The notes under the pieces: model-generated | The model's input: only the letters and a program-made list of their open reading frames with translations | Database searches by the model: none | What the model was told of the DNA's origin: nothing | Shown here: piece by piece, positions 1-64,000 of the stretch | How positions within the stretch are numbered: the stretch's first letter is position 1 | Layout of the letters: each line of letters begins with the position of its first letter | Position numbers and translations under genes: made by a program | Virus record (IMG/VR): IMGVR_UViG_3300021376_000006 | Length of the DNA: 64,000 nucleotides | From: a virus | Taxonomy: Duplodnaviria; Caudoviricetes | Strand: one strand, 5' to 3'

Positions 1-415
1 TAATACTCCATGTTTGTGTCGCATTGCGATTATCGTTAACACTGTTGAAACTGTAATCTAAAAAGTTACCATCAAACCATGCTCCAATTAGATCAGGTCG
101 TGGCGTAATTTGCGGACCGTTTATGTTACTTACAGCCATGCTAAAAGATCTATCTGCTACATTCCCGTTTGGATTGGTTGCTCTTACTGTAAATGTATTA
201 ACAGAAGTTTGATTTACCGAACTCAGTACTGTGGGAATTCCGCGTAATTCTCCTGTACGAGTAACATACATTCCTCCGGGCAACTGGCCACTAATAAAAC
301 TGTAAAATAACTGTTGCTCATCGCTGTCTACTGCTTCCAATTGAAAACTATAATATAAATTTTCTGGAACAGTGCCTAAATCACCTCTTGGTGTTACCCA
401 CGAAACCACGCTCAT
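1..415 (-). CDS. Virion structural protein with Ig-like repeats, 5' part only (runs off window)
   Basis: Manual translation from ATG 415: MSVVSWVTPRGDLGTVPE...SGQLPGGMYVTRTGELRGIP...FTVRATN; Ig/He_PIG-like pattern, follows tail-fibre genes. Confidence 0.6.
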   Translation of the reverse strand, partial: MSVVSWVTPRGDLGTVPENLYYSFQLEAVDSDEQQLFYSFISGQLPGGMYVTRTGELRGIPTVLSSVNQTSVNTFTVRATNPNGNVADRSFSMAVSNINGPQITPRPDLIGAWFDGNFLDYSFNSVNDNRNATQTWSI

Positions 416-416
416 A

Positions 417-2441
417 TTATATTATTACCGCTTCAATTATTTTACTGCCATTGCTGCCATTGGTAGTAAGACTTTTTGCAAACACTGCTGCACCATAGCT
501 GTTATTTTGTCCTATGCTTTGAGCAAATCCTGCTTGTTTAGATGTTACTAATAGATCACCTTTTGACACCGCACCTAACACTTGTACTGGAACTCGTCCT
601 CGCAATGCCACGGGTAAACCTGACGCTGCTGCATTCATGAGATAGGCCGGGTTACTGGAAATTACACCTGCTACACGTACATCAGCAAATGTTTCAGTAA
701 CAGTGATTTCCTGATCGCCACCAAATACCACAACAGTCCCGGGTGCATAGTTGGAATCAGCAATGTATTTTTCTGCAAGGTCGGCATATAAAGCCTGTAC
801 CGCCACACCATAAAAATTATTCCACCACGCTGTGTCGGATCCTAGGTTGTTTGTTACAGCAATGTTTGAACTTGGAACAATATTACCAGTGGCAACAATA
901 GCATATCCACCAGATCCTGCTATCCATAGATTACCAGTTGAAATTGCCACACCGCCTTGTACAACCAATTGCCCAGTAGTGGTCGACGTTGATGGCGTAT
1001 TACCATCAAATACCACATTGCCGGTTGTAGTAGTAATACTTCTACCACCGGCTCCTCCAATTTGGACTTGACCGGTAGCTACACCTAGGCCGCCTTGTAT
1101 TACTACCGCACCTGTTGTGGTACTGGTCGATTGCGTGTTACTGTCGAATTCTGTTGTGCCATCTGCGCCAATTCTTATCGTAGTTGCATTAGTGTTAAAC
1201 AATTCAGCCACTGCCGTATTGGTTGTTATTGCTGCTGCACCAGAGGTGTTGATAGCAATGTTGCCAGTATGAGTGCCGCCGGTACTATTCACTGTACCAC
1301 CAGTCATGGTGCCACTCATGTCTATGTCGAATACCCATAATTTTACAAATCTATCATTGGTAGCTGTGCCTAAAGAATAGGTGTTATTGGTATTGGGACT
1401 TATATCGTTGGTATTCAACTGTCCAGATAATGTTAGAGTGGTCAAAGTGCCTAAACTGGTTATTAATGGTTGTGCTGGCATGGTAACGTTACCAAAAATG
1501 TTACCTTGAACACCACCACCGGCAGGCACATAGATGTTGGCAGCATACAGATTGCCGCTTATACCTAGCCCTCCTGTAACAATCACTGCTCCAGTAATTG
1601 TGCTGGTAGAAGGAGTGGTACAAGCAAAAGTAGTGGTCAGCCCAACTGTGCCACCGTTGAATGAAGTTGCACTGGTCACCACCGGACTGCCATTTATATA
1701 AATGGTGTCGCCACCGGCAAAATTCATATTACCTACGTGATAACCAGTAACTGATAGGTTACCAACGTTGGCACGGGTAGCGTGCAAATTTCCAAGAATA
1801 CCAACACCGCCTTTTACTTGCAGAGCACCAGTGACATTACTTGTGGCGGCAGTAGTATTACTCAAAAGCAGTTGCCCAAATTGTACATTACCAAACGTAC
1901 CGTCTGTGATTACATTGGCAGTATCGGTGATATTGTCCATATAGACCAAACTCGCCGAACTGTTTTGCCAACCCAAAAAGGCATATCTATCTGAGGTTTT
2001 AAAGTATTGCCATTCTAAACCAATGTCTTTACCGTCATTGGTAGTATACGGTGCTGCATTGGAGTGAATCAAGATGATCGGTGCAGTAGAATTACTTGAC
2101 TGCGATGCCTGCTGTGACCCGGTTACATTTAAATTACCAACAATATTCACATTACCTACAATGTAGGCACCATTTTGACTTACGAAAAGATTACCGTTAC
2201 TGGTCACAGTGTTAGAAACTATGCTGCCGGCATTTACATATGTTGTGGCATAAACATAACTGTTAGAGTACAAATATCCACCAGTTACACTTACAGCACT
2301 TATAATTGATGATTCGGTGCCTGCAAACAATCCGCCTTGTACGAATTGAAAATTTTTGTTAACAGTGTCAAACGCGGTCCTAATTGGATTGCCTGTTCCA
2401 TCATTTGCTACTGCTCCAATATTGATTGTATTAATTGCCAT
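417..2441 (-). CDS. Tail fibre protein with gp9/gp10-like N-terminus and C-terminal intramolecular chaperone (peptidase G2/S74-like)
   Basis: N-term INIGAVANDGTGNPIRTAF; G/T/V-rich GAxxxxGG repeats; C-term YADLAEKY...VAGVISSNPAYLMN...VALRGRVPV. Confidence 0.8.
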   Translation of the reverse strand: MAINTINIGAVANDGTGNPIRTAFDTVNKNFQFVQGGLFAGTESSIISAVSVTGGYLYSNSYVYATTYVNAGSIVSNTVTSNGNLFVSQNGAYIVGNVNIVGNLNVTGSQQASQSSNSTAPIILIHSNAAPYTTNDGKDIGLEWQYFKTSDRYAFLGWQNSSASLVYMDNITDTANVITDGTFGNVQFGQLLLSNTTAATSNVTGALQVKGGVGILGNLHATRANVGNLSVTGYHVGNMNFAGGDTIYINGSPVVTSATSFNGGTVGLTTTFACTTPSTSTITGAVIVTGGLGISGNLYAANIYVPAGGGVQGNIFGNVTMPAQPLITSLGTLTTLTLSGQLNTNDISPNTNNTYSLGTATNDRFVKLWVFDIDMSGTMTGGTVNSTGGTHTGNIAINTSGAAAITTNTAVAELFNTNATTIRIGADGTTEFDSNTQSTSTTTGAVVIQGGLGVATGQVQIGGAGGRSITTTTGNVVFDGNTPSTSTTTGQLVVQGGVAISTGNLWIAGSGGYAIVATGNIVPSSNIAVTNNLGSDTAWWNNFYGVAVQALYADLAEKYIADSNYAPGTVVVFGGDQEITVTETFADVRVAGVISSNPAYLMNAAASGLPVALRGRVPVQVLGAVSKGDLLVTSKQAGFAQSIGQNNSYGAAVFAKSLTTNGSNGSKIIEAVII

Positions 2442-2458
2442 TTTTATTCCACTTGTAA

Positions 2459-4855
2459 TTAGCCACCTAAGGCTTGTAATCTAGCCGCCAATTGGTCCAA
2501 AGCCTGTTGAATGTTAGTAATTGTGCCGTTGTAATTTGCTGCATTGTTTGGTGTATAACTTGCATTACCCAGAATATTTGATTGGAACAATGCAAGTGCG
2601 CCAATATTGGCGAATAAATCCGGAACATCAGCAATTGCAGTGCTTTGTGTTGAGCCATCTATAAATGTTAGATTACAATTAAAAAGTTCAAAATTTCCGT
2701 CTTTATTGATACCAACCAACGAAGTATTAGCTACCAAGAACACATTACTGTTTGTTCTCACTATGGCGTTACCACCAATCACATTGAAATATCCATCGTA
2801 AGGAGCTTCATTTAAACCAGTATCTCCAGTTGGTGGCGCAAAATTTCCACTAAAATTACTTGAGTTTATACCTATGTTGAGATATTTGTCACTGTCGTTG
2901 CCATCATCGGCAGTGATTACAAAGTCTCCTGAGGCGCTTGATCCAGTATTAATGTTTTGTATGACCACCTGATAAATACTATCAACATTTCCTACAAACA
3001 CACCGCCCAGACCTGGGTAGTTGATAGGATTGACATTACCTACTTCAAGTGTGGATCCTATTTTGACGTTGGCATTGGCTAACAAAAACGCCGCTTGAAC
3101 ATTGCCGTTAAACACAGCACCACTAAGGTTGGCACTATTGTTGATATTGGTATTAGCGGCAATTAAATTAGCGTTTAACAAATTAATCTGAACTGCCTGA
3201 CTGGCAGCATTGCTTTGTAACGAGGAGACATTAGTATTTGTACTGCCCAAGTTGGCATCAATCAAGATTATTCTAGCATTAGCCGCAGAAATATTTGCGT
3301 CTGATGAAGCAACATTGCTGAGATACAAATTTATATTTGCATATAAATTTTGTATATCTAATGCCTGAACTGCTGCATTTGATGTCAATGTTGTGATATT
3401 CAAGTTGGCCGCTGTTAAATTTGCATTTAACAAATCTAGCTGTACAGCCTGACCGGCACTGTCAGCTGTCAAGGTTGTGATGTTGGTGTTTGCCGCCAAA
3501 ACATTTGCATTTATTACGTCAATCTGTGATGCTTGTGTGGTAGCATTTGATTGTAAAGAAATTATATTTCCTTGTTGTGCCTGAGCATTACTTTGTAAAT
3601 TATCTAATTCTAAAGCTTGGATAGAAGCATTAGCTAGTAATGAAGTTATGTTTACATTAGCTGCTGTTACATTGGCATTAATAGACGTAATTGTTGTGGA
3701 TTGAGTTGCAGCATTGGCATTAGCATAAATTTGGTACGCACCAATATTTGCGTTAATGGTATTGATAGCCACAGCCTGTGTGGCTGAATTAGCAACAAGA
3801 TCATTAATAGATGCGCCTTGAGTGGCAGCGTTGCCTAAGAGACTGTCCAAATCCAATGCTTGAGATGCTGCATTAGATTGAAGTGTAATTATGGCTGCAT
3901 TTGCAGCAGACACATTGGCATTGATAGCTGCCACACTAATGGAAGCAATTACAGCGTTGGCAGCAGTTATATTTGCTCTCAATGCATTTATTTCTACGTT
4001 GGCAGCAGCCACTCTGTTGGTATTAGTTACAATAGCGGTGTTTGCTGCAGAAACGTTGCTGTTGGTTGTGTCTATGTAAGCAGCTAATATACCAGTGTTA
4101 CTTTGTAAATTGGTTATCAGTGTAGATTTTGTACCAAGATTGGCATCAATTACCACAATGCGAGCGTTTGCGGCCATAACGTTGGCATTTATAGCATCAA
4201 CATTTGAAGTGTTTATCGCAGCTATCACCAAATTTGCCGCTGTAATGTTCGCTCTTAGTGCATTTATTTCTACGTTGGCAGCTGCCACTCTGTTGGTATT
4301 AGTTGCAATAGCCGCATTGGCAGCAGTAATATTAGCACGTAATGAATCGGTTATTGATCCTGTAACATTTGCAAGATTAGCAGATATGGCAGCATTGACA
4401 TAGGCTTTGCTGGCAGCCTCAGTGATATTGTTGACAGTGAGTGTAACATTGCCTGTTAAACCATTTACTCTAAGTACAGGAGCCACAGGCACACCCACAA
4501 CCGACACTGTAGCAATATTGCCCACAGTGACATTTGCTAGAGTAGTCACTGTTAGTAAAACATCATTTAATGGCGTTGTACCTCCCAGAACATTGCCTTG
4601 GATAACATACACATTGCCAACCGTTTGCCCGGTGCCCCGTAGCACAGGTGCTGCTGCATAACTTTCTGTGTAACGGCTAACATTAAAGGTGATTCCGCTG
4701 ACATTGCAAGCAACGTTACCGTAGGTCAAACCTTCGTTATCTACAGTGCTGTAAAGCTCATCAAAATTTTCATTAATTTTGGTGAATGCATCGCGTAACG
4801 GATCACCTGTGCCATCACTAGCAGCAGCGCCAACATCAATAACTTGTTGTACCAT
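2459..4855 (-). CDS. Long coiled-coil tail fibre protein with gp9/gp10-like N-terminus
   Basis: N-term DGTGDPLRDAFTKINENF; about 400 aa of A/N-rich heptads (ANVTAAN, LQSNAA repeats). Confidence 0.75.
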   Translation of the reverse strand: MVQQVIDVGAAASDGTGDPLRDAFTKINENFDELYSTVDNEGLTYGNVACNVSGITFNVSRYTESYAAAPVLRGTGQTVGNVYVIQGNVLGGTTPLNDVLLTVTTLANVTVGNIATVSVVGVPVAPVLRVNGLTGNVTLTVNNITEAASKAYVNAAISANLANVTGSITDSLRANITAANAAIATNTNRVAAANVEINALRANITAANLVIAAINTSNVDAINANVMAANARIVVIDANLGTKSTLITNLQSNTGILAAYIDTTNSNVSAANTAIVTNTNRVAAANVEINALRANITAANAVIASISVAAINANVSAANAAIITLQSNAASQALDLDSLLGNAATQGASINDLVANSATQAVAINTINANIGAYQIYANANAATQSTTITSINANVTAANVNITSLLANASIQALELDNLQSNAQAQQGNIISLQSNATTQASQIDVINANVLAANTNITTLTADSAGQAVQLDLLNANLTAANLNITTLTSNAAVQALDIQNLYANINLYLSNVASSDANISAANARIILIDANLGSTNTNVSSLQSNAASQAVQINLLNANLIAANTNINNSANLSGAVFNGNVQAAFLLANANVKIGSTLEVGNVNPINYPGLGGVFVGNVDSIYQVVIQNINTGSSASGDFVITADDGNDSDKYLNIGINSSNFSGNFAPPTGDTGLNEAPYDGYFNVIGGNAIVRTNSNVFLVANTSLVGINKDGNFELFNCNLTFIDGSTQSTAIADVPDLFANIGALALFQSNILGNASYTPNNAANYNGTITNIQQALDQLAARLQALGG
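3984..4311. repeat. Direct repeat inside tail fibre (two near-identical ~50-bp copies at 3984-4035 and 4260-4311)
   Basis: Both encode TNTNRVAAANVEINALRANITAAN. Confidence 0.85.
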
Positions 4856-4912
4856 AAATCATCCTATATACTAGGTATTTATGGCTTTTGTCTGGAATGG
4901 GGTTTTGGTAAT

Positions 4913-5239
4913 TTAGTAGGGTGAAAAACTACTGCCGCAACCGCAAGTGGTCTGAGCTTGAGGATTTTCTATGTTAAAGCTAGCACCCATGGCATCTTCG
5001 GTATATTTGATTCGGGCACCCTGCAAATATTGTGCGCTTATAGAATCCACAAGCAGACCTACACCACCAAATTCAAGATCAAAATCATCTTCGTTTTGTA
5101 TTTCATCAAAAGTAAATCCATACTGCATGCCTGAGCAGCCACCACCCTGTACAAATATACGCAGTTTAAGATCCGGATTGCCTTCTTCGGCAATGAGTTC
5201 TCGAAGTTTAATTACTGCACTTTCTTGTAAATCAATCAT
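4913..5239 (-). CDS. erpA: A-type Fe-S cluster insertion protein (ErpA/IscA, HesB family)
   Basis: [20 protein letters not shown] and C-terminal TCGCGSSF with three conserved Cys. Confidence 0.95.
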
Positions 5240-5787
5240 GCACGGTCTCCTGCATAAATTCGTCTATTGACATATTCCCAATTGATAATACGCCATATGT
5301 TTTTCAAATAACGTTTCTTATCCGTACCATAGTCAAGTACCCATGCATGTTCCCACCAATCAACCAGCAGTGCTATATCTGTGCGTATGGCATGATTTCG
5401 AATTGTTTTGATTTGACCGCTGCGGCTAAGGTAAATCCAGTTTGAGCCCTGCAGTTTCATTGCTTCCGCTTCAAAATCTTTTTTGAAGTCAGTAAAGTTT
5501 CCAAAGTGTCTGTTGATCAATGCCAAACTAGCACCGGTTGGGCTGTTGCCATTTCGCGGTGGCCGTAATTGCGGAAAGTATATATTGTGCAAATATGCGC
5601 CAGCCTCGTTAAAGCTGGCATCACCTTCGCCTTTGTTGTATCTATCAACATATCCACGTGCTAATTTTCCGTAGTGATTTTCTATAGTTGCTTTACTCTT
5701 AACCGGACTCAATGCAGTCATTGAGTAAGGAAGTTTTTTTAACTCTAGTTTTTTCTTTTCTTCAGTTAAGGAAATAAGGTCTCTCAT
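5236..5787 (-). CDS. Fe/Mn superoxide dismutase family protein
   Basis: [30 protein letters not shown]; the four metal ligands are present. Confidence 0.85.
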
Positions 5788-5795
5788 TATTATAT

Positions 5796-6494
5796 TTAGT
5801 AGCCCAATCTTTTTAAAGTTTTTCCATGCATGGTATGTACCGAGTTAGCCGGCACATCGCTTAATACACAACTGTTCACATAAACAATGGCATTATCGCC
5901 AATGATGGTGTATACTGATTTCCTGGGCAACACTATACAACCAACGCCTAGTCTTACATTGTTACCAATTATTGCATTGGCAGTAGTTGTGGTTGCACCA
6001 ACAATAGTGTTGTTGCCAATTGTGGTTCTAGTACCAATATTACAATCCCAATCAATTACACTGTAATCTCCTATTTGTATATGACTAGTAAATTTTGCAT
6101 GTCCTAAAATTAGAATTCCTTTTCCCAATACAACTGTATCAAATTTATGGAAAAATTTTGCGGTAGGATGTATTAGATTGGGAACATCTACCTGTGCCTG
6201 TTCTAAGACTTTGATTCTTTCCTTTCTTAAAACACCGCCATCTAATTTGTTACCACTAAGGTCCTGTTTCCCATCCCACCAATCAGCCAAGAAAAAAGAA
6301 CAGTTCTTCCATCGATTATGGGGATCTAGTAATTCTTCTTCGCTACCTATTACTGGTACATTATCTATTGACTCGGTATTTTTAAAATAATGTTTGTCAA
6401 GAATTCCTAAAACATTATACCCTAACTCTTGGGCAGTATAGGTAATATCAGTAAGGTTTGTTCTACTACCAACTAAAATTAAGTCTTTTTTCAT
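5796..6494 (-). CDS. NeuD/PglD-like sugar O-acetyltransferase (hexapeptide repeat)
   Basis: N-term Rossmann-like LILVG...YNVLGILD; NLIHPTA; IG-x-x-x-x hexapeptide repeats. Confidence 0.75.
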
Positions 6495-6709
6495 TTGTTT
6501 CGATAAACTATACGACCACGATGTAAATCGTATGGGCTCATTTCTATTTCAACTGAGTCGCCTACTGATATGCGTATATTATTTTGACGTAGCTTGCCTG
6601 CAATGGTAGCTATAATTTGATGATTGTTTTCTAATGTGACACGAAACATGGCGCTTGGCAGCAGTTCTTCTACCACGCCTGACAGCCTAATCAAATCTTC
6701 TTTACTCAC
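6491..6709 (-). CDS. infA: Translation initiation factor IF-1
   Basis: [58 protein letters not shown]. Confidence 0.97.
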
Positions 6710-6733
6710 AAAACCTCTTTATAAAGTACGTAT

Positions 6734-7222
6734 TTATTTGGCCCATTGCTCGGCATGGCATTGATGATCCCATAAATTATATCTAATGTTTTCTTTCGTA
6801 GGATTACGCGGCTTTCCTTGCTGGTCAAAATAAATTTTAATACTGTCATTAGCATTTTTGTACGGAGCATAAACTTTGTAAGGAATTCTAAAAAAGTAAT
6901 TTTTGTTAGTTTTTGGTTCATGTACCATAACACGCAGCATACCAATTTTGTGTTGAAGTCCGCCGATACAAGCGTAAGCAGATTTTCCGTAATAGGTCAC
7001 AGTCACATATTTGCTTTCAGAATTATCGTCAAAATCGCTACCTTTTTTACCTCTTTTATTCTGTTTTAATTTTTTTTTGCTTTTTCTAACAATAGCTTTT
7101 TCTGCAAGCTCGCCTACATTTATAATACCATCTTGCCAGAGAAATTGAATTGCTTCTTGCAATGAAAAGAGTTCTTTTCTAAAACTAAGAGGATATGCCA
7201 TATTGACCAGTTGTTGATTCAT
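6734..7222 (-). CDS. Hypothetical protein
   Basis: ORF in the gene-dense minus-strand run. Confidence 0.6.
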   Translation of the reverse strand: MNQQLVNMAYPLSFRKELFSLQEAIQFLWQDGIINVGELAEKAIVRKSKKKLKQNKRGKKGSDFDDNSESKYVTVTYYGKSAYACIGGLQHKIGMLRVMVHEPKTNKNYFFRIPYKVYAPYKNANDSIKIYFDQQGKPRNPTKENIRYNLWDHQCHAEQWAK

Positions 7223-7224
7223 AA

Positions 7225-7617
7225 TTATCTCCGCATAGATGAAATGTCTTTGGCTTCTTGATCGCTAAAGATAGGAACTGCATTACTTTTGTGCATGGTA
7301 CCAATACCTACAATGTTGTCGCCGGTATACTTTTGCGGCATACGAACATTGACTGCACCTTTGACACCGGTATCCAAACTGGGAATACGCGGCAGATCGG
7401 CATCACGACGTAGCGGCTTGGCTGGCACATAAGAGCTGCGACCCAGCTTGATCTTGGTCTTGGGTTCGTACTTGCTTTTGATAGCTTGCCACTCGGCCTC
7501 AAGAATTTCAGCCTGTCGCTTTTGTTCAGCAGACGCAAATTTTTTCTTGCCCTTGCGCTTGCCTGTTAAACTAAGCCAGGGACCTTCCATGTGCATACTC
7601 ATAACAACCTCATGCAA
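7225..7617 (-). CDS. Conserved phage hypothetical protein
   Basis: C-term IVGIGTMHKSNAVPIF...DISSMRR, a pattern recalled from T4-like phages. Confidence 0.7.
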   Translation of the reverse strand: MHEVVMSMHMEGPWLSLTGKRKGKKKFASAEQKRQAEILEAEWQAIKSKYEPKTKIKLGRSSYVPAKPLRRDADLPRIPSLDTGVKGAVNVRMPQKYTGDNIVGIGTMHKSNAVPIFSDQEAKDISSMRR

Positions 7618-7640
7618 GTTGACAGAATTGTATTATAACA

Positions 7641-7991
7641 CTAAATGGATTTTGCGTCAATGGGTTCAAGAATCTTGGTAATGGTTGCTTTTTCGTTAAC
7701 TATTACTATTTTGTGTCGCGGGTAATAGAGTTGAATATTTTTGGCTGCTTCGTCTTCGGTTAAACCTTGACCCAAAAACTTGTTGTTTTTACCATAAGCC
7801 AGTACCACTTTGTAGCCATTTTCTTCAATATGCTCGAATCTCAGAGCTATCACTGATTTTTCAACTGCTTCTACCATTTCAGCTTCGGCCACTGCATCAT
7901 TTATTTTGTGCTTGAGTGTTTGAACAAAAAGCCACGATTTTATCAACTGCCAAGCAAGATAAATGAAAACGATCCAGCCTAAAATTTCCAT
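7641..7991 (-). CDS. Hypothetical protein with N-terminal TM helix
   Basis: MEILGWIVFIYLAWQL. Confidence 0.65.
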   Translation of the reverse strand: MEILGWIVFIYLAWQLIKSWLFVQTLKHKINDAVAEAEMVEAVEKSVIALRFEHIEENGYKVVLAYGKNNKFLGQGLTEDEAAKNIQLYYPRHKIVIVNEKATITKILEPIDAKSI

Positions 7992-7992
7992 A

Positions 7993-8820
7993 TTAAGTCC
8001 AAAGTGATTCTCTGATTCGAATAAGACGAATCATCATTTCTTCGTCTTCCTTTTTATACTTATCCTCTATGGCCTGAGTAGCATCCAGTGCCTGCCTACT
8101 GGCTTCGCGCTCTTCGTCGGTGCGATCTTCAAAATCCAAAAAGTCACGACCTTTGTCTCTAAATTTAGCACAGTAGTCTGACCATCCACCTGCATCATGT
8201 GGATCTGGGCGATTGGGATACACTTCAGTCCACCACCGATACAGTTCAAGTATTTCTCTGGCAGTTTCTGCTTGCGGACTGGGCAAGTTACGCTCTGGAT
8301 GAACGTCGTCCAAATAGTCACGCTTGAGATTCATTTGCCACTCAAGATTGTCCAGTCCGGCTTGTGGACAACGCCAGGTGCGCCAACGCCACCAGCCAGT
8401 TGCCCAGAACGGGGGACGGTATTTCTTTCTCACTTCCGAACCTTCCCAGGCTATGTGCCACCAAGCGAGCTCCACTTCAACAAAGTCTCTAAGTTCATTA
8501 AAAAGACATGGCAGAAAACGGTTGCCAACATCACGCCACTCGCCGCGAGCAATGTCGCTTGGATGAGCAGTAAGAGCGTGGGTACAAGTGACCCAACGAT
8601 TGTTGATATAGTATTTGAGACCATAGATTTTGTCCGGTATGTAGTAAAAGAATCGTTGTAGATAGTCTAAGCCTTCTTCAGCCAGCCAGTAGCGAACAGG
8701 ATGAGCAGCTTCGGCTTGCTCACGCCATTCTCGCCAGCCGCGACTGGTTTCGGCTTTAGGGCTCGGTGTACCTCTAAGCCAATCTGCAAATGGTCCAATT
8801 GTCCAATAGTGGTTACGCAT
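7993..8820 (-). CDS. Trp-rich phage hypothetical protein
   Basis: 275-aa ORF abutting neighbours. Confidence 0.7.
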   Translation of the reverse strand: MRNHYWTIGPFADWLRGTPSPKAETSRGWREWREQAEAAHPVRYWLAEEGLDYLQRFFYYIPDKIYGLKYYINNRWVTCTHALTAHPSDIARGEWRDVGNRFLPCLFNELRDFVEVELAWWHIAWEGSEVRKKYRPPFWATGWWRWRTWRCPQAGLDNLEWQMNLKRDYLDDVHPERNLPSPQAETAREILELYRWWTEVYPNRPDPHDAGGWSDYCAKFRDKGRDFLDFEDRTDEEREASRQALDATQAIEDKYKKEDEEMMIRLIRIRESLWT

Positions 8821-9169
8821 CTTTTTTCTTTCGTTCGTTTCTAAAAGTTTCTACATCTATTATAGCATGTTCGAGAGTTTTTGCATAGTTCAATGCCTGT
8901 TGTCTGGACATAATAATACTTGCTTCGTATTCAACGTACCCTTGAGTTAGCAATGTCCAAATTTTTTGCCAACGGTTCATGCTCCACCATTTTGACTTTA
9001 CAGTTGTAAAAGTAGACACAGTGATGTTCACATCATCGGCTTCAACCCAAACATCATGGTTGTGTTCGTTTGATCCACAATCACAAGCGATCCTATACAC
9101 TTTTGAGTCGCCCCAATCGCTGATCCGCATTATGCCTTCGGCTGGTTGTTCAGGTTTCAATGATTTCAT
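8813..9169 (-). CDS. Hypothetical protein (CxC...H, possible Zn ribbon)
   Basis: YRIACDCGSNEHNH. Confidence 0.65.
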   Translation of the reverse strand: MKSLKPEQPAEGIMRISDWGDSKVYRIACDCGSNEHNHDVWVEADDVNITVSTFTTVKSKWWSMNRWQKIWTLLTQGYVEYEASIIMSRQQALNYAKTLEHAIIDVETFRNERKKKDA

Positions 9170-9365
9170 CGCCGAAATAATCCAGTGCTGACAATTTGTC
9201 TTCGTATTCGGCTATATGGCCAATTTCTGCTTCCATGGCCGCCATCCAATCTGTGTGATCATGTATGGCAATTGGATTGTTCAACATGATCTCCACATTC
9301 ATACGATGCTTTTCAATTTGGCTAGCAAAATGTGCTCTAGCTGCTGATAATAACTGTTCTCTCAT
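9150..9365 (-). CDS. Hypothetical protein (start reassigned to MREQLL)
   Basis: GGAGA RBS precedes ATG at 9365. Confidence 0.65.
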   Translation of the reverse strand: MREQLLSAARAHFASQIEKHRMNVEIMLNNPIAIHDHTDWMAAMEAEIGHIAEYEDKLSALDYFGDEIIET

Positions 9366-9528
9366 TTTAAGATCTCCAAAATTAGTATAAAACTTGGTAA
9401 TGTAAAACACAAGGCCAAGGCCCAAAACATACTGCTACGATACCAAGGAACATACTTGATATTTAACACTTGACAGATTTCCTGTTCTGTCATCTTGCTG
9501 ACATCGATATAATGCACTTTTCGTTCGT

Positions 9529-9771
9529 TCATTGTTCAACAACTCCGAAATGTTCTAGTACGGAAATGGCATAATGCGTAGGCGTTTGATTGATGTCCGG
9601 CGGAACTCGTCGTTCAATGGCATCATCATACATTACTTTGACACATTCTCTGACAATCAACTCGGCGAACTTTTCCAGTTTCTCGGGAGTAAATTCATAT
9701 ATCTGTGGATCACCACTGGCATGCCAGATGTAGCCTGTTTGTTTGGCAAGTTCTTGGATTCGTTCGTTCAT
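9529..9771 (-). CDS. Small phage protein, RIxEL...FAELIVxEC...HFGV family
   Basis: Shares motifs with 40260, 41250, 42114 ORFs. Confidence 0.7.
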   Translation of the reverse strand: MNERIQELAKQTGYIWHASGDPQIYEFTPEKLEKFAELIVRECVKVMYDDAIERRVPPDINQTPTHYAISVLEHFGVVEQ

Positions 9772-10680
9772 TTAAATCTCCACATATTTGAGTTTAAAAC
9801 GATCGGCTAGTTCTTCATAACCATCATAGCCTCTTGGATTGCACACAATTCTAGTGGTACCAATCCGATAATCAAAGTCTTCATGTGTATGACCGTGTGT
9901 CCACAATTTTATTTGTCTACGATCCAAAATAAAGTTGTCCAAGTTAGTGCTGTATGCACCGTTAGTTATAAACTCACTCTTATAACGAGGATGAGTTGAC
10001 GCCTTGCTGGGAGCATGATGCCCCACAACCACAATAGGCAAATCCGGATAGAGAGCAAGTACCTCATCCAGTCCTTTTAAGAAAGCCTTGTGATCTACCA
10101 CACTATCTTCGGGCGTGAAGTTGGCTGGCCGTTCTTTAAAAGCCCATGCTTCCGCATTGTTCTCATCAAATGTGGGCACACGATGCTGCACAGTTCGGGC
10201 GCTATTTCGAACTGCACGATAGTCATTCATCATGTAAGCAATTTCTCTTAGAGTCTTGGGATCTTCGCCGTTCATGTCAGTCCACAATGTGCCACCATAG
10301 AATAGCACGCCATTGATGATACGCCATTCTTTATCCAAGAAATGCACATTAGAAAACTCGTCAACCACCGTACGAATCACATTGGCAGTGGCAGCATAGT
10401 CGCCATGATAGTGTTCGTGATTGCCCATGATTAGAATCACCTGCGGGAATCGCTCACTGCAACGCTTCAAGAAGTTGTAGTAGCGTTCGCCACGAGCCAA
10501 CATGCTTGGTGTAGCAGCCATGATTTGTTCATCTACATAACTAAAATTTTTTACATCATCGGCCACAAGGATATCGCCGCCGAGTACAAGTACATCAGCA
10601 CCTTCTGTGTTGTCAAAATCCAAGTCTCCAAACTCAAGATGGAGATCACTGCAAACTGCGATTTTCATAATTACATCCAT
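9772..10680 (-). CDS. Calcineurin-like metallophosphoesterase
   Basis: SDLHLE, GGD, GNHEHY, GHHAP, HGHTH motifs. Confidence 0.9.
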   Translation of the reverse strand: MDVIMKIAVCSDLHLEFGDLDFDNTEGADVLVLGGDILVADDVKNFSYVDEQIMAATPSMLARGERYYNFLKRCSERFPQVILIMGNHEHYHGDYAATANVIRTVVDEFSNVHFLDKEWRIINGVLFYGGTLWTDMNGEDPKTLREIAYMMNDYRAVRNSARTVQHRVPTFDENNAEAWAFKERPANFTPEDSVVDHKAFLKGLDEVLALYPDLPIVVVGHHAPSKASTHPRYKSEFITNGAYSTNLDNFILDRRQIKLWTHGHTHEDFDYRIGTTRIVCNPRGYDGYEELADRFKLKYVEI

Positions 10681-10877
10681 TTCAAAATAAAAAGTTCTGC
10701 ATCTCGAGTATGTCGAAAATACAGATCCATGTAGTCAGCTTCGGTAACATAATGCCAATTTTTGTTGTCACCAGGTATGCCCAATTCCATCACACACCAG
10801 CGGGTCATATCTAACCATCGTTTCTCATTGCCTAACTCTGTCGTCCACGGTTTGCGAACGTGAATCACTACATCCAC
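10671..10877 (-). CDS. Small phage protein ending F...AxxFxLxW
   Basis: C-term FRHTRDAELFILKWM. Confidence 0.65.
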   Translation of the reverse strand: MDVVIHVRKPWTTELGNEKRWLDMTRWCVMELGIPGDNKNWHYVTEADYMDLYFRHTRDAELFILKWM

Positions 10878-11038
10878 CTAAGTGCAAAAAATGCTGCTTG
10901 GTCCGAGCATTCGAATCGGAACTCGTACATGTTGGCTGGAAAAGTGTGCTGGATCTGATAACCACCCGTGCCAAAATGTTCACTGGCCCAAAGTATGGCA
11001 TCATATGCTTTGCTGTGCGGTATAAGAATTTTAGTCAT
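10868..11038 (-). CDS. Small phage protein, tandem paralogue of 10671-10877 (56 aa, not in track)
   Basis: MTKILIPHSKAYDAILWASEHFGTGGY...FECSDQAAFFALRWM. Confidence 0.65.
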   Translation of the reverse strand: MTKILIPHSKAYDAILWASEHFGTGGYQIQHTFPANMYEFRFECSDQAAFFALRWM

Positions 11039-11095
11039 GCGTACATTGTAGCATAAAAGTCTATTTGTGTCTATAAATATCCAAAAAGGATTCCT

Positions 11096-11293
11096 ATGTG
11101 GTTGTTACTTATTATAGTTTTGAGTGCTGAATCTCCATACAACCATAGAGGTTCGGTGCAAAATTTCTATACGTCCGAAACTGAATGTAGATCCGAATTG
11201 GCTGCTGCGGTTAAAGCATTGTATCTAAAAGGCACACAAGTTTCGGGCACCTGTGAATTTAGACAATATCTAACACCTAAACGGACTTTTTGA
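11096..11293 (+). CDS. Small secreted/membrane protein of two-Cys family
   Basis: Hydrophobic N-term, FYTSETEC...C; TATAAATA at 11072-11079. Confidence 0.65.
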   Translation: MWLLLIIVLSAESPYNHRGSVQNFYTSETECRSELAAAVKALYLKGTQVSGTCEFRQYLTPKRTF

Positions 11294-11337
11294 GTATATC
11301 AAATACTCGTTGCTTTTCTAGTAACTCACGTTCTAGT

Positions 11338-11517
11338 TCATTTAATCTTGACCATGGTTTCTTTTCTAATCCAATTTACTCTACGATGCGGATCAGATTC
11401 ACGCCAAACACCGATGAAAGGTTCGCCGTCGATGAGCTTTTCGTAGACCGTGCTGGTAGTAAACACTTCGTTGGTACGAAGATTCTTTACTTGATAAATT
11501 TTTAAGGGTTTACGCAT
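11338..11517 (-). CDS. Hypothetical protein (59 aa, not in track)
   Basis: MRKPLKIYQVKNLRTNEVF...WIRKETMVKIK; GAGG RBS. Confidence 0.6.
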   Translation of the reverse strand: MRKPLKIYQVKNLRTNEVFTTSTVYEKLIDGEPFIGVWRESDPHRRVNWIRKETMVKIK

Positions 11518-11562
11518 ATAGACCTCACAATAAATTATATAAAAATTAAAACACTACGTCAA

Positions 11563-11593
11563 TAAAAAACGGGCACTGGCCCGTTTATTTTTT
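11563..11593. terminator. Bidirectional intrinsic terminator at the end of the tRNA array
   Basis: AAACGGGC-ACTG-GCCCGTTT flanked by A and T runs. Confidence 0.8.
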
Positions 11594-11743
11594 ACTCTGA
11601 TGTCGGTATTCTCGACGTAGCCACCATTTGTAACGATGCCAGTATTCCGATAATGTATATGGCAGTTCGTTGTGGTCTTCGTGTTCGCGGCAGTTTTCTA
11701 ACCAGATAATTCTTAACCAATTTCTAAAATGTGATTCTAACAT
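11585..11743 (-). CDS. Hypothetical protein (52 aa, not in track)
   Basis: MLESHFRNWLRIIWLENCREHEDHNELPYTLSEYWHRYKWWLRREYRHQSKK; GGAG RBS. Confidence 0.65.
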   Translation of the reverse strand: MLESHFRNWLRIIWLENCREHEDHNELPYTLSEYWHRYKWWLRREYRHQSKK

Positions 11744-11760
11744 ATCTGATCTCCCAAAAT

Positions 11761-11932
11761 TGGTGTTGGGCTACTGATCCTCATCAGCCCCCAACTGAGC
11801 AGTTACTCTGTCCACTGACGCTCCTTTTGGATAGTGCCAGCTTAACCTACGATTTTTCTTGCACCCAGGTAAACGGGTTCTGAGGCTGCGATCGTATGCG
11901 CCCTGGCGATGTGGTGAAGCCAACATACCCCC
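11761..11932 (-). ncRNA. Candidate ~170-nt structured RNA ending in CCA
   Basis: GC-rich, no ORF; 3' end GTTGGGGGCTGAT-GAGG-ATCAGTAGCCCAACACCA forms a stem with a CCA tail. Confidence 0.5.
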
Positions 11933-11960
11933 TTTAATAATGCAGAAGGGACTGCGAGGT

Positions 11961-12037
11961 TGGTTGCAGGAGTCAGATTCGAACTGACGATCTCCAGGTT
12001 ATGAGCCTAGCGGGATGACCATCTTCCCTATCCTGCG
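11961..12037 (-). tRNA. tRNA-fMet (CAT)
   Basis: Cloverleaf, C1:A72 mismatch, loop CTCATAA, CCA. Confidence 0.92.
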
Positions 12038-12039
12038 AT

Positions 12040-12175
12040 TGTTCTGTTGAATGTTATCCTCCCAGATGTCCGTAGATTGAACGCAGCGTCCCGCGTCCCG
12101 CGTCCTTCACTGGTAAATTCCAGCTATACCGTTTTGCTCGTTGCCTTGCAACATAGGGCCGGACTATTCTTTATT
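12040..12175 (-). ncRNA. Candidate structured RNA upstream of tRNA-fMet
   Basis: GC-rich, no start codon for the one open frame, contains (G)GGACGC x3 tandem. Confidence 0.3.
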
Positions 12176-12251
12176 TACTTGAAACGCTTTAACAGTTGCC
12201 GAAACTTCCACTTGATATAATAGGGTATTTCACGCAAGGGGATTGCAAACA

Positions 12252-12434
12252 TCACACGCTCCTGTTTAAACGAAAAGTAATATATTCATCATAGCTAATA
12301 GCTATCCAACCAAACAATGCTGTCACGTTAGCATAAAAAGCCGACATATTGTCTGACCCATATGCAGCCGTACCGTTAACAATAGATAACACAACTACCA
12401 AAAAAGGAATACCTACTCGAAAATATTTGATCAT
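12252..12434 (-). CDS. Small membrane protein
   Basis: Two hydrophobic segments; GGAG RBS. Confidence 0.6.
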   Translation of the reverse strand: MIKYFRVGIPFLVVVLSIVNGTAAYGSDNMSAFYANVTALFGWIAISYDEYITFRLNRSV

Positions 12435-12460
12435 GCTACACTCCTATAAAACGAAAAGCT

Positions 12461-12534
12461 TGGCTCCGGTGGAGAGAATCGAACCCCCACTAACGGTTTT
12501 GGAGACCGCCGCACTGCCATTATACTACACCGGA
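12461..12534 (-). tRNA. tRNA-Trp (CCA)
   Basis: Loop CTCCAAA, TTCGA T-arm, CCA. Confidence 0.95.
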
Positions 12535-12539
12535 ACTGA

Positions 12540-12797
12540 TTACTCAGGGTCCTTGACTACATTACTCAACATTGTTTCTCTACGTTCTTGCATCTCTCGA
12601 ACTTTTGCTTCAGTTTCGAGTTGACCAAGATTGATACTATAAACTACCCATACCATCCAGGCAACGAAAGCAAGTATAAACAAATTGAAAAGTGTTTCTG
12701 CATCTAGTTGAAACAACCCTACAACTGCCAACGGTACCAGTGTTGCAACAGCAAACATTCCGGCGGTACGACCAATTGCACGAACTCGAATATTCAT
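12540..12797 (-). CDS. Membrane protein (2 TM + coiled coil)
   Basis: Hydropathy; sigma70-like promoter upstream. Confidence 0.65.
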   Translation of the reverse strand: MNIRVRAIGRTAGMFAVATLVPLAVVGLFQLDAETLFNLFILAFVAWMVWVVYSINLGQLETEAKVREMQERRETMLSNVVKDPE

Positions 12798-12865
12798 TTT
12801 AACTCCTACTTAGTTAATATACTTTATATTTTACATGAACTTGCATTTTGTGTCAACAATTAGTT

Positions 12866-12955
12866 TGGCGGAAGCGGTGAGATTCGAACTCACGGATCCT
12901 TTCGGATCGTCTGTTTTCAAGACAGGTGCAATAAACCGTACTCTGCCACACTTCC
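12866..12955 (-). tRNA. tRNA-Ser (TGA)
   Basis: Loop CTTGAAA, long variable arm, CCA. Confidence 0.95.
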
Positions 12956-12962
12956 TTTAAAC

Positions 12963-13040
12963 TGGAGCACTGGGCTGGATTCGAACCAGCGGATCGAGAG
13001 TTTTGCAGACTCCGCCATTGGGCCACTCTGGTACCAGTGC
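12963..13040 (-). tRNA. tRNA-Cys (GCA)
   Basis: Loop CTGCAAA, CCA. Confidence 0.93.
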
Positions 13041-13043
13041 ATA

Positions 13044-13343
13044 TTAATCTTCTTCTGAATCTTCGTCGTCAAACTCTCCGGTGTTGTGAGCATAACCTCG
13101 TAGAGTGCCTATAACTAGTTCTTGGTCATTTACTACAAAAACATTGTATTCATCTCGACGAAACGGTTTCATTTTAGGTACCAACCGCCTTCCTGCTGTG
13201 TCGGACTTTACTGGTTCTACTTTAACGCTATACGAATTTTCAAATACTTGGATAATTCGACCCAAAATTATTCTGTTGTTATGACAAGTAATAACTGTGG
13301 AACCTACTTCAATTGGCGTACCCAATATGTCATTCAAATTCAC
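13044..13343 (-). CDS. Hypothetical protein (start reassigned to GTG 13343)
   Basis: GAGGAG RBS; the longer track ORF overlaps tRNA-Arg. Confidence 0.7.
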   Translation of the reverse strand: MNLNDILGTPIEVGSTVITCHNNRIILGRIIQVFENSYSVKVEPVKSDTAGRRLVPKMKPFRRDEYNVFVVNDQELVIGTLRGYAHNTGEFDDEDSEED

Positions 13344-13399
13344 AGTTGTCTCCTCAAATAAAACAACATTGTAACATAACAGTTGAATTTTGGTCAATC

Positions 13400-13474
13400 T
13401 GGTCCGGCGTGCAGGAATCGAACCCACATTAAGGGAGTAGAAATCCCCTGTATTATCCATTATACTAACGCCAG
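13400..13474 (-). tRNA. tRNA-Arg (TCT)
   Basis: Loop TTTCTAC, CCA. Confidence 0.92.
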
Positions 13475-13481
13475 TATAACT

Positions 13482-13558
13482 TGGTGGGCCGGGTGAGACT
13501 CGAACTCACTGTCCCCCGATTATGAGTCGGACGCTTATACCAATTAAGCTTCCGGCCC
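13482..13558 (-). tRNA. tRNA-Ile2 (CAT, probable lysidine type)
   Basis: Loop CTCATAA, GGGCC acceptor, anticodon arm resembles E. coli Ile2. Confidence 0.8.
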
Positions 13559-13564
13559 TGAAAC

Positions 13565-13650
13565 TGGTACCCGGGACCGGACTCGAACCGGTACGCCCTT
13601 TCGAACATCAAATTTTAAGTCTGAGGTGTCTACCATTCCACCACCCGGGC
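13565..13650 (-). tRNA. tRNA-Leu (TAA)
   Basis: Loop CTTAAAA, long variable arm, CCA. Confidence 0.95.
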
Positions 13651-13659
13651 ATTATAACT

Positions 13660-13736
13660 TGGTCGGAGTAGTAGGATTCAAACCTACGACCTTCCGCTCC
13701 CAAAGCGGATGCACTATCAGGCTGTGCTATACTCCG
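13660..13736 (-). tRNA. tRNA-Pro (TGG)
   Basis: CGGAGTA acceptor, loop TTTGGGA, CCA. Confidence 0.95.
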
Positions 13737-13966
13737 TTGTCTTCATCATCTTCATTTGAATTGATATAATCAATTACCCTACTGCGAGCTTCCGCTTCGG
13801 TCAAAGCCGGCAGCGTTATTGTTGCTACGCAATTTTTTATTCGAATGTCAAAAGGCACAACACCAGTAGGTAACCAACCTTCCTCCACAGGCACACTTAC
13901 GGTAAACTCCCGCAAGTTCATTAGCCTGTTGATTGTCTGTTCAGTTAGATCGCTAAATTGTGCCAT
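13727..13966 (-). CDS. Hypothetical protein (start reassigned to MAQFSDL)
   Basis: AAGGA RBS; the longer track ORF overlaps tRNA-Tyr. Confidence 0.65.
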   Translation of the reverse strand: MAQFSDLTEQTINRLMNLREFTVSVPVEEGWLPTGVVPFDIRIKNCVATITLPALTEAEARSRVIDYINSNEDDEDNGV

Positions 13967-13977
13967 AATATATCCTT

Positions 13978-14060
13978 TGGTGCTGGAGGTGAGACTCGAA
14001 CTCACGGAGGTTTCCCGACGGCTTACAAAACCGTTGCAATTGCCGCTATGCGACTCCAGC
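13978..14060 (-). tRNA. tRNA-Tyr (GTA)
   Basis: Loop TTGTAAG, long variable arm, CCA. Confidence 0.92.
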
Positions 14061-14069
14061 ATTAACACT

Positions 14070-14163
14070 TGGCGAAGAGTATTGGATTCGAACCAATGAT
14101 CCGGCTTTTGACCAGATGCCTTCTTAGCAGGAAGGTGCCTTCGACCAACTCGGCCAACTCTCC
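14070..14163 (-). tRNA. tRNA-Ser (GCT)
   Basis: Loop CTGCTAA, long variable arm, CCA. Confidence 0.95.
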
Positions 14164-14205
14164 ATTTGTTACTATTATATAGTTGAGCAATGGTCCTGTC
14201 AACAG

Positions 14206-14808
14206 TTACATCACAGGACCATTACCGTTCCGAAAGCCTATTGTACCACCTTCTGCTGTAATACGCTTGATCACATCTTCAAACAAGATAGGTGCAAAGT
14301 CTGTTTGTTCTACACAGACACAATGGTAGCGAGGATCAATACGCTCTCTGACTCCCCACTCCATAAATTCGGCTGTGCTACTGGCTCGCTGCATTACACG
14401 ATTGGCATGTAAGTGCCCGTGTATGTTAGTACCAAAACGACCCAAGCTATCTTCGTGAATGGGAATATGGCTCAGTATCATTCCGTTCATCACATGGTAT
14501 GCTCTGAGTTCACGGAAGTACTGTCTATATTCGTCATCGCGGAAGATGTCGTGATTGCCTCTTATAAGCACCTTGTCGCCGTTAAGACGTGCAAGTGTGC
14601 CAAGGCTTCGACGATTGATAACCACATCACCCAGGTGATATACTTTGTCGTTTGGTCGAACACGTTCGTTCCAGGCCTTGACCATAAACTCGTCCATTTC
14701 TGCAGGATCATCCCACGGACGCAGTTTGGTTACACCGTCATTACGCATGAAACGGCAAACGCCAGCATGCCCGAAGTGTGTGTCCGATACTAAAAATACT
14801 GCTGGCAT
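14206..14808 (-). CDS. Calcineurin-like phosphoesterase (phage type)
   Basis: SDTHFGH, YHLGD, GNHD, SHIP, HGHLH. Confidence 0.88.
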   Translation of the reverse strand: MPAVFLVSDTHFGHAGVCRFMRNDGVTKLRPWDDPAEMDEFMVKAWNERVRPNDKVYHLGDVVINRRSLGTLARLNGDKVLIRGNHDIFRDDEYRQYFRELRAYHVMNGMILSHIPIHEDSLGRFGTNIHGHLHANRVMQRASSTAEFMEWGVRERIDPRYHCVCVEQTDFAPILFEDVIKRITAEGGTIGFRNGNGPVM

Positions 14809-14822
14809 TGTATTCTCCTTAA

Positions 14823-14990
14823 TTATTTGTTAGCAGGTGTTAGCCTATCAGCATGCACCCAAGTATACCAGTTGAGGCCTAACACTCCAATCTTGACATA
14901 TTTTAGTCTTTTGCGTAGCACTTCCCCACGCAGAAATCCGTGAACACGATGCTTAAACAAAACCTGTTCACCTTTGTTATAAATTCTCAT
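14823..14990 (-). CDS. Hypothetical protein (55 aa, not in track)
   Basis: MRIYNKGEQVLFKHRVHGFLRGEVLRKRLKYVKIG...; AAGGA RBS. Confidence 0.55.
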   Translation of the reverse strand: MRIYNKGEQVLFKHRVHGFLRGEVLRKRLKYVKIGVLGLNWYTWVHADRLTPANK

Positions 14991-15002
14991 AAAATTTCCT
15001 TT

Positions 15003-15308
15003 CTATGCTACGAGCCACTCTTGTTTATCTCTATACTCGATGGATTCTGCTCCATCATACTCATGTATTTGAAATTCAGTACCTTGATCGATCCATTTAA
15101 TCACCAAATCGTCAAGGTCTCCAAAATACTCGTTAGGATATTTTAGTGCAAGATAATGTTCTATCTTGTCTATTTCCTCAGATTCGAGCCATTCGATTAT
15201 ACTAGGATCAAATAGTAATTCTTCGATCTGGTGCCACGAATACCACCCGGCTCCGTGCTCAGGGCTAAAAAGAACTGCTACTTTACCGTCGCGAACAAGT
15301 TTATTCAT
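15003..15308 (-). CDS. Conserved phage hypothetical protein
   Basis: DGKVAVLFSPEHGAGWYSW...EYDGAESI. Confidence 0.7.
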   Translation of the reverse strand: MNKLVRDGKVAVLFSPEHGAGWYSWHQIEELLFDPSIIEWLESEEIDKIEHYLALKYPNEYFGDLDDLVIKWIDQGTEFQIHEYDGAESIEYRDKQEWLVA

Positions 15309-15329
15309 TTTATCTCAACAATAGTAACT

Positions 15330-15500
15330 AACAAGGACCGTCGTTAGTTGAGTTTAGGGTCCGCCATTTCCATCCTGCGCTTTTCCTTGCCGGGATGCCA
15401 TGGTCAAGCTGCGGCTCTCTAACGCCGAGGGCTTGCCGTCTGCCCTCACTCACTGTCGCTAGTGTCACAGGGCACTATAGAGTCAGCCTGTGCTCTGACT
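15330..15500 (-). ncRNA. Candidate multi-hairpin ncRNA
   Basis: GC-rich intergenic; stems AGTCAG/CTGACT, GAGGGC/GCCCTC, CATCC/GGATG, GGACC/GGTCC. Confidence 0.45.
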
Positions 15501-15663
15501 ATGCTAGTTCTTCGTCCTCATCAAGGAAGAACTCATTGATGTGAGCCATGTCTGCTACATCATCCTCACTCATATACTTCAGGCAAGCCATAATAACAGT
15601 ATCACGATCTAAAAGACCGTCTTCAATCATGTCTAATAGTCGGTTAGTACATTGACGAGTCAT
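15499..15663 (-). CDS. Small conserved phage protein (start MTRQCT)
   Basis: AAGGAG RBS; LLDMIEDGLLDRD...CLKYMSEDDVADM. Confidence 0.7.
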   Translation of the reverse strand: MTRQCTNRLLDMIEDGLLDRDTVIMACLKYMSEDDVADMAHINEFFLDEDEELA

Positions 15664-15673
15664 TGTTATCTCC

Positions 15674-15988
15674 TTAGATAAATTGTAATTCTCTAGCCGG
15701 GTAATCAATGCGGCCATCAAACTCTAACTGATCACGCTCGAATTCAGTAAGGTAGTCATCGGCTACAATGTTAAAGTCAACAATGTGCTCACGGAAGTAC
15801 ACGCTGTCTTCTGCAATCTGGTCACGCAAAGCCATCACAGCCATAGTAACATCTTTACCTCGAAAATTCCGGACCACGTAATCGTTGCCGCCTTTGGACT
15901 TCCAATACTCAGGACACTCACCGGTACCGTCCCACGCATGGGCGCCATAGTTTTCGTAAACTTGGGTGGTGATTAGCAGCTTAGACAT
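15674..15988 (-). CDS. Conserved phage hypothetical protein (start MSKLL)
   Basis: GGAG RBS; ENYGAHAWDGTGECPEYWKSKGG. Confidence 0.7.
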   Translation of the reverse strand: MSKLLITTQVYENYGAHAWDGTGECPEYWKSKGGNDYVVRNFRGKDVTMAVMALRDQIAEDSVYFREHIVDFNIVADDYLTEFERDQLEFDGRIDYPARELQFI

Positions 15989-16017
15989 TTTGGCTCCTTG
16001 TTCTTCACTATACACAT

Positions 16018-16046
16018 ATTATAGCAAAATGGGCCATTATGGTCTA
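16018..16046 (-). promoter_or_regulatory. Sigma70-type early promoter
   Basis: TAGACC-17bp-TATAAT with TG extension; near-copy of 39774-39802. Confidence 0.75.
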
Positions 16047-16118
16047 CCAAAATAAAATGTTACAAGAATAGCAACACTTGTTGCTAGAATAATAATGTTG
16101 CTTTAGGGCAACAGAACG

Positions 16119-16192
16119 TGGAGCGGAGTAGGAGAATCGAACTCCTCGCTTTAGCTTGGAAGGCTAAGGTATTACCACTATACGAACTCCGC
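16119..16192 (-). tRNA. tRNA-Gly (TCC)
   Basis: Loop CTTCCAA, CCA. Confidence 0.95.
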
Positions 16193-16246
16193 AAATAATA
16201 GATACACAAAATTACAGTTTATAAATAAAATTACTTATTTTTATAT

Positions 16247-17026
16247 ATGCATACGGTCAATCATCAATTGTTTCAAAATTTTGATCATCTAGTAGATATC
16301 AAATCGCTAATAAAACTGAAACCTCTAGTTTCAGCTTTTATTGCCAAAAACTTTCAATACATTATACCAACAAAATTTGCTGCATGGTCATTTCCGCCGT
16401 CGCATCAGCACAAACAAGGTATAGCTGACGCTAACGCCAAATATATTAAAAATCTCAACGGTTTTAGCAGCCATTTGCAAAGTGTAATACAAAATCTAGC
16501 AGATACAGACTGCCTTGGATCTTTTTGCCTATTTGAAGAAGATGTAGTTTTATCTTCATTTAGTTTTAATGTGAGATACAACCTGCAAGGACTGCCTAAT
16601 AAACACCTTGCATCTTGCGTCGCTAAAAGATCGATTGACAGTGACTTTGATTTTTTTTACAACTGGTTAGATAATCAAAACATTTTTCAAGAATACGGTA
16701 GAGTGGTCTTTTTTATCAACTATCCCGGATCAAATCAGGTACCGCATTATGATCCTATTGACGATACACGTGACAATCAACCGGACGAATTTATATTAAT
16801 TAACTTCAATCCCAATCGTAAAAGATTATACTTGTTAGATGACACAAACAATAAAAAATACTATTCATATGGCTATGTAAATTGGTTCAATACTAACAAT
16901 TTCCATGGCGCAGACACTGTAGAATATGCATGTTACACGCTACGAATTGATGGCACTTTTTCCGATCAATTCAGACAAAAGTTTATGGCGGTCCCAAGGG
17001 GTAACGATCCCCTTCTTCAAGCGTGA
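16247..17026 (+). CDS. 2OG-Fe(II)/cupin-type oxygenase (Asp/Asn hydroxylase-like)
   Basis: HxD (PHYD), distal H (NFHGA), YTLRIDG; TATAAATA at 16220-16227. Confidence 0.6.
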   Translation: MHTVNHQLFQNFDHLVDIKSLIKLKPLVSAFIAKNFQYIIPTKFAAWSFPPSHQHKQGIADANAKYIKNLNGFSSHLQSVIQNLADTDCLGSFCLFEEDVVLSSFSFNVRYNLQGLPNKHLASCVAKRSIDSDFDFFYNWLDNQNIFQEYGRVVFFINYPGSNQVPHYDPIDDTRDNQPDEFILINFNPNRKRLYLLDDTNNKKYYSYGYVNWFNTNNFHGADTVEYACYTLRIDGTFSDQFRQKFMAVPRGNDPLLQA

Positions 17027-17060
17027 CAGGCTTGTGTGCGTCCATGAACACTTTGAGACC
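16986..17060 (-). tRNA. tRNA-Asp (GTC)
   Basis: Loop CTGTCAC, variant T-loop ATCGTTA, CCA. Confidence 0.9.
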
Positions 17061-17065
17061 TTGCA

Positions 17066-17142
17066 TGGCTGTCCAGGTAGGGATCGAACCTACGACACGG
17101 TGATTAACAGTCACCTGCTACTACCAACTGAGCTACTGGACA
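17066..17142 (-). tRNA. tRNA-Asn (GTT)
   Basis: Loop CTGTTAA, CCA. Confidence 0.95.
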
Positions 17143-17149
17143 ATAAAAC

Positions 17150-17225
17150 TGGTAGGAGGTGACGGGGTCGAACCGGCGACATCGGCCTTGTAAGGGCCGC
17201 GCTCTACCAACTGAGCTAACCTCCC
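17150..17225 (-). tRNA. tRNA-Val (TAC)
   Basis: Loop CTTACAA, CCA. Confidence 0.95.
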
Positions 17226-17227
17226 AA

Positions 17228-17512
17228 TTAAATATATCTATCAATATGTAGGCCTACAGCACTTGCTCGTTGAACCAATCTTTGTTCTCTAATACTTTCG
17301 CCAAATGCATACTGCCTTAAAAATTCTGTTTGTTTATTGTAGTCATAATTTCTTTGCAATCTTGCGGCTTCTTGTAAAGCTAACAAATTAGCCATTTCTC
17401 GCACTTTTTGCTCTTCGTTGTCCCTACGTTTATAATCATTGAGAACTTGAACACGCTGACCTATCATTTGATAGTCGTTTAAGTAAGCATGTGGTACACG
17501 ATATATAACCAT
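17228..17512 (-). CDS. Hypothetical protein
   Basis: ORF between tRNA and TauD-like gene. Confidence 0.6.
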   Translation of the reverse strand: MVIYRVPHAYLNDYQMIGQRVQVLNDYKRRDNEEQKVREMANLLALQEAARLQRNYDYNKQTEFLRQYAFGESIREQRLVQRASAVGLHIDRYI

Positions 17513-17520
17513 AATTTATA

Positions 17521-18390
17521 CTATAATTTACCTAAATTCACATTTGCAAAATCAAATGTGACTCTGTTCAATACTCGTTTGTTCATGCCTTCAAATTTCC
17601 AACGTTTATGAATACCCAACCACTGTTCGGCAATGACCACATCACCATCTTGCCAGTCGTGATGGTATATATATTTTTCTTGCAACACATGATCTCTTAG
17701 CGATTCTACAAGCTCACGACTTTGATCTTGTGTCATGCCAACAAAATTTCTAAATTGTAAAAAAGGAAAAAATAGTCCAGTTTGTTTACCTATATTGGTG
17801 TAGACCAGGTTAGGAGTGTAATGTTCATTAAAGTTTTCAGTAACCCCTGCTGCTTTACCAAAATCAAAATCACTGTAAGTGCCTTTTTTCCACCCACATA
17901 CCATCTTTAAATCTTTAATTTTATCAATCATTTGGTCATTAAGATCTTTGTAGGCCAAAATATTATTGGTCCAGCTGGTTCTTGAGCCGAACGTGGACTT
18001 GATACCACGCAACCATACCAATGGTTTACGATCGGGTTGAGCGGGTTGATTACAATGCCAGTCTAAATCGTCTACGTGTCCAAACAGTCCCGGTTCGCCA
18101 TGTTCATCAAGCTCACCTGTAACTCTTACCACTTTATAGTTAGTATCTTGAATAATTACATTTTTAAAAGGCGCTATGTCCTTAAGCGGAGTGAGGTCTT
18201 CTAACTCACCAAATCTACTGCATATATTTGCTTCATCTTGCGCTGTAAGATGATTTTGATTTTTGCATACCACTAAGGTATTTGTTGCCAACCAACGGGC
18301 AATTTGATTAATATCCGAATCTGACGCAGTTAAAAAATCAAAGTCATCTAAAATTACAGTCCATCCATTGTCATGTATTTTGTGTTTCAT
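17521..18390 (-). CDS. TauD/TfdA family dioxygenase-like protein
   Basis: LDWHCN, GSRTSW, HDWQDGDVVI, IHKR, LNRVT. Confidence 0.8.
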   Translation of the reverse strand: MKHKIHDNGWTVILDDFDFLTASDSDINQIARWLATNTLVVCKNQNHLTAQDEANICSRFGELEDLTPLKDIAPFKNVIIQDTNYKVVRVTGELDEHGEPGLFGHVDDLDWHCNQPAQPDRKPLVWLRGIKSTFGSRTSWTNNILAYKDLNDQMIDKIKDLKMVCGWKKGTYSDFDFGKAAGVTENFNEHYTPNLVYTNIGKQTGLFFPFLQFRNFVGMTQDQSRELVESLRDHVLQEKYIYHHDWQDGDVVIAEQWLGIHKRWKFEGMNKRVLNRVTFDFANVNLGKL

Positions 18391-18403
18391 AGTTTATCCA
18401 TAA

Positions 18404-18490
18404 TGGTGGGTGCTGATGGTAACGCTCCACGTGCCTTGACTTCCGTACCTTTAGCAATGGTTTTACAGACCACCGTACGGGGCAACACCC
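18404..18490 (-). tRNA. Atypical tRNA-like RNA, anticodon GTA, 8-bp acceptor, reduced D-arm
   Basis: GGGTGTTG/CAGCACCC-A-CCA; loop CTGTAAA; T-arm GTGG-AGCGTTA-CCAT. Confidence 0.65.
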
Positions 18491-18499
18491 ATTTAACAT

Positions 18500-18575
18500 T
18501 GGTGGAGATGACAGGACTCGAACCCGCTACCTATTGCTTGCAAAGCAACCGCTCTCCCAGCTGAGCTACATCCCC
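18500..18575 (-). tRNA. tRNA-Ala (TGC)
   Basis: GGGGATG acceptor with G3:U70, loop TTTGCAA, CCA. Confidence 0.95.
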
Positions 18576-20083
18576 AATATATATTTTCTACATTCTTCAA
18601 GTTCGGGTATATAATCACCCAACTTGCTGTTTCTTGCATGATCTAAAGCATCATTATACAAGAAAAAGTTTTTAAGTGCAACCAAATCGCACTCGGGTTT
18701 TTTGCTGTAATAATCGTATAATGAATCTATGGCTGTCTTATTTGATTTGCCATCTGTGTAATACGTTTTGGTTTGTTGACACTTGTTCATAGATTCAACT
18801 ACCATGTCATGATTGGGATGATTATACGCAGACTGAAAACCCACATGATTGATTTGCAAATAAATTCCAGCATGTGGAAATTCTTGGTCCAAGAATTCAA
18901 ATAACAAATGCAAATTTGTCACATTGTATATTCCTGGAACACAATTAATAGAAATAGTATGTCCATGTGATTCCAACAATTTGGTATTAGCAATCACAGT
19001 ATCCCAATCAGTACCCCAACGCCAATAATCATTGACTTGACCGTAGCCATCTAAACTGACACTGAAATTTAAATTTGTAAAGTGATTGGCCAAGGTCAAA
19101 AACTTTTTAGAAATTTTCACTGCATTTGTGCCCAAAGTAAAATCAAAATCAGTTTTACCTGCGTCAATACATTTCTGCATAAATTCATACACTTCGGGTA
19201 TTACAGTAGGTTCGCCTCCAGTAAGATATACTCTAACTTTTGGATTTAGAGTTTCTATGTCAATTCTGTCTAATTTGGAATACTTAAAGGTTTGCTCGCC
19301 TGGAAAAACTATATTAAATTTTTTAAATTCTCTATCAATCAAATGACTGTGTTCAGGTCTGCAACCGCGGCACATGATGTTACACTTGTTGCTCAATCTA
19401 ATTTCATAATAATACGGCTGTGTAATCTTCTCTAAATCTTCATAGGAATTTATATCCAGTTTTGCCAACCATTCTTTGGTTTCAAACTGCCTATAGCTTT
19501 CAATATTTTTGTCTTCGTAATAATAACAAGTCTCACAATTACTTTCTAATCTTTCTCCGCGAAGCATCTTTTCGCGCACTGCGACAAAATTAGGATCAGA
19601 TTTCCAATCAGTAAATTTGTCCCATGTGGTTACATGATCTCGCCCTCTTGAGCAGGTCAACATATAACCACTCTCTTCGGTAATTGCTATCCAAGGATAG
19701 ATACAAAAACTTTTGTTGTTTTCTATGCTGTTGAAAAATTCTAAAAAGTTTTTGACATTTTTGTTATTTCTAAAACTGGTATTATGACCCAATTTTTCTA
19801 ATTCCAACATAACCTTGTATGAAGATAGCAGCGGCTTCCAATGTGGCCATTGTTGTTTGGGTTGATCTAACAACACAATCAAATCAAATTGTTTTGCAAC
19901 GCTGACGATTTGTCCAAAAGACAAATCTAAAATACTGGTATGATAATACCCAGGTTCGGTTATTAAATCGTCGCTGGCGATCAGCCCGTTGTTTATACAC
20001 TTGTTTTGTTTGGCTAGAATTGTAGTTTTTTTATCTGTGTCATCAGAGTTAGTTCCGATGCACAATATTTTTTGATCAAACAT
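18566..20083 (-). CDS. Radical SAM protein with SPASM/twitch-like Cys cluster
   Basis: CNIMCRGC (CxxxCxxC), YLTGGEP, SVSLDG; upstream FCIYPW...C...CxxC. Confidence 0.88.
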   Translation of the reverse strand: MFDQKILCIGTNSDDTDKKTTILAKQNKCINNGLIASDDLITEPGYYHTSILDLSFGQIVSVAKQFDLIVLLDQPKQQWPHWKPLLSSYKVMLELEKLGHNTSFRNNKNVKNFLEFFNSIENNKSFCIYPWIAITEESGYMLTCSRGRDHVTTWDKFTDWKSDPNFVAVREKMLRGERLESNCETCYYYEDKNIESYRQFETKEWLAKLDINSYEDLEKITQPYYYEIRLSNKCNIMCRGCRPEHSHLIDREFKKFNIVFPGEQTFKYSKLDRIDIETLNPKVRVYLTGGEPTVIPEVYEFMQKCIDAGKTDFDFTLGTNAVKISKKFLTLANHFTNLNFSVSLDGYGQVNDYWRWGTDWDTVIANTKLLESHGHTISINCVPGIYNVTNLHLLFEFLDQEFPHAGIYLQINHVGFQSAYNHPNHDMVVESMNKCQQTKTYYTDGKSNKTAIDSLYDYYSKKPECDLVALKNFFLYNDALDHARNSKLGDYIPELEECRKYILGM

Positions 20084-20355
20084 TAATTTCCTAAATCTTT
20101 CGCATCAACACAAGTTCCGCCTTTAAAAACATATATGTCGGAATCTATGCGTATTTGTTCGAACACATGATTGTTTACACAGATATATGGATCCTTATGA
20201 TTTTCCATATAATAAAACGCACCATATCCTATACCCGCTAATACCATTAGTACGGGGATATATTTTAAATACTTCACAACTTCAGGCATAGCGCCTAAAA
20301 TTTGTGGCAAAAATTTGAGCAGGTCTTTCATGCTAGTATTTATTGGCACACCCAA
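20083..20355 (-). CDS. Small membrane protein
   Basis: One TM helix, two Cys in C-terminal part. Confidence 0.6.
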   Translation of the reverse strand: MGVPINTSMKDLLKFLPQILGAMPEVVKYLKYIPVLMVLAGIGYGAFYYMENHKDPYICVNNHVFEQIRIDSDIYVFKGGTCVDAKDLGN

Positions 20356-20419
20356 CCGGATTCGAACCGGTGTCGCCGCCGTGAAAGGGCGATGTCCTAG
20401 GCCTCTAGACGATGGGTGC
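20344..20419 (-). tRNA. tRNA-Glu (TTC)
   Basis: Loop CTTTCAC, CCA. Confidence 0.95.
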
Positions 20420-20421
20420 CT

Positions 20422-20583
20422 TTATTTTACTGCTCTACATTCTACTTGGATACGACTGTTTACTGCTCGTAATCTACGATCCCATGCCTGAGCAGATTCT
20501 GAAGATTTTTGCTGGGTGGCAAATTTTTCGTACACGGTAAAGTTTTCAGGGACTTGTATCCAGAATGCCAATATCCAAGGCAT
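20422..20583 (-). CDS. Small protein of two-Cys family (first Cys lost); start reassigned to MPWIL
   Basis: AGGAG RBS; hydrophobic N-term, FATQQKS...VEC. Confidence 0.55.
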   Translation of the reverse strand: MPWILAFWIQVPENFTVYEKFATQQKSSESAQAWDRRLRAVNSRIQVECRAVK

Positions 20584-20598
20584 AACAATCTCCTGTGA

Positions 20599-20673
20599 TG
20601 GTGCCTCTGGATGGAATCGAACCACCATCACAAGTTTCGTAGACTCGTATCCTATCCGTTGAACGACAGAGGC
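20599..20673 (-). tRNA. tRNA-Arg (ACG)
   Basis: Loop CTACGAA, CCA. Confidence 0.95.
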
Positions 20674-20675
20674 TG

Positions 20676-20834
20676 TATATTAGTAAGTGCTATAGGACCA
20701 ATTTAGACGTCCGGTGCTTCCGTGTCATAGCGTACAGTCGGTTATATCAGGACCTGTCCCACGCCGGTTAGGCCCGCATAGTGGCAGCGTCCTGCCACGA
20801 TACCCGCTTTTCATCTATAACACTTACTAATATA
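20676..20834 (-). ncRNA. Stem-clamped candidate ncRNA cassette
   Basis: 20-bp terminal inverted repeat (20676-20695/20815-20834); the only mismatch is G-U on the minus strand; GC-rich core. Confidence 0.6.
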
Positions 20835-21027
20835 TGCTTAGGCCACGCTTTTCCACGGTCGCCCCCAAGCTGGAGTTGTTGCCCTGTCCTTCCTGTTTAT
20901 TCTTCTGTCTGTGTGCAGTTAGGATTATGCCTATCAGAGTCTGAGGGCTTGCCTCGCTAACGGTCTTCTGCCACCGGATCTCTCTCGCTAATCAAACGCC
21001 ACTTTCAGGAAAGTGGTAACCGGAACC
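20835..21027 (-). ncRNA. Candidate structured ncRNA
   Basis: GC-rich, CCACTTTCCTGAAAGTGG hairpin; shares GGCAAGCCCTC and GGAAAAGCG with 15330-15500. Confidence 0.45.
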
Positions 21028-21291
21028 TTAACGAGCCCAAACAAGTGCAAACGCAACTGCTAGTCCGTTGTTAGCAAATCTATAAGTATCGCCTGAATCA
21101 AAATAATCATTGCCGCAGCGATATCCGTGATCCGAAAACCATTTTACAATAGCTTTATCTCTTTCTAACATTTTGTCGCGAACTTTTTATCTTGGAGCAC
21201 CAAATTCTGCTTCTTCTGCTTCCTTGACTAGATCAGCAAAAAATGGTTCACGATCTAACAAAACATTCAAATGAGGATATACTTGTTTCAC
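21028..21291 (-). pseudogene. 87-codon ORF with one in-frame TAA (21187-21189)
   Basis: GGAG RBS + GTG; MKQVYP...FGAPR*KVRDKMLERDK...YRFANNGLAVAFALVWAR. Confidence 0.5.
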
Positions 21292-21320
21292 GTGTACTCC
21301 TTGATCTACTATACGCAACT

Positions 21321-21444
21321 TTTATGAAACCGGAAATCAAATGCTAACAAGGAATTGCCTGTTACATGATACCGAAGGCAGTGCTGTATCAAACCCTTGC
21401 TTAACTCTATACAGAGACAGAACGCACATTTTCTGTTTTATAAA
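21321..21444 (-). ncRNA. Stem-clamped candidate ncRNA cassette
   Basis: TTTATGAAAC ... GTTTTATAAA, 9/10 inverted repeat. Confidence 0.35.
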
Positions 21445-21448
21445 CTGA

Positions 21449-21552
21449 TTATTTGTTAGTTGGTGCCCCTCAGTATCACCACCTTCCTAGGTTCCCGTGC
21501 GGGCTAGTTTGAGGTCAGTTATGTCTCACGAACAAGGTCGAATAACAAATAA
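21449..21552 (-). ncRNA. Stem-clamped candidate ncRNA cassette with internal ...GAGGGGCACCA
   Basis: Perfect 10-bp TTATTTGTTA/TAACAAATAA clamp. Confidence 0.45.
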
Positions 21553-21587
21553 AATTGTATAGTAGCACACTACTTCTTTTTGGTCTA

Positions 21588-21673
21588 CCATATTGAAACA
21601 CACTACCCTAGACAGCTACTTTGGGGCGGGCTGGCCGATACCGGGACACCGCTCGAAGTGTGCTTTAATATGG
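21588..21673 (-). ncRNA. Stem-clamped candidate ncRNA cassette fused to the CCA of tRNA-Leu
   Basis: CCATATTAAAGCACAC/GTGTGTTTCAATATGG 16-bp stem, GC-rich core. Confidence 0.55.
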
Positions 21674-21751
21674 TGCCCCAGGACGGACTCGAACCGTCAC
21701 CCGAAGACTGGCTTCTAAGACCAGCGTGTCTACCAGTTCCACCACCGGGGC
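21671..21751 (-). tRNA. tRNA-Leu (TAG)
   Basis: Loop CTTAGAA, variable arm, CCA. Confidence 0.93.
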
Positions 21752-21873
21752 ATTTGTTGTTAAATTTTTAATGATCGTTTACTGCACTATTTCATTATTA
21801 TACTTAATTGTTCTTTTTTGGTCAACTGTTTTATTATTGTTGCACAAATAGCAACTGTTGCTATTTTGTTAAC

Positions 21874-21948
21874 TGGTAGAAGCGGAGAGAGTTGAACCCG
21901 CACTGTACACCGTATGAAGGTGCTGCACTACCGTTATGCTACGCTTCC
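21874..21948 (-). tRNA. tRNA-Met elongator (CAT)
   Basis: Loop TTCATAC, CCA. Confidence 0.85.
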
Positions 21949-21949
21949 G

Positions 21950-22023
21950 TGATACCCGGAGGTGGGAACGATCCACTGTCGGTCGATTATCAATCGACTG
22001 CTCTACCACTGAGATATCCGGGT
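21950..22023 (-). tRNA. tRNA-Ile (GAT), encoded 3' end TCA
   Basis: Loop TTGATAA, variant T-loop ATCGTTC. Confidence 0.85.
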
Positions 22024-22033
22024 ATACAAACTT

Positions 22034-22108
22034 TGGCCGGTCCTGACAGATTCGAACTGCCGACAGCTGGTTTCGAAGACCAGAACTCTTCCACTGAGCT
22101 AAGGACCG
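22034..22108 (-). tRNA. tRNA-Arg (TCG)
   Basis: Loop CTTCGAA, CCA. Confidence 0.92.
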
Positions 22109-22875
22109 TATAAAAAATTGTTTACTCGTGCTGCAATATTTTTTTGAGTATTTTTCTTTGGTTCTGCTAACTCTGCGCCAAAATCAAGATTACGGTCATC
22201 AACTGTGTAAGTTTTGCGTAAATCTGTACAATCAATGTATTCATTAAGAAAATTCTCAAACTCAACATGATTGTTTTCACGGCACTGCCCAAATCTCACA
22301 ACAGCATAATCAATATTGTAGTTCTTTAATATTTTAATCAACAACTTAAAACTACGTCTATGAAACCGTGCATGCCACTTTCTGTCACGCAAAAAAGTTT
22401 TTTGCAGTGTTTCTTGTCTCAGTTTTTCTAGTGTTGGGTCTGAATTTGTCACGGTCAATGATTCAAAGTGATGTTTACGTCCTTGATACATTACAGAATA
22501 CGATAAGTGTGAAAATTCATAATCTGTAACTAATACTAAATCAGGCCTATTGTTAATTCTTAACCAATTAATCAATCTTCTACAATGACCAAAAAAATGT
22601 GCGCCGTTAAAAGATAAATTTGTTACATACCCGTTTATCATACTAGGCCAAGCCAATGACATTTCTTTGTGACGTACAAATTTCCATGCTTTAGATTCAA
22701 GAGAATCCAAATGTCCAACAAAATCATTTTGTTTTAAGCACCATTGTAGTGCAGGTTTAATTTGTTTATGATATCTTAAACTGAAAGTTCTAGGTTGTGT
22801 GTCGCCCATAATTTCATCAGACAAACAGTTATTGCCATTACTTTGGCAATCACCTAGTATCAAAATAGTTTTCAT
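22099..22875 (-). CDS. Hypothetical protein, weak SGNH-like N-terminus
   Basis: ILILGDCQSNG; late promoter TATAAATA at 22883-22890. Confidence 0.6.
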   Translation of the reverse strand: MKTILILGDCQSNGNNCLSDEIMGDTQPRTFSLRYHKQIKPALQWCLKQNDFVGHLDSLESKAWKFVRHKEMSLAWPSMINGYVTNLSFNGAHFFGHCRRLINWLRINNRPDLVLVTDYEFSHLSYSVMYQGRKHHFESLTVTNSDPTLEKLRQETLQKTFLRDRKWHARFHRRSFKLLIKILKNYNIDYAVVRFGQCRENNHVEFENFLNEYIDCTDLRKTYTVDDRNLDFGAELAEPKKNTQKNIAARVNNFLYGP

Positions 22876-22921
22876 GATTGAATATTTATAGAAATGTTAA
22901 ATTGCGCCAATAAATATCATC

Positions 22922-23437
22922 ATGTATTACACCAAAGTTCATATTGATAATCTTGAACAACTTCAACAATCAATATTAGATAAATTACCACCAGAAGCAC
23001 TGACTACTCATGGAGTTCTGCCAATGTGGTCTCAGCAGCTGATGCAGTTTGATGAGATAAAAAACATTATTCAAGAACTTGGTCTTGAATCTACTGCTTA
23101 CTGCGTTTGTATTGTCACAATGCAGCCTTGGTCAGAATTTCCAGTCCACATAGACAGCGGAAAAAGCCAGGCAGCGTTAAACATTCCTTTAGCAAATTGC
23201 AATAATACATTTACTCATTGGTACCAAAGTACACAGCCATTGATAGAATATCAACATCACGGTGATGGCAAATATTTAGGTGCTGATAAAAATCTATGCA
23301 CCAGAGTTGCTAGTTTAGAAATGACTGAACCTCATTTTATCAATATTGGTGCTTTACATAATGTTGATAACCCTAATAACAGTTGGCGTATACTTTTATC
23401 AATACGTCTTACCGATTACAACTTTAATTCACAATAA
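22922..23437 (+). CDS. 2OG-Fe(II)/cupin-type oxygenase (Asp/Asn hydroxylase-like)
   Basis: PVHIDSG, ALNIPL, LHNVDN, WRILLSIR; AATAAATA at 22909-22916. Confidence 0.65.
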   Translation: MYYTKVHIDNLEQLQQSILDKLPPEALTTHGVLPMWSQQLMQFDEIKNIIQELGLESTAYCVCIVTMQPWSEFPVHIDSGKSQAALNIPLANCNNTFTHWYQSTQPLIEYQHHGDGKYLGADKNLCTRVASLEMTEPHFINIGALHNVDNPNNSWRILLSIRLTDYNFNSQ

Positions 23438-23442
23438 TTTTG

Positions 23443-23518
23443 TGGTGCCAACTCTTGGGATCGAACCAGGTTCCATGCGTCTTCAGCGCACCGCAATGAC
23501 CACATTTGCTAAGTTGGC
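23443..23518 (-). tRNA. tRNA-Phe (GAA)
   Basis: Loop CTGAAGA, CCA. Confidence 0.92.
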
Positions 23519-23519
23519 T

Positions 23520-23594
23520 TGGGGTATCCGACCGGGATCGAACCGGTAATACAAGATCCACAATCTTGGGTGTTACCTCTACACTACGGACACC
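23520..23594 (-). tRNA. tRNA-His (GTG)
   Basis: Loop TTGTGGA, G-1:C73, CCA. Confidence 0.93.
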
Positions 23595-23600
23595 ATTTAA

Positions 23601-23675
23601 TGGTAGGGGATGAGGGATTCGAACCCCCGAATGACGGAATCAAAATCCGCTGTCTTACCACTTGACGAATCCCCA
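23601..23675 (-). tRNA. tRNA-Gln (TTG)
   Basis: Loop TTTTGAT, CCA. Confidence 0.93.
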
Positions 23676-23676
23676 A

Positions 23677-23826
23677 TTAACTTGGTATTACTTTTGGAAT
23701 GTATGGTACGTTCCTGGGCCCATGGCGCTGTTCAAACAACACGCGAGCTTCTTGCAAATCCTTTGCGTACACACGATCTTTAGTGTCACCTTGCGGTGTT
23801 CTTACTGTAGTTTCATACATTGGCAT
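23677..23826 (-). CDS. Hypothetical protein (49 aa, not in track)
   Basis: AAGGAG RBS; MPMYETTVRTPQGDTKDRVYAKDLQEARVLFEQRHG. Confidence 0.65.
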   Translation of the reverse strand: MPMYETTVRTPQGDTKDRVYAKDLQEARVLFEQRHGPRNVPYIPKVIPS

Positions 23827-23923
23827 ATCAATCTCCTTCAATCATATAGAAACACACTCAATACTATTATACGCCTGTGCCGTTTGAGTAAGCCATTAAT
23901 GTATAAGCGAATTTGTTTTCGTA

Positions 23924-23998
23924 TGGTAGGGGCACCAGGACTCGAACCTGGATAGATCGGTTAAAAGCCGACTATTCTAGCCTTTGAATTATACCCCC
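23924..23998 (-). tRNA. tRNA-Lys (TTT)
   Basis: Loop CTTTTAA, CCA. Confidence 0.95.
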
Positions 23999-24207
23999 AT
24001 TCTTACACCGTACAGTTGCCACATCATCGCTGCGAGCCGATGCTTGTTTTAAAATGTATAACCGTATCTTAATAAACCTATCTTATCACTCTTGTCACTA
24101 TCCATAACAGGATCTCCTATTTAAAATTTCTTTCTAACCACACCAACATACCAATAATGAATAATAATACAGTCACAGCCCCATTTTAGTCAACCTTTCA
24201 TAGTTAG

Positions 24208-24281
24208 TGGAGCGGGTAGCGAGAATCGAACTCGCAAATAATCCTTGGCAAGGATTCAGGTTACCTTTACATCATACCCGC
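24208..24281 (-). tRNA. tRNA-Gly (GCC)
   Basis: Loop TTGCCAA, CCA. Confidence 0.95.
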
Positions 24282-24287
24282 TCGGTT

Positions 24288-24382
24288 TGGTAGTAGGCCA
24301 GGGATTCGAACCCTGTCGTTCCAGCCCATCTGACCAGTCTCCACGGTTTATAAGTCCGCGCCGCATACCAATGCTGCCTACC
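24288..24382 (-). tRNA. Atypical tRNA, anticodon TAT (Ile), 4-nt D-loop, long variable arm
   Basis: GGTAGGC/GCCTACT-A-CCA; D-arm GCAT-TGGT-ATGC; loop CTTATAA; CAGGG-TTCGAAT-CCCTG. Confidence 0.75.
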
Positions 24383-24393
24383 ATAAAAATAGC

Positions 24394-24458
24394 GCATCCT
24401 TGTTCCTAAAATTATTAGGTAGGAATAGTTTACAAGACCTTCTGTTCATCAAGGATGC
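24394..24458 (-). ncRNA. Stem-clamped candidate cassette
   Basis: GCATCCTTG/CAAGGATGC 9-bp clamp with inner TTCCTA/TAGGAA hairpin. Confidence 0.35.
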
Positions 24459-24541
24459 ATGATAAAACACATTCTTGGGTGCCCGTAAAGACCATACCCA
24501 TGGCCTCGAGCGCCATTATGTGTTTGAATGTGCTTTATCAT
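24459..24541 (-). ncRNA. Stem-clamped candidate ncRNA cassette
   Basis: ATGATAAAGCACATTC/GAATGTGTTTTATCAT 16 bp with one G-U; clamp resembles 21588-21673. Confidence 0.55.
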
Positions 24542-24639
24542 TCCTATTTTACTCCTGCGTTTTCGCCGACAGTTTCATCCAGGGCTCCGCCCGTTTGGCA
24601 AGTTATAGTGTTGCCGCAGCCTCGTTCCGCATCACACTT

Positions 24640-24804
24640 TTAGCGTCGTTCAGTTAGACGTCGCATTCGTTCTGCATCTTCATTTTGTTGACGCAGCCTT
24701 TCAATTTTACCTTTAACTAATTGTTCAAGCAATCTATCGTTAAAAACAAAATTACGCTCTTCTAACTTTTTTTGAAACGACACGATTTCTTTTTTGTTCG
24801 TCAT
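24640..24804 (-). CDS. Basic coiled-coil peptide (54 aa, not in track), first ORF after the attenuator
   Basis: AAGGA RBS; MTNKKEIVSFQKKLEERNFVFNDRLLEQLVKGKIERLRQQNEDAERMRRLTERR. Confidence 0.6.
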   Translation of the reverse strand: MTNKKEIVSFQKKLEERNFVFNDRLLEQLVKGKIERLRQQNEDAERMRRLTERR

Positions 24805-24811
24805 CGGTTCC

Positions 24812-24852
24812 TTTATAAAACAAAACCCCAGGGTGTGTAGTCCTGGGGTTTT
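24812..24852 (-). terminator. Intrinsic terminator (attenuator 3:4 hairpin) upstream of the tRNA array
   Basis: AAAACCCCAGG-ACTACACAC-CCTGGGGTTTT-GTTTT. Confidence 0.85.
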
Positions 24853-24874
24853 ATAGAATTTGGTTAATTAAAAC

Positions 24875-24997
24875 TTAGGTTCTATAATCCCCCAGGACAC
24901 GATTACTAATATCGCGTGTAATCATACCCCAGTAGGCGGTTAGCCCACATTCGGGTTGTGATATAAACGATTTACATAATAGTGCTGAAATCATCAT
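24875..24997 (-). CDS. Putative 40-aa attenuation leader peptide
   Basis: MMISALLCKSFISQPECGLTAYWGMITRDISNRVLGDYRT; 3' end holds GTCCTGGGG, complementary to the terminator 5' arm. Confidence 0.65.
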   Translation of the reverse strand: MMISALLCKSFISQPECGLTAYWGMITRDISNRVLGDYRT

Positions 24998-25004
24998 AGT
25001 CTCT

Positions 25005-25033
25005 ATACTACATTTATTTATAATTGTTGTCAA
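25005..25033 (-). promoter_or_regulatory. Sigma70 promoter (with embedded TATAAATA) driving leader/tRNA array
   Basis: TTGACA-17bp-TAGTAT, 7 nt before the leader ATG; spacer contains TATAAATA. Confidence 0.75.
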
Positions 25034-25044
25034 CCTGTAAAATG

Positions 25045-25854
25045 TTAATTATTTGTTAATACTTGATTATTTATCAATTGATAATAATTGTCAAAGTCGC
25101 TATTGGGATAAAACAATGCATACAGTTTAAAAGTTTTCTTTAAAAAAATCAAATTAAATTGCTGATGCCAGCCATGATCATATATTAAATCCAAAAACCA
25201 TTTGCTTTTTTTACTAGTGCCGTTGTCCAGTGCGAAAAAATTTTTAACAAAGCCCAAACCAAAATATCTTAGTTCTGTCACTTGATTAATATAGTTATCT
25301 TGTTCTATTTTGATAGAACCGTGAAGTTTTTGATAAATTTTGAAAATATTGTTGTTATGATGCGATTCATCTACTAGTAAACGATGAAACATTTTTGCTG
25401 TTTGTTGATTTTGACAGGTTTTGTATAGCAAATAAAAACCAGTCCAAAGATAGCACTCACCTACGTAGTATCTGGTCAATAACTGTGTAAGATTACTGGT
25501 TTTAAATCTATCCTGCGCCTGCATTTCTGTGCTATTTAAATCATGCTGCGAAACATCTTTGTTAAAATTATTTTTAAAAAAATCTAATAGCATCTTGGCA
25601 TGCACTTCTTCATCATGTATCATTCTATCAAAATATTGACAAATCAAATTTTGGCTTTCGTACGTTAAATTGAGATCATGATAGTAATTTTGTTTAAAAT
25701 TGTTTCTAAGTGCAGGATATACTAGAGTAGTTTCATATTCCCCAAGATAGGTATTGTACAACCAATTACAAATAAATTCGTTTTCGAATTGATCATACTT
25801 TTGTCCGAGAGATTTGATCGCTCGATTAGAAAATATTGGAGTGTTAAATTGCAT
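25045..25854 (-). CDS. Ferritin-like di-iron protein
   Basis: Paired ExxH motifs (DEEVH, DESHH) with upstream E residues. Confidence 0.65.
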   Translation of the reverse strand: MQFNTPIFSNRAIKSLGQKYDQFENEFICNWLYNTYLGEYETTLVYPALRNNFKQNYYHDLNLTYESQNLICQYFDRMIHDEEVHAKMLLDFFKNNFNKDVSQHDLNSTEMQAQDRFKTSNLTQLLTRYYVGECYLWTGFYLLYKTCQNQQTAKMFHRLLVDESHHNNNIFKIYQKLHGSIKIEQDNYINQVTELRYFGLGFVKNFFALDNGTSKKSKWFLDLIYDHGWHQQFNLIFLKKTFKLYALFYPNSDFDNYYQLINNQVLTNN

Positions 25855-25886
25855 ACAAAGTATTTAACATTATTACTTTGATCATT

Positions 25887-25915
25887 AAAAAAGGGTCCTA
25901 AGCCCCTTTTTTTTT
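25887..25915 (-). terminator. Intrinsic terminator after pqqA
   Basis: AAAAAGGGGCTTAGGACCCTTTTTT. Confidence 0.7.
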
Positions 25916-25929
25916 ACTAAATCGTAAAA

Positions 25930-26004
25930 TTAACGATTTGCAATATACATAGTGATTTCAAAACCAAAACGCATATCTTGAGCTGCTGGTGTAGTCCATG
26001 CCAT
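25930..26004 (-). CDS. pqqA: Pyrroloquinoline quinone precursor peptide PqqA (24 aa, not in track)
   Basis: AAGGAG RBS; MAWTTPAAQDMRFGFEITMYIANR with ExxxY motif. Confidence 0.93.
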   Translation of the reverse strand: MAWTTPAAQDMRFGFEITMYIANR

Positions 26005-26123
26005 GTTATTTCTCCTTGATTAAAATTAACATACTGCAACAGTATGTATCAAGATTATAAGGCAATTTTTGGGTAAATTACATCCATACAGTCATGATTT
26101 TATGCTACGTAAATTTATTAGGT

Positions 26124-26384
26124 CTAGATAAAGTCCGGAGCAGGATAGTATCTCCGATTAGCCCATTGTTGTAATCTATGTTCATGCCAATAAATCATAA
26201 AATGATCTCTAGTTTCAAAATGTCTTTGGAATTCTTCAGTGACAGCCAAGCAACTGTTAAGATCTTGACCGCCCATTTCGCCTTTCATAAATGCAGTATC
26301 GCAATCCCAATAATACCGTTCTAGGTCTGCATAATTAAGATCCACTGCATTCAGTGCCACGGTTAATAAGAATATTTTGAGCAT
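26124..26384 (-). CDS. Secreted hypothetical protein, paralogue of 57684-57944
   Basis: Signal-like N-term; YYWDCDTAFMKGEMGGQDL. Confidence 0.7.
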   Translation of the reverse strand: MLKIFLLTVALNAVDLNYADLERYYWDCDTAFMKGEMGGQDLNSCLAVTEEFQRHFETRDHFMIYWHEHRLQQWANRRYYPAPDFI

Positions 26385-26405
26385 AGATGGCTCCTAAATT
26401 AATAT

Positions 26406-26588
26406 TTATAGGTCAACTTGCTTGCCCCAATTAATACGTAGCCATGCTCGTTCATGTACATAATGTAGTATGGTTAACACTATGTTTGCCATGATTGCTC
26501 CGGACCAACCAGCCCATATAGCAGTGACTAATGTTGCTATTATTCTCCATACCACTGCTCGTGCTATTGTTCTTTTATGCGTTTCCAA
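26406..26588 (-). CDS. DUF2061-like small membrane protein
   Basis: METHKRTIARAVVWRIIAT...YVHERAW. Confidence 0.75.
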   Translation of the reverse strand: METHKRTIARAVVWRIIATLVTAIWAGWSGAIMANIVLTILHYVHERAWLRINWGKQVDL

Positions 26589-26604
26589 TTATTTTTCAGT
26601 AAAA

Positions 26605-27012
26605 TTATCTAGTTTGATCTGCCAATATTTTGTAGCCCTTGTATGTGGGATGTACTCCGTCCCGACTAATATTATCTTCTGGTCTTGGAATTACAGTGTC
26701 TCCAAATTCCTCTGCTACCTGCCGTACTGCCTCCACCTGCCGAGGTTTCAGTTTGGCGCTTGGCAACAACCAAAATACTCTATCAGCTTGGGCATTAGTA
26801 CGCAATGATCTGACATGACCTTCGGTATTGATGCCACGATAATCGTTGGCACCTAGGCTGATGATCAAGTGTCGAGTTGGCTTTAGTTTGTGTAAATGCT
26901 TGGCTGTCCAATCATGTGAGTTAATACCGCTTTTGGCAATTGAGTGGCATTCGGGCCTTACTTGACTTACGCCCACTGCAATACTATCTCCTACAATTAA
27001 ACATTCAAGCAT
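26605..27012 (-). CDS. SGNH/GDSL hydrolase family protein
   Basis: GDSIAVG, ISLGAND, DGVHPT. Confidence 0.85.
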   Translation of the reverse strand: MLECLIVGDSIAVGVSQVRPECHSIAKSGINSHDWTAKHLHKLKPTRHLIISLGANDYRGINTEGHVRSLRTNAQADRVFWLLPSAKLKPRQVEAVRQVAEEFGDTVIPRPEDNISRDGVHPTYKGYKILADQTR

Positions 27013-27188
27013 TTACAATCTCCTTATAAAAATTTGTTGCATTATATTATATATCCTGACAATGTCTATTGTCAACGCAATTTTAATAGATTTTTACCAA
27101 ATATATTTTTATTACTCCAATAGAATAAATCTAAGTCTACATTGCTCAATAAATATTTGTGCTTAAGGCTTTCAATTATGGGTGGACA

Positions 27189-28862
27189 ATGAATCGATAC
27201 GACGAACTTGAAATACTAATTAAAAAATTTACACGACCAATACCAGACACCGAAGAATACAACTCAAGACTCGAAGAAGAATTAGAAATTATCGCAAAAC
27301 TAGGTTTTGCTAAACATTTTCTTCGTGTAAGAGAAATTTTAGATTTAACCCGAGACATACCACACATTACTAGAGGATCTGCAGGCTCAAGCCTGATATG
27401 CTATCTTATGGGTATCAGTGATGTGGATCCTATACTGGAACGTATACCACTGTCGCGCTTTATGAATCCCAGGCGCGATGACCTACCTGACATCGACCTA
27501 GACTTTCCGCACTGGCAGCAGGAAACTGTGATGAACAGAATATTCCGTAGATGGCCTGGGCAGAGTGCTAGAGTGTCAAACTATGTAATGTATAAAGAAA
27601 AGTCGGCTGTTCGTGAAGCTGCCAAACGCTACGGTGCCAAGGGCAGATTAAAACGCAATTTTAATTTGGCAGATGTGGTGCCAGCTGAATATGTGGGCGA
27701 AGCTGAACGCCTGGCAGACAAACTGTTGGGCAAAAAACGCTGTATCAGCAAACACTGCGGCGGCATATTGATATTTGATCGTAGTGTACCTAAAAGTCTA
27801 ATCAATGGCGAAAATCAAATATTACTAGACAAATATGAAATAGAAGATCTAGAACACTTTAAGATTGATATTCTAGCCAATCGCGGACTAAGCCAGCTAT
27901 GGGAAATAGATCAAAGAGATTTGTTAGATTATCCTGAAACAGATGCTGCCACCGCTGCATTACTAAGTAGAGGCGATGTGCTGGGTGTGACACAAGCCGA
28001 AAGTCCGGCCATGAAGCGACTGTTTAGAGCCATACGTCCACAAAGTCGTGCCGACTGTGTGCTGGGCACAGCACTGATTCGTCCAGTGGCCACACAAGGT
28101 CGTAGGCGTGCAAGTGCGTTTCAAGACTGGACCCGAGACAACTTGAGCGAGACTATCGTGTTTGAAGATGATGCTATAGAACTTATATCAGAAATACTAG
28201 GATGTGATCAGTATGAAGCAGACATGTGGCGTAGAGCATTTGCCAAGAAGAATGAAGAAAAGATGTTTGAGTTTATGCAACAAATTGGTGACCATCCTCG
28301 TCGAAATGACGTCCTGCTGGCCTTACGTGAACTGAGTCATTTTGGACTGTGTCGTGCTCATGCTATCAACTTGGGTAGATTGATCTGGGCACTAGCTTAT
28401 CAAAAAGCACACAATCCAGAACAGTTCTGGCAAGCGGCATTAAAACATTGCCAAGGCTCATACGCTAGATGGGTATACTGGCAAGAAGCCAAATTGGCCG
28501 GAGCCGTGCCTGCCGCGGGCGAAGGCGGTGAAGTGGCAGACTTGATACAGGATGGTCGTTGGCGTTCGGGTAGATTTATTCCTGTGTGCCAAGAAATTCG
28601 TAAGCCAGGACAAGTTGAATTCTGTGGCCTAGTTGCTAACTATCGTGTGTTTAAATCAGGACCAAAAGAATACATAACCTTTGCCACACTAGGCACTGGT
28701 AATGGTAGATATCTTGATGTTATATTGCCACATGCTACCAGTTTTCACGAGCAGCCCATACTATGGGGAACGGGCAAGTTGGGGTATAAAAATAATTCAG
28801 AATATGTTACAGTATATCGTAGCAAGAAAATGAAATTAACTGATATAGCACACATAACATGA
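27189..28862 (+). CDS. C-family DNA polymerase (DnaE alpha-subunit-like) lacking the PHP domain
   Basis: RGSAGSSL..Y..GI..VDP, RFMNPRR..LPDIDLDF, SKHCGG, FKIDIL, AESPAM, CRAHA; starts at the palm domain. Confidence 0.88.
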   Translation: MNRYDELEILIKKFTRPIPDTEEYNSRLEEELEIIAKLGFAKHFLRVREILDLTRDIPHITRGSAGSSLICYLMGISDVDPILERIPLSRFMNPRRDDLPDIDLDFPHWQQETVMNRIFRRWPGQSARVSNYVMYKEKSAVREAAKRYGAKGRLKRNFNLADVVPAEYVGEAERLADKLLGKKRCISKHCGGILIFDRSVPKSLINGENQILLDKYEIEDLEHFKIDILANRGLSQLWEIDQRDLLDYPETDAATAALLSRGDVLGVTQAESPAMKRLFRAIRPQSRADCVLGTALIRPVATQGRRRASAFQDWTRDNLSETIVFEDDAIELISEILGCDQYEADMWRRAFAKKNEEKMFEFMQQIGDHPRRNDVLLALRELSHFGLCRAHAINLGRLIWALAYQKAHNPEQFWQAALKHCQGSYARWVYWQEAKLAGAVPAAGEGGEVADLIQDGRWRSGRFIPVCQEIRKPGQVEFCGLVANYRVFKSGPKEYITFATLGTGNGRYLDVILPHATSFHEQPILWGTGKLGYKNNSEYVTVYRSKKMKLTDIAHIT

Positions 28863-29155
28863 AATCAAGAATACACCTTTATCCGCATACCGGTCCTGGC
28901 ACTAGAGGCTACATAGTTGCAGAACGAGCCGCACTTAAATCTCTAGCAAAACATCTTGAAGATGCCGCTCGAGGCATAGTGGGTTTCGATACCGTAAAAT
29001 GTTATGGTTCAGATGGCCACGAATATGAACTAGTAATAGTATGTGATGTAGCCGAAGATGAATGGCAGAACTTACCCGGACCCGGAGATCAAAAAGCAGA
29101 TCCCAGTAAGTTAGCAGTGGTTCAAACTTTTGACGAGCTTCGTAAATCTAATTAG
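28859..29155 (+). CDS. Hypothetical protein, translationally coupled to DnaE-like gene
   Basis: ATGA overlap. Confidence 0.65.
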   Translation: MKSRIHLYPHTGPGTRGYIVAERAALKSLAKHLEDAARGIVGFDTVKCYGSDGHEYELVIVCDVAEDEWQNLPGPGDQKADPSKLAVVQTFDELRKSN

Positions 29156-29352
29156 TTATTTCTTTAAGTAACTAGAACACATCATTTCAAAATCACGTTG
29201 TTTTGAATTTATCAACGCATGACTAGCATTTGGATTTCTGCTACGATAAGACTCCCTCTCTTGATCTATGCACTCATCATATTTACTACTACAACCTGCT
29301 AGCAATAATAAAAGTATCAAGTATCGCATATGATTCCTTAAAACTGTATTTA

Positions 29353-29592
29353 CTAGTTTTCGTCAAAGTTCATAGGAATAAAACCTTTGGCGGGAGTAAA
29401 TGCGGTCACTGCTTTCAATTTGGTGTCAAACACCACATCAAAACCGGCGAATCTGTCACCATCATACTTTGCTCTAATGTCTGATACCTGTCTTCCGGTT
29501 TGTCGTTCCACTGCGGCCACTACCATGTTGGAAACAGTTGTGGTACCAATTGTGGCTGTCATTTCAATGTCGATATCGTAAGTTTTTGGCAT
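29353..29592 (-). CDS. Hypothetical protein
   Basis: AAAGGA RBS. Confidence 0.6.
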   Translation of the reverse strand: MPKTYDIDIEMTATIGTTTVSNMVVAAVERQTGRQVSDIRAKYDGDRFAGFDVVFDTKLKAVTAFTPAKGFIPMNFDEN

Positions 29593-29602
29593 AAGTGTCC
29601 TT

Positions 29603-29678
29603 TTGTGCGCTAGACAGGAATTGAACCTGTTATTTTGAGCTTTAGAGACTCCGGCTCAACCATTTAGTTTCTAGCGGC
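29603..29678 (-). tRNA. Degenerate tRNA-like gene with amber anticodon CTA
   Basis: 76 nt; loop CTCTAAA; T-arm ACAGG-TTCAATT-CCTGT; bulged acceptor, weak D-stem, 3' end CAA not CCA. Confidence 0.6.
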
Positions 29679-29692
29679 ATGTGTGTATTATA

Positions 29693-30325
29693 TTATCTTG
29701 ACATCAGCTGGTCAACAAATTCGAGCAACAACTTATGATTGCCACCGTTCCAATGCTTACGCATCCAGGAATAATCATTATACCAATGTTGATCCGCTTC
29801 AAGATGACAACCAATTAAACCAATTCTGTTTTGTACGATTGCCATTGGAGCCGAGTTATAGTATTGAGATATGGTATTAAATTTGTATCCATCAAAAGTG
29901 CAACCATCGTAAAAATACATACCTAGCCGTTGACCATTCCAGGTAACGGGCATTTGTTTAGCGTGTGGCCTTCGTGTGCATGCAGTGGGATGCTTTATAT
30001 ATTGCTTGACTCTAACGCTGTCAAGTAATCCAAGATAATCAGTATCAGCCCAATAAGCACCCATACATATACCAAGATAATGACCTCCTGCTGCTACAAA
30101 GTTTCTAATGTGTTGTCCATTGTTACGCATTAAGTAATCAAAACTGTCGCTATCACCAACACCTCCGGGAACGGCTATGCAATCAACATCGTCAAAGAAA
30201 TCATCTTCTAGTTCGTGTTTTGTAAAGATTTTAAAACGGTAATTGCGCCCTAATGCCCTAATTATTCCGTTGACTGATTGTACAGAACATTTAGGCTGAT
30301 GAAGGAACAGAGCTATAGTTTTCAT
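29693..30325 (-). CDS. BPL_N-like class I glutamine amidotransferase-fold protein
   Basis: AVPGGVG, GGHYLGICMGAY, FYDG, GCHLE. Confidence 0.8.
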   Translation of the reverse strand: MKTIALFLHQPKCSVQSVNGIIRALGRNYRFKIFTKHELEDDFFDDVDCIAVPGGVGDSDSFDYLMRNNGQHIRNFVAAGGHYLGICMGAYWADTDYLGLLDSVRVKQYIKHPTACTRRPHAKQMPVTWNGQRLGMYFYDGCTFDGYKFNTISQYYNSAPMAIVQNRIGLIGCHLEADQHWYNDYSWMRKHWNGGNHKLLLEFVDQLMSR

Positions 30326-30564
30326 TGTGAACGATACTTTACACCAACCCAAGTTCCTGCAAATGCACCAATTACTGCAGGAATCAACAAATACGGATTA
30401 TAGGCCGACCCTATTAGGGCAGAAGCATATAATATGTATAGTATAGCAGCCCACGTAGACGCTTTCAATGCTCGACTTTGCTGAATAGCTTGTATGTAGT
30501 ATGCATTGAACACGTCAGTAAAAAACATAGCAAAAAATGCTGCCGGGTATTCCCAAAATTCCAT
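30322..30564 (-). CDS. Small membrane protein
   Basis: Three hydrophobic segments. Confidence 0.65.
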   Translation of the reverse strand: MEFWEYPAAFFAMFFTDVFNAYYIQAIQQSRALKASTWAAILYILYASALIGSAYNPYLLIPAVIGAFAGTWVGVKYRSQ

Positions 30565-30632
30565 TTGAAACTCAATATTTGCTATCTATTTATGTTAATA
30601 AAAAAGCCCTTTAGGGGCTTAGTTATATACTA

Positions 30633-31658
30633 TTATTTCCAAATTGGATTGTTGTCTGGACCACGGAACTCAGTTTTCCAAGTTTGTTGCACTAATCGAA
30701 TTACATCTTGTGGCATATGAACATATTCCAATTCAGTTGCCATCTGTCCGCCGTTCTTGTATGCCCAATCAAAGAACTTAAGAACTGCACGACCTGTTAG
30801 TGCGTCTGCTTGCTGTCGGTGCATTATAATAAAACTTGCACCTGTTGCTGGCCAAGCATCTTTCCCTGTTTGCCAGGTCAATAACAAATACATACCTGGT
30901 GCATTTGCCCAGTCTGCATTGGCTGTGGCTGCTTTGAATGTAGAATCATCAGGTGATACAAAGTTGCCATCACGGTTCTTCAGCTGTGCAAAGGCAATTT
31001 TATTGCGTTTGGCAAATGCATATTCCACATAACCAAAGGCACCTTTGATACGTTGTACCTGGGTGGCTACACCCTCGTTGCCTTTACCACCAACACCCAC
31101 CGGCCATTTCACAGCAGGACCTTCGCCAACTGCTTTAGCAAAATCAGCATTGGCTTTGCTTAAGAAGTTAGTCCAGATAAATGTTGTTCCAGAACCATCA
31201 GCACGATGTACTACCACGATTGGCAGTGCCGGAAGGTTGATACCAGGATTGATTTCAACAATCGCTCGATCGTTCCACTTGGAAATCTTACCCAGGTGAA
31301 TATTGGCAATGATATCTGGTGTGAGTCGTAGTTTGCCCGATTCAACACCATCTATGTTGTAGACTGGTACTACGCCGCCAATAATTGCTGGAAACTGAAC
31401 TAGCCCTTCTTTGTCTAATTCTTCTTTCTTGAGTGGCATGTCGCTGGCGCCAAAATCAACTGTTCGTGCCTTGATTTGGCGGATGCCGCCACCTGATCCA
31501 ATTGATTGATAGTTAAGACCTATGCCGGTTTGAGCTTTGTAAGCTTCTGCCCACTTGGCATAGATCGGGAATGGGAATGTTGCTCCCGCTCCGGTAAATT
31601 CTGCGGCGCTAGCATTGAGAGCCATAGCAGCAAAGAGTATTGCTAATAGTTTCTTCAT
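30633..31658 (-). CDS. pstS: Phosphate ABC transporter substrate-binding protein
   Basis: Signal peptide; GAGATFP..IYAKWA, YQSIGSGGG, DFGASD, RADGSGTT. Confidence 0.97.
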   Translation of the reverse strand: MKKLLAILFAAMALNASAAEFTGAGATFPFPIYAKWAEAYKAQTGIGLNYQSIGSGGGIRQIKARTVDFGASDMPLKKEELDKEGLVQFPAIIGGVVPVYNIDGVESGKLRLTPDIIANIHLGKISKWNDRAIVEINPGINLPALPIVVVHRADGSGTTFIWTNFLSKANADFAKAVGEGPAVKWPVGVGGKGNEGVATQVQRIKGAFGYVEYAFAKRNKIAFAQLKNRDGNFVSPDDSTFKAATANADWANAPGMYLLLTWQTGKDAWPATGASFIIMHRQQADALTGRAVLKFFDWAYKNGGQMATELEYVHMPQDVIRLVQQTWKTEFRGPDNNPIWK

Positions 31659-31710
31659 CTTGTAATCTCCATATTAGGTGCATTGCACGCTAATATTTAA
31701 ACATCGTAAG

Positions 31711-31728
31711 ATTACAAGCGTGTTACAA
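31711..31728 (-). promoter_or_regulatory. Putative Pho box upstream of pstS
   Basis: TTGTAAC-ACGC-TTGTAAT: 7-bp direct repeats at 11-bp spacing, similar to CTGTCAT consensus. Confidence 0.7.
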
Positions 31729-31745
31729 AATCCAGTTTTTTGAAT

Positions 31746-32099
31746 TTATTTTTCCGTAATTATTAACCAACCAATTCTCTCAAGATCAGTTTTGACCTCG
31801 GGTGCTATAAATCCTTCTTCATGGAAGCAATCATCATAATCACTTTTCCATGCACCCGAACAATACCATGTCATGTAATCGCCTTCGCCACGTATGTCGG
31901 CTACTAGACCTCCGGCGTACCGCCATGTGCAACTCCAACGAATGTTTTGCAGTAGACCCCACATGTCTTTGGGTGCAAATTCGTTGTTACAAAGTGCAGC
32001 GTATAAATTCTGTGCGTATATTTCCTTGCCTTGTACTTTTTCTACAAGCCACCATGTGGTACGCAAGTCACGCTCCATATTCCAGCTATGTCTTGGCAT
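31746..32099 (-). CDS. Conserved phage hypothetical protein
   Basis: YAQNLYAALCNN...WSCTWRYAGGLVAD...DYMTWYCSG. Confidence 0.7.
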   Translation of the reverse strand: MPRHSWNMERDLRTTWWLVEKVQGKEIYAQNLYAALCNNEFAPKDMWGLLQNIRWSCTWRYAGGLVADIRGEGDYMTWYCSGAWKSDYDDCFHEEGFIAPEVKTDLERIGWLIITEK

Positions 32100-32120
32100 A
32101 AAAATATTTATTAGGTCAAG

Positions 32121-32150
32121 AAAAAAGGCAGCATTGCGCTGCCTTTCTTA
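32121..32150 (-). terminator. Intrinsic terminator
   Basis: AAAGGCAGC-GCAAT-GCTGCCTTTTTT. Confidence 0.75.
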
Positions 32151-32165
32151 CTGAGTCAACTAGAA

Positions 32166-32435
32166 TTAGTCAACTAGACCCATTGCGATAGCTTTGTAAC
32201 CAGCTGCAACAATCTTACGGCTAGCTTTACCATGACGGTATTCAGTTACACGAACGCCATTACCTGCTTTACGGGTATTAGCATACACAGGAAAACCTGC
32301 GTAACGAATTTCGCTGATGGTAGCCGTTGGATTCTTGATTGAGAATCGCTTTGCAATTTGGCTAGCACTCAGTGTCTCACCGTCAATGACGAGAGCGCGG
32401 AACAACTTACCTTGCTTTGTGTTTAAATTAAACAT
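32166..32435 (-). CDS. Helix-turn-helix DNA-binding protein
   Basis: LSASQIAKRFSIKNPTATISEIRYAG. Confidence 0.7.
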   Translation of the reverse strand: MFNLNTKQGKLFRALVIDGETLSASQIAKRFSIKNPTATISEIRYAGFPVYANTRKAGNGVRVTEYRHGKASRKIVAAGYKAIAMGLVD

Positions 32436-32511
32436 CTAATATCTCCTAAATAAGATATGCTGTACTACAGCATTCAAGTATTATATGCGAATGTTTTGGA
32501 AAATGCAACTG

Positions 32512-32937
32512 TTATTTGTCTGTTTTTTCATCTTTTTTTACCAAACTCCACGATCCATTCTTGTTATCAATCCATTCAATGGTGTCACCTTCCTTCCAAC
32601 CTGCTTCTTGTAATATTTCATCAGTAAAAGGAAGCATAAGATCGCCAGTCTCAGGATCTTCTTCTAAAGTCACAGTCCAGGATTTGATCATTGGAGTTAC
32701 CTCCTGCACATTTGCTATTTTGAAACTTCGCCATTCATTTTTATCTGTACACCACACACTCAAGTTATTAATATTTGTTTTTCTTGTTTTGCCTTCTTGT
32801 ATGTTTTGTGTATCAATAATAGGTAATAGTTCACTTTTAAGCGTACACGGCATTGTTCGTAGTTCTCCATTTACTTTAGTAAAAGTGACTTCGCAGATAC
32901 CGGACTGCAACATTGTGATTATTTCATCTCTAGTCAT
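32512..32937 (-). CDS. Fusion of SH3-like (DUF2693/WYL_2-type) and AbrB/SpoVT-like domains; start reassigned to MTRDE
   Basis: VTFTKVNGELRTMPCTL...WRSFK; DLMLPFTDEILQEAGWKEGDTIEW. Confidence 0.65.
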   Translation of the reverse strand: MTRDEIITMLQSGICEVTFTKVNGELRTMPCTLKSELLPIIDTQNIQEGKTRKTNINNLSVWCTDKNEWRSFKIANVQEVTPMIKSWTVTLEEDPETGDLMLPFTDEILQEAGWKEGDTIEWIDNKNGSWSLVKKDEKTDK

Positions 32938-33548
32938 TAAATACCTCTTCCCATAATTGTTCCATATACTGGTTGTTCTTCGGTTTGTAAAATTTTGTAT
33001 CCATTTGCTAACAAGTAAGGCACCACTGCACCACCTTTGCCTGAATAGTGACCCCACCATTTATTATACCAGGTATCGTCTAGGACCACAACACTTTGTT
33101 TGGCCATATACGGTAAAGCAGCTATCATTTGTTCAAGATGAGCACGTTGACTGTTTACATTGGTCATTTCAAAACCCAGTTTTCGATATCGAGCCTGCTG
33201 TTCAACAACAAATGATTCGGTATTTTCCGGATGCCAGTCCCAGTCAAAATTGTCAAGATAAAGAAAACTGATTTGACCAAGATGTGGGGACCATGTTTTG
33301 AAAAACAGTTCACCCGTGCCCAGCCAAGTTTTTAGATTGGGAATCTTTAATTTAGAAACAAAACCAAGATTCTCGCTATCAACATCCACAGTGTATAATT
33401 CGCGGCCGTAGTGTTGTGCCCATTCTGCAATAGTCCGTGTGCTGCCATCGTCACCATTACGGCTGGTGCCTATTTCCACAAACCATTCAATATTGGCAGG
33501 AGCAATTTGGTCTAGATACTGTTCGGCTCTACGAAATATCTGACCCAT
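32937..33548 (-). CDS. Class I SAM-dependent methyltransferase-like protein
   Basis: FVEIGTSR, YTVD, FLYLD, VVLDDT...GKG. Confidence 0.75.
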   Translation of the reverse strand: MGQIFRRAEQYLDQIAPANIEWFVEIGTSRNGDDGSTRTIAEWAQHYGRELYTVDVDSENLGFVSKLKIPNLKTWLGTGELFFKTWSPHLGQISFLYLDNFDWDWHPENTESFVVEQQARYRKLGFEMTNVNSQRAHLEQMIAALPYMAKQSVVVLDDTWYNKWWGHYSGKGGAVVPYLLANGYKILQTEEQPVYGTIMGRGI

Positions 33549-33698
33549 GTACTCGTTCAAATTCTTTTTTGACAGTGCAATATTGATCAACAATATACAA
33601 TATACTAGATTTTATTATTTTGTAAGTGACAGCTACAAAAAAATACGCAACATATACAAAAGGAAAGATTACTGCAAATAAGAATTCAAAAAGCAGTT

Positions 33699-33932
33699 TC
33701 ATGATTTTAACTCCTTGAGTACCATTTCTTGGGCACGTTGATCTAGTTCTGCATTTTCCGCATCAGTTATATATGCAGCTATTTCATGCACCAACTCTTG
33801 TACTGCAATTTTGCCAGGTTCGATGAACGAGCTAAATTGTCGTCCGGTACTGCTTCGATGATAATAACGACTGTTATTCATTATTTCTTTGACACCGCCG
33901 TACATGAGTTCTTTGATTGCTTGTTTTTCAAT
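33699..33932 (-). CDS. Hypothetical protein (start uncertain; track N-terminus overlaps ligase)
   Basis: KELMYGGVKEIMNNSRYY...DQRAQEMVLKELKS. Confidence 0.55.
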   Translation of the reverse strand: MEKQAIKELMYGGVKEIMNNSRYYHRSSTGRQFSSFIEPGKIAVQELVHEIAAYITDAENAELDQRAQEMVLKELKS

Positions 33933-33942
33933 GACCAGTCCT

Positions 33943-35259
33943 TTACATTTTTTCGCCTGCTCTAAATCCTCTAAACCGTAGGAAACGCGGAAACCGTAAA
34001 GAGTAAGTGCCATCTTGGTTTTGAGTAACAGCATCGGCACGTACTTCGGCAATGGTGCCCATAATCGTTTCACGACCCAACCAATAATCATCACGATTGG
34101 CATCACTAAAACCAGAACCCACATGTACACGTATTCTACGACCATCGTCCTCACCCTCACATATAATAGCACCCAGCCTGCCGGCATTACGACCGGTTCC
34201 TTGTTCAAAATCCACTACAGTCAAACTGACTTCAATAAATGGTTTGAGTTTGAGCCAGGCAGTGCTACGCTTGCACTCGTAGGGAGCAGCTGGATCCTTG
34301 ATCATGATGCCTTCGTACCCGCCTGCAATGGCACGTTGATTGATCTCACGAAATTGATCTTGACCTACCGCAGTATCTAAATCAATTGCTTCATAACTCA
34401 GCACCGTGACATTAGGCAAGGCATCTTGTACGGTGGCATACCATTCTTGCAACATAACACTACGATGTTCTTGTTGTGCAGAACTTGCACCACCGTTATT
34501 GAATTGTTCTAGTGTAAGGTAATCAAACAAGTTTAGAATAGCATCACCAGCAGCCACATTGTCCTTGCGATGTACCTGCTTCATGAGATCCTGAAAACTG
34601 CTGCTCATAATCTCACCATCTAGCACCATAGGTTCATTGAACCCGTGTGCTACTGCTGCCAGCTGTTCTTTGACATGTTCAAAGTTTACCAGCTCTTTGC
34701 CATTCCGGCTAAATTGAAGAACACGACCATCTGGCCAAACAATAGTAATAACACGCACACCATCCAACTTGACTTCAACAAGTTTTTGTCCTTGAAGTTT
34801 TCCTTCATGATTAGCACTATCGTGAGCAAGCTGGCAAGCGAAAGTAGGTACAATGTAATCTGCATTAATTTTCTCCACTGCTTTGTTGATGGTTTTTTCG
34901 CTAACACCACAGCGAAGATCTTTGATTAGAATACGTCGACACCATGAGTTCCATTCCGCTGGTGTAGCCATAGCCATGGCTCTCTGAACCAAATCTCTGG
35001 CATTGTTGCCTGTCGCTATCCTGCTGTTCAGTTGTGTACACAGTTCAAGGAACAGTTCGCGGCCTAGACCATCGCCTGTTGTATCTTTCTTTTCTGGAAC
35101 TTGTTTAAGCCCAAAAGTAATCATTGGATCCAGTGCCAATCTACAGCCTTCAAAAAACTCGTCGTGGCCTTGTACTGCAACTATAGCGATTACGGTTTCT
35201 TTGGCCAAGCGGCTATTATCTCGTTCTAGTTCTTGAACGATTTCCCATGGTTTACGCAT
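33943..35259 (-). CDS. ATP-dependent DNA ligase (start reassigned to MRKPWE)
   Basis: KLDGVR adenylation motif, LDGEI, EGIMIK, WLKLK, SLRFPRF. Confidence 0.95.
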   Translation of the reverse strand: MRKPWEIVQELERDNSRLAKETVIAIVAVQGHDEFFEGCRLALDPMITFGLKQVPEKKDTTGDGLGRELFLELCTQLNSRIATGNNARDLVQRAMAMATPAEWNSWCRRILIKDLRCGVSEKTINKAVEKINADYIVPTFACQLAHDSANHEGKLQGQKLVEVKLDGVRVITIVWPDGRVLQFSRNGKELVNFEHVKEQLAAVAHGFNEPMVLDGEIMSSSFQDLMKQVHRKDNVAAGDAILNLFDYLTLEQFNNGGASSAQQEHRSVMLQEWYATVQDALPNVTVLSYEAIDLDTAVGQDQFREINQRAIAGGYEGIMIKDPAAPYECKRSTAWLKLKPFIEVSLTVVDFEQGTGRNAGRLGAIICEGEDDGRRIRVHVGSGFSDANRDDYWLGRETIMGTIAEVRADAVTQNQDGTYSLRFPRFLRFRGFRAGEKM

Positions 35260-35659
35260 CTTGTAACTCCTTGATGTGGCGGCACGATTTACGAAATTGG
35301 AATCCTGGGCAAGTGCAGGTCCATGTGTTCTTGTTACGAATAACATTGTATCGGGATCCACGACTTCCGTCAACTGTCCAAACTTGGGTATCATCTTTCA
35401 CCGCTTGTTGCCTAGCTGTACGACCATCTGCGTATTCTACATTAGTAACCCGAGATAACGGAATTTCCCTGATACGTACAGGGCTGTCAAAATCTGTTAC
35501 GATTCTAACAAAATCTGGAGGAGTAAATTTTGTTGCTTTTTCAACAATACCAGTGATTGTTGTTTTGTTAACTGTTGCACTTCCTATAACATAGCTAGGA
35601 AATTCAAAAGTAATAGCAATTGTGCAACCCGCATCTGGAATAGAGAATTGTGTATTCAT
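35252..35659 (-). CDS. SWIM zinc-finger protein
   Basis: WTCTCPGFQFRKSCRH. Confidence 0.8.
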   Translation of the reverse strand: MNTQFSIPDAGCTIAITFEFPSYVIGSATVNKTTITGIVEKATKFTPPDFVRIVTDFDSPVRIREIPLSRVTNVEYADGRTARQQAVKDDTQVWTVDGSRGSRYNVIRNKNTWTCTCPGFQFRKSCRHIKELQDA

Positions 35660-35715
35660 GCTCTGATTATAGCAAAGAGCTGAATTATGGTCAAGTTATC
35701 CTAATTGCAATATTG

Positions 35716-36039
35716 TTAATCTATTAACACTAAGCTGTCCCCGCCGGTTTCAGAATTGTATCTATCCAACCAGTAAATAAATTCGGGATATATGGTAGTA
35801 GTGGGCGCGAAAGTAATCTTTTCACCGACTTTAACCTCAATATTGCTTTCTAATAGAGTACTGTAACAGGTTTCGAGAATATCTTCTGAAGTATATAATT
35901 GTTGCTGTTCATAACTTTGCCATAGCTGAATATTTTTTTCATGTGCTGCGTTAAACTGCTGAAGTTCTTGAGCATTAAGAGTGTCATCTGCCCATTTTTG
36001 TATGTCTGTATTAGATAGTTTTCTAAGGTATGTAGTCAT
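35716..36039 (-). CDS. Hypothetical protein
   Basis: AAGGA RBS. Confidence 0.6.
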   Translation of the reverse strand: MTTYLRKLSNTDIQKWADDTLNAQELQQFNAAHEKNIQLWQSYEQQQLYTSEDILETCYSTLLESNIEVKVGEKITFAPTTTIYPEFIYWLDRYNSETGGDSLVLID

Positions 36040-36050
36040 TATTAATTCCT

Positions 36051-36407
36051 TTAACCAATTATTTCTCTAGGATAGTAAATTACATCTGGATCTTCAGACA
36101 GACATTGTAACCAATAATCAAATCTTGGATGATAAACAAAATCTTCCACAATTTGATACAAATAACCAACGTCAATTGTAACGGTAGTGCCATCTGACAT
36201 TGTAAATGTTTCTGTCAGATTTGGCATCTGTACTAAACGATTAAGTTGTACTTGTTCTTCTTGGTAAGCTTGAATATTTGTTAGATCTGACATAAATTCT
36301 TGAAATCGGTCAGGCGATAACCTAGTTTTTGCCCAAAAATCAAAATCAGCGCAATATTTTTTACCGTCTTTTATAAGTAGAGAATGAAGTAATCTAACAG
36401 TTATCAT
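36051..36407 (-). CDS. Hypothetical protein
   Basis: ORF downstream of tmRNA. Confidence 0.6.
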   Translation of the reverse strand: MITVRLLHSLLIKDGKKYCADFDFWAKTRLSPDRFQEFMSDLTNIQAYQEEQVQLNRLVQMPNLTETFTMSDGTTVTIDVGYLYQIVEDFVYHPRFDYWLQCLSEDPDVIYYPREIIG

Positions 36408-36454
36408 GTGTTTAATCCAATAATGATTATCACAGTATTTAGTTCAATTTTGAC

Positions 36455-36830
36455 ATCCAGCCACTTCTGTTACCGAGCAGGCTGGGTCCATCTCTGAGTC
36501 TTAGTTTAGCTTAGGCAGCTAAACGAACCTCAAACAGCTCATCATTGGCTGCATTTATGGTTTTGCTTCTTTTACGGAGATCGCCTACCGTGTTGTCCAT
36601 ATCCTTACTTATTGCCCTGTCGAAACCAAATTCAGGCCCATCAAAAAGCATTTTCAAGGTGTCCCTCTCCGATACAACGAGGAATCGCTAACCTTGTCTG
36701 CCTTCCCCACTCTTATCAGCTTCCTCATACTTACCGTGGTGGGTCGTTATATCATCGGGCAAAATGCTTTTTGGTGGACCTGCCCGGGGTCGAACCGGGG
36801 TCCAGAACACCTTTCATTCAACTTCATACA
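36455..36830 (-). ncRNA. ssrA: Circularly permuted (two-piece) tmRNA
   Basis: Acceptor piece ...GGTTCGACCCCGGGCAGGTCCACCA (CCA 36772-36774) precedes coding piece GGGCCTG..GGTTTCGAC (from 36639); tag AANDELFEVRLAA* at 36552-36511; outer ends approximate. Confidence 0.9.
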
Positions 36831-36960
36831 ACAATTTTAATCTTTATTTTCTTTGACCCATTTGTAATAGATCAGTACGCATGCTAGTGTTATGGAACCT
36901 ATTAATAATACGCCCAATAAAAAACCAACTATAAAGTAAAGCTGCTCGGTTCCAATTTAC

Positions 36961-37638
36961 TCACTTACGGTCTCCAAATAGTTGTAGGAGACTTAGAAAT
37001 ATATTTATAAAGTCAAGATACAGGGTTAAAGCACCACGAATTTCTGCTGTACCGTTATCAGTGTCGTAGCTGACTTCTTCACGGATTTTTTGAGTATCAT
37101 AAGCTGTTAAAACAGTAAAAATAATTATTGCCAGCGCACTTATTACCATTTGCATCACGCTGTTCTGAAGCCAAATATTAATTATACTGGCGATAATTAC
37201 AGTAATTAGACCAATCATGAAAAACTGTCCAATTGTGTCCAATGACCTTCGAGTAAAATATCCGTAAATGCTCATTACAGCGAACAGAATGCTTGCGCCA
37301 AAAAACGCTGAAGTGATACTACCTAGAGTGTAAACAACAAATATAGCACTAAAACTTAAACCCATTAATGCTGCAAATCCATGCAGCATAGCTATGGCCG
37401 CAGGTTTGGGTGGATTTTTAGCCAAAGCAAAACTGATTGCAAAAATTGCCGCCAAAGGTGCAAAAATTACCAACCATTTTACAGGTGTCCCGAACAAAAA
37501 TGTCATGGCAGCATGATTGTATCCAACCAATGCACTTACCATCATGCTTGTAATCACAGCCATGGCCATATGACCATACACAGCCAACATGGCATCATTA
37601 ATTTGAGTAGCACTACGAACAATTCTATTACTGTACAT
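36961..37638 (-). CDS. Bax inhibitor-1/YccA family membrane protein
   Basis: Seven TM; TAYDTQKI...GALTLYLDFINIFLSLL. Confidence 0.92.
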   Translation of the reverse strand: MYSNRIVRSATQINDAMLAVYGHMAMAVITSMMVSALVGYNHAAMTFLFGTPVKWLVIFAPLAAIFAISFALAKNPPKPAAIAMLHGFAALMGLSFSAIFVVYTLGSITSAFFGASILFAVMSIYGYFTRRSLDTIGQFFMIGLITVIIASIINIWLQNSVMQMVISALAIIIFTVLTAYDTQKIREEVSYDTDNGTAEIRGALTLYLDFINIFLSLLQLFGDRK

Positions 37639-37687
37639 ATTTTTTCCTTGAATATATTTGCCTACTTATTTAAAACTTAATAGATGT

Positions 37688-37713
37688 AAAAAAAAGGACC
37701 CTAAGGTCCTTTT
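37688..37713 (-). terminator. Intrinsic terminator
   Basis: AAAAGGACC-TTAG-GGTCCTTTT. Confidence 0.75.
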
Positions 37714-37731
37714 GGGCTTAGCCGTATGGTG

Positions 37732-38055
37732 TTAGGCTGGCTGCTTGTTGCTGGCGCGGGCCTTGATAGCATCCATGCTAGGCTTGGCGCCTTTAACCTT
37801 AACGGTGCCAACACTATTGTACTTGGCATCCGCTGCATCAATTGCAGCAGCAAACTCAGGATTTGTATACAGATCCGTAGTTTTAAGATGGGACACCAGC
37901 TCACCCTTGGTCATTGCACGAGGCAGTTCGACCAGGTTGATATCGGTATCAGTTTTGGCTAGAATCTTGACGCGAGTCATGTCACCGGCAAAGCGAACCT
38001 TGTACTGGCCCTTAGTTTTAGAAACACCACCTACCATAAAAGTTTTGTCAGTCAT
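37732..38055 (-). CDS. Hypothetical basic protein
   Basis: GGAG RBS; GGVSKTKGQYKVRFA. Confidence 0.7.
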   Translation of the reverse strand: MTDKTFMVGGVSKTKGQYKVRFAGDMTRVKILAKTDTDINLVELPRAMTKGELVSHLKTTDLYTNPEFAAAIDAADAKYNSVGTVKVKGAKPSMDAIKARASNKQPA

Positions 38056-38169
38056 TTGTTACTCTCCACAAGTAAAGTTGAAATTAGATTGCATGCTGCA
38101 ACCATACCACTATTGTACTGCCTTTCGAATTAGAGGTCAACCTCTTTTTGGTCGGCAGTTTAACCAAAA

Positions 38170-38298
38170 TCATCTGCTTAGTTCGGTTGCGGTTTCTTTG
38201 GTTTTGTCCACCGCTTTGTCCATGATACGAGCGATGCCCGTAAAGCCAATGGTAGCCACAACTATACCAAAAATGATACCGTACACAAAGGTTCTCAT
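38170..38298 (-). CDS. Small TM peptide (42 aa, not in track)
   Basis: MRTFVYGIIFGIVVATIGFTGIARIMDKAVDKTKET. Confidence 0.6.
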   Translation of the reverse strand: MRTFVYGIIFGIVVATIGFTGIARIMDKAVDKTKETATELSR

Positions 38299-38402
38299 TT
38301 CGCTTTCTCCAATTTGATAGGATTAATCAAAACATTGAGTCGGTCCGTTGGCAGCTTCTAGCTGTTTGGATTATAATTCACCCGACAACGATTGCGGTTG
38401 CA

Positions 38403-38567
38403 TTAGTTATAACCAACCTCGTAGTCTTCGGGCTCTAACATGTCAGCTTCAAGTACAGCGTCATGATAGTCAGTGGCATTGAGCAAGATCACTTGTCCTT
38501 CAGCAAAGCAGGCCATATAACCGCCTGATACTGGATCAAGTTCCACACTGATTAGAAAATTACCCAT
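38403..38567 (-). CDS. Small acidic protein (not in track)
   Basis: AAGGAG RBS; MGNFLISVELDPVSGGYMACF. Confidence 0.6.
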   Translation of the reverse strand: MGNFLISVELDPVSGGYMACFAEGQVILLNATDYHDAVLEADMLEPEDYEVGYN

Positions 38568-38727
38568 GTTCGATCTCCTTGTCTTTATAAAAGAATGCTG
38601 CGCCCAATTGCGTTTCTAGTACATCGGCTCTGGTAGGATAATCCTCTACCAAGATTTGGGCCAGCTGCATCATGCTAGTGTTGCTCAGCATGGCCAATTC
38701 GTTAGCAAGAGTTTCTAGTCGGTTCAT
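38560..38727 (-). CDS. Small protein (not in track)
   Basis: MNRLETLANELAMLSN; overlaps neighbours. Confidence 0.55.
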   Translation of the reverse strand: MNRLETLANELAMLSNTSMMQLAQILVEDYPTRADVLETQLGAAFFYKDKEIEHG

Positions 38728-38900
38728 AGCTCGTCCAAGTTGATATCACTAAGTTCTTTGGGTTTGGCTTGCGGTCGTCCCCAGGCACCGGCACCTGCGT
38801 CGGGCGAACTCTTGCCAGCCGGTATCTGTTGAATTTCTCCACCATTTGCAAGAAATTCTGCAATGGCCTGTTCGTATTCTGCTTGAGCTTCTTTGTTCAA
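38724..38900 (-). CDS. Small protein (TTG start, not in track)
   Basis: IAEFLANGGEIQQIPAGKS. Confidence 0.55.
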   Translation of the reverse strand: MNKEAQAEYEQAIAEFLANGGEIQQIPAGKSSPDAGAGAWGRPQAKPKELSDINLDEL

Positions 38901-39095
38901 TTATACACTCCCATAATGTTCTGCATCCAGATCGGCTGCAATGTCTGCGTAAGTATACATGTCATCGTCAATTTGGTCAAGTATGGTCGACACCTGCTGA
39001 ACATTAAGACCCACACGATCCGCTATCTCCGACAAAGGTACACCATCAAAATCCAGTTCACAAATTTCCATTTCCAGGCTTGTAAAGTAAGTCAT
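38901..39095 (-). CDS. Small HTH-like protein (start reassigned)
   Basis: LSEIADRVGLNVQQVSTIL. Confidence 0.6.
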   Translation of the reverse strand: MTYFTSLEMEICELDFDGVPLSEIADRVGLNVQQVSTILDQIDDDMYTYADIAADLDAEHYGSV

Positions 39096-39096
39096 A

Positions 39097-39348
39097 TCAA
39101 CTCCAGTTCTTTTTGTCACCGTATTCTTCGTTGTAGTCGTAGCCAGCGTCGTATTCTTCACGTTCGGCCTCGGTAAGATAAACTATCCTGGCTCCGATCC
39201 CGGTGCCATGTGGATACCAATGCGGACCACGTGGCCGATTATAATAACTGTCTGCACTACCGCGATCAAACAAGCTGCCGTGGCGAGCACGATCAAACTG
39301 CGGCAGTTCGGACAAAATCTTAAACACTTTTTCTTTTTCTGCTTGCAT
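39097..39348 (-). CDS. Conserved phage hypothetical protein (start MQAEKE)
   Basis: RHGSLFDRGSADSYY.R...PH...Y.AGY. Confidence 0.7.
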   Translation of the reverse strand: MQAEKEKVFKILSELPQFDRARHGSLFDRGSADSYYNRPRGPHWYPHGTGIGARIVYLTEAEREEYDAGYDYNEEYGDKKNWS

Positions 39349-39411
39349 CTTTTGCTCCTTATCAATTACTATATTCGTATTATAACAAATAGGGTCTTTT
39401 TGGTCTACCAT

Positions 39412-39741
39412 TTATTTTTTAGGGATACGATAGATAATGCCCTGGGCAGTTGTTCTTTTAACAACACCGGCAGCAGCCCATTCAGTTTCCATCAGCGCAA
39501 GATTTTTGCGGTCCACTACAGCAGGACGATCCAACTTGATTGCAATAAAGCGATCGCGGAAGTTAACATGAAATGCTCTAGCCGAATACATCATTTCCAA
39601 CACCAGCTTCATGCGTTCGGCAGCAACCTTTTGTTTTTCGGTGTAGTGAGTGCTGGCAGCGTACGAGCGTTGAGCTGCATCACGAGCAGCGGCATAAGCA
39701 AAATAACCAGCGTTTTTGACATCCAATTCGCGCTCTTGCAT
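39412..39741 (-). CDS. Hypothetical early protein
   Basis: AAGGAG RBS, sigma70 promoter upstream. Confidence 0.7.
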   Translation of the reverse strand: MQERELDVKNAGYFAYAAARDAAQRSYAASTHYTEKQKVAAERMKLVLEMMYSARAFHVNFRDRFIAIKLDRPAVVDRKNLALMETEWAAAGVVKRTTAQGIIYRIPKK

Positions 39742-39773
39742 GTTTGCTACTCCTTATTAGTTACTATACCAAT

Positions 39774-39802
39774 ATTATAGCAAAATGGTGAATTTGGGTC
39801 AA
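39774..39802 (-). promoter_or_regulatory. Sigma70-type early promoter
   Basis: TTGACC-17bp-TATAAT with TG extension. Confidence 0.8.
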
Positions 39803-39858
39803 CCAAAATACCAGTGTTGTAAAACAACAACAAAAGTTGCAGATCTTGTAACAGTTGC

Positions 39859-40260
39859 TTAGTTAGCAACCAGGCCTAGCTTGCGTAGTTCAACAGTAAA
39901 AGTGGGGCGGATCGTGGGATCTACTTCCAGTACTTCTGATCCGGCCATGTCCAATCGATCAGCAATATCTTTAGCTTCTTTGAGGCCGAGCCGTCTGCGA
40001 TCATAGGTACGAATACACTTGATCACAGCAAATTTGTCCCCCAGCTTGTTCACAAACGGATTCTTGACATTTATCTTGTCTCTGCGATAGTTGCCGGTCA
40101 ACATGGCCATAAATATCTCGCCTTTGAGATCCGGGTCAATGGTATCCGCAATCGTGGTCCACAATTCCATACCTTTATCAGCGCCATAGATATCAGCAAT
40201 GGTCTGCATGAATCCAATACCAGCGCCTACAAGATCTTCTCGGTGTTTTTCGGGTAGCAT
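39859..40260 (-). CDS. Protein with ribosomal L7/L12 C-terminal-like domain
   Basis: KFAVIKCIRTY...LGLKEAKDIAD. Confidence 0.65.
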   Translation of the reverse strand: MLPEKHREDLVGAGIGFMQTIADIYGADKGMELWTTIADTIDPDLKGEIFMAMLTGNYRRDKINVKNPFVNKLGDKFAVIKCIRTYDRRRLGLKEAKDIADRLDMAGSEVLEVDPTIRPTFTVELRKLGLVAN

Positions 40261-40532
40261 TACTTGGGTATATTATAATCTCTATCGTATTGCGAGGTTA
40301 TACTCCAGTGTGCTTCTGGTCCTGGATATTTTATATTACTCTCTACCGGTAAGCCAAACCGTTTTAGAATGTTTTTACGATCCGCTTGCGAACCACAGCA
40401 TTGAGCACATTCCTGCACGATCAATTCGCACAGGCGTATAACAGCTTCTTGATCATACTTGTCCATTTGATCCAAACAGCCTTGTGCTGTTATACCCGCT
40501 TCGTACATCAAATTGTCAAAATGTTCGTTCAT
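40260..40532 (-). CDS. Small phage protein, LIVxEC family variant
   Basis: RLCELIVQECAQCC...ILKRFG. Confidence 0.65.
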   Translation of the reverse strand: MNEHFDNLMYEAGITAQGCLDQMDKYDQEAVIRLCELIVQECAQCCGSQADRKNILKRFGLPVESNIKYPGPEAHWSITSQYDRDYNIPK

Positions 40533-40692
40533 GATTTTTTCTTTACACAAAAGGTTTGAATTTCAGATTGCCGTTGTTGAACAAATTCAGCCTGCTTGAG
40601 GCAGGCTGCTTGACCTACAGTTTCTAAATAAGGATTATAAAGTATTCGATCGGGACCGAGAACTGTTATAACCACAAGGATCCAAATATCCA

Positions 40693-41253
40693 TTAGTTTT
40701 TGTAGTACAAATCAACGCGACGATTCTGCGCCCAGGCAGCTTCATTGGATCCTATTGCTCGAGGCTTTTCACTACCATACGAATAAGCTTCTACTTGATT
40801 TTGTCTGGCACCGTAAAATATCAATAACATTCGTACTGCATTGGCTCTTTTCTGTCCTAGCGCCAAATTATATTCTGCACCACCACGTTCGTCTGTGTGT
40901 CCTTCAACAAAAACCAATTGATCAGGATTTTTTAAAAGAAATTCCGCATGCTGTTTTATTACCGGTACAAAATTATCTTTCACGGTGTATTCGTCAAGAT
41001 CAAAATACACACTACTATTTTCAAACAAAGTGTTTGGATCTGTACTGTGTATTTTTATGCTAGTGATTTCAGCATTGGGATCAGCTACTTTGTCCACAAT
41101 TACTGTTGCAGTGCTATTGGTATTAGACTTGGGTGTGGTTCTATTACTTTTGTTTTCAACTGGGGGCGGATCTTTTGTGTTGACTGTGTCTTGCAAACTG
41201 GACATCGAACAGGCTGCAAGCGATAACACGATTGTATAAGCAAAAACTTTCAT
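40693..41253 (-). CDS. pal: Peptidoglycan-associated lipoprotein (OmpA-like domain)
   Basis: Lipobox LAAC; VYFDLD, EGHTDERG..EYNLALGQKRA, SYGSEKP, NRRV. Confidence 0.92.
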   Translation of the reverse strand: MKVFAYTIVLSLAACSMSSLQDTVNTKDPPPVENKSNRTTPKSNTNSTATVIVDKVADPNAEITSIKIHSTDPNTLFENSSVYFDLDEYTVKDNFVPVIKQHAEFLLKNPDQLVFVEGHTDERGGAEYNLALGQKRANAVRMLLIFYGARQNQVEAYSYGSEKPRAIGSNEAAWAQNRRVDLYYKN

Positions 41254-41510
41254 TTTTCAACTCCAAAATGTTTCTTTACATCCTTTACCGCCAAGTCCGC
41301 CGGTCTGGTTTGCAGTTCAACAAACACCTCACAACATTCTTTTACAATCAACTCGGCGAACTTACGGCCAGTGCCGCGCCAAATATTACTATGATACACA
41401 TTGAAATTGGCTTCGGCGGCCAACTGTTCAAATCTGTCAGTGGGGTCTTTAATCAGCGCATTTTGATATGCTTGATCAAATTCCGGAAAGTTGCTAGCGA
41501 GTCGGGTCAT
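41250..41510 (-). CDS. Small phage protein, FAELIVxEC...HFGV family
   Basis: RKFAELIVKECC...KKHFGVEK. Confidence 0.65.
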   Translation of the reverse strand: MTRLASNFPEFDQAYQNALIKDPTDRFEQLAAEANFNVYHSNIWRGTGRKFAELIVKECCEVFVELQTRPADLAVKDVKKHFGVEK

Positions 41511-41692
41511 TGTGAGCCATACCCTATCAAGGCTATCGTGAAATAGATACCAAACGCAAAACAACCTGTGGCATTGGCATACAACTTCCACGAGCTAGGT
41601 TTGTGCTCGGCTCTATTTGTTAGTATGACACTGGTCAGCATGCCACTCATTAAGAAATGGAATGCCAAAAATATTATATATAATCCGGTCAT
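41507..41692 (-). CDS. Small membrane protein
   Basis: Two TM segments. Confidence 0.55.
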   Translation of the reverse strand: MTGLYIIFLAFHFLMSGMLTSVILTNRAEHKPSSWKLYANATGCFAFGIYFTIALIGYGSQ

Positions 41693-41895
41693 TATCTTGA
41701 TAGCATCCTTGCAAGAGTGGCATGCAGTTCAGCAACCTCGTCGTTGGGCACATAAAAATCGGTAGTAGGATCCCAATATTCTCCAGCTTTGCGATCATAG
41801 TATAACACACGACCCGTGGCAAAGTAAAACGGTCCTTCTAGACCCGGGCGTGGTTGCCAACGATTATTGCGTTCACATAGAATAGAGTATGGCAT
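41692..41895 (-). CDS. Conserved phage hypothetical protein
   Basis: PRPGLEGPFYF..GRVLYYD.KAGEYWDPTTDFY. Confidence 0.7.
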   Translation of the reverse strand: MPYSILCERNNRWQPRPGLEGPFYFATGRVLYYDRKAGEYWDPTTDFYVPNDEVAELHATLARMLSR

Positions 41896-41913
41896 TATTT
41901 GATATCAAAAATT

Positions 41914-42117
41914 TTAGCAACTATATGCACCGCACGGCTTGCTCTGATCCTCTATGTCGTCTGCGACTGCATCGCTGTAGAGTTCAGCCAAGGTTCGCCA
42001 GGTGGCATCCGTGACACCTGAGTGTTCGCGATGCCGGGTATAAGATTCTTTAAACCACAAGTCGTCCCCGCGGGACTCACAGTACTGTTCTGCACGTCTT
42101 AGAAAATCATAACTCAT
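41914..42117 (-). CDS. Hypothetical protein
   Basis: ORF coupled to neighbour. Confidence 0.55.
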   Translation of the reverse strand: MSYDFLRRAEQYCESRGDDLWFKESYTRHREHSGVTDATWRTLAELYSDAVADDIEDQSKPCGAYSC

Positions 42118-42344
42118 AAAGCAACTCCAAAATGTTGTTTAATTGCCAATTGGTGTTGGTCTACACCTTTTGAATACACGAAACCAGCTGGTATCCTTTC
42201 TTGTTCATGCATTATTTTAACACAATCATCAATTATCAATCTAGCGAAAATTTGGTTGTAATGTGCGATCCAGGCATCGGGCGGAATACCCTTTGGCACC
42301 ATTACTCGAGCTTGATCAGATAGTTGTTGAATTCTGGTTGTCAT
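42114..42344 (-). CDS. Small phage protein, RIxxL...FAxLI...HFGV family (start MTTRIQ)
   Basis: FARLIIDDC...IKQHFGV. Confidence 0.65.
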   Translation of the reverse strand: MTTRIQQLSDQARVMVPKGIPPDAWIAHYNQIFARLIIDDCVKIMHEQERIPAGFVYSKGVDQHQLAIKQHFGVAL

Positions 42345-42548
42345 AATATTATATAGTGCTTCCTCTCTGCGGCGGTAATTATAGTGCCTCCGGCTCTCGA
42401 TTGCCTTCACAGACACCTTCCACCCGCTCCTCGACCAGAGAGGATTCTCGTATAGCCAACGCTGTTTGCACCAAACAGTAAGGTCCTGGCCTACCATGGC
42501 CTTCTTATCCTCCGGACCAGAGTAGGGGGTGGCGCCCCCACGTCCTAA

Positions 42549-42779
42549 TTATCCTTTAACTTCAAATCTGGCAGCGGCTTCGGCTGCTAATCGTTTAATA
42601 GCACGACCAGCAGCCTCTTTACTGTTAGTAAATGCATAATCGTCACTAAGACTATTAAAGCCGTGATACAGTTCCCAGTTACCGCCAACTTGCCATTCAA
42701 CCTTTATATCATAGGCAGTATCAAATGGTGAACCATCATGTACAATACGAACCAAGCCAAAATCATGTGCTACTCTCAT
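42549..42779 (-). CDS. Hypothetical protein
   Basis: AAGGAG RBS. Confidence 0.65.
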   Translation of the reverse strand: MRVAHDFGLVRIVHDGSPFDTAYDIKVEWQVGGNWELYHGFNSLSDDYAFTNSKEAAGRAIKRLAAEAAARFEVKG

Positions 42780-42788
42780 ACGATCTCC

Positions 42789-43130
42789 TTAATCTAATCT
42801 GGACCCTGCGTAGGCAGTGAATCCATATTTTTCAAAGACCTTTGCGGCGGCTCGGGCACCTTCTTCCAGTGTATCAATGTTCTGCACAGGATAGCCTGCA
42901 GGATTCCATAACTGAAACGCTTTTGTATAGTCTTGACGCACACCCGCGGCCTTAAGCATTCGGCCTAACTTGGTATTGCCTTTAACCTTGTAGATATTTA
43001 CCCATGCAAACCCACAGGCGTATTGATCCACGCCGCCCAATTTAACACGGAAAAATTCATCCGCAGCAGCCCAACCAGCATCGCGGGCTTCGCGCACAAT
43101 GGCATTAACCTGTTCTTGAGTAAAGTTCAT
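42789..43130 (-). CDS. Conserved phage hypothetical protein
   Basis: CGFAWVNI...Q....KE.GA.A.A..L...G..AYAGSRLD pattern. Confidence 0.7.
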   Translation of the reverse strand: MNFTQEQVNAIVREARDAGWAAADEFFRVKLGGVDQYACGFAWVNIYKVKGNTKLGRMLKAAGVRQDYTKAFQLWNPAGYPVQNIDTLEEGARAAAKVFEKYGFTAYAGSRLD

Positions 43131-43294
43131 TACGCTGCCTCCCTTGCCACATAACCTTCAACAATACCAAACAAATTTTCACGCTGCCATGCCCATAAAT
43201 CAGTTATTTTATTAAACACAGGGCCGAACTGGTAACCGGTTTCAACTACACAGGTTTGCCAACCACCTGCTACATTTTTGCATTGAATTTTCAT
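43130..43294 (-). CDS. Small protein (start reassigned to MKIQCK)
   Basis: GAGGA RBS; GPVFNKITDLWAWQ. Confidence 0.6.
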   Translation of the reverse strand: MKIQCKNVAGGWQTCVVETGYQFGPVFNKITDLWAWQRENLFGIVEGYVAREAA

Positions 43295-43304
43295 GTCATT
43301 GTCC

Positions 43305-43460
43305 TCAATCGGCCGGTTCGTATTTGGCAAATACTTCTTTAACTTCATCAAATCCAACTTGTAGTTCTGAGGCAACATAATCCACGGTGTCCTCATAATA
43401 ACCCAGCGGGTCGCCTACGTTTTCGGCCAGTTTCAATACTTGTATACGAAAGTCTTTCAT
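43305..43460 (-). CDS. Small protein (51 aa, not in track)
   Basis: AAGGAG RBS; MKDFRIQVLKLAENVGDPLGYYEDTVDYVASEL. Confidence 0.55.
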   Translation of the reverse strand: MKDFRIQVLKLAENVGDPLGYYEDTVDYVASELQVGFDEVKEVFAKYEPAD

Positions 43461-43474
43461 TTCTATCTCCTTAA

Positions 43475-43768
43475 TTACATACTGTGGTAAGTTTCACTGG
43501 ATGGCGAGCAGAAGTACGGAGTGTCATAACGCTCTTGGAACTCTTTACCCGTTACAAGATTCTTACGGGTTACAAAAGTTTCGTACACACGGACAACAAA
43601 ACCTTCGGTACGGAAACTTTCGGCCACATTCCAAACCTTGCTATAGTCAGTGTTTAAATCTACAACCTTGACAAAACGCAGGCCTTTTTTGTTACGGCCA
43701 AAACGCTCGTCTTTTCGGATACGCCGGTCTTCCTTGTAAACTTCTACGGTGTATGCAGTCTTAGTCAT
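43475..43768 (-). CDS. Conserved phage hypothetical protein (start MTKTAY)
   Basis: GGAG RBS; ETFVTRKNL..GKEFQERYDTPYFCSPSSETYHSM. Confidence 0.7.
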   Translation of the reverse strand: MTKTAYTVEVYKEDRRIRKDERFGRNKKGLRFVKVVDLNTDYSKVWNVAESFRTEGFVVRVYETFVTRKNLVTGKEFQERYDTPYFCSPSSETYHSM

Positions 43769-43859
43769 TTGGTACGCTCCTACTATACCCATATTATACA
43801 GAAATGGGTCATTATGGTCTACCATAATCGTTTGTTGCAAAAATTGCAACACCAGTTGC

Positions 43860-44147
43860 TTATTCAGCAACAGTTAGCAAATTAGCAGGCACATTCCAGG
43901 TTGTAATGCCTTCGCGAACCTTGATGTTTTTTATGTTAATTTTAACAACATTTCCTTGGTGTGTGCGTCCGGTACGCGGATGTGTAAATTTAACAACATC
44001 GCCCAGCATCAATGCTCGTTTTGTTTCTTTAGTAAGTTGACTGCGACGGAATTTGACCGCAGCAAGAATGCTGTTTAGTTGCTCATTTGTAAACGAACCA
44101 AACATGATTTGGCTATTAACTTGTTCGATAGTAGTAAGTTGTTCCAT
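43860..44147 (-). CDS. SH3-like phage protein
   Basis: LMLGDVVKF..GNVVKINIKNIKV...WNVPANLL. Confidence 0.7.
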   Translation of the reverse strand: MEQLTTIEQVNSQIMFGSFTNEQLNSILAAVKFRRSQLTKETKRALMLGDVVKFTHPRTGRTHQGNVVKINIKNIKVREGITTWNVPANLLTVAE

Positions 44148-44214
44148 TGCCGACTCCTAATTAATTTACAGTTCTAAGAGTATAACAAAATGGTAAATTA
44201 AAGTCAACAGTTGC

Positions 44215-45711
44215 TTAAATGCTAAGTTTTTTGTATTTGTATTGGTTCACTATTTGATATTTGAAATCTTGCGCCTGTTTTAATTGATCATGTGTAGTGG
44301 TATTCAGCAATGCATGATCTATAGTTCTTTTTGGAAAAATGTAATCGTCTAAAGTGAGATTACCAATGTTTGAGTTTGGCCAATTTTCATTTAATGAAGT
44401 GCAAATGTTTAAAGCATGTTGAAAGGAAAAATCTTTGTTTTCCCAGTTGACCCATTTGGATCCAAAATGATCAAATGTGCCCAAAGACCTATAATTGAAT
44501 TTTGTGAGATTTGATCCAATGATAGACATCTGATCGTTTATTCCGTTGACCAATGAATCTGAGCTTGGTATGTAAAGTGCGTTCCAAATGCAATGCTGAT
44601 CATGCCAATATTTTTTATGCCAATTAATGCTTTGCTGTACTGATTCCGGCGTTTCATAAGGAAGACCAACTATCATGGAGGTGGATCCTCGATAAATTTT
44701 TCTATTGTGTGTTTGGAAAAAATTTTTAATATCAACCAGGCCTTGTTTGAGTTTTTCTGAATACATTCCTTTCCCAATTGTTTTAGCAGTTTTGTCTTTA
44801 AAACTTTCAATTCCGTAATAGTGTCCTACAAAATTCATACGTAATAAATGCTGCCTGTCTTCTAGTCTGTTTATTAAAAGATCGGCACGTATAAAACCAG
44901 AAAAAAATGGAGTAAAAGACATTTTTTCAACTTGATCTGCATACTTGGATATTTTTGCTGTGCTATCATTGAATGTTTCATCAACCACATAGTAATTTGT
45001 TATTCCATATCTGTCAAAATTTTGTTGCAGATTAATTCTAAATGATTCTGCATCTTGTGTGTAATCTCCTTTGACTCCCAGAACTGGATATGAACAAAAT
45101 TTACATTTGAATATACAGCCGCGACTCAATTCAATATGACCCCATTCTTCTGGTAATAAAAAGTCTCGGTCTTCAAACAAGATTGACAACTTGTGCAATG
45201 GAAATGCCGGACAGGTTTTGTCTGCACTTATAACTTTTTTGTTAGTAAATCTTGAATCAAAAATTACCTTCTGTGCCAATGCGTTTCCTGAAATTACTTT
45301 TAACAAGTTTAGTACCGCAATTTCACCATAACCGGTAATATAGTAGTCTATTGCACTTGTTTGTTCAGGAATTATATATCCGCCGCCCCAAATCGTTACA
45401 ATATTAGGATAACGGTTTTTCAACCATGAGGCAAGTTTATCTATAACACTTGGCCACGATTGAAAAATACAGCTGAATGCAATAAATTTAGTTTTTGAAC
45501 TAATTCTACTTTGACACAATTCTTGCAATTCCTCAAGAGAAAACATCGCAGCAAAATCTACTACCTCAATATCCCAGTTGTGGTCACGTAAAAAATTTGC
45601 TATTCTATGTCCGCCAGCTCTGCGTCTATGGAATTTGTTGTCTTGATCTTTAACACTGTCGAGCCGTGTCTCATACACTTGAAAAACAAGTCCGTGATGT
45701 GTTTTTGTCAT
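44215..45711 (-). CDS. B12-binding-domain radical SAM protein
   Basis: IWGG, GYGE, ELSRGCIFKCKFC, DETFND, GIESF, IVGLPYET. Confidence 0.88.
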   Translation of the reverse strand: MTKTHHGLVFQVYETRLDSVKDQDNKFHRRRAGGHRIANFLRDHNWDIEVVDFAAMFSLEELQELCQSRISSKTKFIAFSCIFQSWPSVIDKLASWLKNRYPNIVTIWGGGYIIPEQTSAIDYYITGYGEIAVLNLLKVISGNALAQKVIFDSRFTNKKVISADKTCPAFPLHKLSILFEDRDFLLPEEWGHIELSRGCIFKCKFCSYPVLGVKGDYTQDAESFRINLQQNFDRYGITNYYVVDETFNDSTAKISKYADQVEKMSFTPFFSGFIRADLLINRLEDRQHLLRMNFVGHYYGIESFKDKTAKTIGKGMYSEKLKQGLVDIKNFFQTHNRKIYRGSTSMIVGLPYETPESVQQSINWHKKYWHDQHCIWNALYIPSSDSLVNGINDQMSIIGSNLTKFNYRSLGTFDHFGSKWVNWENKDFSFQHALNICTSLNENWPNSNIGNLTLDDYIFPKRTIDHALLNTTTHDQLKQAQDFKYQIVNQYKYKKLSI

Positions 45712-45717
45712 TGAATT

Positions 45718-46083
45718 TTAAATTGCTATACGTTGTTGTCCGGCACGCCGCATTTCGCCGCGCATGATTGTTTTCATTACCAATGTGTCATTTATTTTGG
45801 CAACAGGCACTGTGATATCTGTTTCTAAATCAACCACATGAATTGCTACACCTTCGGGTAAATCTTTTAAAAATTTATGCCTTTTCAACAACAGCTTGCT
45901 AAAAAAATCTGCAACCTCGGCAATGCCGATAGGTTCGGTGTTTCTGGGATCGTTAATACGATCAACAAAATGTGTGGTAATTTTTACCGGTATATTGTAT
46001 GGTACGTATCTGGTGTTTAACACCTGGGTATAGTGCTTGGCCAGTTCAGCGTTGTTTTCTGTGAGAAATTCTTGCAAACGCAT
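45718..46083 (-). CDS. Putative internal head protein (CTS-like N-terminus)
   Basis: MRLQEFLTE; HFVDRINDPRN. Confidence 0.6.
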   Translation of the reverse strand: MRLQEFLTENNAELAKHYTQVLNTRYVPYNIPVKITTHFVDRINDPRNTEPIGIAEVADFFSKLLLKRHKFLKDLPEGVAIHVVDLETDITVPVAKINDTLVMKTIMRGEMRRAGQQRIAI

Positions 46084-48200
46084 TATGTTTTAATAATGAA
46101 GTTGATAGCCAGGTACGGAGGTAAGTTTTGATTTGTGCCGCTGACACCTGCAGAGTTTATTGTTACGCCGGTGCTGGCATAATCAGTCCAATTATAAAAA
46201 CTAGCATCTGTACCGGCGTCTGGACCTTCCCCAATCCATGGTTCATTTGGTCTAGCTTGATTAGGGGTGTTGCTAAGAACGGTGGTACTAGTTGGATTGC
46301 GTTCCCATGCTGCCGGTACCTCTGGGTCACCAGCATTAAGATAATCATTTATACCATAAAACAGAGCCCCACTCACAGGATCTCTTAATTGATGACGATG
46401 TGTAGGATCAGTGGTATTGTGACTGTGACTTACCACTACTGCATCTTTTGTGCCACCTGTGTTACCTATAGCATACAATGTGCCTGCGCCAACTGGCATT
46501 CTATTTCTGTAATCGGGCAGGTTAAATGTATTAACTCCGTCTCCGTTGCCAAAGGTGCTGCCAAGTATGGCAAACAATGCAGCATAGGTGGTTCTTGACA
46601 CTGCAAGGCCATTGCATAACAAGAATCCTGTAGGTGCAGACACTGTGGGCCACATCATCAAGCTGCCAGTAGGTACACTGTTGTTTTGTACAAAAGCAGT
46701 TGTAGCAACTGCGGTGTTAGATGTTCCCGGAGGCATAGTAGGAGTAAATATTTGTCCTCCTACGTGTAAATTTCCACCAAGACCTATACCTCCAGTAACA
46801 ACCAATGCACCGGTTGATGTTGATATAGCTGCTCTCGACGAACCTACAACTAGGTTGCCAGTCACTGCTAAATTTGCCGCGACCGAAGAATTGCCCGATA
46901 CAGTTAAATTGCCGCCCACTGAAGCAGTTAAACCAACATCCAATCTACCAGTTAAAGATACTGAATTGGCATGCATGGTATTCAACCGCATTCCTTGACT
47001 ACCAACATTTGAACTGATATTGGCGGTTGGGATCAAATCAGCACCCAAGTATATTGTTGCCACATTACTAACAGTAACAAAAGTATTTGCAGCATTTACA
47101 TTGCCTACTAAAATACTTTCTGAAAAAATGTTTTTAAAACGGTTAGTTGTATTTCCTAAGGTAAAAGTTACGTTTGCACTTGGGATAATATGGCCAAAGA
47201 AATTAGCAGTACCATTAACTAAACCCGACAGAATATCTACGTAATTTTTTGTAGCAAAAGTCAAAGCCGGAGATGAATTTGTTGGTTGTGCATATGCTTC
47301 GGCTAATCCTGTTTGATAATTGCCTCGTAAAAACGGTGTTTGCGTTCCGCCTGTTTTGAGACTTAATATAAAGTCGCGATTGTTAGTTTGATTGTGCAGC
47401 GTGACTGTGCCGCTAGTGACATTTGCAACAAAATCACTGGCTGCACCAAAAGTCAGGCCACCATCGTTTGTCAATGATAAAGATCCGTTAATAGATCCTG
47501 ACATGTTATTTCTTACGAATGTGTTACCAAACACAGCAACGTTGTTTACATATATAGATTGGGCAACTTCACTGTTACCCCAGAAAGTGTGTCCCAGTGT
47601 GCTGTTGAGATTGAGTCCCTTTTTTATAGTAGCAAAACCAGCTGTATCAGATGCAAAAGGACCGTCTTTGCTCCAGATACCCACTAATATATTGTCGATA
47701 AAAAATTTAATTACAACATAGGTAGTTGACGGTGGGGCATCTGTTACTGTGTCCGGGATAGCCCCTGAATTACCAGTGGCAAGTCTTGACAGAGGTCCTA
47801 CCAAGCGCCATTCAGTACCTGTATATATTTTAAGCTGTCCATTTGTAGTATCATACCACTGTTCACCAGTGTATGAGTTGGTCGGAGTTGATGCACTCAG
47901 AGTCATACCAGCCAAGGTTTTCCAAATGGCGTTGCCCGAGCCTTTAGTAGCAGCAACGTTAACACTTAAAAGTTTTGTAGTGCTGTTAAACCATAACTGT
48001 CCAGGAATAGGTGCAGACGGTTCTGTGGTTTTGGCAAAGTTTTCCATGAGTCTTACAAAGTTTTGATTTAAGAATAAACCATAACCTTTGTAATTTTTTC
48101 CTAATAGAACCAAGCTGGTATTGGCACTATCTGCGGTATTATCCAGCAAACCGCCCGCAATTAGATCTTCTCCGTTACTTAATGTAATATTATATGGCAT
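46083..48200 (-). CDS. Tail fibre/baseplate protein with phage tail collar domain
   Basis: N-term NFVRLMENFA...GQLWFN; C-term PTGSLMMW...GFLLCNG.AVSRTTYAALF...FNLPD. Confidence 0.85.
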   Translation of the reverse strand: MPYNITLSNGEDLIAGGLLDNTADSANTSLVLLGKNYKGYGLFLNQNFVRLMENFAKTTEPSAPIPGQLWFNSTTKLLSVNVAATKGSGNAIWKTLAGMTLSASTPTNSYTGEQWYDTTNGQLKIYTGTEWRLVGPLSRLATGNSGAIPDTVTDAPPSTTYVVIKFFIDNILVGIWSKDGPFASDTAGFATIKKGLNLNSTLGHTFWGNSEVAQSIYVNNVAVFGNTFVRNNMSGSINGSLSLTNDGGLTFGAASDFVANVTSGTVTLHNQTNNRDFILSLKTGGTQTPFLRGNYQTGLAEAYAQPTNSSPALTFATKNYVDILSGLVNGTANFFGHIIPSANVTFTLGNTTNRFKNIFSESILVGNVNAANTFVTVSNVATIYLGADLIPTANISSNVGSQGMRLNTMHANSVSLTGRLDVGLTASVGGNLTVSGNSSVAANLAVTGNLVVGSSRAAISTSTGALVVTGGIGLGGNLHVGGQIFTPTMPPGTSNTAVATTAFVQNNSVPTGSLMMWPTVSAPTGFLLCNGLAVSRTTYAALFAILGSTFGNGDGVNTFNLPDYRNRMPVGAGTLYAIGNTGGTKDAVVVSHSHNTTDPTHRHQLRDPVSGALFYGINDYLNAGDPEVPAAWERNPTSTTVLSNTPNQARPNEPWIGEGPDAGTDASFYNWTDYASTGVTINSAGVSGTNQNLPPYLAINFIIKT

Positions 48201-48251
48201 TTTTTGTTCTCACACCCTTTATTTATGCTATTTTTACTGGGTATCAAGCAG

Positions 48252-50360
48252 TTACTTTTTACGCCCACTTTTCATATTTGCACACCAGTGGTACATTCGA
48301 CCACGCTCACCACCGGATTTTTTAGCTTTTTGACGCAAACTGGTCACTGATCCTGAACAACTAGCACCGGCACGTTTGACTCTACCCGGACGACTTTGGC
48401 CCTTGACTTTGCCATCGGCAAAGTTTTCATCTATTTGTTGGTTTAAAAACTGTTGTACAGCTTGCAAATGATCGCTGCCAGCTACGTATACACCTTGTTT
48501 TCTTGAGGCCAAAAACTTATCACGCAGGTCGTTAACAGACTTAGCCACACGACCCGCCCGGTTAGGATATTCTGCCCAGTTGTTGGGCCACATCAGTCGT
48601 TCGCCTAGCTCAAAAAACTGTCGCACATTGCGTTCTGTGGCTGGTGCTTGACTCATTCTAACAAAGTCATATTCACCTTCACTCACAGCCTGTAAAAACT
48701 TTGTCAGCGTTTCAGCATCAAACTTTCTGTCAGGGAAATAGTTGGTGCTGGGTTGTGTGCCGAGTATGCGATTAAAAATAGACACACTGGGGTCCGACCC
48801 AATCTTACCTTTTACAGTATCATTTTCTTTTATGTTAGAGAACAGAACATATAAGAATGCGGCCGGATAACCTTTGATTTTGTGCGATAGCAAATCATCA
48901 TCCCAACTACCTTGATAGCTATCAATGATTCCCGCAGTAAGTTTGCGATCCATACCGTTGCCCTCGTACCAGGCGCCGTGCTGTTTGGCAATTGCCTTTA
49001 CTCGTTCGGTATCAGAATCTGATAACTGTAACCGCTTGCCGTGTTCTTGTCCGACAATAGCAGTATCATTGCCTATGAAAAGCACCCGGCTGGTTTTGGC
49101 TTCTGTAACAGATTCTCCGCCGCCTCCATCACCTCCACTATCACCAGATTCCGAACCGTGAGCACCACTGCCGTAATAACCATAGCCAGGATACCAATAA
49201 CCGCCAAAATACCTGTTGCGGCGTCGACGCTTTTTGCCTTCCGCCATGTCTTGTTTGTTTTTGATATGACTGTATACCCGGCGTAGTTGTTCTGCGTCAA
49301 GATCGTCAAGATGCTTGTGCCCAGTGAGTTTTTCTGTCATACGCAAGAAACTGGGTTCATTGTCCCAGGCTATGCCACGACGGTTAGCAAGATCGTGTAT
49401 CATCTTCTTGGTTATTTTGCCTTCCGTCACACCCGGCTTCAATCGTGTCAGTTCATACACCACTTGATCGCCATGGTCTTCACTGTAGTCATCATAGCCC
49501 CATGCGGCCGCATATCTTTGAACCAACCTGTCATATAATTTTGCTCTACTCTCACTGTTTTGTCCCGGATCAACATCTTTTTTGGCTGAAAAAATCAAAC
49601 GCCATGGTTCGTGTTCTTTGACGAATTTTTGTATGGCATTTAAAACCGTGGCAAATATTCTTTGTGCATCACCTTCACCAGTAATTTCTTGACTGTTGTT
49701 TCTATAAAACTCAACTTGCCATTCGTTGTTCCCTTCGTGATTGAACATGATGCTTAGGTACTTACCATCCGGCAATCGTACTAATGTGTCGTAATCGCCA
49801 AACTCACTTTTCTGCTCGATTTCATGTGGGTAGGGCTGATTAAACGCTTCGTCTAGATCATCCTGGTATTCAGGATTACGAGCAAGTTTAACCGCTCTCT
49901 TATTACCTAACACCCCAGGATTGAACCATACTGTACTTTCAACATCCCAAGCTCGCATTATGGTGTCTTGCCAATTATTCTCTGCAGTATAATGTACAGC
50001 ATCATAGTCCTGGCCAATTGCTGCCCAAGGCATTTTGGTCAGCAACTCTATAGGATTCTTAAATTGTGCCCCGTATTGTTGTGCAACAGCAACAGCATCA
50101 CGGTCTGACCTGATAGTTAGTATCTTTGCCGCGGGAGCGACATCAAACAAAAATCCTGTATCTCCAATCCATTCGGGCATTTCTGCATCACACCAACGCA
50201 CCCATTCGCTGGTTATTCCTTCAGGAGTTTTGATAGCGGTGCTGGTCCATACTTTGACTTGTGGCTTTAATCCTAAGGACTCATTGACAGTGTTAGGATG
50301 CGGTGCATATAGCTGTGTGCCTAATCCTGCTGCCTCGGTTATAAACTCGTAAGCTCTCAT
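48252..50360 (-). CDS. Modular putative internal head polyprotein
   Basis: [10 protein letters not shown]-term; unrelated modules each starting after (L/V/I/M)xE. Confidence 0.65.
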
Positions 50361-51277
50361 TTTTTATTTTTATGTTTTTCTGCATAAGCCAGTACACCCT
50401 CACGCACCCAAGCACCATCTATATGTGCCTGTGCCCTGGTGTGCAGTCTTTGTTTATTCAATGGACCATCACCATTCACATTCTGCCAAAACTCTGTCCA
50501 ATCTATCTCACCAAAGTCATAGTGACCACGATCATCATTCCACTTGAGATCAGGATCTGGTAACTGGACACCAAGGTATTCAGCCTGCGGCACAGTGGCA
50601 TCCACGAACTTCTGACGCAGTTCATCATTGGTGTGACGCTTGATGCCCCAGGCCATGGTCTTTTCTGTGTTAACACTCTCAGCGTCAGGTGGGCCAAACA
50701 TGGCTAGAGTTTTCCACCACCAGCGATCCACAGCCGCCTGCACCATGTCTCGTTGCTCATCAGTACCCTTCATCATGACCATAAGCTGATCATAGCCCTG
50801 GCGCTGATGAAAACTTTCTTCTTTACAGATGCGTATCATGGCACGGGCATATGGACCATAACTGCAACGACACAGGGGAATCTGATTCATGATGGCCGCA
50901 CCATCTACCAACCAACCTATCACTGCTTGATCAGCCCAGGTCACGGCAGGATAATTAAATATGCTGCTGTATTTGGCTTGTCCTGTGTGCAGTTCCGCTA
51001 ACATTTCTTCACGACTGATTCCCAAAGTCTCTGCGGCGCTATACAAATATATACCATGCCCGCCTTCATCCTGTACTTTGGCCAGTAGAATGGCCTTGCG
51101 TTTCAGTGTTGGTGCTCGAGTGATCCAACCGCCTTCTGGCAGCATGCCTACGATTTCACTGTGAGCATGTTGACTAATTTGTCTTATAAGAGTCTTGCGA
51201 TAGGCATCAGGCATCCAGTCCTGAGGTTCTATTTTAATTTCATTGGCAATCTTATAATCAAATTTTTCTTGGCTCAT
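50357..51277 (-). CDS. paaA: 1,2-phenylacetyl-CoA epoxidase catalytic subunit A
   Basis: [63 protein letters not shown]. Confidence 0.95.
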
Positions 51278-51453
51278 TTTACTATCTTAAATCGTGTACA
51301 TTTTGACTGAAATGGATACTCATTGTAAAATTCTGCCCAATTTCTACAATCTTCTAATGTATTATACTGTTTTTTTACAAATAACACAGGAGGGTCACTT
51401 GATAAAATATACACAGTTAAGATATACACAAACATCTCAAATGTGCTCCTTGT

Positions 51454-51645
51454 TCAAGTGGTAGGTGGGGGTTCATAATTTTCTACCCATGTACACCTTA
51501 ACGTGGCCACTTTAGGCTGTTCAAGCAAATGGGTGGCTTCCGCCCAGCATTCCTGCATGGTAGGAAAACCACCCATTTCAACTGATTCGAGTCCAGGTGT
51601 GCCTGTGTTCAGCGTGATAAAAAAGTAGACATATAGTACATACAT
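51454..51645 (-). CDS. Small secreted protein of two-Cys family
   Basis: MYVLYVYFFI...GGFPTMQEC...P.V..LRC. Confidence 0.65.
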   Translation of the reverse strand: MYVLYVYFFITLNTGTPGLESVEMGGFPTMQECWAEATHLLEQPKVATLRCTWVENYEPPPTT

Positions 51646-51800
51646 GCCTATATTTATCAGAAATAGCGTTTGTAATTAGTTCAAACCAATCACTCCTTTA
51701 CCCCAGTGCATCTGGTACTAATTTTTGTGTAAAATATATGTAAAACATATGGCCATACCCAGCACTAAAAATATCATGGCTTTTTTTAATTCACTCATTG

Positions 51801-51983
51801 TTATTCCTTTGTTTCAAAACATATCATGTATTGTGTGCCGCAGTATGGACAACTGGCCATACCGTTTTCGTTAAAATCTAAAAATACCTTGGGATGCGCG
51901 GACCAAAATTCCATAGCAGGGTTTGGACAAAACGCAGGAAGTTTTTTTTGGTTTATTTGGACAGGCTTGGCAGGCGGTTTCAT
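51801..51983 (-). CDS. Zinc-finger (zf-CHCC) protein
   Basis: CPNP...HPKVFL...CPYCG. Confidence 0.85.
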   Translation of the reverse strand: MKPPAKPVQINQKKLPAFCPNPAMEFWSAHPKVFLDFNENGMASCPYCGTQYMICFETKE

Positions 51984-52399
51984 TAAGTATCATCTGTTTT
52001 GTCATGGCTGGGATAGTTATGGCTGGCGTATCTTATCAAGACCACACTGAAAGTGATTACAAGTGTAGATCCCGCGACTGCAATCATTTGCCAAATGTCA
52101 ATGGCAGCGTGACTCATGATATCTACCATGTGGCGAGTGAGTGCTGTAATTGCTATGTATAATAAAAATCTTACGGGCATATGATTGGTATTAAAATAAA
52201 TTCCAACCATAGCTCCAATTTCCAAGTATATAAACAATAAAAGCAAATCACTTACACCAGCATGATGTTTAGAAAACAGTTCAAAAAAAGTCCACGATGC
52301 TGCCCACACTGTGGCAGCACCAATTCCAAACAGTGCCAGCTTATGGAAAGTTGCTACCAGTGTGTTGGCAACATGATTGATTTTTTCACTGTCAACCAT
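51983..52399 (-). CDS. Phosphate-starvation-inducible PsiE family membrane protein
   Basis: DLLLLFIYLEIGAMVGIYF.T.HMPVRFLLYIAITALTR. Confidence 0.85.
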   Translation of the reverse strand: MVDSEKINHVANTLVATFHKLALFGIGAATVWAASWTFFELFSKHHAGVSDLLLLFIYLEIGAMVGIYFNTNHMPVRFLLYIAITALTRHMVDIMSHAAIDIWQMIAVAGSTLVITFSVVLIRYASHNYPSHDKTDDT

Positions 52400-52408
52400 A
52401 CGTGCTTA

Positions 52409-52882
52409 TCACCACATGTCACGAATTTGTTTTTTCTTGCGCTCGGCCACTACCCAGTTTCCACGCAGAGCAAAATACAAACCGCCAACCCAGAGAGAGA
52501 AATGTAAATAATCCGTCAGCATAAAAGTTATCAAACTCTCGGGTTTCAACACAACCCAAATTACACCAGTGGCCACACAACACATCACAATGCCGCTGAA
52601 TCTGGTCAGTGCATCACCGAACTCTGCAGCATAGGGCCAGTCACGGATTTTGTACAATGTGGCTGCACCACCCACTAGCAGTCCCACTCCTGCCAGTACT
52701 TCACCATAAGCAACAAACCACCACACCAAGGGACCAAGTCCAAATGCTGCTCCGCCTGCGGGATCAAAGGGCAGTTTGCTCAAGCCCTGTGTGATAAAGA
52801 TCAAGGCCAGAGGAATCCTTAACAACAGATTGCTCCAAGCAAAGTCAGGAAGCATGTGCCAATAATTTTTTACCGATATCAT
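52409..52882 (-). CDS. DoxX-like membrane protein
   Basis: LLLRIPLALIFITQGLSK...EVLAGVGLLVG. Confidence 0.7.
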   Translation of the reverse strand: MISVKNYWHMLPDFAWSNLLLRIPLALIFITQGLSKLPFDPAGGAAFGLGPLVWWFVAYGEVLAGVGLLVGGAATLYKIRDWPYAAEFGDALTRFSGIVMCCVATGVIWVVLKPESLITFMLTDYLHFSLWVGGLYFALRGNWVVAERKKKQIRDMW

Positions 52883-52893
52883 ATATTACTCCA

Positions 52894-53064
52894 TTAGTTT
52901 TGTGTAAAAGCTGAATTTGTTACTAGTGTGCAACGAACTGATTTTACTCTTGGATCCTTCAATGCCTCAACTTTAACTGCTTCACACTGTTCCTGTAGCG
53001 CATAGGCAGCTACCCTGTGATCATTGCCTGGATTGAACAGCCACGCAATGTACATTATCCACAT
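52894..53064 (-). CDS. Small secreted protein of two-Cys family (56 aa, not in track)
   Basis: MWIMYIAWLF...YALQEQC...DPRVKSVRC. Confidence 0.65.
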   Translation of the reverse strand: MWIMYIAWLFNPGNDHRVAAYALQEQCEAVKVEALKDPRVKSVRCTLVTNSAFTQN

Positions 53065-53364
53065 TTATTTCACAGTCATTATGTATTGTGCCAGCAGTTT
53101 TGCATCTGCCTCTGACACATGGGGTTGCTTGGGCATGGCCATGGCGCCCCAGACTCCACCGCCACCATTTCGAATTTTTCCAGCGAGATACTCTACTGCA
53201 TCTTTTCTATCTTTGTATTTGGCTGCTACTTCTTTCAAAGATGGACCTACTACCCTGTTCTGTGCCTGATGACAACCAATACAACCAGACTTTCTAAACA
53301 ATGCGTCATCTGCCTGAACAGGCATTGATAATATAAATAATACTGTAAACATTACATTTTTCAT
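53065..53364 (-). CDS. Class I c-type cytochrome (c551/c552-like)
   Basis: Signal peptide, CIGCH, VGPSLKEVA, GVWG..MP (Met ligand). Confidence 0.93.
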   Translation of the reverse strand: MKNVMFTVLFILSMPVQADDALFRKSGCIGCHQAQNRVVGPSLKEVAAKYKDRKDAVEYLAGKIRNGGGGVWGAMAMPKQPHVSEADAKLLAQYIMTVK

Positions 53365-53393
53365 GAACTTCCTTTCACATTAAAAATTTAAAC

Positions 53394-53576
53394 ATGCGTT
53401 TTTTATATCTAATTTTATCACTGTTACCTGCTCCATTATTTTTACTACTTGGTATCTTCAACCTCTTTCATTCACCCTCTCATTGTGGTTCATTTCAATA
53501 TGAAATGACTACGATGTGGTTTGTCATGTTTTTTGCACATCTTTTACCTTGGTTAAAAAAAATCAAAACTTCATAG
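53394..53576 (+). CDS. Small membrane protein
   Basis: Two TM; YEMTTMWFVMFFAH. Confidence 0.55.
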   Translation: MRFLYLILSLLPAPLFLLLGIFNLFHSPSHCGSFQYEMTTMWFVMFFAHLLPWLKKIKTS

Positions 53577-54096
53577 CAATTTTTACAGCCGCTTTTGATC
53601 CAGCGTGAACCAATTTACACCATAATTTTAATGCACGACCTGGTACAACTATAACATCGCCCAAAGCATCTTGTCTATGACGGATTTCATCAAAACGCAG
53701 TTTTTTCAAAATATCAATCAACTGCTGCTGATTGTTAACTGTGATACCAGCGAGGTCCGCATCATACACGGATAAAAATTCTATCTGCTCCAAATAATGC
53801 TGATCAACAAAAGTTTCTACTGTGGCAATGGTGTGTTTAATCCAGTTAGGTCCCATGACAGCAGGAATGAATCCAGTTATGAAACCAGCAACTGCCCACA
53901 GTGGCACAAGCAGGCTGTGCTTGGATCTAGGCAAAATGGCATTGACCTCAGCCAGATGCTGTGATTCTTGAGCTAAATGTTCTTGCATAAGATCGGCCGT
54001 TGCTGAATCATGGCGGAACAATTGCATGGCTCGATAGATCCAGACTGCACCTGTCTCTCCAGCCTGATCAGATCTAAGTGCTTGTACTAGATCCAT
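53563..54096 (-). CDS. coq7: Demethoxyubiquinone hydroxylase family di-iron protein
   Basis: LRSDQAGETGAVWIY, ESQH, VETFVDQHY, DEIRH. Confidence 0.88.
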   Translation of the reverse strand: MDLVQALRSDQAGETGAVWIYRAMQLFRHDSATADLMQEHLAQESQHLAEVNAILPRSKHSLLVPLWAVAGFITGFIPAVMGPNWIKHTIATVETFVDQHYLEQIEFLSVYDADLAGITVNNQQQLIDILKKLRFDEIRHRQDALGDVIVVPGRALKLWCKLVHAGSKAAVKIAMKF

Positions 54097-54745
54097 TGCT
54101 TATTTTTTCTTTGTGATAGTCACAGAGGTCTGTAAACATGCATTCATTGCATCTAGGACCCCGTGCTCGACAAACATACTTACCATACTCTATAAGCCAT
54201 TCATGTGCGCCCCAACGATATTGATCTGGAGTTCGTTGCTCAAGAACTTCTGCTGTTTTGTGTTCTGCCTTGGTCTTGGCAATGCCTAGCCTATTAACAA
54301 TGCGATGCACATGGGTATCCACTGCAATCGCAGGTTCATTGAATACAAAACGCATCATAATGTCTGTGCTTTTGCGTCCTACCCCTGCCAACTGCATCAA
54401 CTGTTTTCTATCGTTGGGCACAATGCCGGCGTGACGCTCTAACAATTGTTGGCTCATTAATTTGAGATTCTTGGCCTTGTTGTTGTACATGCCTGCAGGC
54501 CGAATCAATAGTTTTAGTTCATCTATGTCTAGAGCCAAAATCTCCTCAGCAGTTCTAGCTCGGGCAAACAGATTACGGCAGGCTTCTGCGGTTCTTTCGT
54601 CTTTGGTCTGAGCAGACAATGTCACACCAACCAGGCTCTTGAATGCGTTATTGTATATCTTTTCTTTGGGCGGTCTATTAGGTTTAGGATTACGAGCATG
54701 AAACCTTTCATAAACAGTGATCAGTTTTGTTTTAACCATTGTCAA
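54074..54745 (-). CDS. nth: Endonuclease III (HhH-GPD, 4Fe-4S)
   Basis: LSAQTKD, LAGVGRK, AVDTHV, CRARGPRCNEC...C. Confidence 0.95.
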   Translation of the reverse strand: MTMVKTKLITVYERFHARNPKPNRPPKEKIYNNAFKSLVGVTLSAQTKDERTAEACRNLFARARTAEEILALDIDELKLLIRPAGMYNNKAKNLKLMSQQLLERHAGIVPNDRKQLMQLAGVGRKSTDIMMRFVFNEPAIAVDTHVHRIVNRLGIAKTKAEHKTAEVLEQRTPDQYRWGAHEWLIEYGKYVCRARGPRCNECMFTDLCDYHKEKISNGSSTST

Positions 54746-55905
54746 ACCACCACACTAGACGGTGTGGTGTATCCAATCAAGATATCGTTGCCCACATCGT
54801 TAATGTCTCTGTGTCCGGTCAATGCCATAGTAGTATCTAGTTCACTATGGATAATTTCCAAACATTTTGTAACTCCTTGTTCGCCCATAGCACCAAGGCC
54901 ATGTAAAAATGCTCGGCCTATCATAGTGCCACGAGCACCTAATGCCCATGCTTTCAAAACATCTTGCCCGGATCTAATACCACTGTCCAACCATACTTCA
55001 CAATCTTTGCCCACCGCCGCTACAACACTTGGCAATGCCATGATAGTGGACACAGCACCATCCAACTGTCTGCCACCGTGATTGGACACTACTATAGCAT
55101 CTGCTCCTGTATCTCTAGCCAATTTTGCATCATCTCTGTGTAGTATGCCTTTCAGCACCAGTGGCCCGCCCCAGCGTTTTTTGATCCATTCTATGTCATG
55201 CCAGGTCATGGTGGTATCAAATTGTTCTGCGGTCCACGCAGCCAAGGATCCCATGTCTGTGACTGATTCTGTATGACCAATAATATTACCAAAGTTACGG
55301 CGTTTGGTACGCAGCATGTTCCAACACCATTTGGGTTTGGTCATCATGTTAAAAACATTTTTGGCAGTGAGTTTGGGTGGAGCACTCAGTCCATTATGGA
55401 TGTCTTTGTGACGCTGCCCCATGACTTGTAGGTCCAGTGTAAGCACAAGAGCACTGCATCCTGCCACTTTGGCTCTATCAATCAGTCTTCCAATAAAGGT
55501 TCGATCCTTCATCACATACAGTTGAAACCAAAAAGGTTTAGTGGTATGTGCAGCAACATCTTCTATAGAACAAATACTCATGGTAGACAGGCAGAAAGGC
55601 ACTCCAAATTTTTCTGCTGCTCTGGCAGCTAATATTTCACCGTCAGCGTGTTGCATGCCTGCAAACCCTGTGGGTGAAAGTGCCACAGGCATTGTGACCT
55701 TGCGGCCCAGCATGGCAGTGATCAATTTTCTATCACTGACATTTTTGGCCACACGCTGATGCAGTTTTATCTTGTCAAAATCCGTTGTGTTGGCTCTATA
55801 GGTAGACTCTGTCCAAGACCCACTGTCGCAGTAGTCATAGAACATGCGAGGTGTGCGTGATTCATGCAAACGCCGTAGATCTTCAATGCAGGTTACCACT
55901 GTCAT
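54742..55905 (-). CDS. FMN-dependent alpha-hydroxy acid oxidase/dehydrogenase (LldD/glycolate oxidase family)
   Basis: YCDSGS, PVALSPTG, WFQLY, VLKGI, VSNHGGRQLD, DSGIRSGQDV. Confidence 0.95.
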   Translation of the reverse strand: MTVVTCIEDLRRLHESRTPRMFYDYCDSGSWTESTYRANTTDFDKIKLHQRVAKNVSDRKLITAMLGRKVTMPVALSPTGFAGMQHADGEILAARAAEKFGVPFCLSTMSICSIEDVAAHTTKPFWFQLYVMKDRTFIGRLIDRAKVAGCSALVLTLDLQVMGQRHKDIHNGLSAPPKLTAKNVFNMMTKPKWCWNMLRTKRRNFGNIIGHTESVTDMGSLAAWTAEQFDTTMTWHDIEWIKKRWGGPLVLKGILHRDDAKLARDTGADAIVVSNHGGRQLDGAVSTIMALPSVVAAVGKDCEVWLDSGIRSGQDVLKAWALGARGTMIGRAFLHGLGAMGEQGVTKCLEIIHSELDTTMALTGHRDINDVGNDILIGYTTPSSVVV

Positions 55906-55906
55906 G

Positions 55907-56284
55907 CTATTTTATTCCTTTTGGCCAGGGCCATTTTTCGTCGTCGCTGAGTTCTTGATCACGTGGACTGCGATCAGGTTGTCTAAACTGTTCGTCAGTG
56001 GGACGATCAGGATATTCTTTTTGCACTGTACGCACCACTAACCATGTGACAAAAGCCATGCTGACAATAGCCAAATGACCAAACACATTATAGCCAAGGT
56101 ACATTATTTCGCCAGTGTATAAACTAAATGCCAACGCCCAAAAACAGGCCAGCCACACACTGATAATATATTTCATCTGTGCAGGTGCGTTTTTTAGTCC
56201 GTTTTTATTAGGATCTAGAAGATGATAAAAATTCCTAGCCAGGAAGAATAAAAATTTGAATAAGCTGTACATAGGGCCTTTCAA
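55907..56284 (-). CDS. Membrane hypothetical protein
   Basis: LLDPNKNGLKNAP...two TM. Confidence 0.65.
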   Translation of the reverse strand: MKGPMYSLFKFLFFLARNFYHLLDPNKNGLKNAPAQMKYIISVWLACFWALAFSLYTGEIMYLGYNVFGHLAIVSMAFVTWLVVRTVQKEYPDRPTDEQFRQPDRSPRDQELSDDEKWPWPKGIK

Positions 56285-56369
56285 AAAAAAATTTTAAAAT
56301 GATTTTTACAACACCAATAAATTGTACGATAATAATTGAATTAGGTCAAGCAATCTGGCTGTTCTTTGA

Positions 56370-57113
56370 TTATTCTATCATATAATGGTTGAAACTAAAC
56401 CATCCTTGCCATTCTGATCCCATGATAGAATATGATTGTTCGGCAACCTCTGAAGAAATTCGTTGTTTCATTCGATTGTGTGACGCCGATTCAATCATAA
56501 GTTGAACTTGACAGCTTCTTTCCATAGTTATGAACCACCAAGCAGCAGCATCTACTGTGCTACCAACAGTAAGTAAACCATGATTTTGCAGTATCGCTGC
56601 TTTGTTATTGCCCAATGCTTTGGCTATCCTTTGTCCCTCTTCCAGTTCAACTGCAACTCCACCAAAATCATGATACACAGAATGGTCATTGAAAAAAGCA
56701 CAAGCATCCTGTGTGACTATATCTAAACGTCGACCAAACACGCTCCAAGCGCGACCATAAATGCTGTGTGTATGTGCTGCTGCCATCACATCAGGTCTGG
56801 CATGGTGAACTGCATTGTGAATAGAAAATCCTGCCAGATTAATCTGTCCATTGCCATTGATAACTGAACCAGTTTCGTCAACCTGTATGAGATTACTCAC
56901 ACACACTTGACTGAAGTGACAGCCAAAAGGATTCATCCAAAATGTATTTGGAAATTCAGGATCTCGAGCAGTTATATGACCAGCCACGCCTTCATCAAAT
57001 CCAAACTTACTAAAAAGTCTAAATGCTGCGGCCAAACGCTGTTTTATATGCGATCGATGTTGATCAACATCAGAAAATACTGGTGGATTAGGCAAGTTCA
57101 TAAGATTGCTCAT
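56370..57113 (-). CDS. Class II aldolase/adducin family protein
   Basis: EGVAGHITARDP, HTHS, LQNHGLLT. Confidence 0.92.
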   Translation of the reverse strand: MSNLMNLPNPPVFSDVDQHRSHIKQRLAAAFRLFSKFGFDEGVAGHITARDPEFPNTFWMNPFGCHFSQVCVSNLIQVDETGSVINGNGQINLAGFSIHNAVHHARPDVMAAAHTHSIYGRAWSVFGRRLDIVTQDACAFFNDHSVYHDFGGVAVELEEGQRIAKALGNNKAAILQNHGLLTVGSTVDAAAWWFITMERSCQVQLMIESASHNRMKQRISSEVAEQSYSIMGSEWQGWFSFNHYMIE

Positions 57114-57149
57114 GGATTTAAACCTTTACAATTTTTTTTTACATAAAAC

Positions 57150-57377
57150 TTAACTTTGACCAAATATTCGTCTTATTACATAATTTGTATGACGATTGTC
57201 TTGGTCAAGATAACAGATTTCACACAATGCTAATTTCGGCCCATTATGCCCATCAAGAAATTTATGACAGGCAGCACAGTGAATAAACTTTTCGACAATT
57301 TGCCAGGCTTCTGTGTGCTGTGGTACTAGTTGCCAATCTTTATTCTCATGCAGCCAATAGCTCATGCACCGCCCCAT
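57150..57377 (-). CDS. Small Cys-rich protein
   Basis: CAAC...CEIC. Confidence 0.55.
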   Translation of the reverse strand: MGRCMSYWLHENKDWQLVPQHTEAWQIVEKFIHCAACHKFLDGHNGPKLALCEICYLDQDNRHTNYVIRRIFGQS

Positions 57378-57628
57378 TCATTTTTAGCCACCTCACTTGC
57401 TTTAGGTGTGTCTAATCTAGAATTTGAATTTGGTCTAATTTTTTTAAGATTTTTTTGAAATTGTTTTTTACGCCTGCGTTTTTCTAATGTGTCTATTACA
57501 AATCCGGGTAACACATGCAACACTATGTACACTCCAAACAGTATGCCCAGCACTGGTCCCCAAAATGCCATGAACGCCCATTTCAGTTTATCTATCAAAA
57601 AATATGTCTCCAACAAAAGGTATGACAA
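57362..57628 (-). CDS. Small membrane protein
   Basis: One TM plus basic tail. Confidence 0.55.
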   Translation of the reverse strand: MSYLLLETYFLIDKLKWAFMAFWGPVLGILFGVYIVLHVLPGFVIDTLEKRRRKKQFQKNLKKIRPNSNSRLDTPKASEVAKNEWGGA

Positions 57629-57683
57629 TCATTAGGCCAATGACAGTGCCAAAAAAACCAAGTATTTCAATCATAAGTTAATC

Positions 57684-57944
57684 TCAATATGTTTCAGCAT
57701 TCGGATTATACCCACGCATGTTCCATTGATACAGCTTTTGTTCGTGCCAATAAGTCTTAAAAGCTTCTTTTGTTTTAAACTTTTTCTGAAACTCCTCTGT
57801 CACAGATAAACAACTCCACAAGTCTTGACCACCCATTTCACCTTTCATGAACAAAGTGTCACAGTCCCAATAGTATTTTTCAAGTTGTTTATATGGCAAC
57901 TTAGCAGCATTCAAAGCAAGAGCAAGAGTTATTGATAGTAACAT
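57684..57944 (-). CDS. Secreted hypothetical protein, paralogue of 26124-26384
   Basis: YYWDCDTLFMKGEMGGQDL. Confidence 0.7.
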   Translation of the reverse strand: MLLSITLALALNAAKLPYKQLEKYYWDCDTLFMKGEMGGQDLWSCLSVTEEFQKKFKTKEAFKTYWHEQKLYQWNMRGYNPNAETY

Positions 57945-57959
57945 ATAACTTATTTTCTG

Positions 57960-58145
57960 TCAAGTTTTATTTTGATATCCGTCTTTCCAAGTGCATAGAA
58001 TATCCGAAACATTAGGATTTTTCATTTGTATTCGAGATTCTGCCAAGCATTCTGACGTGGTAGGATATCCTGCAATGGTCACAGGTTTCAACCCTACCAA
58101 ACCAGAATTAGTGGTGATCAACATATACACGATCAACACATACAT
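57960..58145 (-). CDS. Small secreted protein of two-Cys family (start reassigned to MYVLIV)
   Basis: Clear paralogue of 51454-51645; the track N-terminus overlaps FDH. Confidence 0.7.
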   Translation of the reverse strand: MYVLIVYMLITTNSGLVGLKPVTIAGYPTTSECLAESRIQMKNPNVSDILCTWKDGYQNKT

Positions 58146-58149
58146 GACC

Positions 58150-59349
58150 TTATCTCTTGAACTTGGCCGCTTCTTCTGACCCGCCTGTGGCATTGCCCTT
58201 GCTGTAGCTATGAGCACCCACACCTGCCAGTTGACCATTCTGCACCACCAGATATTCATTGCGTATTGGGCGACCTTCAAAATGGCATTCTAACACTTCA
58301 CGCACACCTGCGGCATAGCGTGTTTGTGCTGACAAACTGGTGCCAGAAATATGCGGTGTCATGCCATGCCAGGGCATTGAACGCCAGGGATGATCCTGTG
58401 GTGCGGGCTGCGGGAACCATACATCGCCAGCATAACCTGCTAGATGTCCACTTTCCAATGCACGGGCCACAGCATCACGATCGCATACCTTGCCACGTGC
58501 AGTGTTCACAATATAGCTGCCACGCTTCATCTTGGCAATCATGGCATCATTAAACAAGTGTTCTGTTTCTGGATGAAGTGGGCAGTTGATGGTCACAACA
58601 TCCACCACACGAACCATGCTTTCTACGCTGTCATGCCAGGTAAGGTTTAGTTCTTGTTCAACATGTGCAGGCAAACGATGACGATCAAAATAGTGTAGAT
58701 GCACATCAAATGGTTTGAGTAATCTCAATGCTCGTAATCCAATACGACCTGCTGCCACTGTGCCTACATGCATGCCTTCGATATCATAACTGCGACTTAC
58801 ACAGTCAGCAATGTTCCAGCCACCATCTACAACCTGTTTGTAACTGGGAATGTAATTGCGTACCAGACTCAACATCTGCATCACAATGTGTTCTGCCACA
58901 CTATTACTATTACAGTATGTGATTTCTGCTACAGTAATGCCACGATCCATGGCTGCTTGTAAGTCCACATGATCTGAACCAATGCCTGCTGTGAGTGCCA
59001 GTTTAAGTTTTGGTGCTCGGGCAATTCTTTCTGCTGTAAGATAAGCTGGCCAGAACGGCTGACTGATAATCACTTCAGCATCATGTAGATTGTTCTCCAA
59101 TCTACTGTTGGGTCCATCTTTGTCTGAAGTCACAACAAATTCATGACCTAAATTTTCTAAAAATTTTCTTAGACCTAAACCACCTGTAACACTGCCCAGT
59201 AGTTCACCTGGAGAGAAATCCACAGCATGTGGACTTGGAACGGTCTGTCCATCTGGGTAGTGCGTGATTGTGGGAATGCTGTCTCTTGCGTAACTTGTTG
59301 GATGACCATTTACCGGATCATCATATAAAACACATAGAACTTTAGCCAT
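58150..59349 (-). CDS. fdh: NAD-dependent formate dehydrogenase (Pseudomonas sp. 101 type)
   Basis: MAKVLCVLYDDP, ISQPFWPAY, AGIGSDH, AAGRIG, YFDRH, NTARG, PHISG. Confidence 0.97.
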   Translation of the reverse strand: MAKVLCVLYDDPVNGHPTSYARDSIPTITHYPDGQTVPSPHAVDFSPGELLGSVTGGLGLRKFLENLGHEFVVTSDKDGPNSRLENNLHDAEVIISQPFWPAYLTAERIARAPKLKLALTAGIGSDHVDLQAAMDRGITVAEITYCNSNSVAEHIVMQMLSLVRNYIPSYKQVVDGGWNIADCVSRSYDIEGMHVGTVAAGRIGLRALRLLKPFDVHLHYFDRHRLPAHVEQELNLTWHDSVESMVRVVDVVTINCPLHPETEHLFNDAMIAKMKRGSYIVNTARGKVCDRDAVARALESGHLAGYAGDVWFPQPAPQDHPWRSMPWHGMTPHISGTSLSAQTRYAAGVREVLECHFEGRPIRNEYLVVQNGQLAGVGAHSYSKGNATGGSEEAAKFKR

Positions 59350-59397
59350 TGAGCCTCCTTGAATAGATTTATTATACTATTTAATCTATTATATGAT

Positions 59398-60078
59398 CTA
59401 CAAATTTCTTTCCCAGATCACAAAAGGATCATTGACCACAATAGTGCCGTCGGGTCTGGCCATGTAATTGCCACTATGTAGATCCACTGAAAAATTGTGT
59501 TTGCGAGCAAATCTTGAAACTTCGTATACTGTCTTTAGTAGGCCATCTGCTCGTTCGGGCCCACCCAATAGGTCAATGACTTCTTGTACATCTTCAAAAT
59601 ACTTGGGATTGTAACCTGGTGAGTAATAATCTTCGGCACTGGCAAACTCAGCATAACTTTTTATTTTGTTATACGCTGCTTGTAAATTGCCTCGGCCTAT
59701 CTGTTTGGTCACTTGATCAATCTGTGCTACTAAATCTCTAACAGTGTTGGGTAATTCTTCTAGTGTTTCCATTCTGGCCTGAATATATCTTTTACCTTGA
59801 AATTCAAAACTTTCAAATCCTGAGAATCTGGGCAAGTGCGGATTGTTGCGATGCTTGTTGCAATAGTTAATCCAATCGACAAACATTCGTTGATCGGGAC
59901 TGAAATCTTGTACACCTTTACGATAACCAAACACAATATACACTTGACCGTTGGGTTCTAAATATGCATGTTTGTCTATACCACCGCCTAAATAAGTATA
60001 ACCTTTATCTGCTAATACATTTGAGATGCCTCTATGTATTGATCCGGCCATTTCTGTGGTGAAGTCCGCTGCTCTCAT
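59398..60078 (-). CDS. Protein-kinase-like fold protein with CTS-like N-terminus
   Basis: MRAADFTTE; LGGGIDKHAY (Gly loop), METL, DLHSGN, VVNDP. Confidence 0.7.
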   Translation of the reverse strand: MRAADFTTEMAGSIHRGISNVLADKGYTYLGGGIDKHAYLEPNGQVYIVFGYRKGVQDFSPDQRMFVDWINYCNKHRNNPHLPRFSGFESFEFQGKRYIQARMETLEELPNTVRDLVAQIDQVTKQIGRGNLQAAYNKIKSYAEFASAEDYYSPGYNPKYFEDVQEVIDLLGGPERADGLLKTVYEVSRFARKHNFSVDLHSGNYMARPDGTIVVNDPFVIWERNL

Positions 60079-62597
60079 CTTGCCGGCACCACCATAAATT
60101 CTCCACTGCCTAATAGGCCGTTCTGTCTCAACCAATTGGCTGCATACTGATTGGCTTCGCCTTGATTGCTACGACCAACGAAACTGTAAACTTCACGGTC
60201 GTTACGATCTAATACCAACCAGCGTGTATTACCTGGTGGTAGGCTTTCTGTGCCTTGTACCTGTTGTCTTGCCTGCATTCTTGGTCTGACATAGATAGGA
60301 TCATCAAATCCAGTTTGCTGTTGCCATCTGGCTGCATGTCTTTCAGCATCTGCTACCGCATTACCAATACCACTAACCACACCGACAACCTCGCCGGTGT
60401 TTCTACTGACGAATTCCCAAACTCCGGTAAACTCTTGATCACGGCTGGGTGTGGATCCTATATCCACAGTCTCTGGTGGATCTGGCAGTCTTGACCTTGC
60501 TACAGGTTCGGCTTCAATTCTATAAACCGTATATCCGGCCCGTTGTAAATTAGTTCTCATTACATCCACGGCAGCATCTGCATTACGGGCTGGAACAGTA
60601 ACAGCGTCATTTCTAACTTCGCCGTCGTAGGTCGCTGTGTAAGACACTCTAAAATTCTGTACTTGCGTCTGACCAGGTGGTTCTCTCCCTACAGGTTCAG
60701 GTTCGCCTAGTCTTGCTCTCACCGTAGAGGGCATTGTTTCTCTGCCGGTGTAGTCAGGATCAAGAGCCACGTTGATATCTTCGCTGGCCGCGTTGGCAAA
60801 TATGTCAGGGTGTCTTCGCATGGCCACTTGTTTGGCTTGAAACTCACTCATGGCTTTTACATATACATATACACCTTGCGAATTTCCTTCAACATACACA
60901 CGATAAAACTTATCACTTAACTCGTTCATATCTGCCGTAGTAGCAGCTCGTAAGGGCTGTGCCCGCCAACCATGTTCTTGTGCCCATTCTTCTATGCTAT
61001 AACTACCAATGCTCAATTGCCATTTTTTAATGGCTTCTACAAATGCATCCAACTGAGTCTTGCCTATCACTTCCGTGCCTTGACTTTGATATGGACTCGA
61101 AGCACTGCCGGTAACTTTCCAGACCAATAATATATCTTTGGCACCTTTGGTAAGTTTTTCAACACCACGCTTGCCCTGTATCTGTCTAACAAATGCTTTT
61201 AATGCGCTTTGTGGCAATTCGCCTGCTGCATATTTTGCAAAGTATTGAATAGTATCGTTGTCTTGGCCTTGTGATAGTGTTTTGTATAACTTTTTGTAGT
61301 ATTCTTGTTTGAATTCCTCGGGCTTGGTGGCCACATCTAAGGCCACTACTGCACGCAACATAGTGTTCTTTACATCGTCAAGATTGTCTCGTCCCAACCA
61401 GTCGCCGCCGGGACTACGGAATTCAACCCAATCACCTCTGTTGTTGATACTCGAATATTTTTGTGTTTCGCCGGTGTGCAAGATCTTGCTGGCAATATCA
61501 CTTAGTCCATTTTGAAACTGACGCATCATTTCAGACACACGCTCAGGCTCATTACGGCCTTTTTGTATGATATTTTTCAATATGCTTTTGCAGTAGGTGT
61601 TGCCTTCACGGCCAAATTGTTCTAGAATGTAGTTGTCTCCTAAGAACATGGCCAATTTAACAAAGTCTAATTTGTCTTGGTTAGGCACACTCACATTCAT
61701 ATGCAGTCCGGTACTGCTGTTGGTATATGCACCTGTGCGTTCGGCCCATTGAGCCACAGAATCAATGTCATCTAACATTTCTGATATAGTTAATGGAGGG
61801 CTAACAAATTCTAATCCGCCATCACCGGGTTCGTCGCCGTGTAGGCTTGAATCAGGTTCCACTACATAATGTCCTGGTCGTCTAGTGGCACCGTGATAAC
61901 TAGAGCTGGCATTCACAGGACGACCAATGGCATTGCTAAAATCGCCGGCAACATCGTCGATACTGACACTGCCCCTTCTACCACCGTAATCTGGTTCAGT
62001 CCAGTATGGCCATTCTAAATTATATTCATTGCCAAAGTCAGACATTGAATTGATACCTTGCCGATCTAACCATTCTTCAAACTTTGAGTCAAGGTCTTCG
62101 TTGTATTCGTCAATTATTTGATCGCGTATGCTATCTTGGTTTTCATCAAGATAATCTTCCAAAGCTTTTCTTAGTTCCTCAGGAGAATCGTAATCATCTT
62201 GATTGATATTATCAAGAGCTATTTCTCGTGCTCTTGCTACTCCGTCGGCCGAGTTTATAAAATTACCTTGATCTTCGTCGACCCAGGTGTAAAAATCATC
62301 ATTCAAGTTATCAATGGCTCTTTGTATTTCTCTTGTGCTGCTGCCCATTTCGCCGCCACGGAAGAAATCCATGATATCTCTTGTCCAACCTTGCCCGGTA
62401 GGAAACCTTTCGTCGGCATCGTAGTCAGGTTCTGATTCAAATTCATCTTCGTCATCTGTATCTGCGTTGGGTACAATCAATTCAAATTCCATGCCCACTC
62501 TGGCATCAATATTCTTGGACATCTTGGCCAGATTGCCTGGGCTCATATTGAGCTCAAACAATTCATCTTCGGTCAGTTCAAATTCTCTGGCTCTCAT
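60075..62597 (-). CDS. Putative amidoligase (COOH-NH2 ligase-like) multidomain protein with CTS-like N-terminus
   Basis: MRAREFELTE; VGMEFE, EPDSSL, GLEFVSPP, STGLHMNVS, KYSSIN, EFRSPGG. Confidence 0.7.
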   Translation of the reverse strand: MRAREFELTEDELFELNMSPGNLAKMSKNIDARVGMEFELIVPNADTDDEDEFESEPDYDADERFPTGQGWTRDIMDFFRGGEMGSSTREIQRAIDNLNDDFYTWVDEDQGNFINSADGVARAREIALDNINQDDYDSPEELRKALEDYLDENQDSIRDQIIDEYNEDLDSKFEEWLDRQGINSMSDFGNEYNLEWPYWTEPDYGGRRGSVSIDDVAGDFSNAIGRPVNASSSYHGATRRPGHYVVEPDSSLHGDEPGDGGLEFVSPPLTISEMLDDIDSVAQWAERTGAYTNSSTGLHMNVSVPNQDKLDFVKLAMFLGDNYILEQFGREGNTYCKSILKNIIQKGRNEPERVSEMMRQFQNGLSDIASKILHTGETQKYSSINNRGDWVEFRSPGGDWLGRDNLDDVKNTMLRAVVALDVATKPEEFKQEYYKKLYKTLSQGQDNDTIQYFAKYAAGELPQSALKAFVRQIQGKRGVEKLTKGAKDILLVWKVTGSASSPYQSQGTEVIGKTQLDAFVEAIKKWQLSIGSYSIEEWAQEHGWRAQPLRAATTADMNELSDKFYRVYVEGNSQGVYVYVKAMSEFQAKQVAMRRHPDIFANAASEDINVALDPDYTGRETMPSTVRARLGEPEPVGREPPGQTQVQNFRVSYTATYDGEVRNDAVTVPARNADAAVDVMRTNLQRAGYTVYRIEAEPVARSRLPDPPETVDIGSTPSRDQEFTGVWEFVSRNTGEVVGVVSGIGNAVADAERHAARWQQQTGFDDPIYVRPRMQARQQVQGTESLPPGNTRWLVLDRNDREVYSFVGRSNQGEANQYAANWLRQNGLLGSGEFMVVPAR

Positions 62598-63838
62598 TCA
62601 ATGATCTCCGGATTGTCTTTGCCATACAATTTCATAAGGTAGCCGGCCACTGCATCTGCTTCCTGTTCAATGGGAGATCCTGGATATGCTTGATCACCGT
62701 GTACTCTATTGTCTTCGTGTTGTTTTCTATGCACCAATTCATGTGCCACAGTACGCATGATATCAATCAAATTCCTATTACCAGTGTATACCCACATGAT
62801 GTCATCATTGTCGTCGTAGTATCCGGTTCTGTGTTGATCTGGACCTTCTTTGGCATCTTGGAATCTAATTCGTGGTAATTCTTGTTCAATGTTCAATTTA
62901 CGCACACACCATTGGATAAAATCACGCAGTTGATCTTCGTGTTCTTGATAGGTGCTTTCATTTAATGACAATAAATTATAATCCTGTTCAATTTTAGTCA
63001 AGCAAAATATTGCATCATCCACAGTGGCACCTACTCTATACATAAAATCTGGACCTGTATCAAAATAGGGACGACCATCTTCAATGCTGCCTTGTTTGAC
63101 TAGAACATCGCTATTAGTAATTGGAACGAACATAATCGCATCTAGTGTATTTTCATCTCTTTTTCTGGTGCATCCAAAACCGCCTTTTAGATTTGGAAGT
63201 GGTTTAGTCTTGAATCCTAACTTTGCTAGTTCAGTGGTTATGATTTTCCGAAACTTAAAAAAATCACCTGATGGTGTTGATTCTGACCCATCGTCATCAC
63301 CAGCCGGGCCTACAAATTCTTTTAAAGATTTATCGCCATCACCAGTTACTGATTTTTTTTGTATCAAGTGACTGCGGTGTAGATCATTGTTGGCTCCTAA
63401 TTTTTGAGCAATGTGTTGCCAGGCTCCGCCGCTGGCATCATCTTGTACAGTCAATGTTCTTACCGTGGGTTGATCTCTAAATTGATCTTCGAGCCTTTTA
63501 TAAATTTCATCGAGCATCTTGGTTACGATGCCAGAAAATTTGCCTGCATGAGCATCCAATACATTGATTACTAGTTCGGGTAAATCATATCCAACACTGA
63601 CTTGTAAGTAGAAGTGACCCTTGGGATCTGCTAGGCCATCATAATATTCTTGATTCTTGACATACTGACGCTTGGTGCTGGCAAACACAGGATTGTATCC
63701 ATAACTGTCGCCGGTGTACAATCTTGCCTTTGGATAGGCCGAGGACCATACATTCTCAATTATCCGTTTAACTATACCTGTGCTGTATTCTCCAGCAGTT
63801 TGTTCGGTATTTTCAGTTATAAAATCTCTAGCTCGCAT
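62594..63838 (-). CDS. Modular putative head protein with C-terminal HExxH metallopeptidase-like domain
   Basis: MRARDFITE; TVAHELVHRKQ...EQEADAVAG. Confidence 0.7.
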   Translation of the reverse strand: MRARDFITENTEQTAGEYSTGIVKRIIENVWSSAYPKARLYTGDSYGYNPVFASTKRQYVKNQEYYDGLADPKGHFYLQVSVGYDLPELVINVLDAHAGKFSGIVTKMLDEIYKRLEDQFRDQPTVRTLTVQDDASGGAWQHIAQKLGANNDLHRSHLIQKKSVTGDGDKSLKEFVGPAGDDDGSESTPSGDFFKFRKIITTELAKLGFKTKPLPNLKGGFGCTRKRDENTLDAIMFVPITNSDVLVKQGSIEDGRPYFDTGPDFMYRVGATVDDAIFCLTKIEQDYNLLSLNESTYQEHEDQLRDFIQWCVRKLNIEQELPRIRFQDAKEGPDQHRTGYYDDNDDIMWVYTGNRNLIDIMRTVAHELVHRKQHEDNRVHGDQAYPGSPIEQEADAVAGYLMKLYGKDNPEIIE

Positions 63839-64000
63839 CTTTGTTGTCCTGTGGTCCGGCAATCATTCGACCACGGTCCCGGCTCTGTATGTTTTGTGGC
63901 GTATGCTCACGCCGACCTTTGACAATTTCAAAAGCTCTACGCAATCCCTTCGCAACCACGTCTAAGCTATCTTCATCGGCTTGATACTTGATACCAATTC
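63828..64000 (-). CDS. 3' end of a CDS entering from the right (possibly HAD 5'-deoxyribonucleotidase-like)
   Basis: IGIKYQADEDSLDVV...DNKDAS*. Confidence 0.45.
   Translation of the reverse strand, partial: IGIKYQADEDSLDVVAKGLRRAFEIVKGRREHTPQNIQSRDRGRMIAGPQDNKDAS

Follow-up and report, generated by a model that had tools for sequence, protein, structure and literature searches.

An 87-nt element in a phage tRNA array raises the question of whether an RNA with the anticodon GUA and no D hairpin is a functional tyrosine tRNA, a tRNA of another identity, or an RNA with a task outside translation. The window, i.e., the whole stretch of viral DNA that was analyzed, is 64,000 nucleotides long (IMG/VR record IMGVR_UViG_3300021376_000006). 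A first-pass annotation had described the element as a tRNA-like RNA with an 8-bp acceptor stem, a 4-bp T stem, a collapsed D arm, and a D region, CCGUAC, able to pair with GUACGG in the variable region. It had interpreted this RNA as either a mis-charging tRNA or a decoy for defense effectors that cleave tRNA-Tyr. The analysis reported here bears out most of the structural description, and leads to a different interpretation, namely that the element is probably a working tRNA-Tyr(GUA) whose core is topologically rewired.

Results

A tRNA-like gene that standard tRNA finders do not report

The element lies within a phage tRNA array, immediately after tRNA-Ala(UGC) (Table 1). On the minus strand between these two genes no promoter-like or terminator-like site was found, and both are probably carried on one transcript. 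Several canonical features are present: the acceptor and T stems add up to a 12-bp branch (8 + 4), the anticodon loop has 7 nt, C-U-GUA-A-A, with U33 and a purine at position 37, and the 3′ end is an encoded ACCA. ARAGORN, which the annotation had proposed as a check, does not call the element at its default setting, at the 80% threshold or in its mitochondrial modes, and when 401 nt were searched with the Rfam tRNA model RF00005, no match appeared even with the threshold relaxed to E ≤ 10. With covariance model R1 the element obtains 110.6 bits. The MFE of the single window sequence is unremarkable (z = −0.14); support for the element thus derives from the comparison of its relatives, and not from thermodynamics. 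A small ORF on the minus strand at 18371-18499 was considered and rejected, since the length differences among family members are not multiples of three and the relatives do not keep the upstream start.

Table 1. Window coordinates of the putative tRNA-Tyr(GUA) gene, its upstream neighbor and its predicted parts
Feature	Coordinates	Strand	Remarks
Whole gene: putative rewired tRNA-Tyr(GUA), including encoded discriminator A and CCA	18404..18490	minus	87 nt
tRNA-Ala(UGC), upstream neighbor	18500..18575	minus	9 nt before the element
Acceptor stem 5′ strand, RNA nt 1-8	18483..18490	minus	partner 18408-18415; 8 bp
Linker CC, nt 9-10	18481..18482	minus	UU or UC in the canonical-T-loop subfamily
H1 5′ strand CCGUAC, nt 11-16	18475..18480	minus	partner 18443-18448
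Anticodon arm, nt 17-35: 26.44 pair, 5-bp stem, loop CUGUAAA	18456..18474	minus	loop 18462-18468; anticodon GUA 18464-18466
H2 5′ strand, nt 36-38, variable-arm stem	18453..18455	minus	partner 18433-18435
Linker L2, nt 39-42, A-rich	18449..18452	minus	2-10 nt across the family
H1 3′ strand GUACGG, nt 43-48	18443..18448	minus	within the variable-arm loop
Putative D-loop equivalent, nt 49-55: AAGU, then CAA	18436..18442	minus	
H2 3′ strand, nt 56-58	18433..18435	minus	followed by a 2-nt joiner, 18431-18432
T arm, nt 61-75: 4-bp stem and variant T-loop AGCGUUA	18416..18430	minus	stem 18430-18427 paired with 18419-18416
Acceptor 3′ strand, discriminator A73, encoded CCA	18404..18415	minus	18408-18415, 18407 and 18404-18406, respectively; ACCA is 18407-18404

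Relatives of the element

Relatives occur on at least 157 IMG/VR viral contigs and provide 98 distinct sequences in two subfamilies. Of the IMG/VR stretches in this set, 105 are of the window's type and 52 belong to the second subfamily; a model search added one divergent member. Every member sits in a phage tRNA cluster, and all those listed end in ACCA except one (L240), in which the last two bases differ (ACAG). Their lengths range from 84 to 91 nt, with differences that are not multiples of three, and their flanks are not conserved, which argues against drifting DNA. ARAGORN makes no call on the window's subfamily; in the second subfamily it makes two 'Tyr' calls that overlap family members, and we rejected both as forced folds that make use of chance upstream pairing.

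An exact 32-nt search of IMG/VR gave no match. Neither subfamily matched any of 50,697 GenBank phage records at E ≤ 1e-3, and no cultured carrier is known. Among cellular genomes, covariance model R1 had no match in 151 from the order to which a Rhodocyclales MAG belongs, and a pattern for both subfamilies had none in 401 from the class of this MAG. Two neighboring ORFs were uninformative for synteny: no viral relatives of the TauD-like one were found, and the relatives of the radical-SAM one (42% identity) have no tRNAs nearby.

A MAFFT alignment of all members misplaces the variable part, and rule-based parsing and model-based alignments were used instead. The latter are biased towards the structure used to build them, for which slid partners served as controls.

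Covariation supports five helices

Comparison of the relatives supports five helices, namely the 8-bp acceptor stem, the 4-bp T stem, the 5-bp anticodon stem extended by the 26.44 pair, a 6-bp helix referred to as H1, and a 3-4-bp helix referred to as H2. In the alignment of the window's type, 98.4% of the cells of the nested helices are paired, compared with 82.1% after shuffling and at most 63.6% with slid partners; the covariation score is 0.427, compared with no more than 0.064 in the controls. In the alignment of all 98 sequences, 97.4% of the cells are paired versus 76.6% in shuffles. Sixteen pairs are changed on both sides in each of these two structure-based alignments, and the slid controls over both reach covariation scores of at most 0.089.

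The acceptor stem is 99.2% paired among the 98 distinct sequences, with changes on both sides in six of its eight pairs. Its eighth pair is G-C in 97 of the 98, and is supported by conservation rather than covariation, since it never varies. All six pairs of the anticodon arm covary across the 98 sequences; within the window's subfamily, the 26.44 pair switches from G.U to A.C and back. The T stem is 100% paired; a G.U pair becomes G-C in eight sequences, and one member (L170) has a compensatory change from G-C to A-U, while two pairs are invariant, and these covariation cannot prove. An ordinary 7/5 fold in homologs, which the annotation had named as a finding that would speak against it, was rejected: a fifth T pair is impossible across the relatives, the base 5′ of the stem being mostly C or A and the opposite base an invariant C.

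For H1, all six pairs between CCGUAC and GUACGG are kept in 55 of 55 distinct relatives in the window's subfamily, with 21 different strand sequences; the pairing that the annotation had noticed thus goes far beyond chance. The same six pairs form in 37 of 42 sequences of the second subfamily, and on the model-based alignment H1 is 100% paired, with changes on both sides in five of six pairs. H2, a further helix that the annotation had not described, has at least 3 bp in all 97 sequences of the two subfamilies (55/55 and 42/42), with about 12 and 18 strand variants, respectively, compared with 31% when strands are given wrong partners, and all three of its modeled pairs show changes on both sides (98 sequences). 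In the window, the pairing register of H2 is one base off from that in its closest relatives.

RNAalifold, applied to an ungapped alignment, independently recovers the acceptor, H1 and anticodon helices. It also offers an alternative pairing of the 3′ third, which rests solely on invariant columns in one subgroup. We prefer the T arm, on the grounds that an ordinary T arm occupies this region in the second subfamily and that the stem shows one-sided and compensatory changes. The unremarkable MFE and the silence of the tRNA finders might suggest either a chance fold or a tRNA pseudogene in decay, but this explanation is refuted by the conservation of 98 distinct sequences, with compensatory changes seen across the five helices, and we consider its probability practically nil.

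A predicted pseudoknot takes the place of the D arm

Only 8 nt separate the 8-bp acceptor stem from position 26, i.e., the 2-nt linker and the H1 5′ strand, and there is no closed D hairpin; six of these nucleotides pair with the variable region. The annotation was right in regarding the D arm as collapsed. The H1 5′ strand is continuous with position 26 and the anticodon stem, and thus stands where the 3′ strand of the D stem is found in a normal tRNA, while the H1 3′ strand occupies the place of the D-stem 5′ strand. Along the RNA, the strands follow one another in the order H1-5′, H2-5′, H1-3′, H2-3′, and are thus interleaved. The core is therefore predicted to be a pseudoknot, in which H1 and H2, each separately supported by the alignments, cross.

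The bases that follow the H1 3′ strand are also constrained. In the window's subfamily they are AAGU in 55 of 57 sequences, with one UAGU and, in member L151, UGGC; the T-loop of all these sequences is AGCGUUA, except in L151, which has a canonical T-loop. In the second subfamily, NGG directly follows the H1 3′ strand in 40 of 42 parsed sequences, and the T-loop is UUCRANU. The coupling between AAGU and AGCGUUA is also seen in ordinary cloverleaf tRNAs (16/17 versus 18/2033), and holds in a set of 2301 such tRNAs from phages, with several specificities represented (Fisher p = 8e-30). Most of the weight comes from these ordinary tRNAs, as the rewired family itself displays only two states, amounting to about one evolutionary event. 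We read the AAGU of the window as the likely equivalent of positions 18/19, in contact with the T-loop; the best explanation for these patterns is that the bases after the H1 3′ strand would behave as D-loop positions 18 and 19 and dock on the T-loop.

Identity elements point to tyrosine

In bacteria, the tyrosine identity set consists of A73, G1-C72 and G34-U35-A36 (PMC9976931). All of these are found throughout the family: G1-C72 in 98 of 98 distinct sequences, A73 in every member, and the anticodon GUA in every member recovered, which is partly imposed by the search, in that all patterns fixed the anticodon; some members were recovered with patterns or models that left the acceptor or the T-loop free. 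Within the window's subfamily the anticodon loop reads CUGUAAA, with CUGUAAC in L151 alone, and in the other it is either CUGUAAA or CUGUAAC. At the place of the long variable arm there is the covarying 3-4-bp stem H2, with its loop engaged in H1.

The invariance of the identity set in 98 distinct members speaks against the mis-charging tRNA envisaged in the annotation, that is, an adaptor of the allo-tRNA type that would insert serine or another amino acid at tyrosine codons. There are genuine likenesses. Allo-tRNAs, tRNA-Sec and the 8/4 tRNA-Ser and tRNA-His carried by phages share with the element the 8/4 branch, a long D-type stem (6 bp in the element), a four-base D-loop or its equivalent, an anticodon helix lengthened by the 26.44 pair and a long variable region, and they too are found in phage tRNA clusters (PMC5389517). 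The 6-bp helix and four-base 'D-loop' of the element in fact resemble the D arm of tRNA-Sec and allo-tRNAs with swapped strand connections. However, these RNAs are cloverleaves with a closed D hairpin, whereas the two strands in the element come from separate places. Most allo-tRNAs, moreover, have the G73 or U73 used by SerRS, serine identity, and diverse anticodons that span 35 codons (PMC5389517), whereas the element always has A73 and GUA. The variable arm that SerRS requires is here just 3-4 bp long, with its loop tied up in H1, and misreading of tyrosine codons would be costly in phages without another tRNA-Tyr. Mis-charging is thus very improbable.

The element fills the only gap in the tRNA set

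By ARAGORN, the window encodes tRNAs for 19 amino acids, and tyrosine alone is missing; the same is true of two related element-bearing genomes of 100% CheckV completeness. The annotation had placed a normal tRNA-Tyr at 13978-14060, but ARAGORN identifies this gene as tRNA-Thr(UGU), and the ordinary tRNA-Thr(UGU) genes of relatives share its acceptor type. Of 106 element loci, 2 have a canonical tRNA-Tyr according to ARAGORN, compared with 26 of 56 control loci (p = 1.9e-12). No TyrRS gene (PF00579) was found in five element-bearing contigs, two of them complete. Because the element fills the sole tyrosine gap in a set that otherwise covers 19 of 20 amino acids, we read it as the phage's own tRNA-Tyr, most likely its only one, and not as an additional decoy.

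In the second subfamily, a separate canonical tRNA-Tyr is also present in 10 of 52 loci. The two forms are therefore not full substitutes for each other, and the rewired form may serve a purpose of its own. A recent duplication was rejected as the origin of these co-resident genes, as their stems differ throughout. Such co-occurrence would suit a decoy or sponge that binds or saturates a host nuclease or sensor directed at tRNA-Tyr and is never used by the ribosome, and defense systems that target tRNA-Tyr do exist, with phage tRNA-Tyr being discussed as 'decoy or supplement' (PMC13096335). A decoy, however, would need no 12-bp branch, putative elbow contact, G1-C72, A73, exact 7-nt anticodon loop or encoded CCA, all of which are constrained here; in the window and the two complete genomes the element is the only tRNA with a tyrosine anticodon in an otherwise complete set; and its altered variable arm would make it a poor mimic if nucleases that cut in this arm were the target. 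We consider such a decoy unlikely. Of the annotation's proposal, the extra decoy is thus improbable, while a link with tRNA-Tyr nucleases is plausible in another form, that of an escape variant. It is also improbable that the element is a tRNA-shaped RNA with a non-translational task, such as an element for transcript processing or stability, a primer or a regulator, for which the stable RNAs C and D of phage T4 might be compared; this would leave unexplained both the invariant GUA loop with the tyrosine identity bases and the presence of the element exactly where tyrosine is missing.

Discussion

We propose that the element acts as a tRNA-Tyr in the following manner. It would be transcribed together with the tRNA array, and trimmed by the host RNase P and 3′ nucleases. 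After the acceptor stem, nt 11-16 would join up with the anticodon stem by way of position 26, and would pair, as the 6-bp helix H1, with a strand located in the loop of the long variable arm; with the 3-4 bp of H2 also formed, the two helices would cross in a pseudoknot. The bases after the H1 3′ strand would then serve as D-loop positions 18/19 and dock on the T-loop, such that the elbow of the L shape is kept. The host TyrRS would load the mature RNA with tyrosine, and the charged RNA would decode UAY codons. Because the long variable arm, which bacterial TyrRS recognizes as well, is strongly changed in the element, tyrosylation is not assured.

Why a phage would carry a tRNA-Tyr of this kind may be related to the same arm. 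Septu and the PtuAB of retron-Eco7 cleave tRNA-Tyr in the variable arm, and the tRNA-Tyr of phage T5 is reportedly resistant by virtue of a distinctive variable loop (PMC13096335, PMC11555353). It is possible, though doubtful, that the rewiring was selected for hiding or removing the free variable arm that nucleases of the Septu/retron-Eco7 type cut in tRNA-Tyr. In the wider form of this idea, which we put forward only tentatively, uncultured aquatic phages would have evolved and spread a translation-competent, re-threaded tRNA-Tyr that keeps the L shape and the tyrosine identity while shedding the free class II variable arm recognized and cut by host defense nucleases such as the PtuAB of Septu and retron-Eco7. 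If so, this would be the first tRNA in nature, organelles aside, to have given up the cloverleaf topology, and an instance of counter-defense by structural means. The tRNA-Tyr of T5 and T6, which faces Septu and retron-Eco7 PtuAB, is likewise encoded by phages and contested at the variable arm, but these are ordinary cloverleaves whose effect is due to a changed variable loop or to gene dosage (PMC11555353, PMC13096335).

Should the element be charged and decode UAY, it would mean that a different strand topology can build the L shape and be accepted at every step, by the ribosome as well as by RNase P, TyrRS and EF-Tu. Standard finders would then systematically under-count phage tRNA sets, with the 'missing' tyrosine tRNA merely undetected. 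The element would also provide a natural scaffold for the engineering of orthogonal tRNAs, and a testable case in which the arms race over tRNA-Tyr could have reshaped the body of a tRNA, beyond its loops.

Compared with canonical class II tRNA-Tyr(GUA), the element has the same CUGUAAA loop, G1-C72, A73, 12-bp branch and encoded CCA, and a stem where the long variable arm is expected; in the control loci, the anticodon arm of certain canonical phage tRNA-Tyr genes is even identical to that of the element. It differs in that its D-type helix uses a strand from the loop of the variable arm, in the pseudoknot, in the 8/4 rather than 7/5 division of the branch and, in the window's subfamily, in the T-loop AGCGUUA.

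Reviews of non-canonical tRNAs, which list Sec, Pyl, allo-tRNAs and shrunken mitochondrial tRNAs (PMC7609411, PMC5389517), do not include a re-threaded, pseudoknotted core, and we found no published description of a rewired, knotted tRNA core in the literature. D-armless mitochondrial tRNAs, e.g., nematode mt-tRNA-Ser, similarly lack a D hairpin and link the acceptor and anticodon helices by a short connector, but they are shrunken, have lost the D helix and the elbow contacts, and need adapted EF-Tu and enzymes (PMC7609411), whereas the element keeps a 6-bp D-type helix, a putative 18/19 equivalent and a class II length of 87 nt. The tRNA-like structures of plant RNA viruses (BMV TLS-Tyr and TYMV TLS-Val) are also viral, tRNA-shaped and pseudoknotted, and bear the identity bases for aminoacylation, including A73 and U35 in BMV TLS-Tyr (PMC9976931). 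These, however, are untranslating 3′ ends of genomic RNAs, with the pseudoknot in the acceptor branch and the eukaryotic identity pair C1-G72 (PMC9976931), whereas the element is a free-standing gene in a tRNA array with its predicted pseudoknot in the core. Permuted and split tRNA genes of algae and archaea likewise have a rearranged order of tRNA segments; in these, only the gene is rearranged, and processing yields a canonical tRNA (PMC4033280), whereas the element shows no sign of being processed in this way, and its rearranged order is itself base-paired and conserved.

A tRNA gene missed by tRNA finders

The rewired tRNA gene starts 9 nt past a tRNA-Ala(UGC) gene, and a TauD-like open reading frame begins 13 nt beyond it (see table). 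All of the pairings that the first-pass annotation had listed for this element were found in the sequence. The element is not among the 26 tRNAs and one permuted tmRNA that ARAGORN called across the window; the check proposed in that annotation returned no call at default settings, at a reduced threshold or in the mitochondrial modes. Nor did the Rfam tRNA model report the element, even at E ≤ 10, and the energy of its single-sequence fold is about that of shuffled sequences (z = -0.14).

The first-pass annotation had also assigned a normal tRNA-Tyr to the window, at a site where ARAGORN calls a tRNA-Thr with loop UUUGUAA and anticodon UGU; the ordinary Thr(UGU) genes of relatives (74-76 nt, the length found in most of them) share its acceptor-stem type. 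The window's tRNAs thus cover 19 amino acids, with no canonical tRNA-Tyr among them. The tRNA-Thr is itself class II-like, which is unusual for Thr, and long-armed forms also occur in two other IMG/VR loci, L055 (83 nt) and L027 (87 nt).

Positions of the rewired tRNA gene and other features of the window
Feature	Position	Strand	Description
Rewired tRNA gene	18490..18404	minus	87 nt; 3' end ACCA
tRNA-Ala(UGC)	18500-18575
tRNA-Thr(UGU)	13978-14060	minus	83 nt; 13-nt variable arm
tRNA-Asp	16986-17060		T-loop AUCGUUA
tRNA-Ile	21951-22024		T-loop AUCGUUC
tRNA, anticodon CUA	29606-29677	minus	called by Rfam alone, 38 bits
TauD/TfdA-family dioxygenase ORF	17521-18390	minus	289 aa; wedged amid tRNA genes
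Radical-SAM ORF	18566-20083	minus	505 aa; wedged amid tRNA genes
tmRNA	36420-36864	minus	phage-encoded, permuted two-piece type; tag peptide AANDELFEVRLAA

A phage family with a single layout

An IMG/VR pattern in which only the acceptor strands, anticodon loop and 3' end were fixed matched 10 loci, every one in a tRNA cluster. A second pattern, fixing the anticodon loop and T arm, matched 105 stretches with 55 distinct sequences. A covariance model built on 15 members of equal length recovered two divergent members among unrelated control loci; one of these, L151, has a canonical T-loop, and a pattern based on it yielded a second subfamily of 52 stretches (42 distinct sequences). In total, the family comprises 98 distinct sequences on at least 157 contigs. 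As far as searched it is phage-specific, with no member in the 151 and 401 bacterial genomes sampled; none was found in the GenBank phages searched.

When parsed by rule, all members fit one layout. An 8-nt acceptor 5' strand is followed by a 2-nt linker, the 6-nt 5' strand of a helix denoted H1, position 26, a 5-bp anticodon stem whose loop is CUGUAAA or CUGUAAC, and position 44. Next come the 5' strand of the variable-arm stem, H2 (3-4 nt), an A-rich linker of 2-10 nt and the 6-nt H1 3' strand. These are followed by 3-7 nt beginning AAGU or NGG, the H2 3' strand, a spacer of 2-3 nt, the T arm (4-bp stem, 7-nt loop), the 8-nt acceptor 3' strand and ACCA. Because the H2 5' strand lies between the H1 strands and its 3' strand after both, H1 and H2 cross, i.e., they form a pseudoknot.

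Covariation supports both crossing helices

For the window's subfamily, 98.4% of the cells in a model-based alignment are paired, against 82.1% after shuffling; both-side changes occur in 16 of 24 pairs. The covariation score is 0.427, and sliding the partners by 1-3 columns brings it to at most 0.064. In this alignment, pairing of H1 is complete (100%), with both-side changes in five of its six pairs. All six pairs form in 55/55 sequences of this subfamily (21 strand variants) and in 37/42 of the second (18 variants), the remaining five having 5/6. RNAalifold, given an ungapped alignment fitted to no model, predicted the 8-bp acceptor, H1 and the anticodon helix unaided.

H2 was assessed with a separate covariance model, in which it was set as a nested helix; across the 98 sequences, all three modelled pairs show both-side changes. 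By rule-based parsing, at least 3 bp form in 55/55 and 42/42 sequences, whereas only 31% reach this number when a strand meets the partner from a sequence of another H2 type. The window's own H2 is one base off the register of its nearest relatives and keeps three pairs. At 26.44, members of the window's subfamily have either G.U or A.C, and those of the second mostly have a Watson-Crick pair.

The 8/4 split of the acceptor and T stems, proposed in the first-pass annotation, holds throughout the family. The eighth acceptor pair is G-C in 97/98 sequences; since it never varies, this pair is supported by conservation alone. Four pairs make up the T stem; the changes seen there are G.U to G-C and, once, a compensatory G-C to A-U. 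An ordinary 7/5 fold is ruled out, and is absent in homologs: no fifth T pair can form, since an invariant C would face the base preceding the T stem, which is usually C or A. The element's branch totals 12 bp, the length found in all cytosolic tRNAs (PMC5389517).

The elbow and the proposed geometry

The bases after the H1 3' strand change together with the T-loop. In the window's subfamily they are AAGU in 55/57 sequences (UAGU in one), and the T-loop is AGCGUUA in 56/57. In the second, the T-loop is UUCRANU and U/C/A-GG directly follows the H1 3' strand in 40 of the 42 parsed sequences, with GG one base further on in the other two. The linker shifts as well, from CC in the window's subfamily to UU or UC in the second.

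Because two states alone could reflect a single historical event, we examined the ordinary cloverleaf tRNAs of the same loci (2301 distinct ARAGORN calls). Among those with T-loop AGCGUUA (Ile, Met, Thr, His, Phe), the D-loop GG is absent in 16/17, replaced by AAAAGUA, AAGU or GGAAGUC, as opposed to 18/2033 with UUCRANN (Fisher p = 8e-30). T-loops that retain U55 (AUCGUUA or AUCGUUC) keep GG in 66/66. These sequence patterns suggest that the bases after the H1 3' strand behave as D-loop positions 18/19, and they would be as expected for a swap of G18.psi55 for A18.G55 with G19-C56 kept.

The cloverleaf tRNAs with AGCGUUA and no D-loop GG (L092:4014-4087, L130:12658-12732, L141:3368-3441, L160:8105-8178, L171:5008-5081 and others) look like products of this elbow swap, of which we found no account. 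Among the CAU-anticodon tRNAs of loci L120-L177 (e.g. L120:8160-8236, L122:659-730), many combine a mismatch at 1.72 with an AAGU tetraloop on a 4-bp D stem and T-loop AGCGUUA; ARAGORN calls only some of them. The window's tRNA-Asp and tRNA-Ile keep the D-loop GG and have A54 and U58, the opposite of the usual T54.A58.

We place the H1 5' strand where the D-stem 3' strand normally lies, because it runs directly into position 26. By known tRNA geometry, the H1 3' strand and the 18/19 equivalent would then occupy the place of the D-stem 5' strand and D-loop, and the six H1 pairs would stand as high as a 4-bp D stem together with the 8.14 and 15.48 layers. H1 matches the 6-bp stem with tetraloop of tRNA-Sec and allo-tRNAs (PMC5389517). 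The three altered connections (from the acceptor to the D-helix top, from the variable-arm loop to the base of that helix, and from the D-loop to the variable arm) would link places that are adjacent in a normal tRNA.

The element departs from the cloverleaf family in two defining respects: it has no closed D hairpin, and tRNA models do not detect it. Like allo-tRNAs and the 8/4 tRNA-Ser and tRNA-His of phages, it has an 8/4 branch and a long D-type helix, but it lacks their closed D hairpin, G73/U73 serine identity and anticodon diversity (PMC5389517). Nor is it of the shrunken, D-armless mitochondrial type (PMC7609411). A full-text literature search gave no description of a tRNA in which the variable-arm loop contributes to the D helix.

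Tyrosine identity and distribution

The bacterial tyrosine determinants G1-C72, A73 and G34-U35-A36 (PMC9976931) are invariant in the family, the anticodon having been fixed by the searches. ARAGORN called 1627 tRNAs in 106 loci of the window's type. A tRNA for Tyr occurs in only 2 of these loci, against 49-85 loci for each of the other 19 amino acids. By comparison, of 56 control loci in which other tRNAs have the odd T-loop and the element is absent, 26 carry a canonical class II tRNA-Tyr (Fisher p = 1.9e-12). Of the contigs with the element, two (364 and 357 kb) are rated 100% complete; their tRNAs cover 19 amino acids, with only Tyr missing. We take the element to be real and strongly conserved, a tRNA-Tyr in a structural variant that is new; the comparisons show its structure and distribution. 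It would serve as the phage's tRNA-Tyr, and in our reading would be charged and would decode like a bacterial class II tRNA-Tyr. Since no class Ic synthetase gene was found in five carrier contigs, charging would fall to the host TyrRS.

A separate canonical tRNA-Tyr also occurs at 10/52 loci of the second subfamily, and thus the rewired form may add something beyond simple replacement. Recent duplication is ruled out as the source of these canonical genes. The two forms adjoin in L236:2809-2988, L237:5989-6165 and L232:2719-2966, with stems that differ throughout.

Septu and retron-Eco7 PtuAB halt phages by cleaving the tRNA-Tyr variable arm; a distinctive variable loop reportedly makes T5 tRNA-Tyr resistant, and amplification of its tRNA-Tyr gene lets T6 escape (PMC13096335, PMC11555353). 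The rewired tRNA has a variable arm of only 3-4 bp, the loop of which is locked in the D-type helix. Escape from variable-arm nucleases would be the most attractive, if still doubtful, motive for the rewiring.

Other features of the tRNA regions

An IMG/VR pattern search gave no relative of the window's TauD/TfdA-family dioxygenase. The tRNA called by Rfam alone has an amber-suppressor-like anticodon loop, CUCUAAA, and no encoded CCA. ARAGORN called a 'Pyl(cta)' tRNA in the complete related genome G001, and one tRNA with a four-base anticodon, '(tgat)', in a 357-kb complete relative (L189 / G002:C1:16000-17300 or L188).

What the first reader, a model, noticed from the sequence alone, without database searches (positions are those of the whole stretch)
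20676..24541. Family of stem-clamped small-RNA cassettes embedded in the tRNA transcript
SEEN: at least six non-coding 65-160-nt units are each enclosed by a terminal inverted repeat: 20676-20834 (20 bp), 21321-21444, 21449-21552, 21588-21673 (16 bp), 24394-24458 and 24459-24541 (16 bp). In the three long clamps the imperfect pair is G-U on the minus (tRNA) strand, which supports RNA-level pairing. Two clamps share TAAAGCACA.../...TGTGTTT, and the tmRNA clamp has AAAGCA. The cores are GC-rich and unrelated to each other. KNOWN: RNase III cuts long AU-rich stems, and T4/T5 tRNA regions encode stable RNAs of unknown function. INFERENCE: a modular array of small RNAs released by processing, e.g. 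decoys for RNA-targeting defences or regulatory sRNAs.
Basis: partly seen in the sequence, partly recalled or inferred. Interest (0 to 1): 0.75.

Follow-up and report, generated by a model that had tools for sequence, protein, structure and literature searches.

The report
Hairpin-clamped small RNAs among phage tRNAs
Between the tRNA genes of this huge lake phage lie small non-coding RNAs, each closed by a long stem; the stem type recurs in more than 120 uncultured viral contigs with a different RNA "payload" almost every time, and I found it in neither Rfam nor the papers I searched.

Summary
Four of the six units have real, conserved closing stems. These are U1 (20676-20834), U4 (21587-21674), U5 (24394-24458) and U6 (24459-24541). 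U2 is a conserved RNA, but its claimed terminal repeat is not conserved. U3 is unsupported.

U1 is a roughly 160-nt RNA found in 70 viral contigs and in none of 185,579 prokaryote genomes. It is 91% paired, and 36 of its 52 pairs show compensatory changes.

U4 and U6 belong to a "class-1" clamp family. The helix is about 19 bp with a sequence-conserved 13-bp centre (AUAUWRAARCACA / UGUGUUUCWAUAU). More than 120 viral contigs carry it.
- 49% of units start at the terminal A of a tRNA's CCA.
- 62% of tRNA-Lys(UUU) genes carry one.
- The 276 distinct units fall into 174 unrelated core clusters.
- Cores are swapped between close relatives, with breakpoints at the arms.
- At helix positions that vary, G.U outnumbers A.C about 5:1 on the tRNA strand, which points to an RNA-level helix.

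There is no Rfam match and no match in 50,697 GenBank phage records.

The likeliest reading is a hairpin scaffold that releases, protects and tags diverse small RNAs cut from the tRNA precursor. Payload functions are unknown and expression was not tested.

This scan had already noted the same hairpin family on another genome (e1-5379362). I reached it independently before reading that note.

The parts
20676..20834 (-). U1: a 159-nt structured RNA closed by a 20-bp helix. It ends 2 nt before tRNA-Arg(ACG).
   Evidence: z -4.5. Covariance model R1 finds 67 copies, 52 of them distinct. They are 91.2% paired, 36 of 52 pairs have double changes, 0 of 500 shuffles reach this, and slid controls give 33-41%. 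G.U outnumbers A.C 289 to 32 on this strand. Its motif occurs in 70 viral contigs and 0 prokaryote genomes.
21587..21674 (-). U4: a class-1 clamp unit. Its first 4 nt are the ACCA 3' end of tRNA-Leu(UAG), and its 52-nt GC-rich core has no relative.
   Evidence: Both arms match the family consensus. A sigma-70-like promoter at 21825-21797 lies upstream of tRNA-Leu, with no terminator in between. The core has no homolog.
24459..24541 (-). U6: a class-1-type clamp (16 bp) enclosing 'core A'. Core A is two hairpins, one with a self-complementary apex and one with a conserved (K)UUACG loop.
   Evidence: z -6.5. Model R2 finds 12 distinct members, 92.3% paired, 12 of 28 pairs with double changes, 0 of 500 shuffles. 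In L028 the clamp keeps pairing through 3 compensatory changes around a wholly different core. The same core sits in the tRNA-Lys clamp of other phages.
24394..24458 (-). U5: a unit of a second clamp type (9-bp stem followed by GAUGAACAG) with a variable interior.
   Evidence: z -3.1. There are 4 compensatory pairs against L015. L015 and L024 each carry two tandem copies with different cores, and L028 keeps only the bare hairpin.
21340..21439 (-). U2: a conserved RNA element.
   Evidence: Homologs at 76-91% identity in at least 13 loci. A consensus fold of 7 sequences shows some compensatory pairs. The single-sequence fold z is only -1.0.
21449..21552 (-). U3: unsupported as an RNA gene. It contains GGGGCACCA, a copy of the tRNA-Leu 3' end, so it may be debris of an old unit.
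   Evidence: Fold z -0.97. No homolog in 1.85 Mb of related loci. A 10-bp AT-rich repeat of this kind is at chance level in the region.
23835..23927 (-). A decayed class-1 unit welded to tRNA-Lys(UUU). The 3' arm is intact and the 5' arm is mutated.
   Evidence: Its core is 78-82% identical to units in L224 and L168.
21671..21751 (-). tRNA-Leu(UAG). Its discriminator base plus CCA form the outer 4 bp of the U4 clamp.
20599..20673 (-). tRNA-Arg(ACG). Maturation of its 5' end by RNase P would create the 3' end of U1 (inferred).
   Evidence: U1 homologs also abut the next tRNA within 1-2 nt in L028 and L032.
24542..24640 (-). 'lead' RNA: a conserved structured stretch directly upstream of U6.
   Evidence: 87.6-88.5% identical in L015 and L024. 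Eight distinct homologs share a hairpin with an invariant AACGAGG loop and a covarying stem.
20835..21027 (-). X RNA: a conserved ~190-nt non-coding RNA directly upstream of U1.
   Evidence: Alignment with L017, L024 and L028. Its 3' motif occurs in 17 viral contigs, all tRNA arrays. No Rfam match.

Best explanation
The units are small non-coding RNA genes built on a shared hairpin scaffold and embedded in the phage's polycistronic tRNA transcripts.

Shown:
- The two arms of each unit pair on the tRNA-strand RNA into a helix of about 19-24 bp that joins the unit's 5' and 3' ends.
- In the widespread class-1 type (U4, U6 and the relic after tRNA-Lys), the central 13 bp are conserved in sequence. 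Both ends of the helix covary.
- The helix often begins at the discriminator base plus CCA of the upstream tRNA, or ends at the next tRNA.

Inferred:
1. The unit is cut out together with the tRNAs. RNase P at the downstream tRNA would make its 3' end. An endonuclease would free the upstream tRNA's CCA: most likely RNase III acting in the two-turn helix, or otherwise the tRNA 3'-end machinery.
2. The remaining stem shields the released RNA from exonucleases.
3. The sequence-fixed centre, with its fixed wobble and mismatch positions, is a handle for a protein.

The loop carries the payload. Some payloads are conserved folded RNAs (the U1 core, the U6 'core A', U2). Most are specific to one lineage. 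Payloads are exchanged between phages by recombination within the conserved arms. What the payloads do is unknown. The strong link to tRNA-Lys(UUU) and the rapid turnover fit a role in phage-host conflict.
For: Clamps are real and conserved:
- Stems and fold z-scores.
- U1: 52 distinct sequences, 91.2% paired, 15 of 17 clamp pairs covary, 0 of 500 shuffles, slid controls 33-41%.
- U6 family: 92.3% paired, 12 of 28 pairs with double changes.
- The U6 clamp in L028 has 3 compensatory pairs around a new core.
- The U5 clamp has 4 compensatory pairs.

The helix acts at the RNA level on the tRNA strand:
- U1 has G.U 289 against A.C 32.
- In class-1 units the +1 pair is U.G in 71% and never A.C. At variable positions G.U outnumbers A.C about 5:1.

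The units must be co-transcribed with tRNAs:
- 135 of 276 distinct units start at the terminal A of a tRNA, and 97 are followed by a tRNA within 12 nt.
- 48 units span a whole tRNA-to-tRNA spacer.
- The U4 transcription unit runs promoter, tRNA-Leu, U4 with no terminator.
- Only 2 of 276 units are followed by a U-tract.

The family is wide and virus-only:
- Only one genuine case in 185,579 prokaryote genomes, a 1.5-kb tRNA-array fragment in a MAG.
- None in GenBank phages.

Cassette behaviour:
- 276 units fall in 174 core clusters. The 63 units at the tRNA-Lys site fall in 51 clusters. The same core occurs after different tRNAs.
- In phages whose flanks are about 80% identical, the alignment breaks down exactly between the two arms.

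Payloads are not mere filler:
- Core GC is 48.8% against 40% for the loci. Core-only fold z is -0.54 against -0.27 for controls, p = 4e-4.
- Core families are conserved with covariation.

Placement is non-random: 73 of 118 tRNA-Lys(UUU) genes carry a unit, against 0 of about 100 each for His, Asp, Asn, Cys, Trp and Val.
Against: - Release, stability and the cutting enzyme are all inferred.
- No RNase III, RNA ligase or other RNA-processing gene appeared among the 20 window ORFs scanned. No partner protein is known.
- Inside the conserved 13-mer, about half of the units carry an A.C mismatch on the tRNA strand, which would be G.U on the other strand. Counted on the 13-mer alone, the two strands pair equally well.
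- Most cores are singletons (120 of 174 clusters). On average they fold only slightly better than controls.
- One relative has lost the U5 core altogether, and the window's own tRNA-Lys unit is decaying. Individual units are therefore dispensable.
- About 120 of the 205 loci were fetched with the arm pattern itself. This inflates the apparent conservation of the arms. Searches used loci fetched independently of the pattern.
Confidence: 0.6

Rival explanations
1. Processing-only hairpins. The clamps are cis-acting signals (RNase III or other sites, or exonuclease blocks) that help mature the neighbouring tRNAs or mRNAs. The loops are functionless filler that drifts and gets replaced.
For: - The arms are far more conserved than the cores, and 120 of 174 core clusters are singletons.
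- Cores fold only marginally better than controls.
- U5 in L028 is reduced to a bare hairpin.
- The 3' arm survives in the window's decayed tRNA-Lys unit, directly upstream of a ribosome-binding site.
- Many units fill exactly one tRNA-to-tRNA spacer.
Against: - Filler loops should shrink, yet cores have a median of about 46 nt, reach up to 216 nt, and are GC-enriched (48.8% against 40%).
- Several core families are conserved across diverged phages, in different clamps and at different positions, with compensatory changes.
- About half of the units are not next to any tRNA end.
Confidence: 0.2
2. DNA-level selfish or recombination modules. The units are miniature inverted-repeat elements (MITE- or REPIN-like), or portable homology blocks like the PeSLs of T4-type phages. 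On this view the arms matter as DNA, and the RNA hairpin is a by-product.
For: - The inverted arms are conserved in sequence.
- Presence or absence differs at syntenic sites. U1 is absent in L017, and U2-U4 are absent in L024.
- The same unit occurs behind different tRNAs.
- Core replacement has its breakpoints at the arms.
- PeSL motifs are documented to mediate modular shuffling in T4-type phages (PMC2839356, PMC4122927).
Against: - Strand asymmetry: G.U greatly outnumbers A.C on the tRNA strand at variable positions, and the +1 pair is U.G in 71% and A.C in 0%. DNA-level selection would not produce this.
- The outer and inner ends of the helix covary rather than keeping a fixed terminal sequence.
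- I saw no target-site duplications and no transposase near the units.
- The two readings are not exclusive. The arms probably do serve as recombination substrates as well.
Confidence: 0.15
3. Chance hairpins in AT-rich intergenic DNA, or unannotated small protein genes.
For: - U3 and the terminal stem of U2 are at chance level.
- U6 begins with an ATG that opens a 30-codon frame.
Against: - The covariation statistics for U1 and U6.
- Hundreds of homologous units in other phages.
- The U6 reading frame is broken by a 2-nt indel in L015 and replaced in L028.
Confidence: 0.03

Closest known systems
Phage T4 RNAC and RNAD (species 1 and 2 RNAs)
   Same: They are small non-coding RNAs encoded in a phage tRNA cluster, directly next to a tRNA gene. 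Their roles are still unknown (PMC3014915, PMC9697503; T4 annotation). RNAC carries a T-arm next to its 3' strand, as do 24 of 276 class-1 cores.
   Different: There is no sequence or structure homology: model R1 finds nothing in the T4 tRNA region. The T4 RNAs lack a long sequence-conserved closing helix, are not built on a repeated scaffold, and have no swappable cores.
Leader-trailer helices of pre-rRNA and phage T7 RNase III sites
   Same: Sequences flanking a mature RNA pair into a long helix that holds its ends together and is cut to release it (PMC11404451, PMC10250234). The roughly 19-24-bp length fits the two-turn substrate of RNase III (that figure is from my own knowledge).
   Different: Here the helix encloses 30-200-nt payloads rather than rRNA. 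Its centre is conserved in sequence across unrelated payloads, and it is often fused to a tRNA's CCA end. Cleavage by RNase III was not tested.
tRNA-linked non-coding RNAs released by tRNA processing (E. coli 3'ETS-leuZ sponge; MHV68 tRNA-like/pre-miRNA units; plant tRNA-snoRNA genes)
   Same: A functional small RNA, in MHV68 a hairpin, sits directly 3' of a tRNA or tRNA-like gene and is freed by the tRNA maturation enzymes (PMC3534370 for MHV68; 10.1101/2021.04.25.441314 and PMC6191717 mention 3'ETS-leuZ; the rest is from my own knowledge).
   Different: Those are single, fixed RNAs. Here one scaffold carries more than 170 unrelated payloads, and its stem base-pairs with the tRNA's own ACCA.
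PeSL promoter/stem-loop motifs of T4-type phages
   Same: They are short conserved repeated motifs scattered through variable regions, and they act as breakpoints for modular exchange between phages (PMC2839356, PMC4122927).
   Different: PeSLs flank protein-coding ORFs and combine a promoter with a terminator. The clamps here enclose non-coding cores, lack U-tracts, and show RNA-strand-specific wobble pairs.
Intervening segment of circularly permuted two-piece tmRNA genes
   Same: It is a stretch that begins right after an encoded CCA and ends at the 5' end of the next RNA piece, and it is removed by tRNA-type processing. This phage has such a tmRNA at 36420-36864.
   Different: The tmRNA helix here has no class-1 arm. 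The intervening segment is discarded, whereas several clamp cores are conserved folded RNAs.

Membership tests
Any Rfam 15 family | A match to a curated covariance model | tested here: not met
   cmscan at E up to 10 on 20300-24900, and at E up to 1 on five related loci, gave only tRNAs and sub-threshold noise in the units.
T4 RNAC/RNAD-type stable RNAs of phage tRNA clusters | Encoded inside a phage tRNA gene cluster, on the tRNA strand, adjacent to tRNAs | tested here: met
T4 RNAC/RNAD-type stable RNAs of phage tRNA clusters | Sequence or structure homology to RNAC or RNAD | tested here: not met
   Model R1 with filters off on the T4 tRNA region gave at best 11 bits, on unrelated hairpins. 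The T4 RNAs fold without a long closing helix.
T4 RNAC/RNAD-type stable RNAs of phage tRNA clusters | Accumulates as a discrete stable RNA during infection | not testable with these tools
RNase III processing helices (pre-rRNA leader-trailer, T7 sites) | A double-stranded helix of about two turns, formed by the sequences that flank the released RNA and maintained by covariation | tested here: met
   Helices of 16-24 bp. In class-1 units the helix is 3 + 13 + about 3 bp. Covariation is shown.
RNase III processing helices (pre-rRNA leader-trailer, T7 sites) | Staggered cleavage by RNase III | not testable with these tools
   No RNA end data are available, and the host is unknown.
MITE / REPIN-type mobile inverted-repeat DNA | Terminal inverted repeats conserved in sequence, with copies at many sites | tested here: met
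MITE / REPIN-type mobile inverted-repeat DNA | Target-site duplication and a cognate transposase (for example a RAYT) | tested here: inconclusive
   I saw no direct repeats at the U1, U4 or tRNA-Lys junctions. No transposase appeared among the neighbouring genes or the 20 ORFs scanned. The whole genome is not held.
MITE / REPIN-type mobile inverted-repeat DNA | No strand preference in imperfect pairs, because selection acts on DNA | tested here: not met
   G.U outnumbers A.C about 5:1 at variable positions, and the +1 pair is U.G in 71% and A.C in 0%. In U1 the counts are 289 against 32.
Intrinsic transcription terminators | A GC-rich hairpin followed by a U-tract | tested here: not met
   Only 2 of 276 units are followed by at least 6 T in 9 nt. 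No terminator call coincides with a clamp on the minus strand.
Integron attC cassettes | Conserved R''/R' core sites (RYYYAAC / GTTRRRY) and an integrase | tested here: not met
   The arm consensus is ATATWRAARCACA / TGTGTTTCWATAT. No integrase appears among the neighbouring genes.
Y RNA / YrlA | A match to Rfam Y_RNA or YrlA, and a nearby Ro60 (TROVE) gene | tested here: not met
   No Rfam match. No TROVE domain in the ORFs scanned, though only part of the genome was available.
Retron msr/msd | A non-coding RNA flanked by inverted repeats next to a reverse transcriptase gene | tested here: not met
   Inverted repeats are present, but no reverse transcriptase appears among the called neighbours or the scanned ORFs. 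Units number 1-8 per array.

The most novel reading that the evidence does not exclude
The class-1 clamp is a constant protein-binding handle, and the hypervariable loops are programmable payloads (guides, decoys or sponges). A phage or host protein would read them in a phage-host arms race centred on tRNA-Lys(UUU), Gln(UUG) and Glu(UUC), the tRNAs that anticodon nucleases attack. That would make it a new RNA-based counter-defence or host-targeting system whose repertoire is renewed by cassette exchange between co-infecting phages.
Probability: 0.15. Interest if true: 0.95.

Novelty: new variant of a known kind. Interest (0 to 1): 0.78.

Why it matters
Small RNAs encoded in phage tRNA clusters have been known since T4's RNAC and RNAD, and their roles are still unknown (PMC3014915).

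This work shows that a large group of uncultured, often huge, lake phages builds many such RNAs on one shared hairpin scaffold. The scaffold is attached above all to tRNA-Lys(UUU), and its payloads turn over as fast as known conflict genes do.

This yields:
- two covariance models (U1 and the U6 core) and a simple clamp motif that can annotate hundreds of unrecognised RNA genes in viromes;
- a defined, testable processing module made of a tRNA CCA end plus a 19-bp helix;
- a natural scaffold that could be useful for expressing stable small RNAs.

If the payloads prove to be decoys or guides, this would be a new layer of phage-host conflict.

Tried and rejected
- The window's whole genome is not held.
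- Relatives through proteins were poor. The radical SAM gene gave only 42%-identity contigs without tRNAs. The 258-aa ORF gave nothing in viral contigs and only 2 loci in the single metagenome scan. Exact-protein look-ups and DNA motif scans worked instead.
- The ten contigs of the same strain are 100% identical and carry no information.
- Known RNA families: no Rfam match.
- GenBank phages: only tRNA hits for the region, and none for class-1 units.
- Coding potential of U6: rejected, because the frame is not conserved.
- Hammerhead or box C/D reading of U5's UGAUGA: rejected. The motif varies (GGAUGA, GGACGA), there is no CUGA box, and Rfam is silent.
- Terminator reading: rejected.
- The complementary strand of the arms reads TGCTTTA, which resembles a T4 MotA box, and the arms contain TTGAAG/TTGAAA, which resemble a -35 element. 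No matching -10 element lies at the right distance in U4. I treated this as coincidence and did not test it further.
- Cores as captured pieces of the phage genome: no match outside other units in 1.85 Mb.
- A partner protein by co-occurrence: no array gene tracks the units. The commonest, a 200-aa metallophosphoesterase, is in 48 of 204 loci.
- No RNase III, RNA ligase or Ro60 among 20 ORFs.
- A search for tertiary pairs in U1 gave one candidate (alignment columns 79:110), too little to build on.
- Structure prediction, complex prediction and the protein atlas were not used. No protein candidate justified a job.

Full report
**Context.** The window comes from a phage of about 338 kb found in lake metagenomes. 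An identical protein lies on a 337,915-nt contig and on JGI lake contigs. It carries 26 tRNA genes on the minus strand (11961-24281) and a permuted tmRNA. The finding covers the upstream third of this array. No Rfam family other than tRNA matches there, even at E up to 10. The one exception is a sub-threshold tRNA-Sec-like hit at 24291-24383.

**Checking the observation.**
- Three long closing stems are real.
  - U1 (20676-20834): 20 bp, fold z -4.5.
  - U4 (21587-21674): 17 of 18 pairs, z -3.0.
  - U6 (24459-24541): 16 bp, z -6.5.
- U5 (24394-24458) has a 9-bp stem with z -3.1.
- In the whole window, non-coding inverted repeats of this quality and spacing are only these three and the tmRNA helix.
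- U2 and U3 fold no better than shuffled sequence, with z about -1.

**Relatives.** Protein-based searches gave few useful loci. Exact-protein look-ups of homologs of the 258-aa ORF gave syntenic contigs at 42-84% protein identity. Together these make 205 loci, 1.85 Mb and 2,672 tRNA genes.

**U1 is a widespread structured RNA.** Five diverged copies gave a consensus fold with 20 compensatory pairs.
- The covariance model R1 found 67 copies, 52 of them distinct.
- On that alignment 91.2% of cells are paired, 36 of 52 pairs show changes on both sides, and none of 500 shuffles reaches this. Sliding the partners drops pairing to 33-41%. The alignment is model-fitted, which flatters the numbers somewhat.
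- In the closing helix, 15 of 17 pairs covary.
- G.U pairs outnumber A.C pairs 289 to 32 on the tRNA strand, so the RNA is read from that strand.
- The motif is absent from 185,579 prokaryote genomes and from GenBank phages.
- In several phages U1 ends 1-2 nt before the next tRNA. RNase P would therefore make its 3' end (inference).

**U4 and U6 belong to a repeated clamp family.** An unbiased stem finder run on the relatives showed the same arms again and again.
- The arms are (ACC)AUAUWRAARCACA-YU ... AG-UGUGUUUCWAUAU(GGU).
- In 205 loci there are 309 units on the tRNA strand, 276 of them distinct, with 1-8 per array. The median length is 86 nt.
- 135 of the 276 begin exactly at the terminal A of a tRNA's CCA, so the tRNA's own ACCA pairs with UGGU. 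97 are followed by a tRNA within 12 nt, and 48 fill a whole inter-tRNA spacer.
- Placement is far from random. 62% of tRNA-Lys(UUU) genes carry a unit, followed by Gln(UUG) 16%, Leu(UAG) 14% and Glu(UUC) 10%. His, Asp, Asn, Cys, Trp and Val have 0 of about 100 each.
- Two arm subtypes exist. The 'A' type goes with tRNA-Lys.
- Ascertainment caveat: about 120 loci were fetched with the arm pattern itself. The 88 loci fetched through X and U1 show the same picture, with 73 units of which 39 are anchored.

**RNA or DNA?** Inside the conserved 13-mer the evidence is ambiguous. The 3' arm is nearly invariant and the 5' arm varies between purines. This gives G.U at position 9 in a third of units and A.C at position 6 in half, so the two strands pair equally well. 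Outside the 13-mer the helix continues for about 3 bp on each side with varying sequence.
- There, G.U outnumbers A.C about 5:1 on the tRNA strand.
- The first inner pair is U.G in 71% of units and never A.C.
- The outer pairs differ between units (ACC/GGU, AAUU/AAUU, CUGC/GCAG) but stay complementary.

This strand asymmetry, together with forced co-transcription with the tRNAs and the lack of U-tracts (2 of 276), points to a helix that works in the RNA. In the window, tRNA-Leu and U4 follow a strong sigma-70-like promoter (21825-21797) with no terminator between them.

**Cassette behaviour.**
- The 276 units fall into 174 BLAST clusters of cores, 120 of them singletons.
- The 63 units at the tRNA-Lys site fall into 51 clusters.
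- The same core family appears behind different tRNAs, or unanchored.
- In four phages whose flanks are about 80% identical, the alignment runs through tRNA-Lys and the 5' arm. It becomes unalignable in the core and resumes at the 3' arm and the downstream gene.
- At syntenic sites, units come and go. U1 is absent in L017. U2-U4 and two small ORFs are absent in L024. L028 has an extra unit before U1.
- Cores match nothing else in the 1.85 Mb.

**Are the cores functional?** The evidence is mixed.
- Cores are GC-enriched (48.8% against 40%). They fold slightly better than length-matched controls: z -0.54 against -0.27, p = 4e-4.
- The U6 core ('core A') recurs in 12 distinct versions, both at the U6 site and inside the tRNA-Lys clamp of other phages. 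All three of its helices show compensatory changes (92.3% paired, 0 of 500 shuffles).
- It has a conserved (K)UUACG loop. The apex of its other hairpin is a self-complementary hexamer in every version, in four different spellings. That hints at loop-loop dimerisation.
- 24 of 276 cores carry a T-loop motif just before the 3' arm, like T4 RNAC.
- Against function: the core of the window's U4 has no relative, U5's core is lost in L028, and the window's tRNA-Lys unit is decaying.

**The other units.**
- U5 belongs to a second clamp type: ACACUYURG/CYAGAGUGU or GCAUCCUUG/CAAGGAUGC, followed by AUGAACAG. Its cores also vary, and some relatives carry tandem copies.
- U3 has no support.

**Mechanism.**
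- Shown: the helix, its selection on the tRNA strand, physical continuity with the tRNAs, the exchange of cores, and the conservation of some cores.
- Inferred: release with the tRNAs, protection of the ends by the stem, and recognition of the sequence-fixed centre by a protein. For release I expect RNase P on the 3' side, and RNase III in the two-turn helix or the CCA-end machinery on the 5' side.
- I found no RNase III or other RNA enzyme in 20 window ORFs. No array gene tracks the units.

**Comparison with what is known.**
- The nearest precedents are T4 RNAC and RNAD (PMC3014915, PMC9697503), which have the same genomic niche. They are not homologous and have no scaffold.
- Pre-rRNA leader-trailer helices follow the same logic of a flanking helix (PMC11404451).
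- tRNA-linked non-coding RNAs include the MHV68 tRNA/pre-miRNA units (PMC3534370) and the 3'ETS-leuZ sponge.
- PeSL motifs act as recombination breakpoints (PMC2839356, PMC4122927).
- Five literature searches for a prior account of such clamps found none. Two more searches only fetched papers on the comparison systems.
I reached the same family independently, and my results agree with it.

**Verdict.** This is a real and widespread set of phage non-coding RNAs that I could not find described. The processing enzyme and the biological role remain open.

Noticed in passing
window 20835-21027 (-): X RNA is a ~190-nt non-coding stretch with highly conserved 5' and 3' blocks. Its 3' motif occurs in 17 viral contigs, always inside tRNA arrays. 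It has no Rfam match.
   Followed up: partly
window 24542-24640 (-): 'lead' RNA lies directly upstream of U6. Eight distinct homologs share a hairpin with an invariant AACGAGG loop and a covarying stem, and a second hairpin GGGC-GGA-GCCC.
   Followed up: partly
window 24291-24383 (-): An unannotated long-variable-arm tRNA with anticodon UAU and an encoded CCA. ARAGORN misses it here but calls tRNA-Ile(tat) for its homologs in L017, L024, L028 and L031. Rfam scores it as tRNA-Sec-like at 32 bits, below threshold.
   Followed up: partly
window 23835-23927 (-): A decaying class-1 unit sits behind tRNA-Lys(UUU). The 3' arm is intact and lies 3-5 nt before the ribosome-binding site of the next ORF, while the 5' arm is mutated. 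This suggests the 3' arm may have a second role.
   Followed up: partly
window 21449-21552 (-): U3 contains GGGGCACCA, an exact copy of the 3' end of tRNA-Leu(UAG) 120 nt upstream. It may be debris of an older tRNA-plus-clamp junction.
   Followed up: no
window 14206-14808 (-): A 200-aa calcineurin-like phosphoesterase gene sits inside the tRNA array. It recurs in 48 of 204 related tRNA-array loci. It could be an RNA-end healing enzyme, but this was not tested.
   Followed up: no
A11 (U6 core family), hairpin 1 apex; window about 24495-24503: The apical hexamer is self-complementary in all 12 variants, with four spellings (GCCGGC, CUCGAG, CCCGGG, CUCGGG). This is a hint of kissing-loop dimerisation.
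   Followed up: partly
related loci, e.g. L067, L035 (418-608), L203, L222: A larger core of 180-215 nt recurs inside class-1 or related clamps in more than 10 loci. It is another conserved RNA family that I did not analyse.
   Followed up: no
window 18248-18349: A 17-nt, 94% complementary inverted repeat with a 68-nt spacer lies inside the TauD-like coding region. It is unexplained.
   Followed up: no
L110 (MAG contig labelled Candidatus Planktophila, 1,478 nt): This is the only genuine class-1 unit in the prokaryote genome collection. It sits in a 1.5-kb contig packed with 9 tRNAs. It is probably a mis-binned phage fragment, and at best a weak host hint.
   Followed up: partly
A6 (U1 family) columns 79 and 110: One extra covarying pair (G-C in 43 sequences, C-G in 8) links the loop of helix 5 to the 3' domain. 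It may be a tertiary contact.
   Followed up: no

Follow-up and report, generated by a model that had tools for sequence, protein, structure and literature searches.

The window analysed here is a 64,000-nucleotide stretch of a large phage from lake water (Duplodnaviria; Caudoviricetes; IMG/VR record IMGVR_UViG_3300021376_000006) that carries 26-27 tRNA genes and a tmRNA gene. This phage has no close relative among deposited phages, and a blastn comparison of positions 24300-25500 with 50,697 phage records returned no match. Within this region, behind a gene for a 269-aa rubrerythrin-like protein, lies a self-contained unit of about 220 bp comprising a promoter, an ATG, a 40-codon ORF, an antiterminator and an intrinsic terminator, all on the minus strand. 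The unit and the genes that follow it are laid out as listed here.

25028-25033, minus strand: -35 hexamer, TTGACA; TTGAC is kept in all homologs examined but one (L041: TAGACT)
25005-25010, minus strand: -10 hexamer, TAGTAT, after a 17-nt spacer and 7 nt upstream of the ATG
24875-24997, minus strand: leader ORF of 40 codons plus TAA, with no Shine-Dalgarno sequence, probably leaderless or nearly so
24932-24948, minus strand: hairpin H1 (GUGGGC / GCCUAC) within the leader ORF; its loop is hypervariable
24899-24925, minus strand: hairpin H2 (AUGAUUAC / GUAAUCGU) within the leader ORF, a possible RNA polymerase pause hairpin
24880-24898, minus strand: segment B, the antiterminator 5' arm (outer part GUCCUGGGG, inner part UUAUAGAA), built of the last ORF codons
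24840-24858, minus strand: segment C, the antiterminator 3' arm, whose last 9 nt (CCCCAGGAC, 24848-24840) are also the terminator 5' arm
24826-24832, minus strand: segment D, CCUGGGG, the terminator 3' arm, which pairs with segment C
24817-24825, minus strand: U-tract of the intrinsic terminator, UUUUGUUUU (DNA: TTTTGTTTT), directly 3' of segment D
24640-24814, minus strand: Shine-Dalgarno sequence AAAGGAA and a 54-aa ORF (24804-24640), the first gene past the terminator
24391-24638, minus strand: structured non-coding RNA of about 250 nt, the second cargo element, with covarying helices in an 18-locus alignment
24291-24383, minus strand: tRNA with a long variable arm, anticodon UAU and encoded CCA, 93 nt, the first tRNA past the unit
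24208-24281, minus strand: tRNA-Gly(GCC), the second tRNA past the unit, followed by a promoter-like site at 24193-24164

The initial annotation of this region had proposed a sigma70 promoter (TTGACA-17-TAGTAT) placed 7 nt before the ATG of a 40-codon ORF, and we find all of these elements where it had put them. The leader opens with ATGATG at 24997 and ends with a TAA at 24877-24875. Some homologs have a single AUG, located 8-11 nt past the -10 element, and we assume that initiation on the leader is leaderless. The -10 hexamer occurs in homologs as TACAAT, TATAAT, TACTAT, TAACAT or TATTAT with the spacing unchanged, and the sequence 5' of the -35 element varies.

The end of the leader ORF had been described as exactly complementary to the 5' arm of the terminator, and this is the case: GTCCTGGGG (24898-24890) is the exact complement of CCCCAGGAC (24848-24840). 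The terminator spans 24852-24817 and has the form CCCCAGG-9 nt-CCTGGGG, with the D arm at 24832-24826 followed by TTTTGTTTT; its 7-bp G+C-rich stem grows to 11 bp with an A/U extension and precedes the U-tract. The antiterminator is present and proves longer than first described, with an inner stem of 8 bp (24887-24880 with 24858-24851) adding to the outer stem of 9 bp to give 17 bp in total, and with the leader stop codon inside its loop. Comparing the two structures by folding, as had been suggested, gave -26.8 kcal/mol for the B:C antiterminator folded alone and -12.5 kcal/mol for the terminator folded alone, or -16.9 kcal/mol with the A/U extension. In a fold of the 205-nt region the antiterminator is preferred, with a z-score of -4.15. 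We also masked the footprint of a ribosome at successive codons and refolded the remaining RNA: with the A-site codon at or before codon 30 the antiterminator forms, and from codon 32 to the stop the terminator forms.

We looked for relatives of the unit by searching with peptides and profiles, looking up contigs and scanning for patterns. More than 30 distinct contigs from freshwater phages, both metagenomic and viral, carry it, among them contigs of 290 kb and 355 kb. Nearly all relatives show the same order of a promoter, an ORF of 37-43 codons, a stop codon, a terminator and then an ORF of 51-55 aa, and in the loci that we fetched this second ORF starts 71-75 nt past the leader stop. The conserved non-coding RNA is present in nearly all relatives whose locus extends far enough. 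The gene upstream of the unit changes from locus to locus, and a pattern scan of metagenome contigs gave no match for the rubrerythrin-like protein of the window. Since neither the upstream gene nor the upstream sequence is conserved, we define the unit as the promoter, the leader, the switch, the 54-aa ORF and the RNA. For the 9-mer of the switch and its complement, the window has three occurrences where 0.07 would be expected, and this excess, together with the fold z-score and the recurrence in more than 30 contigs, argues that the unit is more than a product of chance.

To quantify conservation of the two pairings, we used an alignment of 18 sequences in which pairs were counted by script. 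All 18 sequences keep every terminator pair intact, and one compensatory change is seen among these pairs; the antiterminator core is intact in nearly all of the same sequences. In homologs L029 and L030, segment B has changed from CUG GGG to UUA GGG, which leaves the encoded Leu-Gly unchanged, segment C from CCCCAGG to CCCUAGG and segment D from CCUGGGG to CCUAGGG. Column 159 of segment C (C to U) therefore changes together with both of its partners, and B:C and C:D both remain paired (G-C-G to A-U-A). Further changes within the antiterminator include the replacement of an inner-stem A-U pair by G-C in L037, the closing of an internal loop through changes on both sides in L040, and a rebuilding in L042 as UGGGGUCU with AGACCCCA. 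The loops are variable in sequence and differ in length by 1-2 nt. A single internal mismatch in the antiterminators of L025, L027 and L037 makes the strength of this structure variable among homologs, and in L027 it is not stronger than the terminator.

The placement of the leader stop codon is a further constant of the unit. The complementarity between ORF and terminator that had been anticipated for homologous loci is kept, and in every homolog the stop codon (TAA, TGA or TAG) stays in the antiterminator loop. It lies 26-31 nt 5' of arm C in the divergent homologs that we measured and at aligned positions in the rest, and its position relative to the hairpin is kept even where the neighbouring sequence was replaced. 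Judged by the pattern of substitutions across these loci, the terminator/antiterminator pair is real, conserved and covarying.

Upstream of the switch, the cores of hairpins H1 and H2 tolerate almost only pair-preserving changes. The inner four pairs of H1 are kept, its outer pair is G-C, G-U or (in L030) A-U, and the outer two pairs are broken in several homologs. One-sided changes in H2 keep pairing in all cases but one (A-U to G-U, U-G to C-G, G-C to G-U); the H2 loop varies in sequence and length, and H2 itself is hard to recognise in L042. Both hairpins could serve as pause signals. A trp-like 1:2 anti-antiterminator, in which CUAUGAU at the 5' end would pair with AUUAUAG in segment B, was considered and rejected, as this pairing is invariant, weak and shows no covariation. 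With its 5-7 A/U-rich pairs, it is the sole candidate partner for segment B besides segment C. Because no convincing 1:2 anti-antiterminator is found, the fold is predicted to default to read-through when there is no translation at all.

Several lines of evidence bear on whether the leader ORF is translated. We inferred 87 nucleotide substitution events in the ORF, and not one of them introduces a stop codon, where 5.1% of possible changes would do so (P ~0.01), and the other two frames contain stops in 20 of 20 sequences. Indels within the ORF, at three or more sites, are all of 3 nt at the DNA level, and those in the adjoining non-coding loop are of 1-2 nt. The bias among codon positions is weak (22, 28 and 37 events), with none seen in the first 14 codons. 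Overall, the maintenance of the reading frame suggests that the leader ORF is likely translated.

Conservation within the leader peptide is in itself of little informative value. A profile search of 1.84 billion proteins recovered only the same small family. The conserved residue blocks of the peptide (AYW, ITR, SNR, LG and YR) lie in the same places as the RNA stems, and the codons in the loops are hypervariable; since the conserved residues coincide with the stems, peptide conservation is largely explained by the RNA. The initial annotation had suggested examining relatives for covariation and for codon diversity combined with poor peptide conservation. Covariation is found in both hairpins, and diversity is retained at 18-20 amino-acid types.

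The amino-acid content of the leader is unusually complete. The peptide in the window uses 19 different amino acids and 30 different codons, as had been reported, and the peptides, of 38-43 residues, contain 18-20 types, mostly 19-20. Among 27 distinct peptides, 16 contain all 20 types, ten contain 19 and one contains 18. By comparison, 40-residue windows of the phage's own long ORFs hold 20 types in 0.3% of cases and at least 19 in 4.3%. This completeness is reached early, in the part of the ORF where the attenuator model described below requires it: within the first 28-33 codons, 15 of 21 leaders already contain 19-20 types (two of them all 20), against 0.17% of 30-residue control windows with at least 19 types and none with 20. 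Most amino acids appear once, and there are no codon runs. Of the 40 leader codons, 17 match anticodons of tRNAs that the phage itself encodes; with 47% expected, this is no enrichment.

We asked how this diversity fares under substitution with a code-aware randomisation, in which each non-synonymous event was replaced by a random codon at equal mutational distance. A fraction of 5e-5 of trials kept the observed mean diversity; the simulations assume that substitution events are independent of one another. In lineages that have diverged to 20-45% identity with the consensus, the peptides still contain 19-20 types, with per-sequence P values of 0.004-0.05 in six of nine. When Glu, Lys, Gln or Val is lost, it is regularly supplied again elsewhere in the peptide; Cys, Phe, His and Trp mostly do not return once lost. 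The suggestion that the leader samples many amino acids thus gains statistical support, in that 18-20 types persist even after strong divergence, and the evidence from these peptide sequences that completeness is under selection is good but not conclusive.

We consider it probable that the unit acts as a transcription attenuator of the ribosome-mediated (leader-peptide) type and that it samples all amino acids. In this model, transcription from the sigma70-type promoter would start at about the AUG (24997) of the 40-codon ORF. Segment B (24898-24880) could then pair with segment C (24858-24840) to form the 17-bp antiterminator with the stop codon in its loop, or segment C could instead pair with segment D (24832-24826) to form the intrinsic terminator. 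An undelayed ribosome would cover segment B while segments C and D emerge, giving the terminator and release of a leader RNA of about 180 nt. A ribosome delayed within roughly the first 30 codons, or the absence of a ribosome, would leave B free to pair with C, and the resulting read-through would reach the 54-aa ORF, the ~250-nt RNA, tRNA(UAU), tRNA-Gly and possibly genes beyond.

Because practically the whole set of 20 amino acids is represented in the leader, for the most part by single codons that fall within its first 30 positions, the signal would most likely be that some charged or intact tRNA, whichever it may be, runs short, or that translation is slow in general. We infer translation of the ORF, the setting of the fold by ribosome position and the physiological signal from the architecture described above. 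Compared with the codon runs of classical leaders, single codons for each amino acid should give a weaker response (PMC1183508). Such a leader would be expected to respond weakly to mild starvation and to respond to the severe loss of one tRNA.

An alternative reading is that the unit is an ordinary small gene, which encodes either a 40-aa protein or a dual-function sRNA of about 180 nt, is transcribed from a promoter of its own and ends in a leaky terminator that fixes the ratio of short to long transcripts. The hairpin would then stabilise the RNA or tune termination, and would sense nothing. We judge this unlikely, although the promoter, ORF and terminator are indeed self-contained, parts of the peptide are conserved, and RNA contigs of approximately unit length exist in one metatranscriptome. 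Among the sequencing runs listed, no RNA run matched the window itself, and three metatranscriptomes carry small shares from relatives. In one of them, two short contigs span ~24999-24808 and ~24985-24822, roughly from promoter start to terminator, and the 54-aa ORF and the cargo RNA lie on separate contigs. Positions 25008-25300 are uncovered by contigs from every run, an absence to which we give no weight. The RNA evidence comes from contigs of relatives, with the start site and termination point predicted, and it gives a weak hint that a leader-length RNA exists.

Other properties of the locus speak against a simple small gene. The 3' arm of the hairpin is common to the terminator, and both pairings covary at one column; moreover, every lineage keeps the stop codon in the hairpin loop at a constant distance, including those where the sequence was rebuilt. 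Conserved residues are located on RNA stems and the loop codons are hypervariable, and it is hard to see what selection for a complete set of amino acids would mean for a folded 40-aa protein. The product also matches no Pfam, PHROG or other family.

A second alternative, which we regard as more doubtful still, keeps the switch and places its control in a trans-acting factor. Either a ligand (making the unit a riboswitch) or an RNA-binding protein, for example the basic 54-aa product acting in autoregulation, would bind H1/H2 or the antiterminator and set the choice between the two folds. The two conserved hairpins upstream of the switch and the Arg/Lys-rich 54-aa ORF that always occurs with the unit are compatible with such a factor. 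Against it, the loops and junctions of H1 and H2 vary freely in sequence and length, we found no riboswitch core of conserved unpaired or junction nucleotides, and the RNA matches no Rfam riboswitch and no Rfam family at threshold. A trans-acting factor also leaves unexplained the maintenance of the frame, the restriction of indels to 3 nt, the fixed stop codon and the completeness of the amino-acid set.

Finally, it is very improbable that the 40-aa ORF encodes the precursor peptide of a modified natural product, with a leaky terminator giving an excess of precursor over enzyme: a leaky terminator after the precursor gene is common in natural-product clusters, and several loci, the window included, have radical SAM and SPASM genes close to the unit, but the genes behind the terminator are always the 54-aa ORF, the RNA and tRNAs with no maturase among them, the radical SAM genes are absent or on the opposite strand in several loci, the peptides show scattered variable sites with no conserved division into core and leader, and a precursor gene has no need of an antiterminator.

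Returning to the attenuator model, we compared the unit with known systems. It shares with the trpL, hisL, leuL and ilv leaders of enterobacteria a promoter-proximal short ORF, a terminator and an antiterminator with a common arm, and the predicted logic in which a fast ribosome leads to termination and a stalled one to read-through. Of the hallmarks of leader-peptide attenuators, we find the short ORF behind a promoter, the terminator, the arm-sharing antiterminator and the placement of the ORF relative to them, but not the codon runs. Where trp/his-type leaders carry a run of codons for a single amino acid, nearly every amino acid appears here once or a few times. The unit also has three segments rather than four, lacking a convincing 1:2 hairpin, and is predicted to read through by default without translation. 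It further differs in being phage-encoded, in its probably leaderless mRNA and in its cargo of a small protein, an RNA and tRNAs in place of biosynthetic enzymes. Searches against Rfam gave scores below the gathering score for both His_leader (RF00514; 23.3 bits against 49, E = 0.77) and the rnk_pseudo leader (RF01772; 24.7 bits against 55, E = 0.31).

Functionally, the closest known systems are attenuators that sense general ribosome stalling. The bmrB-bmrCD system of Bacillus subtilis (PMC4191407) and the mef/mel leader (PMC4335068) likewise combine a leader ORF with a switch, such that any ribosome stall turns the genes on. Unlike the phage unit, these systems are bacterial; they react to antibiotics that target the ribosome, the genes under their control serve efflux or resistance, and their sequences show no similarity to that of the unit. 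We know of no report of selection for a complete amino-acid set in either system.

T-box riboswitches and the pheST operon with its leader pheM resemble the unit in coupling the state of the tRNA pool to read-through of translation genes. T-boxes differ in that they bind one uncharged tRNA directly, with no ribosome, and control synthetase or amino-acid genes, and pheM uses Phe codons only. We found no T-box (Stem I specifier or T-box antiterminator) in the window with a cutoff of E <= 5, and none in four homologous loci with a cutoff of E <= 1. A search of the full-text literature yielded no account of phage tRNA genes controlled by a leader peptide, and none of a leader containing all amino acids.

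It has long been asked why phages carry nearly complete tRNA sets, and to our knowledge the regulation of phage tRNA genes is essentially unexplored. Recent work shows that phage tRNAs stand in for host tRNAs that defence nucleases have destroyed (PMC10264068, PMC11464382, PMC11555353). As a tentative extension of the attenuator model, to which we give rather less credence than to the model itself, the leader may be a purpose-built all-amino-acid sequence of about 40 codons, under selection to test the whole tRNA pool. The loss, cleavage or non-charging of any tRNA would then stall the ribosome and turn on a rescue module consisting of the small protein, the structured RNA, tRNA(UAU) and further tRNAs. 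Suggested triggers for such a test are host anticodon nucleases and the phage's own shut-off of its host, and a link to the former is at this point purely speculative. If this extended model is true, breadth in place of codon runs would represent a new design principle for attenuation, and the phage would gauge its decoding capacity and respond on demand.

The unit also draws attention to its two cargo elements, the 54-aa protein and the ~250-nt RNA. The 54-aa product, which always accompanies the unit, is basic and rich in Arg and Lys. It belongs to no Pfam or PHROG family, a scan of genome contigs gave no match to it, and Pfam, PHROGs and Atlas returned nothing usable for either the 40-aa or the 54-aa product. 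The cargo RNA has no Rfam match at E <= 5. Both elements are probably tied to translation stress. Directly past the cargo RNA, most loci carry the long-arm tRNA(UAU); this tRNA scores 32 bits with the Rfam tRNA-Sec model, below the threshold of 47, and its homologs are identified by ARAGORN as tRNA-Ile(tat) of 92-95 nt.

These cargo elements alter the proposed relationship of the unit to the tRNA array. The tRNA array had been described as following the terminator; it does not do so directly, as the 54-aa ORF (24804-24640) and the ~250-nt RNA intervene, and these two elements, not tRNAs, are the invariant downstream partners of the unit. The proposal that the unit gates the entire array survives in part. 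Consistent with it, the only strong intrinsic terminator on the minus strand between 27200 and 11000 besides that of the leader lies at 11586-11567, just past the last tRNA, and we found no further leader cassettes within the array. Against sole control by the unit stand the nature of its invariant cargo, a 171-aa ORF on the plus strand inside the array, three tRNA genes located upstream of the unit in the 290-kb relative, and promoters internal to the array. From this arrangement of genes and signals, the unit probably governs the proximal block, and probably contributes to expression of the remaining genes without being their only gate. Internal promoters do occur in the array: consensus promoters at 14202-14174 (12 of 12 matches), 21825-21797 and 12856-12828 immediately precede distal tRNA blocks.

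Downstream of the proposed leader-peptide attenuator, the cargo behind the leader terminator begins with a small protein gene, followed by a structured RNA and a tRNA-like gene:

24640-24804, minus strand: 54-aa protein rich in Lys, Arg and Glu, consensus MTNEQEILSFQKKLEERNFV...
24391-24638, minus strand: conserved structured non-coding RNA of ~250 nt, directly 3' of the 54-aa ORF
24291-24383, minus strand: tRNA-like gene of 93 nt with anticodon UAU and a very long variable arm

The 54-aa protein is probably helical, and its ORF always lies 71-75 nt downstream of the stop codon of the 40-codon leader ORF; searches of Pfam, PHROGs and Atlas placed it in no family. The RNA behind it was found in 18 aligned loci and shows covariation in several helices: across these loci, a helix of 14-16 bp occurs in three sequence versions, and the 9-bp closing helix in four. 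Because a GGCAA/UUGCC pairing is interleaved with a GUGU/ACAC pairing, the sequence also suggests a pseudoknot. Comparison of this RNA with Rfam gave no match at E <= 5.

The tRNA(UAU) gene encodes its CCA and shows a G1-U72 pair. ARAGORN missed the gene in the window and called its homologs tRNA-Ile(tat), with lengths of 92-95 nt; in Rfam it scores as tRNA-Sec-like at 29-32 bits, under the threshold of 47. This candidate AUA-reading long-arm tRNA might carry a cargo other than Ile (cf. PMC5389517).

The unit is embedded among host-like metabolic genes that form a variable island. Relatives carry GDSL-lipase-like, CMD, peroxiredoxin, fatty-acid desaturase, AMP-binding or carrier-protein genes in place of the following gene, which lies upstream of the unit:

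25045-25854, minus strand: rubrerythrin-like protein (ferritin-fold di-iron), 269 aa

Some relatives carry, immediately 5' of the unit's -35 box, a separate hairpin that is G+C-rich, has a T-run and insulates the unit from the preceding gene (homologous loci L016, about 3880-3925, and L034, about 1235-1265). No such terminator stands directly 5' of the -35 box in the window, and read-in from the upstream gene is therefore possible.

The tRNA region contains further near-consensus sigma70-type promoters, the first two listed lying immediately 5' of tRNA genes, and thus several transcription starts serve the array; the last entry below is a terminator:

14174-14202, minus strand: promoter, 12/12 matches
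21797-21825, minus strand: promoter, 11/12 matches
12828-12856, minus strand: promoter, 11/12 matches
11567-11586, both strands: bidirectional terminator formed by a G+C-rich hairpin of 8 bp without mismatches, flanked on either side by T-runs

This terminator lies just beyond the last tRNA gene and, besides the leader terminator, is the only strong minus-strand intrinsic terminator from 27200 to 11000 by our criteria. Elsewhere in the window, ARAGORN predicts a tmRNA, and the phage therefore has its own ribosome-rescue RNA too:

36420-36864, minus strand: permuted tmRNA with tag peptide AANDELFEVRLAA
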